A stretch of 51,084 nt of DNA from positions 1-51,084 of the forward strand of contig JBDKLD010000075.1 of the NCBI GenBank assembly GCA_039795715.1, given 5' to 3'. Of this stretch, positions 1 through 51,084 are shown one piece after another. Within the stretch, counting starts at the first letter, position 1. Each line of letters begins with the position of its first letter. Position numbers and translations under genes: made by a program. The notes below the pieces were generated by a model, which saw nothing but the letters and a program-made list of their open reading frames with translations, was not told the origin of the DNA and did no database searches. This stretch comes from Candidatus Parcubacteria bacterium (GTDB lineage Bacteria > Patescibacteriota > Minisyncoccia > Phycocordibacterales > UBA9973).

Positions 1-57
1 CGAACCCAGATCGAAGGTTCCACAAACCTCAGTGTTAACCGTTACACCATAGGCTCC
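1..57 (-). tRNA. tRNA-His (anticodon GTG), 3' part cut by window edge
   Basis: The reverse complement reads G(-1)+GAGCCTA acceptor and a GTGT/ACAC D stem. The anticodon stem GAGGT/ACCTT carries loop TTGTGGA (GTG). T stem TGGGT then runs off the window. Confidence 0.8.
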
Positions 58-176
58 ATATGTGGGTGGGCGACAAAAGCTATTGCGCCCGCCCGTGATT
101 TATAGCAAAAAATCCTTATTTTTGCCAGCTTTTTGGCAAATTGGCAAATATGTGAGCTAATGGCATCCTGCCCTCC

Positions 177-515
177 CTAGAAGCTTGGTATTTGGTCAAC
201 TTTTGCCGCGACAATAAAATCGTTTTCCGAAAGTCCTTTAATTGAATGAGTATAAAGTTCGAGTAAAACCTTATTGTACGAAATATGTATATCGGGATGA
301 TGCCCTTCCATCTCGGCAATGTCAGCAACACTTTCGACAAAATTCATAGCTTTGACAAAATCTTTAAACTTAAATTCTCGAGAAATTTTTTTGGCGTCAT
401 CTGAGAGAGTCCATGATGAAACTTCTCCCATATAACTAAGGGCTTCTTCTTTGGTAAGTGGCGCGACACCACCCTCGCACGCTTGACACTTTTTTTGAGT
501 TAGGTTGTGATCCAT
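177..515 (-). CDS. phhB: Pterin-4-alpha-carbinolamine dehydratase (PCD/DCoH family)
   Basis: 112 aa. The block AEMEGHHPDIHISYNKVLLELYTHS is the characteristic PCD signature. Confidence 0.85.
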   Translation of the reverse strand: MDHNLTQKKCQACEGGVAPLTKEEALSYMGEVSSWTLSDDAKKISREFKFKDFVKAMNFVESVADIAEMEGHHPDIHISYNKVLLELYTHSIKGLSENDFIVAAKVDQIPSF

Positions 516-549
516 ATTTTAGAAAAAATTGATGAGTAATTAATGTCGC

Positions 550-2151
550 CTAGTTACACTTATCTCCGAGTGGTTGTCTTGCCACTTTGCCGGAATATCC
601 TCGGCTGTCGGTGCAGTAGTAACCATTACTACTGTGCGTATAGTAGCTCCAAGCGGTCTCTGTGTCACTACAGACCGGAAGTTCATAGCCTGATGATATT
701 ATTTTAGTAGAAATAAATGGAATAGTAAGTTCGGTGCTCTCTTCACTTTCTTCGCCCTTCTTAATGCATACTCCTCTAAATGAATCGTTATTTACCCCCT
801 TGTACACACTGGCAATCATACGTACATCAGAGAAAAATCCCTTGAGTACTTCTGGTGCATCTGACACAGCATCTTTTTTCTCGAGATCTTCGTATGGAAT
901 AACAAGAGAAGGAATATTTATTGTTGGCGGTGTATCAAAACGATCGAATGAAAGCGAGAATTTTACTTGCACAGGCAGTGTATACTCTTTGGTTTTATAG
1001 CTAAAGACGATAACGGCTTTCTTGATGATGCCACCTTGTCCAAAAGTTATCTTACCGATTGGCAATTCAGTTAATGAGCTTACGTCATACTTTGGTCCCA
1101 AATTGGTTGACTCTCCGAGCTTGTCGCCAGTAAATAAAATACTGCTAAAATAGTCTACAATTGCGCCAGTAAAGTTTACCGACATAACTGTATCTCCGTT
1201 TTGTTGAGCAACACTATCTGTAACAGTCGCCTGACTTATGAAGAGAGCAAGATCTCTTGGGAAACCTCTATCGTATAAATTGGTTCCTCCCCAAAAGCCA
1301 TATGCATAGGGCGGTATTGTCATGTCTTTGTCAAAACGCACCCAATTTGCTCCTTGATTTGCAAGTGCTTGATCAAAAACCGTGGCACTCTCTGAGAGTC
1401 TCGCATAAAACGCATTGCCAATAAGGCGACTTGTCGCAGTAAAGTCCATGTTTATAGTTTCAGAAATACTAATCTTGGTTGCAAACTTTACCTCATTCTT
1501 CTTTGATCGATAATCAAACCAATCATCGACACCGAAAAAAGAACCGGTTACCTTTGCCCCTGCTTGCCTCTCAGAAAGTCCGCCGAAAGTGCTCACAAGT
1601 GCCTTATCAGGCAAGACAAGACCTGCTGGTGCGGAAATCTCGTACTCACCTGAATACTGAATGGATTTAGCTTTTTCCATTGTTTCAACAACTGCTCTGA
1701 CTTTTTTTGCAGGATCATTTACAAGTGGCCGGATAAAAAAATAGCCGAGGAATGCGAGCAGGGCTACGCCAAACAACACAACAACAAGAAGCAACTTACT
1801 GCCTTTTGGTTTTTGTTCAATCCCTTCTGTTACTTTTATATCGAGAGAAGTATTTTCTTTTTGTGAAATAGTAGTTGGTGATGTGATATTTGGAATATTG
1901 AGATTCGTAGTTGGTTTTTCTTCTATTGGAACACTGGCAACAGGACTTGCTGTGGTGACAGTAGGGATAGCTGGCGTATTTTCAGAAACACTTGCCGACA
2001 GGCCATGCGTTTTTTCGGCAACACTTCGAAAAGCATCGGCAATATCAAGTGGCTTCCAGCCGACAGCAACAAGAGCATCCTGAATTGTATCGTGCGCCAC
2101 TCCTCGTTTTATTTCATTTTCAATATATGTAATGAGGTCGTTTGATTTCAT
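550..2151 (-). CDS. Hypothetical membrane-anchored protein (small cytoplasmic N-domain, one TM, large extracytoplasmic domain)
   Basis: 533-aa ORF with a hydrophobic span LLLVVVLFGVALLAFLGYFFI. I recognise no catalytic motif. Confidence 0.6.
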   Translation of the reverse strand: MKSNDLITYIENEIKRGVAHDTIQDALVAVGWKPLDIADAFRSVAEKTHGLSASVSENTPAIPTVTTASPVASVPIEEKPTTNLNIPNITSPTTISQKENTSLDIKVTEGIEQKPKGSKLLLVVVLFGVALLAFLGYFFIRPLVNDPAKKVRAVVETMEKAKSIQYSGEYEISAPAGLVLPDKALVSTFGGLSERQAGAKVTGSFFGVDDWFDYRSKKNEVKFATKISISETINMDFTATSRLIGNAFYARLSESATVFDQALANQGANWVRFDKDMTIPPYAYGFWGGTNLYDRGFPRDLALFISQATVTDSVAQQNGDTVMSVNFTGAIVDYFSSILFTGDKLGESTNLGPKYDVSSLTELPIGKITFGQGGIIKKAVIVFSYKTKEYTLPVQVKFSLSFDRFDTPPTINIPSLVIPYEDLEKKDAVSDAPEVLKGFFSDVRMIASVYKGVNNDSFRGVCIKKGEESEESTELTIPFISTKIISSGYELPVCSDTETAWSYYTHSSNGYYCTDSRGYSGKVARQPLGDKCN

Positions 2152-2603
2152 GGTGTTGCGACTGCTTTCTCGCCGAATTTTTTCATATCTTCAAACACAG
2201 CGACAACTGTTGGATTGGTACTTTGTGTATGAAGCCAAATATCATTTATGCACGCGCTATGCAATTCTGGAATTGTAACTTTGGGACATGCTCCACCAGC
2301 TTCAATCACGTCTGTAGACACATTAGTAGGATTTGAAGTTGCTTGATACACCACCTTGAACCCGATAACTTTTTGAGGATTAGCCACATCCTTTACCTCT
2401 TCAAACGTCCAATCTGAAGGATAGATGAACGGCGTGCCACCCAATGCATATGAATTCCAGACCATATCGCTCGAAATATTTGGCACACCATCAGACTGCA
2501 TCATGTCTTCTTCGGGTGAAATATTTGCATTATTAAATAGCAAAATAATGCCGGTCGCGGCAATGGCCAAAATGAGCAATGAAAAGAGAACATTTTTCTG
2601 CAT
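2148..2603 (-). CDS. Hypothetical secreted/anchored protein
   Basis: The ORF track gives 2148..2660. An internal Met (MQKNVLFSLLILAIAATGIILL) gives a signal/anchor-like N-terminus, so the start at 2603 is preferred. A 4-nt overlap with the downstream gene suggests an operon. Confidence 0.5.
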   Translation of the reverse strand: MQKNVLFSLLILAIAATGIILLFNNANISPEEDMMQSDGVPNISSDMVWNSYALGGTPFIYPSDWTFEEVKDVANPQKVIGFKVVYQATSNPTNVSTDVIEAGGACPKVTIPELHSACINDIWLHTQSTNPTVVAVFEDMKKFGEKAVATP

Positions 2604-2671
2604 GTATATATTATAGCTTATATCTGAGTAGTGGAAATAAAAAAACACGACCTTAGTCATGTTTTTTCTTG

Positions 2672-2755
2672 TGCGCGGGAGAAGACTTGAACTTCCATGC
2701 CCGTGAGGGCGCTACCACCTCAAGGTAGTGCGTCTACCAGTTTCGCCACCCGCGC
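2672..2755 (-). tRNA. tRNA-Leu (anticodon GAG), long variable arm
   Basis: The reverse complement has GCGCGGG/CCCGCGC acceptor and anticodon stem CTACC/GGTAG with loop TTGAGGT. Variable arm is CGCCCTCACGGGCAT and T arm is GGAAG-TTCAAGT-CTTCC. No CCA is encoded. Confidence 0.9.
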
Positions 2756-3154
2756 TTATTCTGCAGCAGCTTCTTCCATTACTTCTTCTTCGTGCTTGCC
2801 TTTCTTAGTATACATCTTCATCTTGCGGGCGACTTCGCGAGCGGCCTTTTCTCGGACGTAGTAGAGCTTTGAACGGCGGACACGAGAGCGTTTGACCACT
2901 TCGATTTTGTCGATATTTGGAGAGTAGAGCGGGAAAATACGTTCGACACCGACACCGCTCGCAACCTTGCGAATAGTGAAAGTAGCGCCAGCTTCAGAGC
3001 CGTGCTTACGAGCCAAAACGAGACCTTCAAATGCCTGGAGACGGACTTTGCCCTTATCCTCGATTTTTGACCAGACACGCACAGTGTCGCCAGAGGAAAA
3101 CTCAAGCTTTTTGCGCTCGTCGCTATTAACTGGGGTCATTACTTTCAGTGCCAT
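2756..3154 (-). CDS. rplS: 50S ribosomal protein L19
   Basis: 132 aa. [31 protein letters not shown] and [17 protein letters not shown] are typical L19 blocks. The stop directly abuts tRNA-Leu. Confidence 0.93.
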
Positions 3155-3185
3155 AATGGACGTTACTTTAGCATGGAATACTTAG

Positions 3186-3974
3186 TTATGCAAGATTGAA
3201 CTCCTCCGGTACTGGTGCCTCAAAAACCCTGTCCTTACCATCTTTGCCGACAAAGCTGAGCTTCGCCGCATGGAGCATGAGCCTTGGGTATGCCGCAATA
3301 GTCTTGTCATCACCGTAAAGCTTGTCGCCGCCAACTGGGTGGTTGACGTGCTTCATGTGCACGCGGATCTGGTGCGTGCGACCGGTGCGTGGGCGAATAG
3401 AAATGAGGCTCCATTCAGTACCAAGCGCATCACGAGTTTTGCCAAGCACGCGGTAATCGGTCACTGCATCACGGAGCTCGCCTCTTGTTCCCTTGCCCGA
3501 ACTGTTCAGGCCGAGCCATTTGCGAAAATCATTTTTTGAGCGCCCAATCGGTACGGAAATCGATCCGATATTTTCTTTGAAACCTCCGCGCACAATAGCG
3601 AGGTACTCTTTCTTCATCGTTCGCTCCTGAAATTCTTTTTTTAGTGCAAAAAAAGTTTCACTATCTTTAGCAATAATCATTACACCTGAAGTATCTTTGT
3701 CGAGACGATGCACAATGCCCGGACGATAAATGCGGAGTTCGCCGGTGCCGTCATCGTTCATTTTGTACTCATGAGAAGGTAAAGCGCAGCCGGCAACGAC
3801 ACCTTTGCCGAGCGGGATGACGAGCGGTTCGCCGACAAGCTTGGTCACCTTTCCTGTATCAATTAAAAAATCCGCGAGACTTTCCTCGCAAGTGTGACCG
3901 TCGCCATGAACAAGCAGACCAGAAGGCTTGTTGATCACGAGTATTTTTTCATCTTCAAAAATGGTATCAATCAT
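3186..3974 (-). CDS. RluA-family pseudouridine synthase (no S4 domain)
   Basis: Catalytic motif HRLDKDTSGVMIIAK plus the C-terminal GRTHQIRVHM block. Confidence 0.85.
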   Translation of the reverse strand: MIDTIFEDEKILVINKPSGLLVHGDGHTCEESLADFLIDTGKVTKLVGEPLVIPLGKGVVAGCALPSHEYKMNDDGTGELRIYRPGIVHRLDKDTSGVMIIAKDSETFFALKKEFQERTMKKEYLAIVRGGFKENIGSISVPIGRSKNDFRKWLGLNSSGKGTRGELRDAVTDYRVLGKTRDALGTEWSLISIRPRTGRTHQIRVHMKHVNHPVGGDKLYGDDKTIAAYPRLMLHAAKLSFVGKDGKDRVFEAPVPEEFNLA

Positions 3975-5314
3975 GCAGCCTCTTCGAAATCATCGCTAGT
4001 GATAGTTTGCGAATATTGCTCATTTTCAAATTCAATAATGAGTTCGTTTAACCGTCTTGATGTTTTATCGTCGTGTGGAATCAATGTCATTTTTTTTATA
4101 TCTTCACTATCCTCCCCCAACTCTATTATCGACTCTTTAACGGCATCGTATTGATCAGCTATCGAATTGCCGTACTTATGAGCAAAAATTGCGAGTATAT
4201 TACATTGAGTAATTATTTGATTCATAAGTTCATTTTTCATTGCACTATTTCTGTAGTCATTTTCAACATTTGGATCAGTAATATTTTTAAGCATGTAGGC
4301 AAGTTTTTTGACTTCACTGAAACTAAAATAGAGAATAGCTTTTGGAACAGCAAATCTCTCTCTCATTTTTCCTGAGTGATCTTTGAAGTATTTTACCTTG
4401 GTTTTATAACCATCTTTAATTGAACGCAGAAGTTTAAAAACTTTTTCTTTGTATTGCTCACTATGTAACCCACGGTAAGTAACATCAATACCAAGTCCCA
4501 TAAATTTACTTTCCATGTCCTCCCCTATTATCTCCATCATATCGTCAACACCATTTCTGACATCATCAAATCGTGAAGCAGGAGTAATTTTTACCCGGTT
4601 TGTATACCAATCAAGTTTAGTCACGCCATACTCGAGTGCGATTTCAGTAATTGTGGCAATTTTTTTATTTTTAACAATACCTTCAGAAGAAACACTGTTA
4701 AACTTTTGTTCCTTATGATCAATAAGTTCTAGGTCTTTTTTTACTTCTTCATTACCACCCTTGATTAAACCAGCTTTAGCGAACTCGTAGTAGTATTCAT
4801 CATTTTCTTGGCTTTTTGTTTTTTCTAGAACAAGTGCTGCCTCGTGGAGAGAATCGAGTTCTTCCGGGTCATTGAAAACTGCATCTCTTTCTTCTTGTTT
4901 CTTTTTTTCTTGGGAAAATGCCTCGAAGTTTTTATACAACTCCTCATCTTGAATGACATTAAAGTTAATCTCTTTTTTCTCAACAACTATTGGAATAAAT
5001 TCTGGTTCGAGTTTTATCTTTGCTTTTTTTTCAGGCTTTGCTGCTTCAATAATTTTCCCGGAAGTTTTGAGTATGTTCAAAACATCACTTACAATTACGC
5101 CATCTTTTATTAGTCCAGTTGCCACAAGTGCTGCCTCTGCCTCCGCATCGGTCAATGGTGTGTTAAATTGAGAAAGCTTACCTGTTTCGATTCTCAACGC
5201 GATACGATTGGCAGCCTTATCGGCAAGCATGGCTTCCTTTGAAGCAAAGACTTTCCCATCATCGGCAGGACTTTGTGGTGGAAGATTTTCAGAGCCATTA
5301 AATTTAGGATTCAT
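3971..5314 (-). CDS. Hypothetical protein, AT-rich orphan
   Basis: 447-aa uninterrupted ORF that is acidic and Lys-rich. I recognise no motif. It overlaps the next gene by 4 nt. Confidence 0.55.
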   Translation of the reverse strand: MNPKFNGSENLPPQSPADDGKVFASKEAMLADKAANRIALRIETGKLSQFNTPLTDAEAEAALVATGLIKDGVIVSDVLNILKTSGKIIEAAKPEKKAKIKLEPEFIPIVVEKKEINFNVIQDEELYKNFEAFSQEKKKQEERDAVFNDPEELDSLHEAALVLEKTKSQENDEYYYEFAKAGLIKGGNEEVKKDLELIDHKEQKFNSVSSEGIVKNKKIATITEIALEYGVTKLDWYTNRVKITPASRFDDVRNGVDDMMEIIGEDMESKFMGLGIDVTYRGLHSEQYKEKVFKLLRSIKDGYKTKVKYFKDHSGKMRERFAVPKAILYFSFSEVKKLAYMLKNITDPNVENDYRNSAMKNELMNQIITQCNILAIFAHKYGNSIADQYDAVKESIIELGEDSEDIKKMTLIPHDDKTSRRLNELIIEFENEQYSQTITSDDFEEAA

Positions 5315-5393
5315 AGGTTTAGTCTACCGCAACTTGTAAAAAAGGCTAAATACTATATTATTTGCCTACACGCAGGATAAAAGTGCAAATAAC

Positions 5394-5469
5394 GCGCGAT
5401 TAGCTCAGTTGGTAGAGCAACCCATTTACACTGGGAAGGTCGCAGGTTCGAGTCCTGCATCGCGCACCA
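5394..5469 (+). tRNA. tRNA-Val (anticodon TAC), CCA encoded
   Basis: GCGCGAT acceptor and GCTC-AGTTGGTA-GAGC D arm. Anticodon stem ACCCA/TGGGA carries loop TTTACAC. T arm is GCAGG-TTCGAGT-CCTGC, followed by ATCGCGC-A-CCA. Confidence 0.92.
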
Positions 5470-5524
5470 GAGTCTGCCCGACAGATTTGCCCCTGTACTC
5501 CGTTCAGGGTCGTCGCTCGGAAAA

Positions 5525-5554
5525 AATAAGAATACGGTGTATTCTTATTTTGTT
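5525..5554 (+). terminator. Hairpin plus T-run between the two tRNAs
   Basis: AATAAGAATAC-ggt-GTATTCTTATT (11 bp) followed by TTGTT. Confidence 0.5.
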
Positions 5555-5562
5555 CCTCACTA

Positions 5563-5634
5563 GCCCCTGTAGTTAAATGGATATAACTGCGGACTTCTAA
5601 GCCGTTATTCGAGGTTCGATTCCTCGCGGGGGCA
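5563..5634 (+). tRNA. tRNA-Arg (anticodon TCT)
   Basis: GCCCCTG/CGGGGGC acceptor and GTTA/TAAC D stem. The anticodon loop CTTCTAA (TCT) sits on a GCGGA/GCCGT stem with one A-G mismatch. T arm is CGAGG-TTCGATT-CCTCG. Confidence 0.8.
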
Positions 5635-5676
5635 CATTTAAGATTCAATTGAATGACGAAAATTTCGTTTTATTCG

Positions 5677-6750
5677 CTATTTCAGAAGACCACGCAACGC
5701 AAGTGAGAGCGCCGGTAAATAATGCAGGCTTTCAGCTTCAGTCATTTCGGGAACTTCATCGATGAACTTGAGACCCTTGAACGGCTCCGGTGTTTTGACT
5801 TCTATATTGAGCGCGGTTTCGAGGTAGCCAGCGAGTCCGGGAATAGTTGCGCCAATACCAACAAGTGTGACCTGCCCGACTTTACACTCTTTTTCTTTGC
5901 GACAGTCGACATGCCAGTAAAGGAAAAGTTTTTCGGCGGCTTCAGTGATCTTGCGAAATTCGCCACGCAAAATACCGAGCACGCCATTTTTCGCTGTCAT
6001 TGAAATGCCTTCAAAGAAGAGTGATTCTTCGGCTGCATCATGCGCGATATCAAATTGGTCGACAATTTTCTCAACCCAAACATCGGTACCGGTTGGCACT
6101 TCTTCTTCTACGACGAGCGAGCCTTTGGATAAAATAGTGATGGATGTTTCGTGGGCTTTGATAGTAATGAAAATACTTGCCGCATCATCTTTGCCGACGA
6201 GTTCGGCAGTGACTTCGGTCGCGAGGCCAACATACTCGAGATTGAAATTTGTTTTCTTGGCAATTTCTTTCATGCGATCAATCGGATCTTGCGGGAGCAT
6301 CGTCACTGCGACTTTGGTATTATTTTTTTCTCTATATAAAATTTCAGTCTGCAGGACAAAGTTGTGACCATCGCCGAGAGATTTTTTGACTTCCCTCTCC
6401 ACTAAGTGTTCAAGAAGAAATGGGTCGCTCTCCGGTAATACCATTTCAAAAAATGTCGCCGTGCCGTCGGGAATCGCGACTTGGAGCGTTTTAGTTTTTG
6501 ATCGATTGTGGAGCGCCTTGAATATACTTGCTAGTTCCTGCGCGCGCTCTTCTTTGTCACCGCTATCAGTTTCGAGGTGCACTTCGCCAAAGCGAGTGAT
6601 GGAGAGCCCGTGCGGTGTACCAAGCGCTTCGACGTATGAAACAGCGTGGTCATCGAGCGCAACGCCGAGCGAGGCGCGCTTGCCGGTTTTTGGAAGATAA
6701 TTTTTATTTGATGATTTTTTCATATGATTTGTGTAAGGAACTTTTCTCAA
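5677..6750 (-). CDS. pilM: Type IV pilus assembly protein PilM-like (actin-like ATPase fold)
   Basis: 357 aa. The N-terminal LGVALDDHAVSYVEAL strand-loop and the C-terminal LPALSLALRGL are typical of PilM. The start may be the downstream Met at 6723. Confidence 0.6.
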   Translation of the reverse strand: MRKVPYTNHMKKSSNKNYLPKTGKRASLGVALDDHAVSYVEALGTPHGLSITRFGEVHLETDSGDKEERAQELASIFKALHNRSKTKTLQVAIPDGTATFFEMVLPESDPFLLEHLVEREVKKSLGDGHNFVLQTEILYREKNNTKVAVTMLPQDPIDRMKEIAKKTNFNLEYVGLATEVTAELVGKDDAASIFITIKAHETSITILSKGSLVVEEEVPTGTDVWVEKIVDQFDIAHDAAEESLFFEGISMTAKNGVLGILRGEFRKITEAAEKLFLYWHVDCRKEKECKVGQVTLVGIGATIPGLAGYLETALNIEVKTPEPFKGLKFIDEVPEMTEAESLHYLPALSLALRGLLK

Positions 6751-6765
6751 AATACTGTCGGACGT

Positions 6766-7110
6766 CTAGGTTACTGAAACTCCGGAGCGAACTTTTGTGC
6801 CCGGCTCCAGTGTTGTAAAGTTTTCGAGGTCGCCGGTGACGTAGAGAATCATGCCATTTGATTCGATCCCGCGAATCATGCGGGGCGCGAGGTTGGTGAT
6901 CACTGGCACTTGCTTGCCGACGAGCATGGAAATGTCAGGGAAATACTCACGGACACCAGAGAGAATCGTTCGTGGCATTTCTTCGCCAAGGTCGACTTTG
7001 TACATGACAAGCTTATCGGCGCCCGGCACGGCAGTCGCTTCGAGTATGGTGCCGATTTTTATTTCCAGCTTTTTTACATCGTCAATGGTTATTTTTTGTT
7101 CTTCGTTCAT
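6766..7110 (-). CDS. tRNA-binding domain protein (CsaA/EMAP-II-like OB fold)
   Basis: IKIGTILEATAVPGADKLVMYKVDLGEE ... VITNLAPRMIRGIESNGMIL matches the MetG C-terminal/CsaA tRNA-binding domain. Confidence 0.85.
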   Translation of the reverse strand: MNEEQKITIDDVKKLEIKIGTILEATAVPGADKLVMYKVDLGEEMPRTILSGVREYFPDISMLVGKQVPVITNLAPRMIRGIESNGMILYVTGDLENFTTLEPGTKVRSGVSVT

Positions 7111-7571
7111 TTGTTCTTCAATTGTATGGTATCCAAGTGTCTCTGTAAAATGATTGCTGCGGCTTTGGCGTCGACATTTTCTCCTCCAACAGCATTTTTG
7201 CCTGATGTTTTTTTGCCTGCACGATGCGGATTGGCGACCGGTTTTTCGCGTTGGCGCTCATTCTGTGTCGCATGACGCGCTTCACTCGAAGAGAAAAATT
7301 CTTTGACAAAGTGTACTGGTAAGCCGAACTGCATGCCGATGTATCCCGCAAAGTCATTGATATCTTCTTGAACTTTATTTGATTGCCCTTTCAGGTCGAG
7401 CGACTTACCAAGGACAATTTCACCAATACCCTCCTTCACAATCACCTTTTCAATTTCCTTTTCTTTGTCAGAGGTGGCAATAATAGAGTGAGGAAAGGCA
7501 ATTTTCCCGTTCGTATCGGAAACCGCCAAGCCTATTTTCTTGGTGCCGTAGTCTATGCCGAGATATTTCAT
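7107..7571 (-). CDS. ruvX: Putative pre-16S rRNA nuclease / Holliday junction resolvase YqgF
   Basis: MKYLGIDYGTKKIGLAVSD is the N-terminal RNase H-like motif. The ORF track extends to 7622, but the conserved start is Met at 7571. ATGA overlap with the downstream gene. Confidence 0.8.
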   Translation of the reverse strand: MKYLGIDYGTKKIGLAVSDTNGKIAFPHSIIATSDKEKEIEKVIVKEGIGEIVLGKSLDLKGQSNKVQEDINDFAGYIGMQFGLPVHFVKEFFSSSEARHATQNERQREKPVANPHRAGKKTSGKNAVGGENVDAKAAAIILQRHLDTIQLKNK

Positions 7572-7683
7572 GTTGGCATTATAGCCTATGCGACCGATAG
7601 GCGCTCGCCTGCCCTGCAACACCGCAACTGAGCATTTGCCGTCAGATATTGTCTATATGCCCAAATTACGCTAGTATTTCCCC

Positions 7684-7938
7684 ATGGATGCATTCCTAAG
7701 CCAATCCGACCCCAAAAGCCTCACGGTTTTTGCCATTGTCGCTCTTTGGACCGTCTTTTGGAAAGGTCTGGCGCTCTGGCAAGCAAGCCGTCGCGATCAG
7801 AGGATTTGGTTTGTCGTCCTACTCGTTGTTTCCACGCTTGGTATTCTGGAGATCATTTATCTCTTCTTTGTGATTAAGATGAAGCCGAGTGAGTTATTTG
7901 GTACTGGAAATAAGGAAAAGACGGAGATAGAAAAATAA
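7684..7938 (+). CDS. Small two-TM membrane protein
   Basis: 84 aa with two hydrophobic helices (LTVFAIVALWTVFW and WFVVLLVVSTLGILEIIYLFFVI). It resembles small membrane proteins common in CPR genomes. Confidence 0.55.
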   Translation: MDAFLSQSDPKSLTVFAIVALWTVFWKGLALWQASRRDQRIWFVVLLVVSTLGILEIIYLFFVIKMKPSELFGTGNKEKTEIEK

Positions 7939-7999
7939 TTTTATTTTCCCTTTATATTTTCTTTATTACGACTTCACCTTCGGTTGAGAAACTGAAAGG

Positions 8000-8509
8000 G
8001 TGAAAAATTATAAAAGAAATCCCAACACCAAATGTGTTGTCTGTACAGCCCCTATTTACCGAAGACCGTCTGAAATTGAGCACAGCAAAAGACGAGTATT
8101 CTGTAGCCAAGCTTGCTATGGTATATATAATAGGAAGGAAATCCCGTGTCTAGTTTGTGGGGCATTAATTCTTGCTGGTGCAAACAAGAAAACGTGCAGT
8201 AGGGCATGCGCAAATAAGCACAGAGCTGGTATTTCATATAAAATAAACAGACCACGAGATAAAGTTAAAAGTCAGAGGAGTTTGAAAATTAGGTTATTGG
8301 AACAAAGGGGAAGATTGTGTGAAAGGTGTGGGTATAACAAGCAAGAGATTCTGGAAGTGCACCACAAAGATAGGGATAGAGGTAACAACGAGCTTGATAA
8401 TTTAGCATTAATTTGTCCGAATTGTCACGCAGAAGAGCATTATCTAAAAAATAGTTGGTTGACAAATATCGGGAGGCGTGGCGGAGTTGGTCTATCGCAC
8501 TCGTCTTGA
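8000..8509 (+). CDS. HNH endonuclease with N-terminal Cys-rich (zinc-ribbon-like) repeats
   Basis: GTG start. HNH core is CERCGYNKQEILEVHHKDRDRGNNELDNLALICPNCHAEEH. The last ~13 codons read into tRNA-Ser. Confidence 0.75.
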   Translation: MKNYKRNPNTKCVVCTAPIYRRPSEIEHSKRRVFCSQACYGIYNRKEIPCLVCGALILAGANKKTCSRACANKHRAGISYKINRPRDKVKSQRSLKIRLLEQRGRLCERCGYNKQEILEVHHKDRDRGNNELDNLALICPNCHAEEHYLKNSWLTNIGRRGGVGLSHSS

Positions 8510-8557
8510 AAACGAGAGTTCCGCAAGGGACCGTGAGTTCGAATCTCACCGCCTCCG
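8472..8557 (+). tRNA. tRNA-Ser (anticodon TGA), long variable arm
   Basis: GGAGGCG/CGCCTCC acceptor. Anticodon stem CTCGT/ACGAG carries loop CTTGAAA. Variable arm is AGTTCCGCAAGGGACC and T arm is GTGAG-TTCGAAT-CTCAC. Confidence 0.9.
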
Positions 8558-10021
8558 CAGAGTAATATCATCTTGATAAGATGCTATCAAATTGAAGGGA
8601 GAAACCATTGTAAACTCTAACTTTTTTTCGTTGAGTGTGCAGTTCTGAAGTAGGAAACCAAGAAGTTGGCGTTTTTCCTCTACTTCGGAACTCATAAAAA
8701 TCTCTTTCGCTCGTTTAGCTATATTTAACATCATGTTTGCGGTCAAATAGAACTGTTCATCGGCAGTCGAATGCTCTTGCATCTGCGACAGTATTTCTGC
8801 CTGCTTTTCTTTGTACTCTTTCAAATAGTTGTCATACAAATCATCTGTAATACGTCCGTCGAGGCGGTCTTCGTACATTTTTCGCAAACGGACATCGTAC
8901 TTGTCGTATTCGGCTTTGAGTTCGTTGAGGCTGGAAGTGTAAAACTTGTTTTCACTTTCGCCTATTTCCTTCAACCCGCTTGTTATGTCCTGTATTTGCT
9001 GGTCTGTGAGCTTCAGGCTGTCGAGTACAGGGTAAATCTGCTGTAGAAGCTCGTCCTCGGTCGCATTTGCCTTGTGAGGGCACTCTTTGTAGCCAGAACA
9101 GCCGTAGTAAACATACTTGCCCTTTTTGAGCTGTCCGCCAATCGTGCCTTCACAGTGAGCACAGGTAGCCAATCCTCTGAAGATAAAAGGTATTGAGGCG
9201 TATTTGGTCGGGACTTTGTTGTGCTGCAACATGACTGCTTGGCAGGCATCAAAAAGCTCTTTGGAAATGAGCCGCTTGTATCTATGCCAGTATCGGAGCT
9301 TGTGCGTTCGAGAGTACGCTTCGCCATAGTAAAAAGTGTCATTCAAGATTTTGAAAATCATTGCATGGTTTACTTTCTTGCCTGACGTGCCACGCAAGCC
9401 GAGGTTATACATTCGGTCTGCAAGCGTTTTTACCGACACGTCGCCTTTGGCGTATTCTTCAAAAATCTTAACGATGAAGTGAGCTTTTTCGTCTGGCACA
9501 ACATCAATTCTTCGACGACGTATTGGATTGTCATTGTAGATGCTTTTGCAGCCGAGGACAGGTGCACCTGTTACTTCGCCGTCTTCCCTCATCTTGTCGT
9601 GCTTACGCTTCACGTTGTCGCTCAACTGCAAGACGTAGCTTTTTGCGAACATCACGCCCATATCCCAGCGAAGAATGTCGGCACTGTTCGATTTCTTGTT
9701 GATGACAAGCCCTTCTCGGTAAAAATGTATTTCCACTTTTCCTGCCTGTCGTAGCTCTTCAAAAATAACTGACTCTTTGAAGCTACGCTGAAGACGGTCA
9801 ATCGTATCGACGACAACCGCGAGTGTTTCTTTTGATGCTTTTATTATCTCGATAATTTCTTGGAACTTTACTCTGTAGCCCTTCGTTGAGGACTCTTTGA
9901 GCTTGATAACTTTCCATTCTTCAAGCCCCTTCCCTTTGGAGTATTCCAAGATACGAGAAAGTTGCGCATCATTTGAGTCCTGATTTTTGTCGGACTCTCT
10001 GGCTAAAATGATTGCTTTCAT
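8546..10021 (-). CDS. Large serine recombinase (integrase)
   Basis: 491 aa. It has an N-terminal resolvase-type domain (MKAIILARESDKNQD, VVVDTIDRLQRS), a recombinase domain, the Cys cluster CAHCEG...YYGCSGYKECPH, and a C-terminal coiled coil. The last 4 codons and the stop lie inside the tRNA-Ser 3' end. Confidence 0.85.
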   Translation of the reverse strand: MKAIILARESDKNQDSNDAQLSRILEYSKGKGLEEWKVIKLKESSTKGYRVKFQEIIEIIKASKETLAVVVDTIDRLQRSFKESVIFEELRQAGKVEIHFYREGLVINKKSNSADILRWDMGVMFAKSYVLQLSDNVKRKHDKMREDGEVTGAPVLGCKSIYNDNPIRRRRIDVVPDEKAHFIVKIFEEYAKGDVSVKTLADRMYNLGLRGTSGKKVNHAMIFKILNDTFYYGEAYSRTHKLRYWHRYKRLISKELFDACQAVMLQHNKVPTKYASIPFIFRGLATCAHCEGTIGGQLKKGKYVYYGCSGYKECPHKANATEDELLQQIYPVLDSLKLTDQQIQDITSGLKEIGESENKFYTSSLNELKAEYDKYDVRLRKMYEDRLDGRITDDLYDNYLKEYKEKQAEILSQMQEHSTADEQFYLTANMMLNIAKRAKEIFMSSEVEEKRQLLGFLLQNCTLNEKKLEFTMVSPFNLIASYQDDITLRRR

Positions 10022-10094
10022 ACGTTGTTAGTTTTTTATTTGTAATTTTCTCGGAGCTTTCAAATCTACTGTGAAGTAGTTACTTTTGAAAACA

Positions 10095-11084
10095 CTAGAT
10101 GTCGTTAGGCAGCACTTGCCCATTTACAGTCAGGCTGTAGCTCTGAATGGTAGGAAATTGCAAGAGAGTATTTTTTATCTGCATTGATGACCCTGTGACT
10201 CCACAAGAACCGCCTGTCGAAGGTTCTTTTGAAATATCAAGGTAAGCAACGCCATTAGTTATCGTCAGTGAGTTTATTACTACTCCTTGTTGAATGAAAC
10301 TTCCATACCCTGCAGCACTCTCTGCTGCGGTCGGACCCGCGAAGAGTTTTTCTAGGCTTGCTCGTGCAACTGCAGATGTTTGTGGGATTGACCTATTAAC
10401 AGCGTAATTGATGCGACAATCTGGTAACCCAGGGTTAGAGACGGCATTGTAAAAATATACTTTTATATTCGTCGTAGAGGATTGCTGTTGTGTTGGGTTT
10501 GGTTGTGGCCAAGGAGTAATTGTAAACGGTGTAAGGACTTTGGTAGCAGCAATCTCGCCATCTGCTTGGGCGTCGCCAGCAAAATGAAGTGCAATTTGGT
10601 TTGTCGAAGGAGAGCTAGTAAGACTTGGGATTGTAGCGATAATCGGCCAGTGTTGCATTCCAACGGAGTAATCGCCAACTGTCTTTATTTTTACTGCAAC
10701 GCTTTTCGCGCTTCCGCTTGTATCTCTAACAACTACATCGCCCGCAGTTCCTTCAAATGCACCCCATTTTAGGCACGTTCCTGCTACAGCACTGGCAGTG
10801 TCGATGTAGCCAGTTATATTCAGCGGGAAAGAAACTGTGTGGTTTATTGTCGGCGAAGTAATGACAAGGCAGCTATTAGTTCCAGTTTGTGGTGTTGTTA
10901 TATTTGTTGCTTGCTGCGTATTCTGACCCTGATTGGTTGGCAAATTGTAATCTGGTGTTTCTGTGGAAGTAGGAGTTACTTTTGAACTCTGGCTCATATA
11001 ATAAGCTCCGCCCCCGACCGCCAAAACAGCTACGATAATCAAGATAACTGCGATTGGTGCAAAACCTTTATTTAGTGTTTTCAT
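10095..11084 (-). CDS. Secreted Gmad2 (Ig-like) plus GerMN domain protein
   Basis: N-terminal TM anchor. VSFPLNITGYID...WGAFEGTAGDVVVRD is Gmad2-like. The C-terminal KVYFYN...ASLEKLFAGPT...GVAYLDIS is GerMN-like. Confidence 0.6.
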   Translation of the reverse strand: MKTLNKGFAPIAVILIIVAVLAVGGGAYYMSQSSKVTPTSTETPDYNLPTNQGQNTQQATNITTPQTGTNSCLVITSPTINHTVSFPLNITGYIDTASAVAGTCLKWGAFEGTAGDVVVRDTSGSAKSVAVKIKTVGDYSVGMQHWPIIATIPSLTSSPSTNQIALHFAGDAQADGEIAATKVLTPFTITPWPQPNPTQQQSSTTNIKVYFYNAVSNPGLPDCRINYAVNRSIPQTSAVARASLEKLFAGPTAAESAAGYGSFIQQGVVINSLTITNGVAYLDISKEPSTGGSCGVTGSSMQIKNTLLQFPTIQSYSLTVNGQVLPNDI

Positions 11085-11117
11085 ATAGCTTGAATGGTAC
11101 TACTTTTTGTGGTTTTA

Positions 11118-12254
11118 TCAACGCTCCGACGAGTGCATATCTGTTGGTAACTTATACGGCGCAAAGCGGGTCAAATTGTCCTTTATCTGCTTTACCCAGC
11201 CGTGATATGCCTTGCCTGAAATCTCATCGAGAAATGGTAGGTCGTCTGCTATTCGATACCATGTTCGGGTCGTGGCGTATCGCTCGATGATTGCCCTTGT
11301 TCCCCGTATGCCTTCCTTGCTCATTACCCTCAAACCGAGCAGGTACAGAGCTTCTTTCGGACTTACCTTTGGCTTGTTTTTGAAGATAGCGTCGAGCGTT
11401 TTGGTCGGACTGCTTTCAACATCGAAAAGAAATAGATTTTTGCCAGTGATGAGTTCATTCCAGTAATCGAGCAGCACTTTTTGGCAAAGGTCTTTATTGA
11501 ACACGTCTTTGAACGTCGGGTTTTCATTGAAGCCGAGTCGTTTCAGAATAGCGTTCAATTTTACCTTCTTTGCGAGCCGTGCTTCGATGCGCAAAATCTC
11601 TTTCTTTTCTTTTTTCGTCAGTGTTTCAAAGAGCGTAAGCTGAACTGCATTTTGGTCTTTGTCTATTGCTCGCTTCTCTGGTTTTTTCAGGTCTTGCACC
11701 TTGTCATAGATGACGAGCGAGTGTGAGTTCGTGTAGAACTGAAGCGAGTGCCCGTTGTTCCTGAAACTATCTCGGTTCAAATCCATTTTCTTGCTCACAT
11801 CAATTTTGTGAAGTTCGTTAATGACAAAGCTCGAAGTGTAGCCGTCAGCCAGTTCGATGTTCTTTGCTGGATGAAAAGCCGACACGCTGGCTTTCCGTAA
11901 AACTTCTTTCTGTACTTCAACTCTCATCGTCAGCATCGCATCGTAGAGAGCTGAAATCACTTTTTCAAAATCCTTTCCCTCAACTTCCTCAACATTGTTT
12001 CCGTGAAGCATCTTGGCAACAGAGAACTCTATTTTGAGCGGTATTTCATTACCGTTTTTTGTCGGTCTTTTCATCAGGGTCAATCGTGGCTTATACCTTT
12101 CGTTTTTCTTGTCCGTCGAGGTCGGATTGTTCACGCATTTGACGAGAAAGTTCCCAGCCATTTTCAGAATGTTTGCGTTCGGCGTAAACGCATTTGGGTC
12201 GAGCTTATATGACCCTCTCGGTATGGTTAGTATTACTGTGTCCAGCATATTCAT
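11118..12254 (-). CDS. Rolling-circle replication initiator, filamentous-phage gene II / CRI-like
   Basis: MLDTVILTIP parallels the MIDMLVLRLP start of f1 gpII. LKIEFSVAKMLHGNNVEEV parallels VEIKASPAKVLQGHNVFG. ILRIEARLAKK parallels LVRFEARIKTR. The comparison is from my memory of the f1 sequence. Confidence 0.55.
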   Translation of the reverse strand: MNMLDTVILTIPRGSYKLDPNAFTPNANILKMAGNFLVKCVNNPTSTDKKNERYKPRLTLMKRPTKNGNEIPLKIEFSVAKMLHGNNVEEVEGKDFEKVISALYDAMLTMRVEVQKEVLRKASVSAFHPAKNIELADGYTSSFVINELHKIDVSKKMDLNRDSFRNNGHSLQFYTNSHSLVIYDKVQDLKKPEKRAIDKDQNAVQLTLFETLTKKEKKEILRIEARLAKKVKLNAILKRLGFNENPTFKDVFNKDLCQKVLLDYWNELITGKNLFLFDVESSPTKTLDAIFKNKPKVSPKEALYLLGLRVMSKEGIRGTRAIIERYATTRTWYRIADDLPFLDEISGKAYHGWVKQIKDNLTRFAPYKLPTDMHSSER

Positions 12255-12558
12255 TACTTCTTTTATTTTGATAAGACAAAATCTCTTCTGCTTTTTCGAT
12301 AATCGCTCGCTCTATTTCTGAAGCCATATTCCTGCGTATCGGATGAAAAACATTGAAGTTTTTGCCGTTCAGATTTTTGGTCGGATAGGTTATGCGGTAG
12401 CCCGTTCCGTCGAGCTTGGTATGCACGCCGATTGAGCCGAGGTACAAACTGCCGTCCACAACGACGCTTGCGATTGCGACCAGCCCATTATTCGGCTTGA
12501 TTGGTATTACTTGTATTTCCGTTATTTGCATACAGATGCGGATTAACTCTTTTATCAA
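12205..12558 (-). CDS. SpoVG-like DNA/RNA-binding protein
   Basis: MQITEIQVIPIKPNNGLVAIASVVVDGSLYLGSIGVH resembles the SpoVG N-terminus. The true start may be that Met at 12531. The 3' end overlaps the Rep gene by about 50 nt. Confidence 0.5.
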   Translation of the reverse strand: MIKELIRICMQITEIQVIPIKPNNGLVAIASVVVDGSLYLGSIGVHTKLDGTGYRITYPTKNLNGKNFNVFHPIRRNMASEIERAIIEKAEEILSYQNKRSNEYAGHSNTNHTERVI

Positions 12559-12664
12559 CCTTCAGCAACAGACCGAAAAAACCGAGTACATTGTTTCGCT
12601 CAATTTCGTTGAGGTCTTTCATCGACCAGTCCGTATTTTCTTTTTTGCTTTTTCTTGCGGACAT

Positions 12665-12693
12665 AAAAAACCCTGAAGGTTGTATGTTCAGGG
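12665..12693 (-). terminator. Rho-independent terminator after the 12730..13956 gene
   Basis: On the minus strand, CCCTGAA-9 nt-TTCAGGG is followed by TTTTTT. Confidence 0.6.
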
Positions 12694-12729
12694 TATGCTT
12701 ATGCCTATTTACAAAAGTTTACAAACTTT

Positions 12730-13956
12730 CTATTTCTTCAAATAAGCCTTATTTATATTGATATTTTTGGTACTCACGACCAAGAAATCTTTGATTTTCG
12801 TGTCCTGTGCCACAGTCTGATTGACGGCTTTACCTGCTTGGTAAACCTTGTTTGCAGATACTTTGTCGTCGAATGAATAGCCCCAATCTTCGAGCACTTC
12901 GTCGCTTGCCCACACCTTGCGCTTGTCTTTGAAGAGCGTCCGCAATAGCTTATGAGGGTCACTTTCTTCTTTTTTGCCTATGAGGATTTTTTCGTTATTG
13001 AAATAGAGTATTCGGCTTTCTTCATCAAAACGAGGGTCGGATTTTGCAGTAGGAGCATCTGCTTGAAGTAGCTCGGCAACAAGGTATGAGTGTACTCGCT
13101 GGGCGTAGCGCTTATAGTCAGCTACACGGAAAATAACCAAATCATTGTCCGATGCTTCGCCTGAACGTATCTTTTCCATTTCGCCGAGAACGCCGATAAA
13201 ATTGAGCCAAGTCCATCGGGCAGAAGGGTCACTGGCCACAGTTGCCCTCAATTCGTCGGTTATTTCGTCAGGTTCAAAGACAAGTTTTTGAACAAGCGGC
13301 ATTTCGTGCCAAGCGCCCCACGGTTCAACTTGCCCTTTCCGTTCGAGCTTCCTTTTCTCTTCGTCAATTTTTTCATAAGTAGGCGAAAAGGTGTAGTTGC
13401 CGTATATGTTTGTTACCTTTTTGCCGTCGTCCTCAAACTCTTTGATTGCCGCTTCGTGGCCGCTTGCTCGGATTTGTCTGGCAACGCCGAAAAGGTCACT
13501 GTCGAGTGCATAGAGCGGGTTAGACGAAAGTATATGTCCGTTTAATTGGTCGTGAACTTCTTTCAAAGCACTGGCAATGCGGTCGTAATCATTTTGATAA
13601 ACTTCAACGGCTTTTATGGCTGGCTTCGCTTTTTCCGCCATCTTTTCAGCCGCTTTTTGAGCTTTTTCCAATGCTGGCTTGTATTTGTCTATAATTTTTT
13701 GCGCAATTTCAGTGACCCGCTCGGCTGATTTCCGAAGCTCGGTCATTGCTTGCGAGTTCATCAGTTCGTATACCTTGCTTGCAGTTTGCCGCTGTTTTTC
13801 GAGGGCTGTAATGAAAGGTTTGGTTTCCGTCAGCTCTTGGACTGTCTTTATGTATTCGGCAAGGCCGTGAAAAAAGCCCCATTTATCCTGTTGGTCTATA
13901 AAGCTCTTATACTGCTGCTCAATGATTTTGAGAGCTTTTTCATTACTGTTTTCCAT
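12730..13956 (-). CDS. Hypothetical protein with N-terminal coiled coil
   Basis: Long ORF. The ATG at 13956 (MENSNEK...) has AAGGG 11 nt upstream and is preferred over the GTG at 13980, which lies inside a hairpin. No motif recognised. Confidence 0.55.
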   Translation of the reverse strand: MENSNEKALKIIEQQYKSFIDQQDKWGFFHGLAEYIKTVQELTETKPFITALEKQRQTASKVYELMNSQAMTELRKSAERVTEIAQKIIDKYKPALEKAQKAAEKMAEKAKPAIKAVEVYQNDYDRIASALKEVHDQLNGHILSSNPLYALDSDLFGVARQIRASGHEAAIKEFEDDGKKVTNIYGNYTFSPTYEKIDEEKRKLERKGQVEPWGAWHEMPLVQKLVFEPDEITDELRATVASDPSARWTWLNFIGVLGEMEKIRSGEASDNDLVIFRVADYKRYAQRVHSYLVAELLQADAPTAKSDPRFDEESRILYFNNEKILIGKKEESDPHKLLRTLFKDKRKVWASDEVLEDWGYSFDDKVSANKVYQAGKAVNQTVAQDTKIKDFLVVSTKNININKAYLKK

Positions 13957-13990
13957 TACATTTTTACCCTTACACTGCACGCTGTGCAGT

Positions 13991-14020
13991 AAAAAACCAC
14001 AAGGAGCGAACGTCTTGTGG
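13991..14020 (-). terminator. Terminator-like hairpin upstream of the first gene of the element
   Basis: On the minus strand, CCACAAG-10 nt-CTTGTGG is followed by TTTTTT, then a second small hairpin CTGCAC-agc-GTGCAG. Confidence 0.4.
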
Positions 14021-14072
14021 CAATTCTATCAGATTTTCCCATTCGTCACATTTTGCCTTATACTGTCGGAAT

Positions 14073-14600
14073 ATGGACGACATCAAAATCACAGATGCAA
14101 CAGCACAGGACGTAGAAGGTATCCAGACTGTTTTTGACGAAACGTGGCTGGCCACTTACCCAAACGAAGAAGCAGGAATAACAAGAGAGGACATTCTCGA
14201 CAGAAGAAAGGGTTCATTTGACCCAGAGCGACTTCAAAAACGAAGGGAACACTTTACAAATCCGCCAGAAAACCAAAAGTTCGTTGTCGCCAAAGACGGA
14301 AACAGGGTTGTAGGACTTTGTAGTATTCTTCGAGAAGAGCAGTACAACAAATTGAGCACCATTTACATTCTTCCTGAATACCAAGGAAAAGGTATTGGAA
14401 AGAGGCTGTGGGAAGCGGTTGCCCCTTTTCTTGATACGAAAAAAGACACAATTGTTCAGGTTGCCACCTATAATAAGCAGGCAATCGCATTTTATGAAAA
14501 ACTAGGTTTTGTTGATACGGGAAAGCGTTTCAGTGACGAGAAGTTCAGAATGAAAAGTGGTGCTCTTATTCCTGAAATGGAACTCGTAATCAAAGCATAA
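14073..14600 (+). CDS. GNAT family N-acetyltransferase
   Basis: The acetyl-CoA motif YILPEYQGKGIGKRLWEAV plus AFYEKLGF. Confidence 0.85.
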   Translation: MDDIKITDATAQDVEGIQTVFDETWLATYPNEEAGITREDILDRRKGSFDPERLQKRREHFTNPPENQKFVVAKDGNRVVGLCSILREEQYNKLSTIYILPEYQGKGIGKRLWEAVAPFLDTKKDTIVQVATYNKQAIAFYEKLGFVDTGKRFSDEKFRMKSGALIPEMELVIKA

Positions 14601-14718
14601 TTTATGTAGTCATCAAAACAGCTTGGCTTGGGAAAATGCTGTGTATGCCAGAATACTCAAATCTCTGCCTTACGCCCTTCCAATCTACAGTTCTGAACGC
14701 ATCTAACCACTTCCGCAA

Positions 14719-15201
14719 ATGAAGAACGAAAGTCTATATATTAGGGTAATAGAATTAGCTTTAAAGTACCCTGAGGGGTTTACATTCTCGGATATTATTG
14801 ACAATAGAGAATTAAATTTAGAAGGCTGGAAAAGAAATATTTTTGACAGATATTTCTTAAATGCCTGTCAACGTTATCATCACAATAATAACACCATTGG
14901 TGAAACAATTTTTCTATTTATAGTAGGTAATAAGGATAAACATGACTCTCCAGAAAATAAATACTTATTGACTTTTGAAGCAGAATTTACGTTTATTGAT
15001 TATCTAGAACTAAAATTTGCTAGACAAAATGCAAAAGAAGCCAAAACACTGTCTATTTGGGCCATTGTTCTATCTGCAATTGCAATACTAGTATCGGCTC
15101 TAATTCCCTTTATAATTGCACATGAAGTTACTCAAAGTGTAATGATTGATAAAAATCAATTTCAAGAAATCAGAAATCTTATTGAATTGGACAAAAAATA
15201 A
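14719..15201 (+). CDS. Hypothetical protein with C-terminal TM helix
   Basis: 160 aa with hydrophobic LSIWAIVLSAIAILVSALIPFIIA. The stop is 3 nt before the next start, suggesting an operon. Confidence 0.5.
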   Translation: MKNESLYIRVIELALKYPEGFTFSDIIDNRELNLEGWKRNIFDRYFLNACQRYHHNNNTIGETIFLFIVGNKDKHDSPENKYLLTFEAEFTFIDYLELKFARQNAKEAKTLSIWAIVLSAIAILVSALIPFIIAHEVTQSVMIDKNQFQEIRNLIELDKK

Positions 15202-15204
15202 AAT

Positions 15205-16170
15205 ATGGAAACCGACTTACTTCAACAAATTCAAGAAAAATCCCTACTAATAGACTGGAGCAACAAGGAGATAAATATTTCAACACCAGTTGTCATTCAT
15301 TTTCCTGTACCTTCAAACCATCCCAGGTACTCAAAAATTAAGAGCTACAGGCTGATTGTCATGAAGATTAAGAACTACCCTTTATCTGAAACAGATCTTA
15401 TCATTTGTGATGAGCAATTAAAGCAATACTTACCTGAAAAGGTGGCGAATTTTCCTCATATTATTTTTATTGAAGCGGTTGAATATAAAACAAAGATAAT
15501 GTCAGAAGTTTCAATGCTCCAAAAAACCATATCGGACAAAAATTATAAACGTATTGTAGCGATTGGCGGCGGAATTATTGCTAACATCGCTTCTTTTCTT
15601 GCTGAAAAAATACATATTGATCTTGTTCATGTTCCGACAACACCTATTTCAATGTCAGACGCCAGTATTGGCGGTAAGGTGCGTGTAAATGATATTCAAG
15701 GAAATATATTTGTTAAACACGTTTATAAATCTTTTTATGAACCCTCTGAAATAATCCTTGATGCTCAATTTCTAAACCATTTGAGTGATGAGCAAATTCG
15801 CATCGGTCTTGCTGAAGTAATCAAGCATGCGCTTTATCAATCGCCTTTATTGATTCAATATATTTTATCTGATATCTTTCAGCCATTTACAAATAAAGAC
15901 AGCCTTTTGCGCGCAATTCTTTGGACTGCTGATCTTAAACGAATCTGCCTTGAGGTTGACCCCGAAGAGTCTTTAAATGGATCTTACAAAATACTTAGAG
16001 CCGCGCATGATATTTCTGACAAACTAGAAGAGCAGAGCGGTTTTATGCTTCAACATGGCATGGCAGTCGAAAAAGCGATGACCGAGGATATAAAATCCGA
16101 TATTGAAAAATCCGAGCTATTGGTCAAAATATACCAGAAATTAGGAATAGACTCACCCGCCTCAAACTGA
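15205..16170 (+). CDS. 3-dehydroquinate synthase-like sugar-phosphate cyclase family protein
   Basis: IVAIGGGIIANIASF (NAD GGG motif), VPTTPISMSDASIGGKVRVN, GLAEVIKHAL and LQHGMAVEKAM match the DHQS-family blocks. At 321 aa the C-terminus is shorter than AroB. Confidence 0.7.
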   Translation: METDLLQQIQEKSLLIDWSNKEINISTPVVIHFPVPSNHPRYSKIKSYRLIVMKIKNYPLSETDLIICDEQLKQYLPEKVANFPHIIFIEAVEYKTKIMSEVSMLQKTISDKNYKRIVAIGGGIIANIASFLAEKIHIDLVHVPTTPISMSDASIGGKVRVNDIQGNIFVKHVYKSFYEPSEIILDAQFLNHLSDEQIRIGLAEVIKHALYQSPLLIQYILSDIFQPFTNKDSLLRAILWTADLKRICLEVDPEESLNGSYKILRAAHDISDKLEEQSGFMLQHGMAVEKAMTEDIKSDIEKSELLVKIYQKLGIDSPASN

Positions 16171-16187
16171 ATCCTGAAGAAGCGCTA

Positions 16188-16239
16188 AAATACCCTTACT
16201 GGGCTTGAACTCGTGGGTACTTAACTCAGACAGCCCGCA
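16188..16239 (+). repeat. 52-nt direct repeat, copy 1
   Basis: aaatacccttactgggcttgaactcGtgggtacttaactcaGAcagcccgca. It differs from copy 2 at 3 positions. Confidence 0.9.
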
Positions 16240-16302
16240 TTGTAAAAAAAGTATCGGGTGACTCGAGTACCTTAATTCTTAGGTTTAAGCTAAACTAGTC
16301 AG

Positions 16303-16800
16303 ATGGAACATTTGCCATCAGAGAATACAAATAAACATGAAAAATCCCCTATCAAAGATGGGGTCGATTTTGTGTTTGAAAAAAATCCAAATCTCGCTCA
16401 AATTGGTGCAAAAGACCAGTATTCAGAATATTTAGATACCATATTCCCTGATAGTGTTATGCGCATGATTCTTTATCGTGGAGATAATATAAAATTTTCT
16501 TTACCCACAGATAATAATACCGGTGTCTATTTAACAACAAACAGAACCACTGGTTCTCAATATGGAGATCGATTAACCATGGCACTTGTAGAAACAAAAA
16601 ATCCATATCACACACAAGATATGCCTGGCATGTACTGGAAAAGAATTATCAATAAATCTGACAGATTATCCACACATGATTCAATCATATTAAATGGTGG
16701 TCAAGAACTTATTATTGCACCTAAAAAAATTCATTTATTGGGATCCGATCAAGATTTGGAAAACTTTAGAAAATTTGTCGAAAATCACAAAGACTCATAG
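16303..16800 (+). CDS. Hypothetical protein, possible ADP-ribosyltransferase-like fold
   Basis: 165 aa. ILYRGD, GVYLTTN and GGQELII have spacing reminiscent of the R / S-T-S / E triad. This is weak motif-level evidence only. Confidence 0.5.
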   Translation: MEHLPSENTNKHEKSPIKDGVDFVFEKNPNLAQIGAKDQYSEYLDTIFPDSVMRMILYRGDNIKFSLPTDNNTGVYLTTNRTTGSQYGDRLTMALVETKNPYHTQDMPGMYWKRIINKSDRLSTHDSIILNGGQELIIAPKKIHLLGSDQDLENFRKFVENHKDS

Positions 16801-16829
16801 GGCTGGTTTAGAGCTACAGAGAAGTGTTT

Positions 16830-16881
16830 AAATACCCTTACTGGGCTTGAACTCATGGGTACTTAACTCACCCAGCCCGCA
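16830..16881 (+). repeat. 52-nt direct repeat, copy 2
   Basis: aaatacccttactgggcttgaactcAtgggtacttaactcaCCcagcccgca. Confidence 0.9.
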
Positions 16882-16912
16882 AAAATAATGAGCGTAGCGA
16901 TTATATTTTTGC

Positions 16913-16982
16913 GCAGTGCATAGTGGTCTAGTTCCCCAGCCTTACCAATTGGGGATAGCGGGTTCGATTCCCGTCGCGTCAA
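16913..16982 (+). pseudogene. tRNA-like element without acceptor-stem pairing (paralog of 32726..32795)
   Basis: It has a canonical T arm GCGGG-TTCGATT-CCCGT, a stem CCCCAG/TTGGGG with loop CCTTACCAA, and TAGTGGTCTAG. The 5' segment GCAGTGC cannot pair with the 3' segment CGCGTCA. Confidence 0.45.
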
Positions 16983-16987
16983 TAAGT

Positions 16988-17686
16988 TTATTTCTCATAA
17001 ACATTAATTTCCTGATTGATCGTAAATGTGGGAGTATTTAGCTTTGCCTGCAAGAAATCAGACATGAGTTTGATATTTTGCTCAGAATGGGCAGTATCCA
17101 TCAGATACAGGCATTGTTTCGTCAGCCCTAGGAATGTCGGACTGGTGAGTGTTGCAGTGAATGGCACGGATTTAACTTTCGTATACCCAAAAGGAAATCC
17201 CTCAATCTTTACTTCAGGATTAGCGCTTGGTAAATGACCAAGACTAAATCTCATCACCTCCCCAAGAAAGTCGTCGTTCATATCTTCAATAAGAATAATT
17301 CTTTTGGCATTCACGCGCTCGATGCTATCCTTTAACTTTTCTAGGTCGGCATCGATAAATTGATGTACATGGGACATGAACATTGTTTCTATTCGTTTCA
17401 ACTCATCAATAAGCTTTGTATCGAAAAAATCTCCGGTTATTCGAGCGTGCGCTTCAGGGACAGGAACGTCAGAAAAATCGAGCACGTCTAAATGAACAAC
17501 CTTCTTTTCAGGGATTACCGCCGAAAGAATATCAGCGGTACCCCCACCAACATCAAGGATCGGCTCATCAAAATATTCAAGAAATTCTTTTTTGAGCAGA
17601 TCAATAATAATGGGATTTTCATCACAGTATGTTTCCTTAAAATCTTTTACATCATCGGACGATATGGCTATGGTATCTTTGTTCAT
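16988..17686 (-). CDS. Class I SAM-dependent methyltransferase
   Basis: The SAM motif I PILDVGGGTADILSAV followed by VVHLDVLD. It lies 6 nt downstream of the HTH-RibA fusion gene. Confidence 0.7.
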   Translation of the reverse strand: MNKDTIAISSDDVKDFKETYCDENPIIIDLLKKEFLEYFDEPILDVGGGTADILSAVIPEKKVVHLDVLDFSDVPVPEAHARITGDFFDTKLIDELKRIETMFMSHVHQFIDADLEKLKDSIERVNAKRIILIEDMNDDFLGEVMRFSLGHLPSANPEVKIEGFPFGYTKVKSVPFTATLTSPTFLGLTKQCLYLMDTAHSEQNIKLMSDFLQAKLNTPTFTINQEINVYEK

Positions 17687-17692
17687 ATTTTT

Positions 17693-19204
17693 TTATTTAT
17701 GGCTAATAAGCTCACTTAAGTATGATTTAACTTTTTTCATATCAATCGATTCACCGGATTTCAACTTTGATTCAGCATCAATCGAAAAATTAATTTTATA
17801 GTGTTCTTTCATTTCAAAATATGAAGAAAGCAGGCCGGGACCAAATCCCCCACAGAGCGCGATGTCATTAATACCTTTTTCTAAAAGTGTATCGATCTTT
17901 TTCTCTATATTGGTCTTTGCATCCTGTTTGCCAGCACCTCGGCTGTTGTCAATCATCAAAAACGTCTTATGTTTCAAGACTTCCTCGACAAATTCCGGAT
18001 CATCCACCAAATGGAATTCCTCGTCCGAGAGAGGAATATCAACCAAGAAAAACTTATTGGCATACTTGAGTACTTTCAAGTGGTCGCTAGTTAAATCATT
18101 TAGTCGAATATATTTAACATATGGTAACTTTTCTCTAATGAGCGCAACGTCTTTGAGAGGGTCGGTTGAAAATTTGAATGTAAAATGGAGAATTGGCACG
18201 AACCCTTCGAAATATTCGGAAGCTTTGCAGATTGCTTCAATTTTCTTCAATTCATGCGGATCGTTGAGAATGTGCGAATCGGCATACACACCGAGGCAAA
18301 TTTTGAGCAATGGATCTTTCTTTAAGCCCGCCATGAAATTGCCGATTTCAGTGACCTGCTCCGGTGACTCAACATAGGTGAATTGATAAAAGTAATTGCT
18401 CTCATCTTTTCCAAAAAAGTGCTTGAATTTTTGTCGCTTTGTTTCGAAGTAACGTCGATTGTAACTGTTACTTTCAATGACCAAAGGAATGCGGTCAGTA
18501 ATGGTAATGCCTAATCTCGCAATTTCAGAAACCTTTGAAGGATTGTTTGTAATCAACTTTATTTCTTTGACGTTCAAGTAATCAAGAACTTTTTTTACCC
18601 AAGAATATTCTCGGTAGTCTGGTTTGTGACCTAAAAGAATATTGGCTTCATGAGTATCATATCCTTTATCCTGCAGGATGTAAGCTTTAATCTTTTCATG
18701 TAAACCAATACCGCGCCCTTCTTGGCGAAGATAGATAAAGACTCCATTGCCACTTTCTGAGATCATAGAGAGTGACCGGTCTTTTTGTTCTTCGCAGTCA
18801 CATCGATAACTATGGAATGTATCCCCTGTCAGACACTCGCTATGGACTCGTACGAGAACTGGTTTACTGGTATCGAGGTTTGGTGTTTGTAAAAAAATAA
18901 TCTCTTCACCTTTTTTCTGATTCCAAACATTGAAATAAAATGTGCCCTGCTTTGTAGGAAGAAGGGTGCCGACAATATCGTTTTCTGGTATATCCCTTGT
19001 TTCTACTTTGCCTGTGCGTATTGCATCAACAGGAACGTTATAGAGATCAGACAATAATTTTGCCTGACTAAGAGTGACCTCTTTCTTTCCGTTCTCAATC
19101 AGGGTTAACGTAGGGCGAGAAATACCCAGCCGTTTTGCTATCTCATTTTGAGATAAATCCGCTGCTTTTCGGAGGCGGGTAAGCAATTTAGGACTATTTT
19201 TCAT
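17693..19204 (-). CDS. Three-domain fusion: XRE-type HTH + GTP cyclohydrolase II (RibA) + phosphoribosylanthranilate-isomerase-like TIM barrel
   Basis: The HTH is LSQNEIAKRLGISRPTLTLIENGKK. RibA blocks are VRVHSECLTGDTFHSYRCDCEEQ, YLRQEGRGIGLHEKIKAYILQDKGYDTHEAN and LITNNPSK. TrpF-like blocks are LKICLGV, FLMIDNSRGAGK, IALCGGFGPG and NFSIDAESKLKSGESIDMKKV. Confidence 0.75.
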   Translation of the reverse strand: MKNSPKLLTRLRKAADLSQNEIAKRLGISRPTLTLIENGKKEVTLSQAKLLSDLYNVPVDAIRTGKVETRDIPENDIVGTLLPTKQGTFYFNVWNQKKGEEIIFLQTPNLDTSKPVLVRVHSECLTGDTFHSYRCDCEEQKDRSLSMISESGNGVFIYLRQEGRGIGLHEKIKAYILQDKGYDTHEANILLGHKPDYREYSWVKKVLDYLNVKEIKLITNNPSKVSEIARLGITITDRIPLVIESNSYNRRYFETKRQKFKHFFGKDESNYFYQFTYVESPEQVTEIGNFMAGLKKDPLLKICLGVYADSHILNDPHELKKIEAICKASEYFEGFVPILHFTFKFSTDPLKDVALIREKLPYVKYIRLNDLTSDHLKVLKYANKFFLVDIPLSDEEFHLVDDPEFVEEVLKHKTFLMIDNSRGAGKQDAKTNIEKKIDTLLEKGINDIALCGGFGPGLLSSYFEMKEHYKINFSIDAESKLKSGESIDMKKVKSYLSELISHK

Positions 19205-19438
19205 AATGAGAGTATCTTACTATATGTAAAGATAATTGTCAATAATTTTGTAATAAAATATTACATTTTAACCTTACGGTGTTGCTGTAGGGCAAAAAAG
19301 TGTCTCATTTGTCTCTTTAGGCAAAAACCGAATAGAGACTCACCGACCTCAGCTCGGCATCCAGAAAAATGCTATACTTAGCATGGAGTATTCAATGGTC
19401 GATTTTAATAATTACCATACTATTTTACTTTACACTTT

Positions 19439-19591
19439 ATGCTTAGAACTATAGCAATAATCTTACTTGTCCTTTGGCTCCTTGGTTTTCTCGGTTTTCA
19501 CGTTCTTGGAAGCTTCATTCACATTCTCCTCGTGGTCGCGATTATATTCTTCTTGATTCACATCATTCGGGGCGAAAATCCACTGAAGTAA
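19439..19591 (+). CDS. Small membrane protein (lmo0937-like family)
   Basis: 50-codon ORF below the track threshold: MLRTIAIILLVLWLLGFLGFHVLGSFIHILLVVAIIFFLIHIIRGENPLK. This is the typical sequence pattern of that family. Confidence 0.6.
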   Translation: MLRTIAIILLVLWLLGFLGFHVLGSFIHILLVVAIIFFLIHIIRGENPLK

Positions 19592-19654
19592 TGGTTTAGG
19601 GAAAATTTAAAATATTTTTGGTTTTTCTTCATCAAGATTGTGTAGTCTTTTTGT

Positions 19655-20242
19655 ATGGAAAACATATCGCCAGATGAAAAGCTTTTGCCAATCGAAATCA
19701 TAAAAGATAAGATTTTCTATATTCGAGGTAAAAAAGTCATGCTCGATAAAGACTTGGCTCTACTGTATGGCGTACCGACCAAGCGTCTCAACGAAGCAGT
19801 AAAGAGGAATATTGGCAGATTCCCACTAGATTTCATGTTTCAGCTAGATAAAAAGGAAGCTGGACTATTTTCAAGGTCACAAATTGTGACCTTGAAACCT
19901 GGAAATACAGACAGAGGTAATGGTAATCCTTCTCTAAGGTCGCAAATTGCGACCTTAGAGACCGGCAGGGGTAAGTATGCAAAATACTTGCCAATGGTTT
20001 TCACTGAACAAGGCATTGCTATGCTCTCCTCTGTCCTCAATAGCGACAAGGCAATTCAGATAAATATTCAAATTATCAGAATTTTCATCAAACTCAGGGA
20101 GATGATCGATGCCTACCAAGACCTTCGTGAAAAAGTCGAGGAAATGGAGCAGAATAATGAGACCAATTTTAGAGAAATATTCAGAGTAATCAAACTCCTC
20201 ATAGTCAAAGAAAATAGGCCCAAAAGGGAGATTGGTTTCTAA
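19655..20242 (+). CDS. ORF6N (KilA-N-like) domain DNA-binding protein
   Basis: IFYIRGKKVMLDKDLALLYGVPTKRLNEAVKRNIGRFPLDFMFQL, RSQIVTL/RSQIATL and KYLPMVFTEQGIAMLSSVLNS are the typical ORF6N-family blocks. Confidence 0.8.
   Translation: MENISPDEKLLPIEIIKDKIFYIRGKKVMLDKDLALLYGVPTKRLNEAVKRNIGRFPLDFMFQLDKKEAGLFSRSQIVTLKPGNTDRGNGNPSLRSQIATLETGRGKYAKYLPMVFTEQGIAMLSSVLNSDKAIQINIQIIRIFIKLREMIDAYQDLREKVEEMEQNNETNFREIFRVIKLLIVKENRPKREIGF
19871..19895. repeat. 25-bp palindrome, copy 1 (inside ORF6N gene)
   Basis: tcaaggtcacaaattgtgaccttga. Confidence 0.9.
19934..19958. repeat. 25-bp palindrome, copy 2 (inside ORF6N gene)
   Basis: ctaaggtcgcaaattgcgaccttag. Confidence 0.9.
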
Positions 20243-20263
20243 GGTCACAATTTGTGACCTTAG
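20239..20263. repeat. 25-bp palindrome, copy 3 (spans ORF6N stop codon, inverted centre)
   Basis: ctaaggtcacaatttgtgaccttag. Confidence 0.9.
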
Positions 20264-20316
20264 AGCTATGGCCAGGGCTTTTCAGTGACAATCAGGATTT
20301 TGCTACAATACAATGC

Positions 20317-21090
20317 ATGTCCTCCCTCCTCACCTCCCTCAAAAAAGAGCTCCGTGCGCTCGGCACACCGGAACGAGCACGGCTTTGCGCTTGGTTTTTT
20401 AAAACTGCGCCCGGACAATACGGCGAAGGTGACATTTTCATCGGCATAACTGTTCCCGCACAAAGAGCAACCGCAAAAAAGTATGGCAACCTTTCCCTCT
20501 CTGACATAGAAAAACTTCTTCAATCACAAGAACATGAATTCCGCCTCACAGCACTCATCCTTTTGGTCGCCAAATATAAGCAAGCTGAGCGCTCCAACTC
20601 GAAAAAATCCCAGAAACAAATTTTCTCCCTATACCTCAAAAACACAAAATCGGTGAACAATTGGGACCTCGTTGATTCAAGCGCAAGCTACATCGTCGGA
20701 ACATACCTAGCCACATGCCCAGCAACCGAAAGAATGCGCACTCTCATGCGCCTGGCCAAATCAAAACTCCTTTGGGATAGACGAATAGCGATGATCTCCA
20801 CGCTCGCCTTCATCAGCAAAGGACACCACGCAGAAGCCATCGCCATTGCAACCATTCTCGTCGACGATAAGCACGAACTAATACAGAAAGCCGTTGGTTG
20901 GATGCTTCGAGAGATAGGCAAGAGAGCTTCACTAGAGGCCGAGCTCTCTTTTTTGCATAAATACGGTGCAACTATGCCTCGAACCACCCTCCGATATGCT
21001 ATAGAAAAATTCCCAAAACACGAGCGTCAGATGTATTTGGCGCTTCGGCACACGCTTTCTCGCACCACATCGAAAAAGAGCCCCAAATAG
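20317..21090 (+). CDS. DNA alkylation repair protein (AlkD-like HEAT-repeat family)
   Basis: FFKTAPGQYGEGDIFIGI, NNWDLVDSSASYIVG, WDRRIAMISTLAFI and QKAVGWMLREIGK. Met at 20317 (MSSLLTSLKKEL) is preferred over 20254. Confidence 0.75.
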   Translation: MSSLLTSLKKELRALGTPERARLCAWFFKTAPGQYGEGDIFIGITVPAQRATAKKYGNLSLSDIEKLLQSQEHEFRLTALILLVAKYKQAERSNSKKSQKQIFSLYLKNTKSVNNWDLVDSSASYIVGTYLATCPATERMRTLMRLAKSKLLWDRRIAMISTLAFISKGHHAEAIAIATILVDDKHELIQKAVGWMLREIGKRASLEAELSFLHKYGATMPRTTLRYAIEKFPKHERQMYLALRHTLSRTTSKKSPK

Positions 21091-21190
21091 CGTCATTCCT
21101 CTCTCCCCCTAGAGACCCCCTTGCCAAATCCTAAAACATGCTACTATATGGGGAGTCTATTAATAGGTAATAAGCAAACGCAATTAATAT

Positions 21191-21448
21191 ATGGCACCAA
21201 AAGCAAATTCCGCATTTATGAAGCCAATGAACCTTAGCGAAGAACTCGCTGAAGTCTGTGGCAAGAAGGTCATGCCTCGCTCAGAAGTCGTCAAAGCTCT
21301 CTGGGTCTACATCAAGAAGCACAATCTTCAGGATCCAAAGAACAAGCGTAACATCATTGCAGATGATAAACTCAAGCCAGTCTTCGGTGGTAAGGCAGTG
21401 GTCAACATGTTTGAAATGACCAAGCTTGTTTCAAAACACCTTTCGTAA
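21191..21448 (+). CDS. SWIB/MDM2 domain protein
   Basis: LSEELAEVCGKKVMPRSEVVKALWVYIKKHNLQDPKNKRNIIADDKLKPVFG is a typical SWIB domain. Confidence 0.8.
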   Translation: MAPKANSAFMKPMNLSEELAEVCGKKVMPRSEVVKALWVYIKKHNLQDPKNKRNIIADDKLKPVFGGKAVVNMFEMTKLVSKHLS

Positions 21449-21470
21449 TTGTTTCAATTGCAATCTCTCA

Positions 21471-21502
21471 AAAGCACTCCCGACTCGGAGTGCTTTTGTT
21501 TT
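21471..21502 (+). terminator. Rho-independent terminator after the SWIB gene
   Basis: AAAGCACTCC-6 nt-GGAGTGCTTT followed by TGTTTT. Confidence 0.7.
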
Positions 21503-21540
21503 GCACGGCTGATTTTAAAAAAGTGTAGTAAACTATTCTT

Positions 21541-21999
21541 ATGCAAGAATTTGATTGGAAGATCCCCGCCAACCACAAAAACCGTACTGTTGATTGGTAT
21601 TGGGCAATTGGACTCATTACGATCGTCGGCGCGACGACGGCATTTATTGTCGGCAATGCCCTCTTCGGTATTTTTATTTTACTTGGCGGCGGACTGCTCT
21701 TCTACACCAACCTGCACCACGGTGATGACACTGATGTGCACATTAACGAAAAGGAAATCGTGGTCAATGGTCTCCGCTACCGAACTAAAAAAATGCATAG
21801 CTTTGCTATTACCAAAAGCGGGGCCGAAGATGACATTCTCATTGTTCGCACCGATAGATTTTTTATGCCCATGCTCATCCTCCACATCTCAGATGATATT
21901 TCACTCAGTGATCTAGAGGAAACACTTTCTGTGCGAATAAAAAAAGAAGACCTGCGCGAGCCACCTGCCAATGCTGTGGCGGAGAAGCTGGGGTTCTAA
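21541..21999 (+). CDS. Hypothetical two-TM membrane protein
   Basis: 152 aa. WYWAIGLITIVGATTAFIVGNALFGIFILLGGGLLFY is followed by a soluble domain. It is preferred over the overlapping 21449..21916 frame. Confidence 0.55.
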   Translation: MQEFDWKIPANHKNRTVDWYWAIGLITIVGATTAFIVGNALFGIFILLGGGLLFYTNLHHGDDTDVHINEKEIVVNGLRYRTKKMHSFAITKSGAEDDILIVRTDRFFMPMLILHISDDISLSDLEETLSVRIKKEDLREPPANAVAEKLGF

Positions 22000-22099
22000 T
22001 ACTCAGAGCTTGGCTTTGCGTGGCGACGAAATCGTATTTTGAGATTCCAGCCTTTTGTCGTATAGTATCTCCGCGCCAAACAAGAATGGCTGGCGCAAT

Positions 22100-22171
22100 G
22101 GCCCCGTCGTTCAATGGATAGGACAAGAGTTTGCGGAATTCTAGATGAAGGTTCGATTCCTTCCGGGGTCA
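22100..22171 (+). tRNA. tRNA-Arg (anticodon GCG)
   Basis: GGCCCCG/CGGGGTC acceptor and GTTC/GGAC D stem. Anticodon stem AGAGT/ATTCT carries loop TTGCGGA. T arm is GAAGG-TTCGATT-CCTTC. Confidence 0.85.
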
Positions 22172-22182
22172 CAGATTTTAAT

Positions 22183-22208
22183 AAAAATACCTTTAAGAAG
22201 GTATTTTT
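22183..22208. terminator. Bidirectional hairpin between tRNA-Arg and the folD stop
   Basis: AAAAATACCTT-taag-AAGGTATTTTT (11 bp). It overlaps the folD stop codon. Confidence 0.65.
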
Positions 22209-23013
22209 ATTTCCCCCATAACACATTCCAAAAAAGACTGGCCACTGTTATTGGTCCGACACCGCCCGGGACTGGTGTCATTAATGAAGCTTTTTCAACG
22301 CACGCCGGATGAATATCTCCAGCCAGCTTCCCGCTTTGTTCACTCGTACCAGCATCAATCAGGATAACGTCTTTTTTAATCACGTTTGGCGTAATGAAAT
22401 GAGGTTCTCCAACGCCGGTAATAATAATGTCGGCATTTTGTATCTCTGCCAGACGTTCGACTATGGACGTGCTTCTCCTTATTTGAATATAGGGAATTTT
22501 TTCTTTGGCTAACATTGCCGCGACCGGTGCGCCAACGAGCCTTCCGTTACCCACAACAAGAATTCTTTTGTTTTCTAAATTGACATTGTTAAGCTTAATA
22601 ATTTCCCAAACTGCCTTTGCTACAGGAGGTACTCGGTCGCCTTCACCCATTCGATATGTATCCATGGCAGCTGCACTCAAGAGATCAATATCTTTATCTA
22701 AAGGAATAGCAGAAATAATTTGCTCCGTATCAAGACCAAGAGGCAACGGCAACTGCACGACGATACCATCATAGGTATCATCCAGGTTGTTTATAAAGAT
22801 TACTGCATCTTCCGTGGTGCGGACTTCTTTCTTAAACCTTGTCGTTGAAATACCGACACGCTCAGCAAAGCGTTCTTTCATTTTCACAAACTGCTCACTG
22901 GCAGTATTATCACTGAATAGAATGAAGGCTACTTTTTTCATGGGCAAATTTTTAAGCTTCAACTTGAGCTCGTTCTCCATTTCATTCGCAATTTTATTGC
23001 CATCAATAATCAT
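22207..23013 (-). CDS. folD: Bifunctional 5,10-methylene-THF dehydrogenase / methenyl-THF cyclohydrolase
   Basis: 268 aa. VGNGRLVGAPVAAMLA and TPVPGGVGPITVASL are typical FolD blocks. Confidence 0.88.
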   Translation of the reverse strand: MIIDGNKIANEMENELKLKLKNLPMKKVAFILFSDNTASEQFVKMKERFAERVGISTTRFKKEVRTTEDAVIFINNLDDTYDGIVVQLPLPLGLDTEQIISAIPLDKDIDLLSAAAMDTYRMGEGDRVPPVAKAVWEIIKLNNVNLENKRILVVGNGRLVGAPVAAMLAKEKIPYIQIRRSTSIVERLAEIQNADIIITGVGEPHFITPNVIKKDVILIDAGTSEQSGKLAGDIHPACVEKASLMTPVPGGVGPITVASLFWNVLWGK

Positions 23014-23017
23014 ATTA

Positions 23018-23653
23018 TTAATTATATCTCTGAATCACCTTTTCAAACTCTTCAATCGAGTACACAAAGTGTAGCCAGTCATATTCCTTCGGATCCTTTA
23101 CTGAAGTACAGAGTGTTTTCATTTTTTCTTTGATGAGGTGCTCCCAGTCTGTACCGTTTTTTGTCTGAAAGAATATAAGCGGTGTCATCTTTATATTATG
23201 TCCCCCATATTTATTCATTCCATCATTCACAACATTTTCATGGAAAACAATAGTCTCCTCTAGTTCAGTGCCGTCCCCACCAAGCGGGCAGACTACGGCA
23301 ATATCGCCAGAAACAACCACCTTCAATCGCTGAAAGATATCTTCTGAAACATCTGTAAATGATGCTTCCTTTACTCTTTCCCATAAACCATCATGCTGTT
23401 GTTGTGGCACGCCGATGTTCAAGAATGGAGAAAGACTATTCTCGGTAATATATTTATTTGCGGTATCACTTGTTGCAGACATTGCTCCCCCACTGTAACC
23501 GCCATGAATAATACCGTAGCCACTTTTGAGCAGTACTTCTGTAAACTGTTCGATTGCTTTGTATTCTTCGCTTGATGGATCTATTGTAGATTTGCCGAGT
23601 ACTGACGCAAAACGATTCGCACCCGATTTTTCTTTCATTTCTTGTAATGTCAT
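23018..23653 (-). CDS. LOG/TIGR00730-like Rossmann protein (nucleotide 5'-monophosphate N-glycosidase family)
   Basis: IIHGGYSGGAMSA and VVCPLGGDGTELEE resemble the GGGxxGxM and PGGxGTxxE LOG motifs. Confidence 0.55.
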   Translation of the reverse strand: MTLQEMKEKSGANRFASVLGKSTIDPSSEEYKAIEQFTEVLLKSGYGIIHGGYSGGAMSATSDTANKYITENSLSPFLNIGVPQQQHDGLWERVKEASFTDVSEDIFQRLKVVVSGDIAVVCPLGGDGTELEETIVFHENVVNDGMNKYGGHNIKMTPLIFFQTKNGTDWEHLIKEKMKTLCTSVKDPKEYDWLHFVYSIEEFEKVIQRYN

Positions 23654-23655
23654 AT

Positions 23656-24492
23656 TTATATGGCAATGGGAAAATTGATCTTCTCCCCGTGCTGATAATT
23701 AGTAAATGTTGTATCTGTGAACTTCCAATTGAGTATACCTGTAAAACTTTCTGTGATAGCGGCGGGATAACTGGAATTTTCTACCTCCAATAACTTCTTC
23801 GCTCCTTCAATATGGTTTTCATAAAGCTCTACCTGTCCGAACATGCCTATTACTTTTCCCTCCTCGTAACCTGTCTCTAAACAAATTAGGTGAAGGAGCA
23901 AGGCGTGCTGAGCAAAGTCATTTGGCAAACCGAGACATACATCTGCACTTCGCTGATAAAATATCAGGCAAAGTTCATCTCCGTATTTAAGTATCTGAAA
24001 AGCAAATGGGCACGGGGGTATCGACTGCTGATCGATGTCTTTCGGATTCCATTGTGATACAACGAGCCTTTTGCTTTCTGGGTTTTCTTTAATTTTCTCA
24101 ATTAGCAACTTAATTTGATCTACTCCTTGGTCCGTGTAATCGCCTATTCCTTTGTAATCAGCTCCAAAATTTCGCCATTCGAATCCATATGTAGGGCCAA
24201 GATCGTTGGGATTTTCTGATTGATTACTTTGCCACTGATCCCAGAAGTGACAGCCGCGATCGGTCAGCCATTTTTTATCTGTGTAGCCCTTGAGATAAAA
24301 TTCAGTTTCCACTCTCATGCTTTTCTGCGGCATTTGACGAAGTGTACATAGTGGGAATCCAAGCTTCATGTCGTGTTCAATTGTTTTTCCCAAAAGACTG
24401 TATGCTGAAATTCCTGATCGAGTTAGCCTCAAGAAACCTTCATTTAAACATTCTTTAATTATTTCTTTGTATTGTGTATCGAAGTTTTTCAT
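23656..24492 (-). CDS. Thymidylate-synthase-fold enzyme, predicted (d)CMP C5-hydroxymethylase/methylase rather than ThyA
   Basis: ThyA blocks are present: TRSG, FWDQW, DLGPTYGFEWR, IPPC and YQRSADVCLGLP. However, LGLPNDFAQH replaces LGLPFNIASY, putting Asp at the Asn177 position. Cys-His becomes Cys-Pro, and GDTHLY becomes GQVELY. Confidence 0.65.
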   Translation of the reverse strand: MKNFDTQYKEIIKECLNEGFLRLTRSGISAYSLLGKTIEHDMKLGFPLCTLRQMPQKSMRVETEFYLKGYTDKKWLTDRGCHFWDQWQSNQSENPNDLGPTYGFEWRNFGADYKGIGDYTDQGVDQIKLLIEKIKENPESKRLVVSQWNPKDIDQQSIPPCPFAFQILKYGDELCLIFYQRSADVCLGLPNDFAQHALLLHLICLETGYEEGKVIGMFGQVELYENHIEGAKKLLEVENSSYPAAITESFTGILNWKFTDTTFTNYQHGEKINFPIAI

Positions 24493-24496
24493 ATAT

Positions 24497-25258
24497 TTAT
24501 CTACTTGGCTTCTTTGCCTGCATTACTAAGGTGAATGGAATCATTTTAGATTTACTTTTTGAGTACGTGCTTGAGAAAACGTGTTTCTTTTCTTTGTCGT
24601 TATTCGTCGTAATCTCATGGAATGCCGTCACATCGAAACCTGCTTTTTTGAGAAGTTGGAACCAAGTACTCGGCTTAGCCTGAAATGATTGAATGTTATA
24701 GCCAGTTTGATTCCAATTGAATCGCACTGTCGGTTTTTCCTGATTGTATGAGTTCTGAAATACTACTTTACCGTCATGCTCATCTACTACCCTGACCAAA
24801 TAGTGATCCCAGCTAAAGGTGAACGTGCCGCCTGGTTTGAGAACTCTGAATACTTCCCCCAAAGTCTTCTCAATGTCTTCGGACCAGCCGATTCCATACA
24901 CACTGAATACTTCATCGAACGTGTTTTCGGAAAAAGGAAAGTCTTTCGACATATCAGATGTTTGGAAAGAAATTTCCTTGCTTCCGTACTTCTTTTTCGC
25001 CTCATTAATGCCGTTTTGGGAGATATCGATACCGATATATTCTTTTGGGTTTTTCTTAGCGACAAACGGTACTGATTCTCCTATACCACAACCGATCTCC
25101 AATAATGACTTGCCCGTGATAGTTAATAGTTTAGGAGTTAGGTCTGAGCCTGACGAATGGAGTCCCCACGAAGGAAGAAAGGTTCCTCCTGAATGGTAAT
25201 CCCCTGAGTAAAGGGAGTTCCAAGCCTTGGCGTTATTGGTTTTTACCTTGTTTTTCAT
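24497..25258 (-). CDS. Class I SAM-dependent methyltransferase
   Basis: SLLEIGCGIGES (motif I), IGIDIS and LKPGGTFTF. It is the first gene of the tight four-gene operon. Confidence 0.75.
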   Translation of the reverse strand: MKNKVKTNNAKAWNSLYSGDYHSGGTFLPSWGLHSSGSDLTPKLLTITGKSLLEIGCGIGESVPFVAKKNPKEYIGIDISQNGINEAKKKYGSKEISFQTSDMSKDFPFSENTFDEVFSVYGIGWSEDIEKTLGEVFRVLKPGGTFTFSWDHYLVRVVDEHDGKVVFQNSYNQEKPTVRFNWNQTGYNIQSFQAKPSTWFQLLKKAGFDVTAFHEITTNNDKEKKHVFSSTYSKSKSKMIPFTLVMQAKKPSR

Positions 25259-25328
25259 GTCTATAGTTTACAACTTTAATTAAGTATTGTACCGTTTTTT
25301 AGTCATATTTTAAGTTATCCACAGTTTT

Positions 25329-25346
25329 ACCTTTATTTATAAAGGT
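25329..25346. promoter_or_regulatory. Palindrome in the divergent promoter region (candidate operator)
   Basis: ACCTTTAT-tt-ATAAAGGT lies between the methyltransferase operon and the divergent TrmB-like regulator. Confidence 0.3.
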
Positions 25347-25393
25347 TATGGTATAGTAATTGTGTGTCCGATTTTCCGACATATTAAAATTAT

Positions 25394-26140
25394 ATGAACC
25401 AAATCACTGTTTTACTGCAAAAATATGGGTTTAGCGAACGCCATTCAAAGGTATATCTTCACCTTCTCTCAAGCTTAGAGGATACGGTACTTGGGGTAGC
25501 TAAAGCCACCAATATACCTAGGACGACCGTATATACAATCCTGACTGACCTTAAGGACCAAAACCTCGTATCCACCTTTAGGAAGAACAAGGTTCAGTTC
25601 TGGACGCCAGAAAGTGTAAATCAGCTCCAAGTTAATCTCGAGCAGAAGCAGGAAGTCGCTGACTCCCTCGTTCCCCTTTTACGTGACATCACGAGCAAGT
25701 CCCACCTCGGGGATTCTTCGATCCGTATGTTTACCGGAAAAGAAGGCTTGAAGATCGTTTGGGAAGACATCATTTCCTGCCTCGAAGCCGAGAAGCCGCC
25801 TTTTGTATATGCGATCTCTCATACGGACCTGTATTCTATTTTGCCGAAATACTTTCCAGCGTGGATTGAGAGACGCAGAAAGTCTAAAGTTTTTGCAAAA
25901 CTGATTGTCCATCATGGGCACCAGCACCTTCGTTCTGATAGCGGGCAGGAAGTCCGTGCCATGCCAGAAAAATATATTTTTACAGGCGATCTTACTATCT
26001 ATGGGAAAAAAGTAGCCATCTTTGTATTTGAAAAAGACCGATATGAATCGATTATTATTGACTCTCCTGCTTTCGCACAAATGATTCAGGGAATATTTAA
26101 TTACACCTGGGATAATTTGGGAGAGACGGCAAAGATTTAA
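25394..26140 (+). CDS. TrmB-family transcriptional regulator (wHTH + C-terminal sensor domain)
   Basis: LLQKYGFSERHSKVYLHLLSSLEDTVLGVAKATNIPRTTVYTILTDLKDQNLV is a TrmB-type winged helix. Confidence 0.75.
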   Translation: MNQITVLLQKYGFSERHSKVYLHLLSSLEDTVLGVAKATNIPRTTVYTILTDLKDQNLVSTFRKNKVQFWTPESVNQLQVNLEQKQEVADSLVPLLRDITSKSHLGDSSIRMFTGKEGLKIVWEDIISCLEAEKPPFVYAISHTDLYSILPKYFPAWIERRRKSKVFAKLIVHHGHQHLRSDSGQEVRAMPEKYIFTGDLTIYGKKVAIFVFEKDRYESIIIDSPAFAQMIQGIFNYTWDNLGETAKI

Positions 26141-26254
26141 TTTAATAAGTAGTGTCTCATTTCCCGAAAACTGACCCTGGCCGACGAGCTTCATATGCTA
26201 GTGAGACCTACCGAGAGGGTTAAACGCAGTACCTTTTCGCTAGAGTCAAATAAC

Positions 26255-26284
26255 AAAAACCACCATTTTGATGGTTTTTGTTTT
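26255..26284 (+). terminator. Terminator after the TrmB-like gene
   Basis: AAAAACCA-9 nt-TGGTTTTT followed by GTTTT. Confidence 0.5.
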
Positions 26285-26407
26285 ACCTATTCTCAACTTT
26301 TTCCTGCAATTCCTTCAGAAATTCCTCTTTTTCACTTTGTGGCGCAAGTGGTCCTATTTTTTCTAATTTTGAGAAATATATTTAAAAAAATATTGACCCA
26401 GGACAGA

Positions 26408-27007
26408 TTACATCTCAGATGTAATCGTTGACAAGATTTTTCCTATTTCTCCAGAAAAATTCTTTTTTAGTATATGCATTTTAGTTTCAAATTTTGCCAG
26501 AAACCCAAAAAACTTTGCCTTGAATATTTCGTTATCGATACTATTTGCGGCTTCTTCTTGATCTTCTCTATCATTGATGCCCACAGATTTCAAAAATGCC
26601 AATCCATCTAGAGGCAGTAGCATGGCAAATTCACGACTACCCGCTTCTAACTTCAAAACATTGCTCTTAATGGTATTTTGTTGGCATTCCAAAGAGGTAA
26701 GAAATTGTTTCTTGTTTTCTTTGGTTGGGTTGCCCTGAAAAGATGATTCTGTTATATTGTTTTTTTCCATCAATTCCTTATTATGCGCTTCATACATTTT
26801 TGAAGCTTCGTAAAAACTTTCCGTGGATTTGAATATACGCTCTACTGTTTCCATATTTTCAGAAGTAATTTTCTCTGCTTTGTCGTGCAGAAAATCCTGA
26901 TGCTCTGGGTTTTTGGTAGTATCTATAACACTAAAAACCCTCTCGCTCAATTCCTGTTTTTTCTTTTCTGCTATTTCCTGTTCAGTTGGGGTATGCATTG
27001 TTTCCAT
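26408..27007 (-). CDS. Hypothetical helical protein
   Basis: 199-aa ORF rich in Glu and Lys. No motif recognised. Confidence 0.5.
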   Translation of the reverse strand: METMHTPTEQEIAEKKKQELSERVFSVIDTTKNPEHQDFLHDKAEKITSENMETVERIFKSTESFYEASKMYEAHNKELMEKNNITESSFQGNPTKENKKQFLTSLECQQNTIKSNVLKLEAGSREFAMLLPLDGLAFLKSVGINDREDQEEAANSIDNEIFKAKFFGFLAKFETKMHILKKNFSGEIGKILSTITSEM

Positions 27008-27073
27008 ATTTTTTAGTATATCATTTTGAGACCAAATACCATGAACACAGGGGGGGTTGAGTAAGGATGTGTT

Positions 27074-27835
27074 TTATTTCCTGCTATCCCACAACCCCTT
27101 AAAGACTTCCCTTAGATTGTGCGCCATAACAGCGTCATGAATTTCAATGAGGTAATATGGCCTCTGCTTGGTGATGATCATGATGACATATGAACCGACA
27201 ATCCACTGGGTTGCCGAAAATGCATCCGTCGCCCATGGTTTTATATGGCGGCGATGGGAATATTTTTTATCTATCATCTTTTTTTCCACATCAGCATTAT
27301 TTGAAAATAGTTTAAGGTCCCAGTCTTTCGGATCTTCCTTCCATATCCAATCTATCCATTTTTCAAATTTCTCGACAAATGTATGGTCTTGGAAACCCCA
27401 CCATGTGCGCTCCCCTTCTTTCATGCTTTCGTTCCACCTAGGCGCAGCCTCGAATAAGTACTTGTCGAGATCAACTTCATCGACAAACCTGATTTTCGGC
27501 ACTGAATATGTTTTTGACTCTGGGATATTTTTCAAGAAATCCTGCAGTTCGCGAATAGAACTGACTTTGTGCTTTATTTTTTCATTCTCGGCCTCGATCA
27601 CTTTTTCGAGTTCCTTTTCCTTAGCAGGCAGGTAGTAGAGGGTTTTGCCTCCCAAATCTTCAACAATAAGGCCTTTATCTTTGAGCTCCTTAGCCACACC
27701 GTAGACAGTGGTTCTGTTTATCTTGGCTAGCCTAGAAATAAACGCAGGGGCGATCTTCCCATGCTCAAGAATGAGCTTATAGACAGTTTGTTCCTTATTC
27801 CCCAGACCAAGGCTATGCATTACTTTTTCTATCAT
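27074..27835 (-). CDS. TrmB-family transcriptional regulator (second copy)
   Basis: LGLGNKEQTVYKLILEHGKIAPAFISRLAKINRTTVYGVAKELKDKGLI. The C-terminal end, IEIHDAVMAHNLREVFKGLW, parallels the first copy. Confidence 0.75.
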   Translation of the reverse strand: MIEKVMHSLGLGNKEQTVYKLILEHGKIAPAFISRLAKINRTTVYGVAKELKDKGLIVEDLGGKTLYYLPAKEKELEKVIEAENEKIKHKVSSIRELQDFLKNIPESKTYSVPKIRFVDEVDLDKYLFEAAPRWNESMKEGERTWWGFQDHTFVEKFEKWIDWIWKEDPKDWDLKLFSNNADVEKKMIDKKYSHRRHIKPWATDAFSATQWIVGSYVIMIITKQRPYYLIEIHDAVMAHNLREVFKGLWDSRK

Positions 27836-27932
27836 GACCTTATTCTATCATAGTTGTTGATTATTTGTCAACACTTTATATCAAAATACGCATAAAACCT
27901 TGTTAAATATAGCTATTTTCGTTGTTTAGGTA

Positions 27933-27961
27933 TTGACATTACTTGACAAATCTGATATCAT
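27933..27961 (+). promoter_or_regulatory. Sigma70-like promoter for the ABC transporter operon
   Basis: TTGACA, a 17-nt spacer, then TATCAT, about 30 nt upstream of the SBP start. Confidence 0.4.
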
Positions 27962-27991
27962 ATGTGCATTACTATTAGTTAATTATTAATT

Positions 27992-28819
27992 ATGAACAAA
28001 TACGGAAATATTGTTACAGGTGTTATCGCAGTAGTCGCTCTTGTCGTCGCTTTTGGGGCCCAGAAAGGTACAAAGGCAGAGTCAGTAGCGGATAAAGTTA
28101 TTAATAACGGCGAAATTCGAATCGGGTATATCATCTATCCCCCTTCGATGATCAAGGATAAGAAAACAGGAAAGCTTTCTGGTTTTTCATATGACCTCGT
28201 TGAAGCAGCTGCAAAGAACCTTGGTGTTAAAACAAATTGGGTCGAAGAAGTAGGCTGGGGTTCAGCAATTGAAGGCTTGAAGACCAAGCGTTACGACATT
28301 GTTGGAACTCAAATCTGGCCAAACTCAGCACGTGCTCGTGAGGCTGTATTTTCTATGGCTCCCTTTTACAGTGGTATTTACCCATATGTTCGTACAGGTG
28401 ATACCCGCCTTTCGAACGACTTATCGAAAATAAATTCAAGCAATTATACGCTCAGTATTCTCGATGGTGAAATGTCATCTTTTATCGCAAAACAGGATTA
28501 CCCATTGGCAAAGGTAAATGCTCTTCCTCAGCTCTCTTCATACGCTGAAGTATTCCTCAATGTGACAAACAAAAAGGCTGACTTAGCTTTTGCTGAACCT
28601 TCTGCCGCTAATGACTTCCTTAAATCGAATCCGGGAACTCTCGTACGTGCTACGGATAAGCCTATTCGCACATTCGGTTTGGATTTTGCATTCGCACGCG
28701 GTGAAGATTCTATGGCTGCAATGTGGAACACTGCACTCGAAGAGCTAGTAAACGACGGTACAGTTGCCCGCACGCTTGAAAAGTACGGCGTGTCTAACGA
28801 CTATATCCTCGCGAAGTAA
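27992..28819 (+). CDS. ABC transporter substrate-binding protein (family 3, polar amino-acid type)
   Basis: N-terminal anchor. IRIGYIIYPPS...GFSYDLVEAAAKNLG...RYDIVGTQIW is SBP_bac_3-like. Confidence 0.75.
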   Translation: MNKYGNIVTGVIAVVALVVAFGAQKGTKAESVADKVINNGEIRIGYIIYPPSMIKDKKTGKLSGFSYDLVEAAAKNLGVKTNWVEEVGWGSAIEGLKTKRYDIVGTQIWPNSARAREAVFSMAPFYSGIYPYVRTGDTRLSNDLSKINSSNYTLSILDGEMSSFIAKQDYPLAKVNALPQLSSYAEVFLNVTNKKADLAFAEPSAANDFLKSNPGTLVRATDKPIRTFGLDFAFARGEDSMAAMWNTALEELVNDGTVARTLEKYGVSNDYILAK

Positions 28820-28849
28820 TCGCAAAAGTAACTAATTACAGAAAATTAT

Positions 28850-29503
28850 ATGTGGAACGTATTAATCAACTATCACCAATTATTGCTCCAAGGTTTTTTG
28901 ACCACACTCAAACTCCTTGGGTCAATTATCCTCATTGGGGTTCCGCTCGGAACCCTGTTGGGTGTAATCGGCGGCAGGCACAGTCCGGAACTTGGCAAAA
29001 TAATTAAGGGTGCACGGTTCGTCACAAAAGTTGTACCGGTGCTTGTGCTCTTGTTTTGGCTCCATTTCCCCCTGCAAGGATTACTTGGTGTCGTAGTTGA
29101 TCCGTTCTGGACGACGATCGTCGCTCTTGGGCTGATTAATATGATTTCCACAGCTCACATTGTTACTACGGAACTTGAGTTACTTCCTAAAGCCTACAGA
29201 GAGGCTGGGACTACACTCGGTATGACCAAAAATCAGATAACAAAATATATTGAATTACCTTTGCTACTCCGAAGGGTAATGCCACAACTTCTACTCAACC
29301 AGGCGGCAATGCTTGAATACACTCTGTTCGCAAGTCTGATTTCAGTTCCGGAATTATTCCGGGTCGCCCAAACAATCAATGCCATGGTCTACAAACCAGT
29401 CGCGATATATTCCCTTCTCGTCATCTTCTTCTTGGCTATTCTCGCACCGCTTCATCTCTCGGTTTCTTGGTTTCAAAAGAAATATGCTAACCAATATGCT
29501 TAA
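28850..29503 (+). CDS. ABC transporter permease (His/Glu/Gln/Arg type)
   Basis: 217 aa, multi-TM, with the EAA-loop-like REAGTTLGMTKNQITKYIELPLLLRRVMP. Confidence 0.8.
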   Translation: MWNVLINYHQLLLQGFLTTLKLLGSIILIGVPLGTLLGVIGGRHSPELGKIIKGARFVTKVVPVLVLLFWLHFPLQGLLGVVVDPFWTTIVALGLINMISTAHIVTTELELLPKAYREAGTTLGMTKNQITKYIELPLLLRRVMPQLLLNQAAMLEYTLFASLISVPELFRVAQTINAMVYKPVAIYSLLVIFFLAILAPLHLSVSWFQKKYANQYA

Positions 29504-30617
29504 TATTAAAAACGCCACAAAAAAATATATTCATGATTCCGAAATAAGAGGAATCAGTGATATTTCTTTTTCGGTAATCCCCGGAGAAATTATTTGCGTA
29601 CTCGGAGCAAGCGGTTCTGGTAAAAGTACACTTCTCCGTGCGCTCGCCGGTCTTGAACTACTAGATAATGGCAATGTTGAAACTGATCAAAAATGTTTAG
29701 TGAGTTATGTTTCTCAGGAATATACACTTTGGCCACACCTTACGGTGCTTGAGAATTTAACTTTGGCACCAAAATTAGTGGGTAGTGAATTAAATAAAGA
29801 AACTACGACCGAAGCAAAAAAACTTTTGGAGAGATTTGGATTAATTGAGTACGCCAATAATTATCCGAGCGAACTCTCTGGCGGACAAAAGCAACGAGTA
29901 GCTTTGCTAAGAGCAATTATGGCAAAGCCAAAAGTGCTTTTGCTCGATGAGATAACTTCAGCCCTTGATCCGGAACTTACCAAAAGCGTCCTCGACCTCA
30001 TCCGTGCACTCGCCAAAGATGGCTACACAATGGTGATAGTCACCCACCACATGTCTTTTGCCCTATCTGTGGCAGACCGAATCCTTTTCCTCAAAAATGG
30101 AAGTATCTTACAAGACAAGAAATCGACTCAATTCTTTTTTAATCAATCAGATCCTGAAGTACGGTCGTTCATTGCTGATATTGCGAGACAAGATGAATCA
30201 ATAGAGGTCTTTCGTGGTATTGAGCAATTCCAGGCTTACCATATCGGTCTCATGAAGCGTTTGCCAGAAAATTCTACTATCTATGTCGCAGGTGCAGTTG
30301 GTGACGCTTGGTACGCGCCAATGGCAGAATTTTATACTCTCTACGAAAAGCTTCGCATTGAGAAAAAAATTATCTGGAAAATGGTTACGTATGATCAGGG
30401 AGAAAAAGACAAACAGCTATTGCGAGATTTCCCTGAACTAAACCAGTTCAGGGAAATGCCAAGAAATATTCAGAACCCAGCAAACTACAACGTATTTGGG
30501 GATACGGTCATTACTCAAATATTTAGCGACGAACCAACAATCATACAAATTAAAAACCAAGACGTGGCAGATGCATACATGCGATTCTTCGAAGAGCTTT
30601 GGGAATCGGGTAAATAA
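29493..30617 (+). CDS. ABC transporter ATP-binding protein with C-terminal TrmB-sensor-like domain
   Basis: Walker A GASGSGKST, signature LSGGQKQR, Walker B LLLDE and H-loop VTHHM. The last ~135 aa parallel the C-terminal domains of both TrmB-like proteins. The start is ATG at 29493 (ATGCTTAA overlap with the permease stop), not 29379. Confidence 0.8.
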   Translation, partial: NMLNIKNATKKYIHDSEIRGISDISFSVIPGEIICVLGASGSGKSTLLRALAGLELLDNGNVETDQKCLVSYVSQEYTLWPHLTVLENLTLAPKLVGSELNKETTTEAKKLLERFGLIEYANNYPSELSGGQKQRVALLRAIMAKPKVLLLDEITSALDPELTKSVLDLIRALAKDGYTMVIVTHHMSFALSVADRILFLKNGSILQDKKSTQFFFNQSDPEVRSFIADIARQDESIEVFRGIEQFQAYHIGLMKRLPENSTIYVAGAVGDAWYAPMAEFYTLYEKLRIEKKIIWKMVTYDQGEKDKQLLRDFPELNQFREMPRNIQNPANYNVFGDTVITQIFSDEPTIIQIKNQDVADAYMRFFEELWESGK

Positions 30618-30793
30618 GTACTTTGTTCCCCAACCCCGTACAAGGAGGTCATATAAGAGGCCCGGCTCCCTTTTCCGGGGTTATACCCTCCCCTTTGTTA
30701 ATGCTAGACTATGCATATCTTCTAGACTAAGTTTAACCAAGGAATGTCCTTGAATTAGTTCGGAAAGCCAGAGACTAGGTTCACAGCGATTAG

Positions 30794-30824
30794 AAAAAGC
30801 ACCATTTAGGTGCTTTTTCTTTTA
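30794..30824. terminator. Bidirectional terminator between the ABC operon and the convergent methyltransferase
   Basis: AAAAAGCACC-attta-GGTGCTTTTT (10 bp), with T-runs on both strands. Confidence 0.65.
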
Positions 30825-30944
30825 CACTGTGACGGGCGGAGGCATGTTTTTTCAGCAGGAAAAACAGCCGAGCCGGGGTCGCGAGATTTTCCGAGCGACG
30901 GCGAGGAAAATACTTGTGACCACCATAACAATTTTCGGTTAGCT

Positions 30945-31589
30945 TTATAGTCTTTCCAAGATGCATAGATGGGCCAAAGCACCTGCTTCTTCGCAGTTTG
31001 TCATTTTCAAACCAGCTTTATTTGCCAACTCTTCCAATTCATCTTTAGTAAACTGCTCTGAAGTATAGGCTCCAACGCTTTCATCGAAAGTTACATAGCC
31101 ATCCTTTACTTTTTTTACAGGAACCCCGATTTGCTTGTACATTTCTAGCCTTTCATTTAGAGCTTTTTCCGAATAGACACTGACAATAATCTTTCCATTT
31201 TCTTTAGTTACTCTTTTCGCTTCTTCAAGAGCCTTAACTTTTTTGTCCGCAAAATTAACCAGTGTCATCATTAGAACAGTACAGTCGAAAGTATTTTCCT
31301 TGAAAAAAAGGTTGGTTGCATCGGCTTGTTGTATATCTACCGATGGATACTCTTTGAGATTTTCTTTTGCGTCTTTGATGGCTTGTGGGTCATTATCGAT
31401 TCCTGTAATGTCGCTTGTAATATTTAGTAATGAAATAATGTTGCGACCATTACCGCAACCTACATCTAGAACCTTAGCATTATTGGAAATGTGGCTGCGT
31501 AAATACTCTTTTTCTTTCTCGAAGAGGACTTGGAAGCCAGGTGATGGATTTTCTTCAATTCGTTCCCAAAAATCTATATTTGCTGACAT
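30945..31589 (-). CDS. Class I SAM-dependent methyltransferase
   Basis: VLDVGCGNGRNIISL motif I, ITGIDNDP and GKIIVSVY. Confidence 0.75.
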   Translation of the reverse strand: MSANIDFWERIEENPSPGFQVLFEKEKEYLRSHISNNAKVLDVGCGNGRNIISLLNITSDITGIDNDPQAIKDAKENLKEYPSVDIQQADATNLFFKENTFDCTVLMMTLVNFADKKVKALEEAKRVTKENGKIIVSVYSEKALNERLEMYKQIGVPVKKVKDGYVTFDESVGAYTSEQFTKDELEELANKAGLKMTNCEEAGALAHLCILERL

Positions 31590-31777
31590 GTATATTTACA
31601 TTATCAAAAAATACCTAGGTGTGCCAAATAAATAAGACTTTTCATTTATCTTAAGCCAAACTTTCCATTTCTGCTATACTGACCTGTATTTAGGGGTCGC
31701 CAGTTACTCCCTCGGAAACCCACCTCTAAGGGTCACAATTCAATTAAAAACCCCAGGAAATTTCCCAGGGTTACATT

Positions 31778-32575
31778 TCAATCAATATTGCATGGACTCC
31801 GCCTTATGGAGTCGAAATTTTGAGGTGGCATTTCCTGCATTTTTTCGGTCTTTATTGTTTCCTCAATCATTTTCTTTATCCTCTTTGGGTCTCGACGCGC
31901 CACATCTTCATAATCCTTCGGCGCATGCATCCATGGTTTGTTAGGTACATGACGCTCATAATCAAGGAGAGTAGGGACTGGATCTCGGTAACGGTCAGCG
32001 CACACAAAACGACAATTGAGGTAGCCGGTCACAACGTCACTTGTCCAAAGACCATAAATTTTCGGACCGAGTAAATGCGTCGCAATTTCTGCACCGAGTG
32101 CATGGCCCAAAATAGCGAATTGCGTGTTTTTTCTAAAAGTAATCTTGTCCCCCACCAACGTCTTGAGCTGGAAGAATGCATCGAGTAAAACAAGTTCACT
32201 ATCTGTAAGTTTTTGAAGTCTCGAATCTTTTTTGGCCTTTTCCAAAAAACCTGGCCAAGTATCTAATTTCGGCATTTGGTCAGTTTCTTCGATTGCAGGC
32301 ATCCAGTGTTTCTCAAATGTGAGCAATTGATCATAGTCTTCGAGCAAGTGTTGCATGAGAAGTTGCTTTGCGGGCACATTTTTCGGGCCGATTTTATTGC
32401 CAAAAATCTTTTCCAAAATCAGTAAGCCCACATCAATATGATGAAGGAAGAACCGACCAAATATCGAAGGTGTCACCACTTTGTTGAAATCAATCAGAGC
32501 ATGGAATGCTTCATAGTCCTTGGATTTTCCCCCAAAGATCTTCGCGGAATTTTCCGCGTGTTCGTATTTATTCAT
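31778..32575 (-). CDS. Hypothetical protein
   Basis: 265-aa ORF. No motif recognised. Confidence 0.5.
   Translation of the reverse strand: MNKYEHAENSAKIFGGKSKDYEAFHALIDFNKVVTPSIFGRFFLHHIDVGLLILEKIFGNKIGPKNVPAKQLLMQHLLEDYDQLLTFEKHWMPAIEETDQMPKLDTWPGFLEKAKKDSRLQKLTDSELVLLDAFFQLKTLVGDKITFRKNTQFAILGHALGAEIATHLLGPKIYGLWTSDVVTGYLNCRFVCADRYRDPVPTLLDYERHVPNKPWMHAPKDYEDVARRDPKRIKKMIEETIKTEKMQEMPPQNFDSIRRSPCNID

Positions 32576-51084: not shown

Follow-up and report, generated by a model that had tools for sequence, protein, structure and literature searches.

A fusion of an XRE-type HTH, GTP cyclohydrolase II and a divergent TrpF-like barrel in uncultivated Patescibacteria, with a methyltransferase-like partner and a candidate operator

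The fusion protein and its domains

One open reading frame in the window (the whole stretch of 51,084 nucleotides that was analysed) runs from an ATG start to a TAA stop and encodes a 503-aa protein composed of an XRE-type helix-turn-helix (HTH), a GTP cyclohydrolase II (GCH II) and a TrpF-like barrel (Table 1). Independent assemblies supply more than 100 proteins with the same three-part architecture, at 50-91% identity, and the fusion is therefore genuine. An assembly chimera or a frameshift joining separate genes, a caveat raised in the preliminary description of this DNA, is ruled out by these many full-length homologues, and its view of the frame as a single polypeptide with these three parts is confirmed by Pfam and NCBIfam, by the barrel analyses described below and by the homologues themselves. 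The three-part fusion is thus a real protein of uncultivated Patescibacteria. No description of a RibA-TrpF fusion was found in the literature searched. A recoding of UAA, prompted by a tRNA call, was ruled out, TAA being the commonest stop. The AlphaFold model of the full 503-aa protein has a pLDDT of 84.9.

Table 1. Features of the locus, with the evidence or remark attached to each.
Feature	Position	Strand	Basis or remark
Whole ORF, 503 aa (XRE HTH, GTP cyclohydrolase II, TrpF-like barrel)	17693..19204	-	
XRE-type HTH, residues 7-62	19019..19186	-	Pfam HTH_3 and HTH_31; five short helices in model
GTP cyclohydrolase II domain, residues 77-266	18407..18976	-	Pfam, NCBIfam, alignment to E. 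coli RibA
Divergent TrpF-like (βα)8 barrel, residues 270-503	17696..18397	-	AlphaFold, Foldseek, hhalign, family alignment
Partner gene, 232 aa, divergent class-I SAM methyltransferase-like	16988..17686	-	Co-directional, 6 nt downstream
Promoter-like site TTGACA-17 nt-TAAGAT	19214..19242	-	10/12 matches
Candidate operator, palindrome TGTAATA-TTT-TATTACA	19249..19265	.	6 nt upstream of -35 box

Judged by its sequence, the GCH II domain is intact, with its zinc and catalytic residues conserved. Pfam GTP_cyclohydro2 matches residues 80-240 (E 1e-51), PF00925 scores 175 bits against a cut-off of 23.3, and the NCBIfam models NF001591 and TIGR00505 reach 228 bits (cut-off 148) and 217.5 bits (cut-off 205.85), respectively. 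The alignment with residues 10-193 of E. coli RibA is nearly gapless and places the zinc ligands C124, C135 and C137 at C54, C65 and C67 of that enzyme, Y175 at Tyr105 and R198 at Arg128, and these five residues do not vary across 43 relatives. The RibA zinc and active-site blocks read from the letters beforehand are thereby borne out.

Residues 270-503 have no match in Pfam, NCBIfam or PADLOC, Pfam PRAI is absent from the 503-aa protein even at E<=1, and a comparison with PDB sequences (phmmer and two profiles) gave nothing significant, the best match being PRAI 4aaj at E 0.19. Modelled alone with AlphaFold, the domain consists of eight strand-helix units (pLDDT 90.8, pTM 0.89), and the top barrel match in both Foldseek searches is the PRA isomerase of Thermus, 1v5x (E 5e-8, TM 0.63/0.75), generic TIM barrels reaching ~0.5. 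When the family profile was aligned by hhalign to four PDB TrpF sequences, the full-length match had a probability of 87.6% (local) or 93.4% (global) at E 4e-8; HisA reached at most 1.8% and TIM 0.1%, which rules out both as relatives of the barrel. Among distant members of the barrel family, P0170 (33 bits) and P0156 (24.3) pass the Pfam PRAI gathering score (22.7), which a further three narrowly miss. Sequence profile and structural model together thus allow the region to be called with confidence a (βα)8 barrel whose specific kinship is with TrpF, and the PRAI-like nature of the C-terminal domain is upheld. The barrel is at the same time very divergent, since the window protein misses Pfam PRAI and the close subfamily alone reaches just 7% in hhalign, and its chemistry may have shifted. 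The family is tiny, with 52 clusters among 1.84 billion representatives.

The hhalign alignment pairs 'VKICGI' on β1 of TrpF with 'YFYQFTY', which puts T276 at the position of Cys7; relatives have Ser, Thr, His or, rarely, Cys there. D419 corresponds to the general acid Asp126 on β6, and the phosphate loops of β7 and β8 align with GGFG452-455 and S474-x-D-A-E478, invariant or nearly so. Family-wide, H340, D419, S421, G423, G425, G452, G453 and D476 are invariant. Of the four TrpF landmarks listed in the preliminary description, three are in register (IDNS..GAGK with LLDT..GSGK, GGFGP with GGLNP and SIDAES with VDVSSG); the fourth, KIC..G, is misplaced, as its C303 lies on strand β2 and is not kept across the wider barrel family. 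The equivalent of the catalytic Asp is therefore present in D419, whereas that of the catalytic Cys is missing.

Methyltransferase-like partner, gene neighbourhood and promoter region

The gene directly downstream carries a motif I of the form ILDVGGGTADI and, taken alone, has weak matches in Pfam (Methyltransf_23, sub-threshold at E 0.031) and in the PDB. It shares 55% identity with the C-terminal domain found in the 733-aa fusions P0053/57/63 and 64% with the neighbouring gene in the related locus L001, and in P0136 the same type is joined to just the barrel. The other type of partner is a clear MTS/PF05175 methyltransferase domain. The two types are unrelated and occur interchangeably, and one or the other is fused to the module or adjacent to it in nearly all cases, P0176 and P0201 being among the few relatives without an adjoining methyltransferase. 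This association is new here, having been missed in the preliminary description. ORF clustering across 34 loci identifies the methyltransferase as the sole conserved neighbour; the DHQS-like, GNAT and 165-aa genes of the window are not conserved with the module, nor are any other tailoring enzymes conserved nearby in these loci. The partner predicts an unknown methylated product.

The gene scan of the window covered ORFs of at least 110 aa across 51 kb. Among these, neither ribD, ribH, ribE or ribB nor genes of folate biosynthesis (folB, folK, folP, folE) or que genes were found, in line with the earlier remark that ribD, ribH and ribE are absent nearby. The four rib genes were likewise not found in about 35 related loci, with conserved neighbours compared in 34; folB, folK, folP, queD and other genes for pterin use are never next to the module in about 35 loci, and trp genes occur neither in the window nor in related loci. 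The window does encode the folate-dependent ThyA and FolD, and the presence of these two folate users without rib genes favours the pathway proposed below.

The HTH (Pfam HTH_3, residues 10-60, E 1e-13) is accompanied by a candidate operator next to the promoter-like site, with the family consensus TGT(A/T)A-N7-TTACA. The motif occurs once in the 51-kb window (0.12 expected); all 11 HTH-bearing orthologues have it with the same spacing, and none of 17 HTH-less ones does; a TGTAA-N7-TTACA candidate operator by the -35 box, confined to HTH-bearing orthologues, is the second new observation. A third half-site, TTTACA, is conserved within the promoter-like spacer at 19225-19230, and in a MerR-type relative a palindrome lies within the promoter spacer instead. 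The majority of family members have no HTH or a different, MerR-type one. The regulatory role previously suggested for the HTH is backed by this distribution, and an upstream inverted repeat does exist, at 19249-19265 rather than at about 19215-19260 as first noted.

Proposed pathway and alternative explanations

In Chlamydia, separate RibA and TrpF enzymes make 7,8-dihydroneopterin monophosphate from GTP by way of compound V, bypassing FolE/FolQ; H2NMP is formed from GTP when E. coli RibA is combined with Chlamydia TrpF, and the latter complements a folE deletion (PMC4161248). Once the Amadori step is done, the dihydropterin ring is expected on chemical grounds to close (PMC4161248). The compound V reaction is not carried out by the TrpF of E. 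coli (PMC4161248), so homology to TrpF alone is no guarantee of it.

The best explanation of the locus, to which we give an even chance of being right, is a self-regulating bifunctional enzyme of GCH II and TrpF-like barrel that makes a pterin, methylated by the partner, and represses its own operon. The GCH II domain would open the imidazole ring of GTP to give formate, pyrophosphate and DARPP (2,5-diamino-6-ribosylamino-4(3H)-pyrimidinone 5'-phosphate, 'compound V'). As the barrel family has no fusion partners other than GCH II on its N-terminal side, a methyltransferase on its C-terminal side and an HTH, the GCH II product would, by Rosetta-stone reasoning, be the substrate of the barrel; GCH II is its sole upstream enzyme partner, and over 100 proteins have GCH II and the TrpF-family domain covalently coupled. 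The barrel would then perform an Amadori rearrangement of DARPP with D419 as the general acid, like Asp126 of TrpF, the catalytic base probably lying elsewhere than at the Cys7 position, with H340 or D476 as candidates. The ribulosylamino product would ring-close to a pterin of the 7,8-dihydroneopterin-phosphate type, a pterin being the outcome expected from the Chlamydia precedent, and the whole would amount to a single-chain counterpart of the FolE/FolQ bypass. By this analogy, the fusion probably accomplishes in one chain the GTP-to-dihydroneopterin shortcut whose two-enzyme version is so far known from Chlamydia only. The co-transcribed methyltransferase would methylate the pterin or its immediate precursor, and the HTH, presumably dimerised via the enzyme body, would bind both TGTAA-N7-TTACA and the TTTACA half-site and repress the operon until released, probably under the control of GTP or the product. 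What the analysis itself establishes is the identity of the domains, the intactness of the GCH II catalytic residues, the homology of the barrel to TrpF, an obligate grouping of three or four components and the conservation of the candidate operator; the Amadori rearrangement, the formation of a pterin, the position that is methylated and the control of DNA binding by a ligand are inferred.

The idea that the GCH II product is passed to an Amadori isomerase of the TrpF type had been put forward in the preliminary description and turns out to have a biochemical precedent of which that description was unaware (PMC4161248). Among the products considered there, a non-riboflavin pteridine would match the pterin expected from Chlamydia, while a toxoflavin-like compound is unsupported, as no ToxC/D/E-type genes are present. 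The replacement of Cys7 by Thr276, the restricted conservation of C303, the strong divergence of the barrel, the failure of E. coli TrpF to act on compound V, the few relatives without an adjoining methyltransferase and the lack of pterin-using neighbours count against the bifunctional pterin-forming model.

A rival is a module with the same substrate hand-over and another chemistry, in which DARPP becomes a product other than dihydroneopterin phosphate and the methyltransferase finishes a methylated pyrimidine or pteridine of a new kind, serving as a cofactor, a signal or an antibiotic. Examples would be another mode of cyclisation, a retro-aldol or TrpC-like closure of the ring, or a ribulosylamino-pyrimidine that is stable as such. 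Such a course is favoured by the loss of the Cys7 base and the different set of invariant residues (H340, S421, D476, E478), by a methyltransferase that has no counterpart in the Chlamydia route, by the two paralogous modules in the L001 genome and by the failure to find folate-pathway neighbours. The retention of the TrpF general acid Asp and of both phosphate loops, the ring closure expected to follow an Amadori step (PMC4161248) and the lack of other conserved tailoring enzymes speak against it, and we consider it rather unlikely.

The XRE HTH and the conserved candidate operator on the protein's own promoter, together with the precedents of BirA, NadR and PutA, could also mean that the protein is primarily a transcription factor, its GCH II-barrel body sensing GTP or a metabolite with little or no flux-bearing catalysis. 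This is improbable given that most family members are HTH-less or of the MerR type, that neither the catalytic residues of GCH II nor those lining the barrel's catalytic face vary and that the single operator motif in the 51-kb window gives no sign of a wider regulon. An ordinary RibA of the riboflavin pathway with an additional C-terminal domain, such as a stand-in for RibD-type processing, would accord with scores above the NCBIfam RibA cut-offs and with the name 'GTP cyclohydrolase II' given to relatives by their sources. The missing rib genes, a barrel that is kin to an isomerase and has no nucleotide-cofactor or deaminase features, and a methyltransferase that plays no part in riboflavin synthesis make it very improbable. 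Least credible is a mobile-element or defence function, with an XRE switch governing GTP depletion or the making of a toxic nucleotide analogue: of 34 loci, 8 have serine recombinases close to the gene, its surroundings in the window include genes for a recombinase, an HNH endonuclease, a Phage_CRI replication protein and ORF6N, and the HTH matches PADLOC HTH models, but PADLOC matches neither the enzyme body nor the neighbours, many loci are plain housekeeping neighbourhoods, no att-like repeat of the tRNA-Ser encloses the locus as the boundary of an integrated element would, and a phage auxiliary gene is ruled out, since neither IMG/VR nor a set of 50,697 phage genomes (INPHARED) contains a homologue.

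Patescibacteria (CPR) are usually thought to be without cofactor biosynthesis. A fuller proposal, which is possible but doubtful, is that they make an undescribed methylated pterin or pyrimidine from GTP with a compact, self-contained module of GCH II, TrpF-like isomerase and methyltransferase, the barrel using a base other than that of TrpF, and that the enzyme itself represses its operon in response to the product or to GTP. If true, at least some CPR bacteria would themselves make a GTP-derived cofactor precursor, and the curiosity of Chlamydia, in which GCH II and TrpF replace FolE, would become a dedicated, fused and regulated pathway across several Patescibacteria lineages, with independent Rosetta-stone support for the Chlamydia route. 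The barrel family forms a minor, unannotated offshoot of the TrpF superfamily in which the catalytic base has changed, useful for studies of (βα)8-barrel evolution, and the enzyme-repressor fusion with its defined candidate operator offers a testable one-component regulatory system.

Comparison with known systems

The GCH II part resembles E. coli RibA (2bz0) in its 40-44% identity (Foldseek alignments) and identical zinc and catalytic residues, and the protein differs from it in the N- and C-terminal fusions and the non-riboflavin gene context. With TrpF (PF00697; T. maritima 1nsj/1lbm, T. thermophilus 1v5x) the barrel shares its fold and a full-length profile alignment, including the QL(H/N)(G/D) motif of β4, the LLD..GxGK of β6 with the general-acid Asp, the GG-loop of β7 and the S/G phosphate site of β8. 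In contrast to TrpF, it has ~13-15% identity to that family, is ~35 residues longer, lacks the general base Cys7 and a trp operon context, and is fused behind GCH II.

Fusions of an enzyme with a repressor are known from BirA, NadR and PutA. As in these, a DNA-binding domain is joined to a biosynthetic enzyme and a candidate operator lies over its own promoter, so that feedback control by substrate or product is possible; the HTH class and the enzymes are different, and ligand control is here inferred only.

The closest parallel is the pair of RibA and TrpF(CtL2) in Chlamydia (Adams et al. 2014, mBio, PMC4161248). Unlike that pair, the fusion has no linked fol genes, and its barrel is far more divergent, with no Pfam PRAI match and Thr in place of Cys7, so that PRA isomerase activity is not to be assumed. 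A methyltransferase joins in as an obligatory third partner, some lineages carry a fused XRE or MerR HTH, and the two putative activities reside on one polypeptide. As in the Chlamydia route, GCH II would supply compound V, a 5-phosphoribosylamine, to a TrpF-family (βα)8 isomerase with 7,8-dihydroneopterin monophosphate as the expected product, in a bacterium of reduced genome that still uses folate-dependent enzymes.

Composition and distribution of the fusion

The minus-strand ORF had been read in the preliminary description as an XRE HTH, a GTP cyclohydrolase II (GCH II) and a TrpF-like barrel in one polypeptide. Pfam bears out the first two parts: HTH_3 matches residues 10-60 with E 1e-13, and residues 80-240 match GTP_cyclohydro2 with E 1e-51. 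The GCH II part is also recognised by NCBIfam RibA models, whose curated cut-offs the protein exceeds. The cyclohydrolase part aligns almost without gaps to residues 10-193 of E. coli RibA, keeps all zinc cysteines (C124/C135/C137) and has Y175 and R198 as equivalents of Tyr105 and Arg128, none of these residues varying in 43 relatives. By its sequence it is a bona fide GCH II.

The three-part fusion is genuine, since more than 100 proteins from independent metagenome assemblies (50-91% identity) have the identical layout. Relatives are named merely 'GTP cyclohydrolase II' in databases, and no description of an HTH-GCH II-barrel fusion was found in the literature searched. The few relatives with a source label are assigned to Minisyncoccia, the Parcubacteria group, the Patescibacteria group or plain bacterium, and nearly all of the 29 loci of the module in the species-representative genomes scanned carry Patescibacteria labels. 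An exhaustive phmmer search recovered just 52 clusters of the C-terminal domain family among 1.84 billion representatives, and the family is thus very small. One cluster (P0188) bears a Chlamydiales label. A 429-aa GCH II-barrel fusion at 10001-11290 of locus L042, on a 1.0-Mb contig, has no adjoining methyltransferase and lies beside the gene of a giant protein that weakly matches Por_Secre_tail, a context from which the family may extend beyond Patescibacteria.

Features of the window
Feature	Position	Strand	Remarks
Probable integrated element	8000-13980		beside tRNA-Ser (8472-8558)
Large serine recombinase	8546-10021		within element
Phage_CRI-type replication protein	11118-12254		within element
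3-Dehydroquinate-synthase-like protein	15205-16170	+	321 aa
Direct repeat	16178-16239, 16820-16881		62 nt, 90% identical
Repeat-flanked ORF	16303-16800		165 aa
Methyltransferase-like partner	16988-17686		232 aa; 6 nt downstream of 503-aa ORF
Three-part ORF	17693-19204	minus	503 aa; XRE HTH + GCH II + TrpF-like barrel
Perfect palindrome	19249-19265		TGTAATA-TTT-TATTACA; 6 nt upstream of -35 box
Membrane-like ORF	19439-19591		50 aa; between ORF6N gene and module
ORF6N-domain protein	19655-20242	+	KilA-N/antirepressor-like; divergent from module
folD	22207-23013
ORF between folD and thyA	23018-23653	minus	211 aa
thyA	23656-24492
TrmB paralogues	25394-26140, 27074-27835
tRNA, anticodon TTA ('Stop')	38974-39047	minus	called by ARAGORN

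The C-terminal barrel

For residues 270-503, Pfam, NCBIfam and PADLOC gave no match, and no PDB sequence matched significantly. Pfam PRAI (gathering score 22.7 bits) is matched by the distant family members P0170 (33 bits) and P0156 (24.3 bits), and P0161, P0154 and P0146, two of them themselves GCH II fusions, score slightly under the threshold. Confident AlphaFold models (pLDDT 84.9 for the whole protein; 90.8, with pTM 0.89, for the C-terminal domain) contain eight strand-helix units in this domain, and the top barrel match in both Foldseek searches was the Thermus PRA isomerase 1v5x (E 5e-8, TM 0.63/0.75), ranking above numerous generic TIM barrels, which score about 0.5. In hhalign, a 32-sequence family profile aligned over its full length with four PDB-derived TrpF sequences at 87.6% (local) and 93.4% (global) probability; the close subfamily alone reached only 7%. 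The kinship with TrpF is therefore specific yet remote. HisA (at most 1.8%) and TIM (0.1%) were rejected as relatives by the same comparison.

Of the proposed TrpF-like identity, the remote homology stands; the 503-aa protein itself falls below the Pfam threshold and lacks the general-base Cys7, so the barrel lies outside the TrpF family proper. Three of the four TrpF landmarks originally pointed out are in register in the profile alignment: FLMID419NS..GAGK pairs with ILLD126T..GSGK on β6, the strand bearing the general acid, CGGFGP with SGGLNP on β7 and FSIDAES with AVDVSSG on β8. A further pair is formed on β4 by IRLND and VQLHG. The fourth landmark, KIC303, sits on β2 and not β1, where YFYQFT276Y is aligned with VKIC7GI, so that the TrpF cysteine is replaced by Thr (relatives have Ser, Thr or His). 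Only the close subfamily keeps C303 invariant; it varies in the wider family, whose universal residues are H340, D419, S421, G423, G425, G452, G453 and D476. If Amadori chemistry is retained, the base would have to differ from that of TrpF, and is perhaps H340 or D476.

Regulation and genomic neighbourhood

The ATG is preceded by TTGACA-17 nt-TAAGAT and by the palindrome, whose pattern, TGTAA-N7-TTACA, has a single occurrence across the 51-kb window against 0.12 expected. The motif stands at the same distance from the TTGACA box in 11/11 XRE-bearing orthologues examined (seven exact, four with one substitution) and in 0/17 HTH-less relatives; a promoter-spacer half-site, TTTACA, is likewise conserved. 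A relative with a MerR-type N-terminal HTH has instead the promoter-spacer palindrome CATAATAA-GAA-TTATTATG (locus L004, about 7965-8000), and divergent HTH-less relatives have a TrmB-family regulator immediately upstream, divergently transcribed (locus L041, 8829-9587). As the palindrome is tied to XRE forms, and other relatives have a MerR-type HTH or none, the HTH is an optional addition to a conserved enzyme core, found in some lineages and presumably autoregulatory, and the fusion is predicted to be self-repressing in this lineage.

When all ORFs of 34 loci were clustered, a methyltransferase was the sole recurrent neighbour, followed near the module by serine recombinases (8/34 loci). 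The partner in the window shares 64% identity with the gene adjoining the module in locus L001 and 55% with the C-terminal domain that completes the 733-aa four-domain fusions; fusions of this type to nothing but the barrel exist as well. In many other relatives its place is taken by a methyltransferase of the unrelated MTS type (PF05175), encoded next door or as part of a fusion of about 660 aa, and a few divergent members have no adjoining methyltransferase. Family-wide, the barrel is fused only to GCH II, methyltransferase and HTH. Locus L001, a Nomurabacteria MAG, has two paralogous modules separated by about 3.5 kb (2447-4411 and 8001-10203), a 654-aa GCH II-barrel-MTS fusion and an HTH form with a separate 236-aa methyltransferase; the pair suggests that two products are made or that regulation takes two forms.

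Elsewhere in the window, the probable integrated element also encodes an HNH endonuclease, a Germane-domain protein and an unknown protein of 416 aa; a search for att repeats around it found none. The repeat-flanked ORF has no family match (ART-PolyVal weak, E 0.046) and looks like a small cassette or repeated intergenic element. The 3-dehydroquinate-synthase-like protein (sugar-phosphate cyclase; 110 bits against an aroB cut-off of 305) is encoded by a gene that stands alone and does not recur beside the module in other loci. The gap between thyA and folD is often occupied by dihydrofolate reductase, which makes the ORF found there (no significant Pfam match; SLOG LDcluster4, E 0.0026) a candidate for a folate-related role or for a reductase of non-canonical type. 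Since TAA is the commonest stop codon (28/43), recoding by the TTA-anticodon tRNA is unlikely; this is perhaps a suppressor tRNA, or else tRNA-Lys(UUU) with its loop called out of register.

Proposed function and the Chlamydia precedent

GCH II yields a 5-phosphoribosylamine. Chlamydia TrpF turns this RibA product into 7,8-dihydroneopterin monophosphate by opening of the ribosyl ring, an Amadori rearrangement and then ring closure, bypassing FolE and FolQ, a reaction of which E. coli TrpF is incapable (Adams et al., PMC4161248). By analogy, the leading reading, at about even odds, is that the fusion is a dedicated one-chain pterin bypass of this type: the GCH II domain would convert GTP, the fused barrel would take over the product, as Chlamydia TrpF does, to give a dihydroneopterin-type pterin, and methylation would follow. 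Two folate users, ThyA and FolD, are encoded a few kb from the module; no pterin-consuming gene linked to the module was found. That result, the missing TrpF cysteine and the extreme divergence of the barrel are the main sources of doubt about the bypass. Less likely is a related variant, in which the product is handed over in the same manner but the final product differs. Sensor-only, riboflavin and defence readings are far less probable than either; the window ORFs scanned include no rib genes, the preliminary description having noted that ribD, ribH and ribE are not nearby, and no fol-biosynthesis or que genes. Like the Chlamydia RibA and TrpF pair, the proposed bypass combines GCH II with a TrpF-related barrel that would work in the same way; unlike that pair, and new with respect to the Chlamydia route, it is fused in one chain, coupled with a methyltransferase and predicted, for this lineage, to repress itself.

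Follow-up and report, generated by a model that had tools for sequence, protein, structure and literature searches.

An operon of four genes with a divergent TrmB-type regulator

The window analyzed here is a 51,084-nucleotide stretch of DNA from Candidatus Parcubacteria bacterium (GCA_039795715.1, JBDKLD010000075.1:1-51084). The host is a Patescibacterium, a CPR bacterium of the Paceibacteria/Nomurabacteria type with a tiny genome. Four intact open reading frames, in the order MT, ThyA-like, LOG-like, and FolD, lie on the minus strand with intergenic gaps of 4, 2, and 4 nt, exactly where the first-pass annotation of this DNA had placed them. A TrmB-type gene had also been noted 135 bp upstream in the divergent direction, and its start at position 25394 gives precisely that distance to the start of MT. 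The features of the locus are as follows.

24497 to 25258, minus strand: MT, class I SAM-dependent methyltransferase (MTa family), 253 aa, first gene of the operon
23656 to 24492, minus strand: ThyA-like, thymidylate-synthase paralog, 278 aa (PF00303)
23018 to 23653, minus strand: LOG-like, putative LOG/PpnN-family phosphoribohydrolase of a divergent subfamily, 211 aa (structure model)
22207 to 23013, minus strand: FolD, methylene-THF dehydrogenase/methenyl-THF cyclohydrolase, 268 aa, last gene of the operon (PF00763 and PF02882)
25394 to 26140, plus strand: TrmB-family regulator, N-terminal winged HTH and C-terminal effector domain (PF01978)
22180 to 22211, minus strand: AT-rich hairpin at the FolD stop (RNA folding against shuffles)
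25329 to 25346, no strand assigned: perfect palindrome ACCTTTAT-AA-ATAAAGGT in the divergent promoter region, candidate TrmB operator (conserved core)
25365 to 25381, no strand assigned: second conserved element, TGTC-N9-GACA (conservation; a perfect palindrome in locus L002)
25286 to 25313, minus strand: sigma-70-like promoter match TTAAAA-16-TACAAT upstream of MT (consensus match only)

The hairpin has a 14-bp AT-rich stem with a dG of -12.9 kcal/mol (z = -5.07), and none of 200 shuffles was equally stable. RNA folding thus bears out the hairpin reported earlier at the FolD stop, though it is missing from the list returned by a consensus terminator scan of the minus strand. A tRNA-Arg(gcg) gene at 22100-22172 is convergent with the operon and shares this hairpin, which is likely a bidirectional terminator serving both.

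The regulator matches PF01978 with 49 bits, and its orthologues lie divergently upstream of MT in loci L001, L002, L006, L010, L011, L014, L040, and L052. Its C-terminal domain is homologous to F5, a stand-alone protein of modules that have no ThyA-like gene (hhalign 96.4%, E = 1.4e-9). In the divergent promoter region, the window, L001, L002, and L014 all preserve the palindrome core CTTTATAAATAAAG, even where MT identity has fallen to 58%, and the -10-containing stretch GTACAATA is conserved in L001, L002, and L014. The TrmB-type regulator probably acts at the conserved palindromes, which are candidate operators.

The ThyA paralog is predicted to act on a cytosine nucleotide

The ThyA paralog matches the Pfam family Thymidylat_synt (PF00303) with 227 bits. 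Its top relatives in the PDB are true thymidylate synthases (TS; E = 3e-53), each of its best 60 PDB matches is a TS scoring at least 150 bits, and canonical Asn177 TS are present among its nearest homologues outside the clade. Judged by sequence, it appears to have branched off recently from canonical bacterial TS. We compared 78 sampled members of its clade with 38 canonical TS from the same search, using E. coli TS numbering. The window protein retains the TS residues Cys146, Glu58, Tyr94, Arg21, Arg166, Ser167, Asp169, Trp80/83, and Ile143, and is altered at Lys126, Pro147, Asn176, Asp177, Gln205, and Glu207. The uracil-specifying Asn177 is Asp in every clade member (78/78), and Glu207 is likewise invariant (78/78), whereas Asn177, His147, Asp205, His207, and Arg126' are invariant in all 38 canonical TS. 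Lys126 (SKR versus SRR in E. coli) is present in the window protein; across the clade, 72 of 78 members have it and six retain Arg.

Replacement of Asn177 by Asp is an established determinant of cytosine specificity (PMC5175136; PMC6400193), and its presence throughout the clade agrees with the earlier view that this protein is not a normal TS and acts on cytosine. A dUMP-specific thymidylate synthase (EC 2.1.1.45) is ruled out by Asp177, Pro147, Gln205, Glu207, and Lys126. The enzyme is predicted to act at C5 of a cytosine nucleotide, with CMP favored. In MilA and BcmA, Lys133', to which Lys126 of the window protein is equivalent, replaces Arg126' and is associated with ribose preference, and Ala176 in place of Ser167 makes room for ribose (PMC5175136). 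The clade has Ser167 in 78/78 members, where MilA and BcmA carry Ala176; Ala167 is found only in the divergent paralogs of L010 and L011, which belong to the same operon type. With Ser167 kept, the choice between CMP and dCMP is uncertain. Glu207 cannot be used as a ribose marker because a phage-borne member and a DHFR-linked member carry it too.

One member with Asp177 and Glu207 sits in a phage-like locus (L053), and Asp177 TS-like enzymes are common among viral contigs. The viral enzymes fall into a separate clade in which Trp83 is lost. In a sample of 112 viral ORFs, the residues are Cys/Val83, Ser126-Lys127, Leu147, and His207, and Glu207 is absent from all of them.

The LOG-like protein models as a LOG/PpnN-type N-glycosidase

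The LOG-like protein has no match to PF03641 or to NCBIfam models and scores under the Pfam LOG thresholds; its match to SLOG LDcluster4 (E = 0.0026, 17.8 bits) is below the 26.3-bit cutoff. However, its AF2 model (pLDDT 96.1) retrieves LOG, PpnN, or YgdH structures in all of its best 50 Foldseek matches against the PDB (E down to 1.4e-8, TM 0.65-0.73), at 14-19% identity to solved LOG/PpnN structures. Arg109 and Glu132 (PLGGDGTELE) are invariant in the family and align with the LOG catalytic FxRK Arg and PGGxGTxxE Glu (PpnN R241/E264). The region aligned with a further Glu, which in PpnN (E223) and PaLOG (E74) binds the 2'/3'-OH of the ribose, reads PQx[Q/E/D]HD, with Gln at position 86 in the window protein and an invariant Asp88. 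No residue here corresponds clearly to the third catalytic Glu of LOG/PpnN. The protein models confidently as a LOG/PpnN-type nucleoside 5'-monophosphate phosphoribohydrolase (N-glycosidase) of a divergent subfamily, consistent with its earlier identification. Enzymes of the LOG/PpnN type coordinate the ribose 2'- and 3'-OH (bioRxiv 10.1101/2025.04.13.648610).

The family is small, with 31 clusters at E <= 1e-10 among 1.84e9 representatives, and no viral relatives were found. The glycosidase had been suspected to differ in fold from MilB and BcmB, CMP N-glycosidases that published work likens to nucleoside 2-deoxyribosyltransferases. Both searches agree with this: a PDB sequence search at E <= 10 gives just three LOG-type chains and no MilB/BcmB similarity, and no MilB/BcmB entry occurs among the best 50 structural matches.

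A regulator, a methyltransferase, and the LOG-like gene form the evolutionary core

Among 33 nonredundant LOG-like loci, 27 have a SAM methyltransferase gene no more than two genes away from LOG-like, and a ThyA-like gene joins in 14. Many relatives carry the MT-ThyA-LOG combination, with both gene orders represented, and a natural methyltransferase::LOG fusion (P0356) adjoins a TrmB gene. This linkage is far above chance. We conclude that MT, ThyA-like, and LOG-like form a conserved functional unit, whose evolutionary core is the TrmB-type regulator, the SAM methyltransferase, and the LOG-like protein, with ThyA-like as an add-on. The LOG-like substrate need not be C5-modified CMP, since modules of MT and LOG-like occur without ThyA-like.

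MT matches Pfam Methyltransf_11 (73 bits) and also Methyltransf_25/31, as expected of a class I SAM methyltransferase. Its orthologues fall into 23 closely grouped clusters, none with an informative name. The Foldseek neighbors of its AF2 model (pLDDT 87) are small-molecule and natural-product methyltransferases, and both sequence and model resemble only generic small-molecule methyltransferases. FolD has both its NAD(P)-binding and catalytic domains (PF02882, 124 bits; PF00763, 73 bits) and matches NCBIfam FolD models under their equivalog cutoffs, which points to a divergent FolD. Its linkage to the module is confined to the window and the near-identical relative L001, which amounts to 1 of the 33 nonredundant loci. 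Of the four-gene unit first proposed, then, the MT, ThyA-like, and LOG-like genes stand as a conserved set, but FolD is a lineage-specific addition and not a conserved member.

A Pfam scan of ORFs across the 51-kb window detected no ThiD-like kinase, as had been stated, and no families of ThiD2, thiaminase I, or a linked transporter. The module has no dedicated exporter linked to it; the amino-acid-type ABC system (SBP_bac_3) situated 2.7 kb away is linked in L001 only. The L018 module has a thymidine kinase gene some 7 kb away.

Active-site residues favor methylation over hydroxymethylation

The pyrimidine hydroxymethylase signature described for T4 dCMP hydroxymethylase (dCH) consists of Asp/Glu at Cys-3, Ser/Thr by the catalytic Tyr, and loss of Trp83 (PMC6400193). 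In the ThyA-paralog clade, the Cys-3 position (143) is hydrophobic (Ile, Val, or Leu) in 78/78 members and Asp/Glu in 0/78, and Trp83 is present in 70/78. The sole match to the signature is Thr93, found in 56/78. The TS C-terminal lid is also kept, with ...FPIAI of the window protein aligning with ...APVAI of E. coli, whereas both proven (d)CMP hydroxymethylases are without it (PMC5175136; PMC6400193); MilA and BcmA, with no such lid over the folate site, yield THF, not DHF (PMC5175136). In one clade member (P0067), a DHFR gene starts 3 nt downstream. Classical dTMP contexts surround Patescibacterial Asp177 paralogs other than the window protein: a ThyA-like-DHFR gene pair (L054) and a dCMP deaminase-kinase-ThyA-DHFR-Tmk cluster (L024). 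Because Asp/Glu is absent at Cys-3, Trp83 and the lid are kept, and a clade member is DHFR-linked, we consider 5-methyl-CMP plus DHF roughly twice as likely a product as 5-hydroxymethyl-CMP. The hydroxymethylase activity assigned in the first-pass annotation is disfavored on the same grounds. If TS-type methylation holds, DHF would be released and DHFR would be needed; no DHFR gene was found in the window or beside any LOG-like locus.

A putative pathway from a cytosine nucleotide to a free modified base

Based on these observations, we propose that this TrmB-regulated operon modifies a cytosine nucleotide and then frees the modified base, yielding a doubly modified free pyrimidine, a reading to which we give about an even chance. 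The ThyA paralog, judging from its residues, would move the one-carbon unit of 5,10-methylene-THF onto C5 of CMP or, less likely, dCMP. The LOG/PpnN-type enzyme, judging from its fold and catalytic residues, would cleave the N-glycosidic bond to give the free 5-substituted cytosine and ribose 5-phosphate. On the strength of linkage, the SAM methyltransferase may add another methyl before or after cleavage. FolD, recruited in this lineage only, would supply methylene-THF, and the divergent regulator would tune expression to a small ligand. An allelochemical, a signal, and a salvage intermediate are candidate roles for the end product. The idea of a free methylated hydroxymethyl-pyrimidine put forward earlier survives in part: the logic of base tailoring followed by release fits and is partly supported, while its hydroxymethyl, bacimethrin-type chemistry is less likely than 5-methylcytosine chemistry.

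The closest alternative is a bacimethrin/5-hydroxymethylcytosine antivitamin pathway, in which a CMP hydroxymethylase acts first, the LOG-like enzyme frees 5-hydroxymethylcytosine, and MT O-methylates it to a bacimethrin-like analogue of the thiamine pyrimidine. The three-enzyme logic equals that of BcmA/B/C (PMC5175136, PMC4081090, PMC12345177), Asp177 and Lys126 are as in MilA and BcmA, Thr93 is akin to the Ser/Thr in the hydroxymethylase signature, the lack of a linked DHFR would suit THF as product, and bacimethrin has been found in freshwater with its producers unresolved (PMC12637900). This reading is weakened, however, by the residues that make 5-methylation more likely (no Asp/Glu at Cys-3; Trp83 and the lid kept), by Ser in place of the Ala176 of MilA and BcmA, by the DHFR-linked clade member, and by a window without ThiD2, thiaminase, or a dedicated transporter; we consider it unlikely.

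TS-like chemistry could also serve a thymine or thymidylate route in a nucleotide-scavenging CPR cell, in which methylation of CMP or dCMP precedes release or deamination of the base for salvage and MT is incidental. The dTMP contexts of the other Patescibacterial Asp177 paralogs (L024 and L054), FolD in the operon, and the thymidine kinase near the L018 module would suit such a route. Yet MT cannot be called incidental: no other partner is as constant, and a natural fusion even joins it to LOG. No deaminase, phosphorylase, Tdk, or Tmk gene is linked in the window or the LOG loci, the module is TrmB-regulated and patchily distributed, and canonical TS are among the closest non-clade homologues. 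We regard this route as quite unlikely.

Nucleotide-pool sanitation or catabolism would have MT and LOG-like process noncanonical nucleoside monophosphates and harvest ribose 5-phosphate, with the ThyA paralog an adjacent host TS. LOG/PpnN enzymes do free ribose 5-phosphate from nucleoside monophosphates, nucleotide ribose serves CPR bacteria as a carbon source, and some MT and LOG modules lack ThyA. Asp177, Lys126, Pro147, and Glu207 nevertheless cannot be reconciled with a standard dUMP-specific TS, the ThyA-like gene sits among MT and LOG with gaps of 2-4 nt and, across relatives, in both orders, and SAM-consuming methylation fits catabolism poorly, making this explanation very unlikely. 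Remodeling of the dCMP pool for DNA modification (5mC/5hmC, as in phages XP12 and T4), also raised in the first-pass annotation, is highly improbable: despite the member in a phage-like locus and the abundance of viral Asp177 enzymes, the latter belong to a different clade, the LOG-like family lacks viral relatives, the module has no linked dNMP kinase, dCTPase, or glycosyltransferase, PADLOC gave no match for the ThyA-like or LOG-like proteins, and a glycosidase of the LOG type would break down the very nucleotide that had been modified.

Comparison with known systems

The predicted tailoring-and-release pathway resembles several characterized systems. An Asp177 substitution on a TS scaffold, as in the engineered N177D/N229D TS (a dCMP methylase), yields C5 methylation of a cytosine nucleotide plus DHF. 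The ThyA paralog differs from this enzyme and from the dCMP methylase of phage XP12 in being a natural cellular enzyme with the additional co-varying residues Lys126, Pro147, Asn176, Gln205, and Glu207. Enzymes of the XP12 type that produce mdCMP are mentioned in PMC5175136; compared with XP12 by description, the system here is coupled to a glycosidase, not to a nucleotide kinase. T4 dCMP hydroxymethylase and the viral Asp177 enzymes share the ThyA fold, the catalytic Cys, and the Asp for cytosine recognition, but T4 dCH has Asp at Cys-3, Val replacing Trp83, and no C-terminal lid (PMC6400193), unlike the window protein.

In bacimethrin (BcmA/B/C) and mildiomycin (MilA/MilB) biosynthesis, a ThyA-family Asp177/Lys126' enzyme likewise acts at cytosine C5 before an N-glycosidase, and bacimethrin biosynthesis includes a SAM-dependent methylation, as MT may provide here. 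In contrast to MilA and BcmA, the window paralog retains Ser167, Trp83, the TS lid, and a hydrophobic residue at Cys-3; the glycosidase is of the LOG/PpnN family, unlike BcmB and MilB; and the operon has a TrmB regulator and FolD but lacks the ThiD2, thiaminase, and linked transporter of the bcm cluster. LOG enzymes of cytokinin activation and PpnN/YgdH share the predicted fold, the catalytic Arg, and the PGGxGTxxE Glu, and cytokinin activation follows the same logic, with a base tailored at the nucleoside monophosphate level and then released with ribose 5-phosphate. The LOG-like proteins differ in forming a small Patescibacterial subfamily paired with SAM methyltransferases (within two genes in 27/33 loci), in a predicted substrate that is a pyrimidine instead of an N6-substituted adenine, and in having no PAG regulatory domains. 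Cytosine C5 one-carbon transfer, methylation, and base release should together constitute a new combination of enzymes resembling the early steps toward pyrimidine antimetabolites. The logic of these predicted steps, in a tiny-genome CPR bacterium, parallels cytokinin activation and the opening reactions of bacimethrin and mildiomycin biosynthesis.

Operon layout and divergent promoter region

A compact minus-strand operon encodes a methyltransferase (MT), a ThyA paralog, a LOG-like protein and FolD, in that order, with gaps of 4, 2 and 4 nt between the genes. The coordinates and spacing of these ORFs, a hairpin at the FolD stop and a divergent TrmB-type regulator had been put forward in the first-pass annotation, and all were recovered exactly as described.

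25258-24497, minus strand: MT, 253 aa; class I SAM methyltransferase by Pfam
24492-23656, minus strand: ThyA-like, 278 aa; Pfam Thymidylat_synt, 227 bits
23653-23018, minus strand: LOG-like, 211 aa; sub-threshold match to SLOG LDcluster4 only
23013-22207, minus strand: FolD, 268 aa; both FolD domains by Pfam
22180-22211: hairpin with a 14-bp AT-rich stem, dG -12.9 kcal/mol, z = -5.1

The hairpin starts at the stop codon of FolD, opposite a convergent tRNA-Arg. At the other end of the operon, the TrmB-type gene starts 135 bp upstream of MT on the opposite strand, and the divergent promoter region between them contains a perfect palindrome (25329-25346) whose core recurs in orthologous operons with MT identity as low as 58%, and TGTC..GACA as a second element (25365-25381). 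The names of homologues place the window in Patescibacteria (CPR), of the Nomurabacteria/Paceibacteria type.

Further along, window positions 26408-31589 hold a 199-aa protein without a Pfam match, a second TrmB paralog (27074-27835), an ABC system (SBP_bac_3, permease and ATPase; 27992-30617) and a second class I MTase (30945-31589). Outside the window, the block of second TrmB and ABC genes occurs only in L001, a related locus. We considered the second MTase as a member of the module and rejected it, as its similarity is generic only.

A TrmB-type regulator, an MTase and a LOG-like hydrolase form the conserved core

From GTDB genomes, metagenomes and look-ups we drew LOG-like loci, clustered their neighboring ORFs and reduced the set to 33 nonredundant loci. 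A class I MTase lies within two genes of the LOG-like gene at 27 of these; of the remaining six, three carry an MT at a distance of three genes and two are contigs cut short. Conservation of the neighborhood in relatives held for MT and, at 14/33 loci, for the ThyA paralog (within two genes, in either order), but not for FolD, which occurs within two genes at a single locus, that of the window itself (its 96% relative L001 collapses with it). A 152-aa protein family, F5, lies within three genes of the LOG-like gene at 8/33 loci and is never found together with the ThyA paralog (0/33).

The MTases divide as follows: divergent MTa proteins travel with ThyA-like genes, MTb proteins travel with F5, and a third MTa branch adjoins the LOG-like gene alone. 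This third branch includes protein P0356 (locus L052, 246-2435), a natural 479-aa class I MT::LOG fusion encoded beside a divergent TrmB gene. Although BLASTP of F5 and F6, another neighbor family, against the TrmB regulator gave no match, hhalign found F5 homologous to the C-terminal effector domain of TrmB-type regulators, here encoded as a separate protein (96.4%, E = 1.4e-9), which makes F5 a sensor-type domain rather than a replacement enzyme. Together, the locus counts, MTase branches, fusion and palindromes define the conserved core as a TrmB-type sensor/regulator, an MTase and a LOG-like hydrolase. To this core the window's branch has added the ThyA-like gene, whereas FolD joined recently and only locally.

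Several variants accompany this survey. F5, which has no Pfam match, was seen at L017 (7660-8118) and eight other loci, always in the order F5-MTb-LOG. F6 is a 275-aa family, also without a Pfam match, that occupies the place of TrmB beside short-MTa/ThyA/LOG modules (L003-L005, L007, L016, L031 and L046-L048); it has no detectable relation to TrmB, hhalign included. At L014 (9121-9962), the ThyA paralog is broken up into ORFs of 135 and 77 aa beside an intact MT and LOG-like gene, which suggests a frameshift or pseudogene.

The MT itself gave no clue to its substrate, since a PDB sequence search and Foldseek returned generic small-molecule MTases only; its homologues carry automatic "UbiE" labels only. 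A role in defense was dismissed: PADLOC was blank for the ThyA-like and LOG-like proteins and matched MT only as a generic MTase.

Residues of the ThyA paralog point to a cytosine substrate

Thymidylate synthase (TS) substrate determinants were compared by aligning 120 homologues with E. coli ThyA (264 aa, including Cys146 and Asn177), whose numbering is followed here. In an ungapped alignment to solved TS structures, the paralog reads GLPND where TS reads G(L/V)PFN. It belongs to a clade of 78 sequences (45-100% identity to the window's paralog) with a co-varying signature: Asp177 and Glu207 always, Gln or Asn at 205, and mostly Lys126 and Pro147. All 38 canonical TS sequences from the same search have Arg126, His147, Asn177, Asp205 and His207. 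The window's paralog retains the catalytic Cys146, Glu58, Tyr94, Arg21/166, Ser167 and Asp169.

In the structural study of the mildiomycin enzyme MilA, Asp at the Asn177 position marks cytosine substrates, and the ribose preference of MilA and its bacimethrin counterpart BcmA is marked by Lys133' and Ala176, which replace Arg126' and Ser167 of TS (PMC5175136). The window's paralog has the Asp and Lys determinants and retains Ser167. Very divergent paralogs in the same TrmB|MT-ThyA-LOG arrangement (L010, L011 and L018) have the complementary pattern, Arg126 and Ala167, together with Asp177 and Glu207. On these residues, cytosine specificity is well supported as a prediction, whereas a preference for ribose is only moderately supported. 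We did not use Glu207 as a ribose marker because other paralogs that have it lie in a phage-like locus (L053) or immediately before a DHFR gene (L054).

Asp177 paralogs occur in several other settings. At L053 (1-10846), an Asp177/Glu207 paralog with Arg126 and Ile147 lies among genes for a VapE-like protein, an SNF2 helicase and a small terminase, and at L054 (2941-6275), a paralog with Asp177, Glu207 and Lys126 has Asn for Tyr94 and Tyr for Trp80, with a RuBisCO large-subunit gene adjoining. L026 combines an Asp177/Glu207 paralog with TrmB and MTases, with no LOG. L022 (4813-6891; also L023) encodes a low-molecular-weight phosphatase and an HD-domain YfbR-like 5'-nucleotidase followed by an Asp177/Glu207 paralog, a nucleotidase-based alternative to the LOG partner. 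At L055 (763-6565), a divergent TrmB gene lies beside such a paralog, with a TPMT-like MTase, a Cupin_8 (JmjC-type) oxygenase and a second TrmB nearby; the oxygenase could hydroxylate a 5-methyl group. A different Asp177 class is found at L024 (4894-8080), where a Patescibacterial ThyA with Asp177 and Tyr147, otherwise canonical (Arg126, Asp205, His207), lies in a dCMP deaminase-kinase-ThyA-DHFR-Tmk operon that may represent a route to dTMP with its steps reversed (from dCMP via 5-methyl-dCMP to dTMP). Natural Asn177-to-Asp enzymes are thus diverse in Patescibacteria, and among them the window's version stands out by its linkage to a predicted nucleoside monophosphate glycosidase. "Thymidylate synthase" annotations in CPR genomes cover at least two such classes, which affects metabolic reconstructions.

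Methylation is favored over hydroxymethylation

The ThyA paralog had been proposed to be hydroxymethylase-like, a reading that the residues make less likely. The ternary-complex study of T4 dCMP hydroxymethylase (T4 dCH) describes a hydroxymethylase signature: an acidic residue (Asp or Glu) at the third position ahead of the catalytic Cys, occupied by Leu143 in TS; Ser or Thr next to the catalytic Tyr; another residue instead of Trp83; and no C-terminal tail (PMC6400193). The TS lid that closes over folate is absent from both T4 CH and MilA, which release THF (PMC5175136). Across the 78-member clade, position 143 is Ile, Val or Leu without exception, Trp83 is retained in 70 members and the ...AI C-terminal tail is also kept; Thr93 (56/78) is the sole likeness to the signature. 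One clade member (L054) is followed after 3 nt by DHFR, which implies production of DHF. A caveat to methylation is that neither the window nor the surroundings of any LOG-like locus yielded a DHFR; nor were dCMP deaminase, Tmk or an extra FolD found in the window or at any LOG locus.

Viral sequences gave a further comparison. At least 112 Asp177 TS-like ORFs, sampled from IMG/VR contigs (L056-L175), form a clade apart from the window's, with Cys or Val83, Thr93, Ser126-Lys127, Leu147, Asn205 and His207, and Glu207 in none of the 112. These viral proteins are probably of the dCMP hydroxymethylase type and distinct from the window's clade. Because the window's clade combines a hydrophobic residue 143, Trp83 and the tail with a DHFR-linked member, and the viral clade is separate, we moderately favor TS-type reductive methylation over hydroxymethylation.

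The LOG-like protein has a predicted nucleotide phosphoribohydrolase fold

The LOG-like protein has no NCBIfam match. Its family is strongly conserved but small: a search of 1.84 billion representatives gave 31 clusters at E <= 1e-10. Invariant family motifs are HGGYxGGxM, PQxxHD..W.R, Arg109, P.GG.GT..E132 and HEN. An AlphaFold model built from the family alignment is very confident (pLDDT 96.1), and its best 50 PDB structural matches are all LOG, PpnN or YgdH nucleotide phosphoribohydrolases. MilB and BcmB are absent from these 50 and from the sequence search, which bears out the earlier proposal of a glycosidase distinct from MilB/BcmB. Essential residues of PpnN/LOG enzymes are an Arg, the Glu of PGGxGTxxE and another Glu, which binds the hydroxyl groups of the ribose (bioRxiv 10.1101/2025.04.13.648610). 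In a phmmer alignment to type II LOG, Arg109 corresponds to the catalytic Arg and Glu132 to the PGGxGTxxE Glu; the ribose-binding Glu has no clear equivalent. A viral origin of the family was rejected, as it has no relative in IMG/VR.

Other features of the window

ARAGORN called a tRNA with anticodon TTA ("Stop") at 38974-39047 (minus strand). A manual cloverleaf with one base at position 26, a 5-nt variable loop and U33/A37 gives tRNA-Lys(UUU) with a G27.A43 mismatch, and a suppressor tRNA was rejected; it is also unlikely because TAA, which ends 32 of 49 window ORFs, is used more than any other stop codon. Positions 8000-12558 probably constitute a tRNA-integrated mobile element: tRNA-Ser(tga) has an overlapping HNH endonuclease ORF and, immediately next to it, the gene of a large serine recombinase (8546-10021), which is followed by genes for a Germane-domain protein, a Phage_CRI-like replication protein (11118-12254) and SpoVG. 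A 503-aa fusion at 17693-19204 (minus strand) joins HTH_3, GTP cyclohydrolase II and a 263-aa C-terminal region that has no Pfam or PDB sequence match. Between this fusion and tRNA-Arg, genes for ORF6N-domain, AlkD-like DNA alkylation repair and SWIB-domain proteins occupy 19655-21448.

Proposed pathway and comparison with known systems

From the specificity determinants, fold, catalytic residues, conserved linkage and fusion, we infer the following reactions, their order and their product. The ThyA paralog would convert CMP and CH2-THF to 5-methyl-CMP or, less likely, 5-hydroxymethyl-CMP, and the LOG-like enzyme would hydrolyze this to the free base and ribose-5-P. SAM-dependent methylation by MT could come before or after cleavage, with FolD feeding CH2-THF and TrmB controlling operon expression. 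If correct, this would be a new enzyme route (a TS-derived cytosine C5 transferase, a LOG-type glycosidase and an MTase) to free modified cytosines, adding one to a small set of pathways and extending LOG biology beyond purine cytokinins to pyrimidines. It would also offer a testable candidate for chemical interaction of CPR with hosts or competitors, and a possible source of thiamine antivitamins.

The module is widespread among CPR genomes. For all their minimal metabolism, many Patescibacteria keep a dedicated, regulated module that would spend folate one-carbon units and SAM on a free modified pyrimidine. Bacimethrin occurs in freshwater with unresolved producers (PMC12637900, PMC12345177), which makes an antivitamin product an interesting reading but, on the residue evidence, a less likely one; a cell importing intact thiamine without ThiD/ThiE would then be naturally immune. 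More broadly, we consider it unlikely, if attractive, that MT and LOG-like modules, with or without the ThyA paralog, are a new class of Patescibacterial "nucleobase hormone/antimetabolite" synthases whose free methylated pyrimidines act as allelochemicals or host-directed signals, including a bacimethrin-like thiamine antivitamin; such a class would be a hidden source of environmental antivitamins.

No earlier description of the module was found in the searchable literature, and the 60 best PDB matches listed for the ThyA paralog include neither MilA nor T4 dCH. The module shares its logic with the early steps of the BcmA/B/C and MilA/B pathways and with cytokinin activation by LOG. Compared by published description, its ThyA paralog differs from MilA/BcmA in having Ser167 rather than Ala and a TS lid, and it lacks the hydroxymethylase signature. 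The glycosidase belongs to a family unrelated to MilB/BcmB and, in contrast to the bcm cluster, the module is without ThiD2 or thiaminase.

Follow-up and report, generated by a model that had tools for sequence, protein, structure and literature searches.

The bacimethrin genes reportedly have the roles of a thymidylate synthase (TS) homologue, an N-glycosidase and a methyltransferase, as is said to have been described by Cooper et al. 2014. Mildiomycin and bacimethrin biosynthesis are both known to pair a TS homologue with a nucleotide N-glycosidase (PMC4081090). The substitution N177D switched TS to dCMP, with 5-methyl-dCMP as the product (PMC8670742, PMC13326640), and positions 177 and 147 separate cytosine-modifying TS homologues from dTMP synthases better than any others (PMC8670742). 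The TS homologue of Xp12 was demonstrated to make 5mdCMP. Hydroxymethylases carry Asp or Glu three residues before the catalytic Cys for water activation and lack the C-terminal tail, and D145N abolishes the activity of T4 dCH (PMC6400193, PMC13326640). The 5-hydroxy-dCMP synthases of the RB69 gp48 type have D169N (PMC13326640). For MilA, Ala176 (the Ser167 site) was found to be the main determinant of CMP acceptance, and Lys133' (equivalent to Lys126') one of two determinants of CMP preference (PMC5175136).

Here, we analysed a ThyA-fold gene of Patescibacteria in its 51-kb window (the whole stretch of 51,084 nucleotides). It lies second in a compact set of four genes, which encode a SAM methyltransferase, the ThyA paralog, a LOG-fold protein and FolD. 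The features of the locus are as follows.

22207..23013, minus strand: FolD (methylene-THF dehydrogenase / methenyl-THF cyclohydrolase), 268 aa, last gene of the operon
23018..23653, minus strand: LOG-fold protein, 211 aa, with HGGYxGGAM and GGDGTELE motifs and the fold seen with AF2/Foldseek
23656..24492, minus strand: ThyA-fold paralog, 278 aa, with a PF00303 match and a residue signature; proposed CH2-THF-dependent CMP C5-methyltransferase (or hydroxymethylase)
24497..25258, minus strand: class I SAM-dependent methyltransferase, 253 aa, first gene of the operon
25259..25393, no strand assigned: divergent control region, 135 bp, the spacer between the regulator and methyltransferase genes
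25394..26140, plus strand: TrmB-family winged-helix regulator, 248 aa (PF01978 TrmB, 5.8e-13), divergent from the operon

The interval 23656..24492 is an open frame on the minus strand, and the plus-strand frame is riddled with stops. The 278-aa product matches PF00303 (Thymidylat_synt) with an E-value of 3.4e-67, residues 7-277 covering positions 2-265 of the 266 in the model, which bears out the end-to-end TS alignment of the original prediction. The strings that it quoted (TRSG, FWDQW, DLGPTYGFEWR, IPPC, YQRSADVCLGLP, LGLPNDFAQH and GQVELY) all occur in the minus-strand product. HMMER against PDB chains aligned the product over its full length with solved ThyA structures at ~40% identity, and identity to canonical ThyA was only 40-47%. 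We found ~60 relatives, Patescibacteria throughout, which form their own clade outside canonical ThyA in a neighbour-joining tree. The outgroup was T4 gp42, a distant sequence that matched T4 records at 100%. The lineage split off from canonical-type ThyA on its own and belongs to neither the MilA/BcmA nor the T4 gp42 lineage. A scan of IMG/VR viral contigs with the family alignment found no relatives, and the best GenBank phage match was 36.6% identical; these results do not support the idea that the cassette came from a phage.

To place the active-site residues, we compared three independent alignments (HMMER against PDB chains, MAFFT with 120 homologues and E. coli ThyA, and hmmalign), using an E. 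coli reference identical to PDB 1aob at 264/264 positions. All three put Asp at the base-reading Asn177 (Asp192 of the query), Asn at Phe176, Pro at His147, Glu at His207 and Gln at Asp205. The full signature in E. coli numbering is Cys146, Pro147, Ile143, Lys126', Ser167, Asp169, Asn176-Asp177, Gln205, Glu207, Tyr209 and a C-terminal ...FPIAI. Asp177, Pro147, Lys126', Gln205 and Glu207 are present in 60/60 family members, and the corresponding Asn, His, Arg, Asp and His in 39/39 canonical ThyA, so the residue set is not a matter of chance. The three replacements originally read from the sequence are thereby upheld across the family: Asp for the uracil-reading Asn177, Pro for the invariant His after the catalytic Cys, and GQVELY for GDTHLY. 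The statement that natural cytosine-specific relatives carry Asp at the Asn177 site also held for T4 gp42, MilA and BcmA. Lys at Arg126', Gln at Asp205 and the operon setting are observations beyond that first list.

Automatic annotation takes the ThyA paralog for a divergent but genuine thymidylate synthase, converting dUMP to dTMP. It passes the Pfam threshold and exceeds the cut-off of NCBIfam TIGR03284 'thymidylate synthase' (199.1 vs 108.35 bits), and its relatives are named thymidylate synthase by JGI. The phosphate-binding, catalytic-Cys and folate-lid residues are kept, with Lys for Arg126'. No other thyA, thyX, folA or tmk was found among the ORFs of at least 120 aa in the window; since the window covers only part of the genome, the missing thyA or thyX says little. 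However, the protein falls under the cut-off in 7 of the 8 matched NCBIfam ThyA equivalog models (e.g. 221.5 vs 327 for NF002497). None of the family members has Asn177, His147 or His207, N177D is documented to redirect TS to dCMP, and the gene neighbourhood is unlike that of canonical CPR ThyA. We regard a genuine thymidylate synthase as very improbable. The cytosine-type residues, the separate clade and the non-dTMP gene context agree with the earlier view that this is probably not a thymidylate synthase, and support a cytosine-reading ThyA-fold enzyme rather than a housekeeping one. The residues argue strongly for cytosine rather than uracil as the substrate base. Despite its label, the ThyA paralog is most likely an enzyme that methylates, or possibly hydroxymethylates, a cytosine nucleotide at C5.

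The sugar of the substrate was considered next to the base. Among the deoxyribose 3'-OH and phosphate contacts, Tyr209 is kept, His207 is replaced by Glu and Arg126' by Lys. This sugar pocket (Lys126', Glu207), together with a LOG-type N-glycosidase partner, suggests CMP as the substrate and release of the free base, and a ribonucleotide is favoured over a deoxyribonucleotide with moderate confidence. Because Ser167 is kept where MilA has the decisive Ala176, a deoxyribonucleotide could still serve as substrate. Of the 150 closest clusters at 50% identity, 19 have Asp177, and Lys126 and Glu207 accompany it in only 2. The two closest outgroup sequences have Arg126, Leu143, Ile147, Asn176-Asp177 and Glu207. 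One of the two (P0061) was traced to its contig, which carries phage-type genes, so Glu207 alone is no proof of ribose specificity.

The product is somewhat more probably methyl than hydroxymethyl, which lends computational support to the earlier proposal of a (d)CMP C5-hydroxymethylase or methylase and leans towards the methylase. The position three before the catalytic Cys is Ile in the query and Ile or Val in 60/60 family members. The TS lid is intact in the query, with the ...INFPIAI tail, Trp80, Trp83 and Asp169, and position 169 is Asp in all relatives, unlike the Asn of the 5-hydroxy-dCMP synthases. The lack of Asp or Glu before the Cys and the kept C-terminal lid favour a methylase over a hydroxymethylase. 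Pro147 and His181, which recur in the TS homologue of the Xp12-like phage FMYAK-P1, point the same way. The competing possibility is a CMP 5-hydroxymethylase like BcmA/MilA, whose hydroxymethyl-CMP would be turned into 5hmC by the LOG-fold enzyme and then into an O- or N-methylated bacimethrin-like base, with no consumption of folate reducing equivalents. The same three-enzyme logic appears in MilA/MilB and reportedly in the bacimethrin genes, Lys126' is as in MilA and BcmA, and Thr93 and Asn176 resemble Ser94 and Asn178 of T4 dCH. The residue equivalent to E. coli position 93 is Thr in the query and most members, and Ile in a 59%-identity subclade. A methylase would need DHFR, and none is nearby: the operon holds FolD, not DHFR, and DHFR adjoins 0/19 loci of the Glu207 type. 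Both the T4-like residues and the lack of DHFR fit a hydroxymethylase. Against it stand the Ile/Val of the family where T4 dCH and MilA have Asp, and the retention of Trp83 and of the C-terminal lid, which together seal the TS site for hydride transfer. MilA was also absent from the best 60 PDB matches of the ThyA paralog, and in the tree a long distance separates the clade from MilA and T4 dCH. Hydroxymethylation is a weaker candidate than methylation, although a serious one.

The LOG-fold protein is weakly recognised at the sequence level. PF18306 (SLOG cluster4) matches with an E-value of 0.0026 and 17.8 bits against a cut-off of 26.3, the PF03641 gathering score is not reached, and the match to the LOG structure 5wq3 in the PDB has an E-value of 0.18. 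The AF2 model (pLDDT 96.2) is best matched in Foldseek by the type-II LOG 5zi9, the LOGs 5its and 5zbl and the nucleosidase PpnN 6gfl, with TM 0.67-0.73 and probability 1.00. The neighbour thus has in common with LOG and PpnN nucleosidases the fold (TM ~0.7) and the GGxGTxxE and GGxxGxM motifs, and differs by its sequence similarity, which is under the Pfam LOG thresholds. The PGGxGTxxE and GGGxGxM motifs appear as P-L-GGDGTELE and HGGYSGGAM, with the Pro spacing shifted by one residue. Among 48 homologues, the invariant residues include G125, G126, G128, T129, E132, R93 and R109. The protein belongs to a distinct family of ~110 members, with the ThyA paralog alongside wherever the context was traced. 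We propose that it may be a nucleoside-5'-monophosphate N-glycosidase that frees the modified base.

The first gene of the operon encodes a protein with matches to Pfam Methyltransf_11/25/31 (E-values 1e-17 to 1e-20) and an AF2 model of pLDDT 86.9. Its nearest Foldseek neighbours are uncharacterised small-molecule methyltransferases, RebM, AtmM, MitM, TleD and METTL6; these generic small-molecule neighbours gave no clue to the substrate. Only ~23 orthologues of at least 54% identity were found; the few with a named source are from Parcubacteria, and those traced lie in cassette loci. A Methyltransf_11-type gene stands beside the ThyA paralog in 14/14 related loci. The methyltransferases of other loci are 22-30% identical to this one, and at such identity they may not all share the same chemistry. 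We propose that the enzyme would act on a modified pyrimidine base or nucleotide.

The trio of methyltransferase, ThyA paralog and LOG-fold protein was found in 14/14 related loci, in two gene orders, with the LOG-fold gene adjoining that of the ThyA paralog in every one. In the sister-clade locus L016, a gene for a LOG-methyltransferase fusion protein overlaps the start of the ThyA paralog. Canonical CPR ThyA loci are flanked by DHFR, Tmk and dCMP deaminase genes, and DHFR adjoins 5/5 loci with a His207-type ThyA. A genuine MilA-family protein, matching MilA at 1e-21, is encoded at L001.

The gene context also bears on the possibility that the ThyA paralog acts as an Xp12-type dCMP C5-methyltransferase, bringing 5-methylcytosine into DNA or yielding dTMP through deamination of 5-methyl-dCMP/dCTP. 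It has Asp177, Pro147 and His181 in common with the TS homologue of the Xp12-like phage FMYAK-P1, the Xp12 homologue makes 5mdCMP, and the deoxyribose-type Ser167 and Tyr209 are kept. The nearest traced outgroup sequence, P0061, is on a contig with phage-type genes, and in L023, from other Patescibacteria, an operon with dCMP deaminase, DHFR and Tmk genes includes a ThyA with Asp177. However, no member retains Arg126' or His207 as deoxyribose and phosphate contacts, and dNMP kinase, deaminase, DHFR and Tmk genes, which accompany the His207-type enzymes, lie within ~5 kb of 0/19 Glu207-type loci. The obligatory partners, a LOG-type N-glycosidase and a small-molecule-type methyltransferase, would break down or modify the nucleotide instead of passing it on towards DNA. 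No relative turned up in IMG/VR, and no phage record is more than 37% identical. Overall, we consider an enzyme of DNA modification or dTMP supply unlikely.

FolD is well recognised, with Pfam matches to THF_DHG_CYH_C (4e-36) and THF_DHG_CYH (2e-20) and NCBIfam FolD models at ~1e-50. Its gene starts 4 nt past the LOG gene and is tied to the cassette only in this window and in the closest relative, L005. Orthologues of the TrmB-type regulator (69-96% identical) hold the same divergent position in L003, L005, L007, L008, L011 and L019, and the protein probably regulates the cassette in response to a ligand. The spacer between the regulator and methyltransferase genes measures 132-135 bp in 7 loci. 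It contains conserved blocks TGTC-N10-GACA, (C)CTTTATAAATAAAG(G) and TACAAT-N11-(A/G)TTGTA. A promoter-like site lies at 25313-25286 (minus strand), where site counts are no higher than in shuffles; the promoter and terminator scan of the operon likewise gave counts not above shuffles. Rfam on the whole window returned only tRNAs, and no THF, ZTP or other riboswitch was found near the operon. An ARAGORN call of 'tRNA-Stop(tta)' was discarded upon inspection. Among the PADLOC models of known defence systems, neither the ThyA paralog nor the LOG-like protein had a match and the methyltransferase had only a generic MTase-domain one (mad2), so that assignment to such a system is unsupported.

Taken together, we propose that the operon is a regulated pathway to a free methylated 5-substituted cytosine base, with the ThyA paralog as the committed step (probability about 0.5). 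FolD would supply 5,10-methylene-tetrahydrofolate. The catalytic Cys of the ThyA paralog would attack C6 of a cytosine 5'-mononucleotide, Asp177 would read and protonate N3/N4, and the one-carbon unit would be moved to C5. Given an intact TS lid (Trp80, Trp83, Asp169 and the C-terminal tail) and no water-activating acid, the intermediate would most likely be reduced by hydride transfer to give 5-methyl-CMP and dihydrofolate. The LOG-fold enzyme would then cut the N-glycosidic bond to release 5-methylcytosine and ribose 5-phosphate. The SAM methyltransferase would add a second methyl group, either to the free base or already to the nucleotide, and the divergent TrmB-type regulator would govern the operon. 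Base release, sugar specificity and the product are what we infer from these genes.

A more specific and more tentative version is that a Patescibacteria-specific regulated trio of ThyA-fold CMP C5-methyltransferase, LOG-type N-glycosidase and SAM methyltransferase makes a new free dimethylated cytosine-derived base, whose role would be that of an antimetabolite or, in the manner of a cytokinin, of a diffusible signal between symbiont and host. In the literature searched, we found no report of a natural ThyA-fold CMP C5-methyltransferase activity, no relevant report of a LOG, TS and MTase combination or of a 5-methyl-CMP synthase, and no description of a methyltransferase/ThyA-paralog/LOG pathway to a free modified pyrimidine base. 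If the proposal is true, the ThyA paralog may be the first natural CMP C5-methyltransferase. It would also represent a third independent route of the ThyA scaffold to cytosine specificity, with Lys126'/Glu207 as a new solution for the sugar pocket. Because pipelines label the protein thymidylate synthase, metabolic reconstructions of Patescibacteria would wrongly credit dTMP synthesis. The retention of a regulated modified-base operon in minimal genomes suggests that the molecule is important to the way these organisms live, e.g. for competing, manipulating a host or signalling; the final base may be an antimetabolite or a signal.

Compared with known systems, the ThyA paralog shares with canonical ThyA (EC 2.1.1.45) the fold, Cys146, Glu58, Tyr94, Arg21, Arg127, Arg166, Asp169, Trp80, Trp83 and the C-terminal lid. 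It differs by Asn177Asp, His147Pro, His207Glu, Asp205Gln, Arg126Lys, Phe176Asn and Ile79Phe, and it has no linkage to DHFR/Tmk of the kind seen with canonical CPR ThyA. With T4 gp42 it has in common Asn-Asp at 176-177, a hydroxyl residue at E. coli position 93 (Ser94 in T4, Thr in the query) and the cytosine substrate, which is predicted for the ThyA paralog. Unlike the ThyA paralog, T4 gp42 has Asp145 before the Cys (D-F-M-C) and Val for Trp83, and is without the C-terminal tail. The Xp12-type enzyme, compared via FMYAK-P1, agrees in Asp177, Pro147, His181, the lack of an acid before the Cys and the predicted methyl product, but keeps Arg126' and His207 where the ThyA paralog has Lys126' and Glu207. 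The Xp12-like phage locus L024 carries pyrophosphohydrolase, dCMP deaminase and DHFR genes, whereas the ThyA paralog is accompanied by LOG, methyltransferase and FolD genes on a cellular chromosome.

The MilA/MilB and BcmA/BcmB/BcmC systems are like this operon in logic, with C5 modification, an adjacent N-glycosidase and, for bacimethrin, a methyltransferase. MilA and BcmA have Asp at Asn177 and Lys at Arg126' in common with the ThyA paralog. MilA has Asp before the Cys (D-V-A-C), Ala at 167 and His at 207, whereas the ThyA paralog has Ile, Ser and Glu at these positions together with the TS tail. The glycosidase family of MilB/BcmB differs from that of the LOG-fold partner, and the hosts are Streptomyces/Clostridium rather than Patescibacteria. 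The proposed pathway would thus parallel MilA/MilB and BcmA/B/C while being built from other enzyme lineages.

We found that the ORF at 23656-24492 is encoded on the minus strand (stops interrupt the frame on the plus strand) and that its 278-aa product is genuine and contains every sequence string quoted in the original prediction. The end-to-end alignment with thymidylate synthase (TS) was reproduced: Pfam Thymidylat_synt covers residues 7 to 277 (E 3.4e-67), and the match to solved thymidylate synthases is full-length at ~40% identity. Residues, in E. coli ThyA numbering, were placed by three independent alignments (HMMER against PDB chains, MAFFT with 120 homologues, and hmmalign). The reference sequences were E. 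coli ThyA (264/264 identical to PDB 1aob) and T4 gp42 (100% identical to T4 records). In all three alignments, Asn177 is replaced by Asp, Phe176 by Asn, His147 by Pro, His207 by Glu, and Asp205 by Gln. Thus, both claimed replacements, of Asn177 by Asp and of the His after the catalytic Cys by Pro, hold.

A search of 5.8 billion proteins revealed ~60 proteins at 53-93% identity to this ThyA paralog, followed by a drop to 40-50%. We set 60 close-family sequences against 39 canonical ThyA sequences that this search had also returned. Essentially fixed in the family, and absent from all 39 canonical sequences, are these replacements:

Asn177 to Asp
His147 to Pro
His207 to Glu
Asp205 to Gln
Arg126' to Lys
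Phe176 to Asn
Ile79 to Phe
Leu143 to Ile
Tyr181 to His
Ser180 to Gln
Lys48 to Arg

The family keeps Arg21, Glu58, Trp80, Trp83, Tyr94, Arg127, Cys146, Arg166, Ser167, Asp169, Tyr209, and the C-terminal tail ...P-I/V-A-I/V. The residue set is a feature of a family, not an accident. Scanning GTDB with a single genome for each species, we found the family restricted to Patescibacteria (CPR) MAGs, labelled Paceibacterota, Nomurabacteria, Campbellbacteria, or 'Saccharibacteria', with one labelled Gammaproteobacteria and one just 'bacterium'. When 1.84 billion cluster representatives were searched exhaustively with HMMER, 10,788 TS-family matches came up. Among the best 150 of these, 19 have Asp177 and only 2 have Lys126 and Glu207 as well; the remaining Asp177 sequences retain Arg126 and His207, as in phage dCMP methylases.

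We built a neighbour-joining tree from BLOSUM62 distances, rooted on T4 gp42 and without bootstrap; in it, the family is monophyletic (57 sequences). Two sequences are sister to it, one of which we traced to a contig bearing genes for terminase and VapE; the next branch is a Phe176 clade with Lys126 and Glu207. Canonical ThyA forms a separate large clade, and MilA and T4 gp42 fall far outside. The profile alignment and tree against TS, T4 gp42, and MilA place Asp at 177 and the clade apart from canonical ThyA, as anticipated. The closest outgroup (P0060 and P0061; locus L022, Logan SRR15221285 contig) has Arg126, Leu143, Ile147, Asn176-Asp177, and Glu207. The P0061 gene is flanked by genes for a terminase small subunit, a VapE-like primase, and an SNF2 helicase, and the contig is probably from a CPR-infecting phage whose cytosine is modified. 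No relatives were found in IMG/VR, no protein encoded by GenBank phages was >37% identical, and PADLOC gave no match for the ThyA paralog or its LOG-like neighbour.

The N177D substitution turns TS into a dCMP methylase (PMC8670742; PMC13326640), and, among metagenomic TS homologues, 177 and 147 are the two positions that best discriminate those modifying cytosine (PMC8670742). Since the paralog has the cytosine state at both, there is a strong indication that its substrate base is cytosine. The predicted cytosine-type active site, probably not that of a thymidylate synthase, is supported by the match of Asp177 and Pro147 to these rules and by the separate clade. This has practical weight because the gene is currently annotated as thymidylate synthase. 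A genuine TS is highly improbable, as only annotation thresholds fit it (TIGR03284 passed).

Hydroxymethylases carry Asp or Glu three residues ahead of the catalytic Cys (Asp145 in the T4 enzyme, where D145N is dead); in them Trp83 is replaced and the C-terminal lid, which seals the TS site for hydride transfer, is missing (PMC6400193; PMC13326640). MilA (core sequence from the PDB alignment: D-V-A-C, DSKR, MRAND, S-D-V) and T4 have this Asp, whereas the paralog reads I-P-P-C and keeps Trp83, Asp169, and the tail. Asp169 also differs from the Asn169 of 5-hydroxy-dCMP synthases, which D169N marks (PMC13326640). The TS homologue of an Xp12-like phage (N-V-P-C-P, Y-D, His181) has Pro147 and His181 in common with the paralog, and that of Xp12 itself was shown to produce 5-methyl-dCMP. 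On these residues, a methyl product appears likelier than a hydroxymethyl one, at about 60:40. The hydroxymethylase option stays alive because Thr at position 93 and Asn176 resemble T4 Ser94 and Asn178. Of the original '(d)CMP C5-hydroxymethylase or methylase', the cytosine part stands by residue rules and the methylase is favoured, while the hydroxymethylase signature (Asp/Glu, lost lid) is not seen.

The CMP preference of MilA comes from Ala176 (E. coli Ser167) and Lys133' (Arg126') (PMC5175136). The paralog has the MilA-type Lys at 126' but Ser at 167 where MilA has Ala, and its replacement of the sugar-hydroxyl ligand His207 by Glu is unique to its type. The sugar pocket is thus remodelled, probably with ribo specificity. 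An Xp12-type dCMP methylase serving DNA or dTMP supply, which would explain Asp177, Pro147, His181, and Ser167, conflicts with these sugar-pocket changes and with the partner genes, and we regard it as unlikely.

On the minus strand, the paralog gene stands second in a run of four genes spaced by merely 2-4 nt:

24497-25258, minus strand, class I SAM methyltransferase (gene 1)
23656-24492, minus strand, ThyA paralog (gene 2)
23018-23653, minus strand, LOG-like protein, 211 aa (gene 3)
22207-23013, minus strand, FolD (gene 4)
22100-22172, opposite strand, tRNA-Arg (beyond the operon end)

By sequence, the 211-aa protein gave marginal matches only (PF18306, E 0.0026; LOG structure, E 0.18). Its AlphaFold model (48 homologues) reached pLDDT 96, the best structural matches were LOG phosphoribohydrolases and the nucleotide nucleosidase PpnN (TM ~0.7), and the 48 homologues invariably carry the LOG motifs GGxGTxxE and GGxxGxM.

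Beyond the tRNA-Arg lie genes for an 85-aa SWIB/MDM2-domain protein (21191-21448, plus strand) and an AlkD-type DNA alkylation repair protein (20254-21090, plus strand). With its gene content (L19, RuvX, RuvA, RuvB, Fpg, SpoU, PolA, TsaE, type IV pilus genes, SWIB protein) and 36-47% GC, the window looks like a CPR chromosome segment. What looks like an integrated mobile element (~8000-13980) lies beside tRNA-Ser (8472-8558) and includes a Germane-domain protein and:

8000-8509, HNH endonuclease
8546-10021, large serine recombinase
11118-12254, Phage_CRI-type replication initiator

A 503-aa protein (17693-19204, minus strand) has the unusual architecture of an N-terminal HTH_3 (XRE-type) DNA-binding domain fused to GTP cyclohydrolase II; its C-terminal portion is long and carries no domain assignment. 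At 38974-39047 (minus strand; tRNA at 70 bits in Rfam), ARAGORN called a tRNA-Stop with anticodon TTA. We rejected this call, as the loop CUUUUAA and a G27-A43 mismatch fit tRNA-Lys(UUU) better; it is probably a tool miscall and no suppressor.

At all 14 related loci, which come from other assemblies, a LOG-like orthologue and a Methyltransf_11-type gene adjoin the ThyA paralog, in two gene orders; the methyltransferases are poorly conserved between subclades (22-30% identity). A second Methyltransf_11 methyltransferase in the window (30945-31589, minus strand, 214 aa) is 25-33% identical to the shorter cassette methyltransferases of loci L001, L006, L012, and L019. A TrmB-family regulator is divergent from the operon here and in six other loci (69-96% identity), across a 132-135 bp spacer with conserved palindromic blocks.

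In canonical CPR ThyA loci (L014, L017, L018, and the L014-like L015), DHFR directly follows ThyA, with Tmk, a kinase, and dCMP deaminase also in the neighbourhood. An Asp177/Tyr147/His207 variant (L023) has the same setting. In the 19 loci that carry a Glu207-type enzyme, all of these neighbours are missing within ~5 kb. A CMP hydroxymethylase in a bacimethrin-like pathway would account for this missing DHFR, for the trio, and for Lys126', Thr93, and Asn176; Ile143 and the intact lid speak against it, and we consider it possible but doubtful.

The L023 operon (3894-7080; ENA contig k141_2061524, Patescibacteria) encodes dCMP deaminase, a kinase, ThyA, DHFR, and thymidylate kinase. Its ThyA, otherwise canonical (Arg126, Leu143, His207), has relatives P0082, P0097, and P0098 and is nested within canonical CPR ThyA in the tree. 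The operon looks like cellular dTMP synthesis via 5-methyl-dCMP, a route that, to our knowledge, has so far been described for Xp12-type phages.

The sister clade carries Lys126, Pro147, Phe176-Asp177, Asn205, and Glu207. In locus L016 (JBBTXR010000001.1, Patescibacteria; 4712-6004), a single 430-aa protein joins a bona fide LOG domain (PF03641, with PGAVGTFHE) and an MTS-type methyltransferase (motif NPPF); its gene overlaps the 5' end of the gene for a Lys126/Asp177/Glu207 ThyA paralog. By the Rosetta-stone argument, this suggests a common pathway for the three activities. At two further loci of this clade, we noted a Methyltransf_11 gene with TrmB regulators (L021) and, by visual reading only, an HD-type motif in the protein encoded upstream (L020). 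The region 10360-12010 of locus L001 (JGI Ga0558118_00770), 4 kb from the cassette, holds a second, very divergent TS homologue (321 aa) of the MilA family (PDB 5b6d, E 1e-21), adjoined by a Methyltransf_3 O-methyltransferase gene. Because this homologue combines the Asp that precedes Cys in hydroxymethylases and CMP-type Lys126/Ala167 with Asn at 177, it would be a UMP 5-hydroxymethylase-like enzyme.

For the favoured methylase, we propose that FolD supplies 5,10-methylene-THF to the ThyA paralog, a dimer by analogy. A cytosine 5'-mononucleotide would be held by Arg21, Lys126', Arg127', and Arg166; Cys161 (E. coli 146) would add to C6, and Asp192 (E. coli 177) would read and protonate N3/N4. 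The methylene would be moved to C5, and, because the lid is closed and the water-activating carboxylate missing, hydride transfer would yield the 5-methyl product and dihydrofolate. The LOG-fold enzyme would hydrolyse the N-glycosidic bond to release the free base, and the methyltransferase would attach a further methyl group before or after cleavage; the NPPF motif in the methyltransferase part of the L016 fusion may hint at N-methylation of an amino group. All cassette activities are predicted from sequence and context.

Cytosine-specific TS homologues, and a TS homologue paired with an N-glycosidase and a methyltransferase, are already known. New here are a separate CPR-restricted lineage with, judging by its residues, its own active-site solution, a predicted LOG-type glycosidase partner, and the LOG-methyltransferase fusion; we found no description of the CPR ThyA-paralog cassette in the searchable literature. 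LOG and PpnN cleave nucleoside 5'-monophosphates, and the LOG-fold neighbour is proposed to act alike. The pathway logic of MilA/MilB (mildiomycin) and BcmA/B/C (bacimethrin) is close to that of the cassette, but the enzymes are of different descent (the sequence comparison covering MilA).
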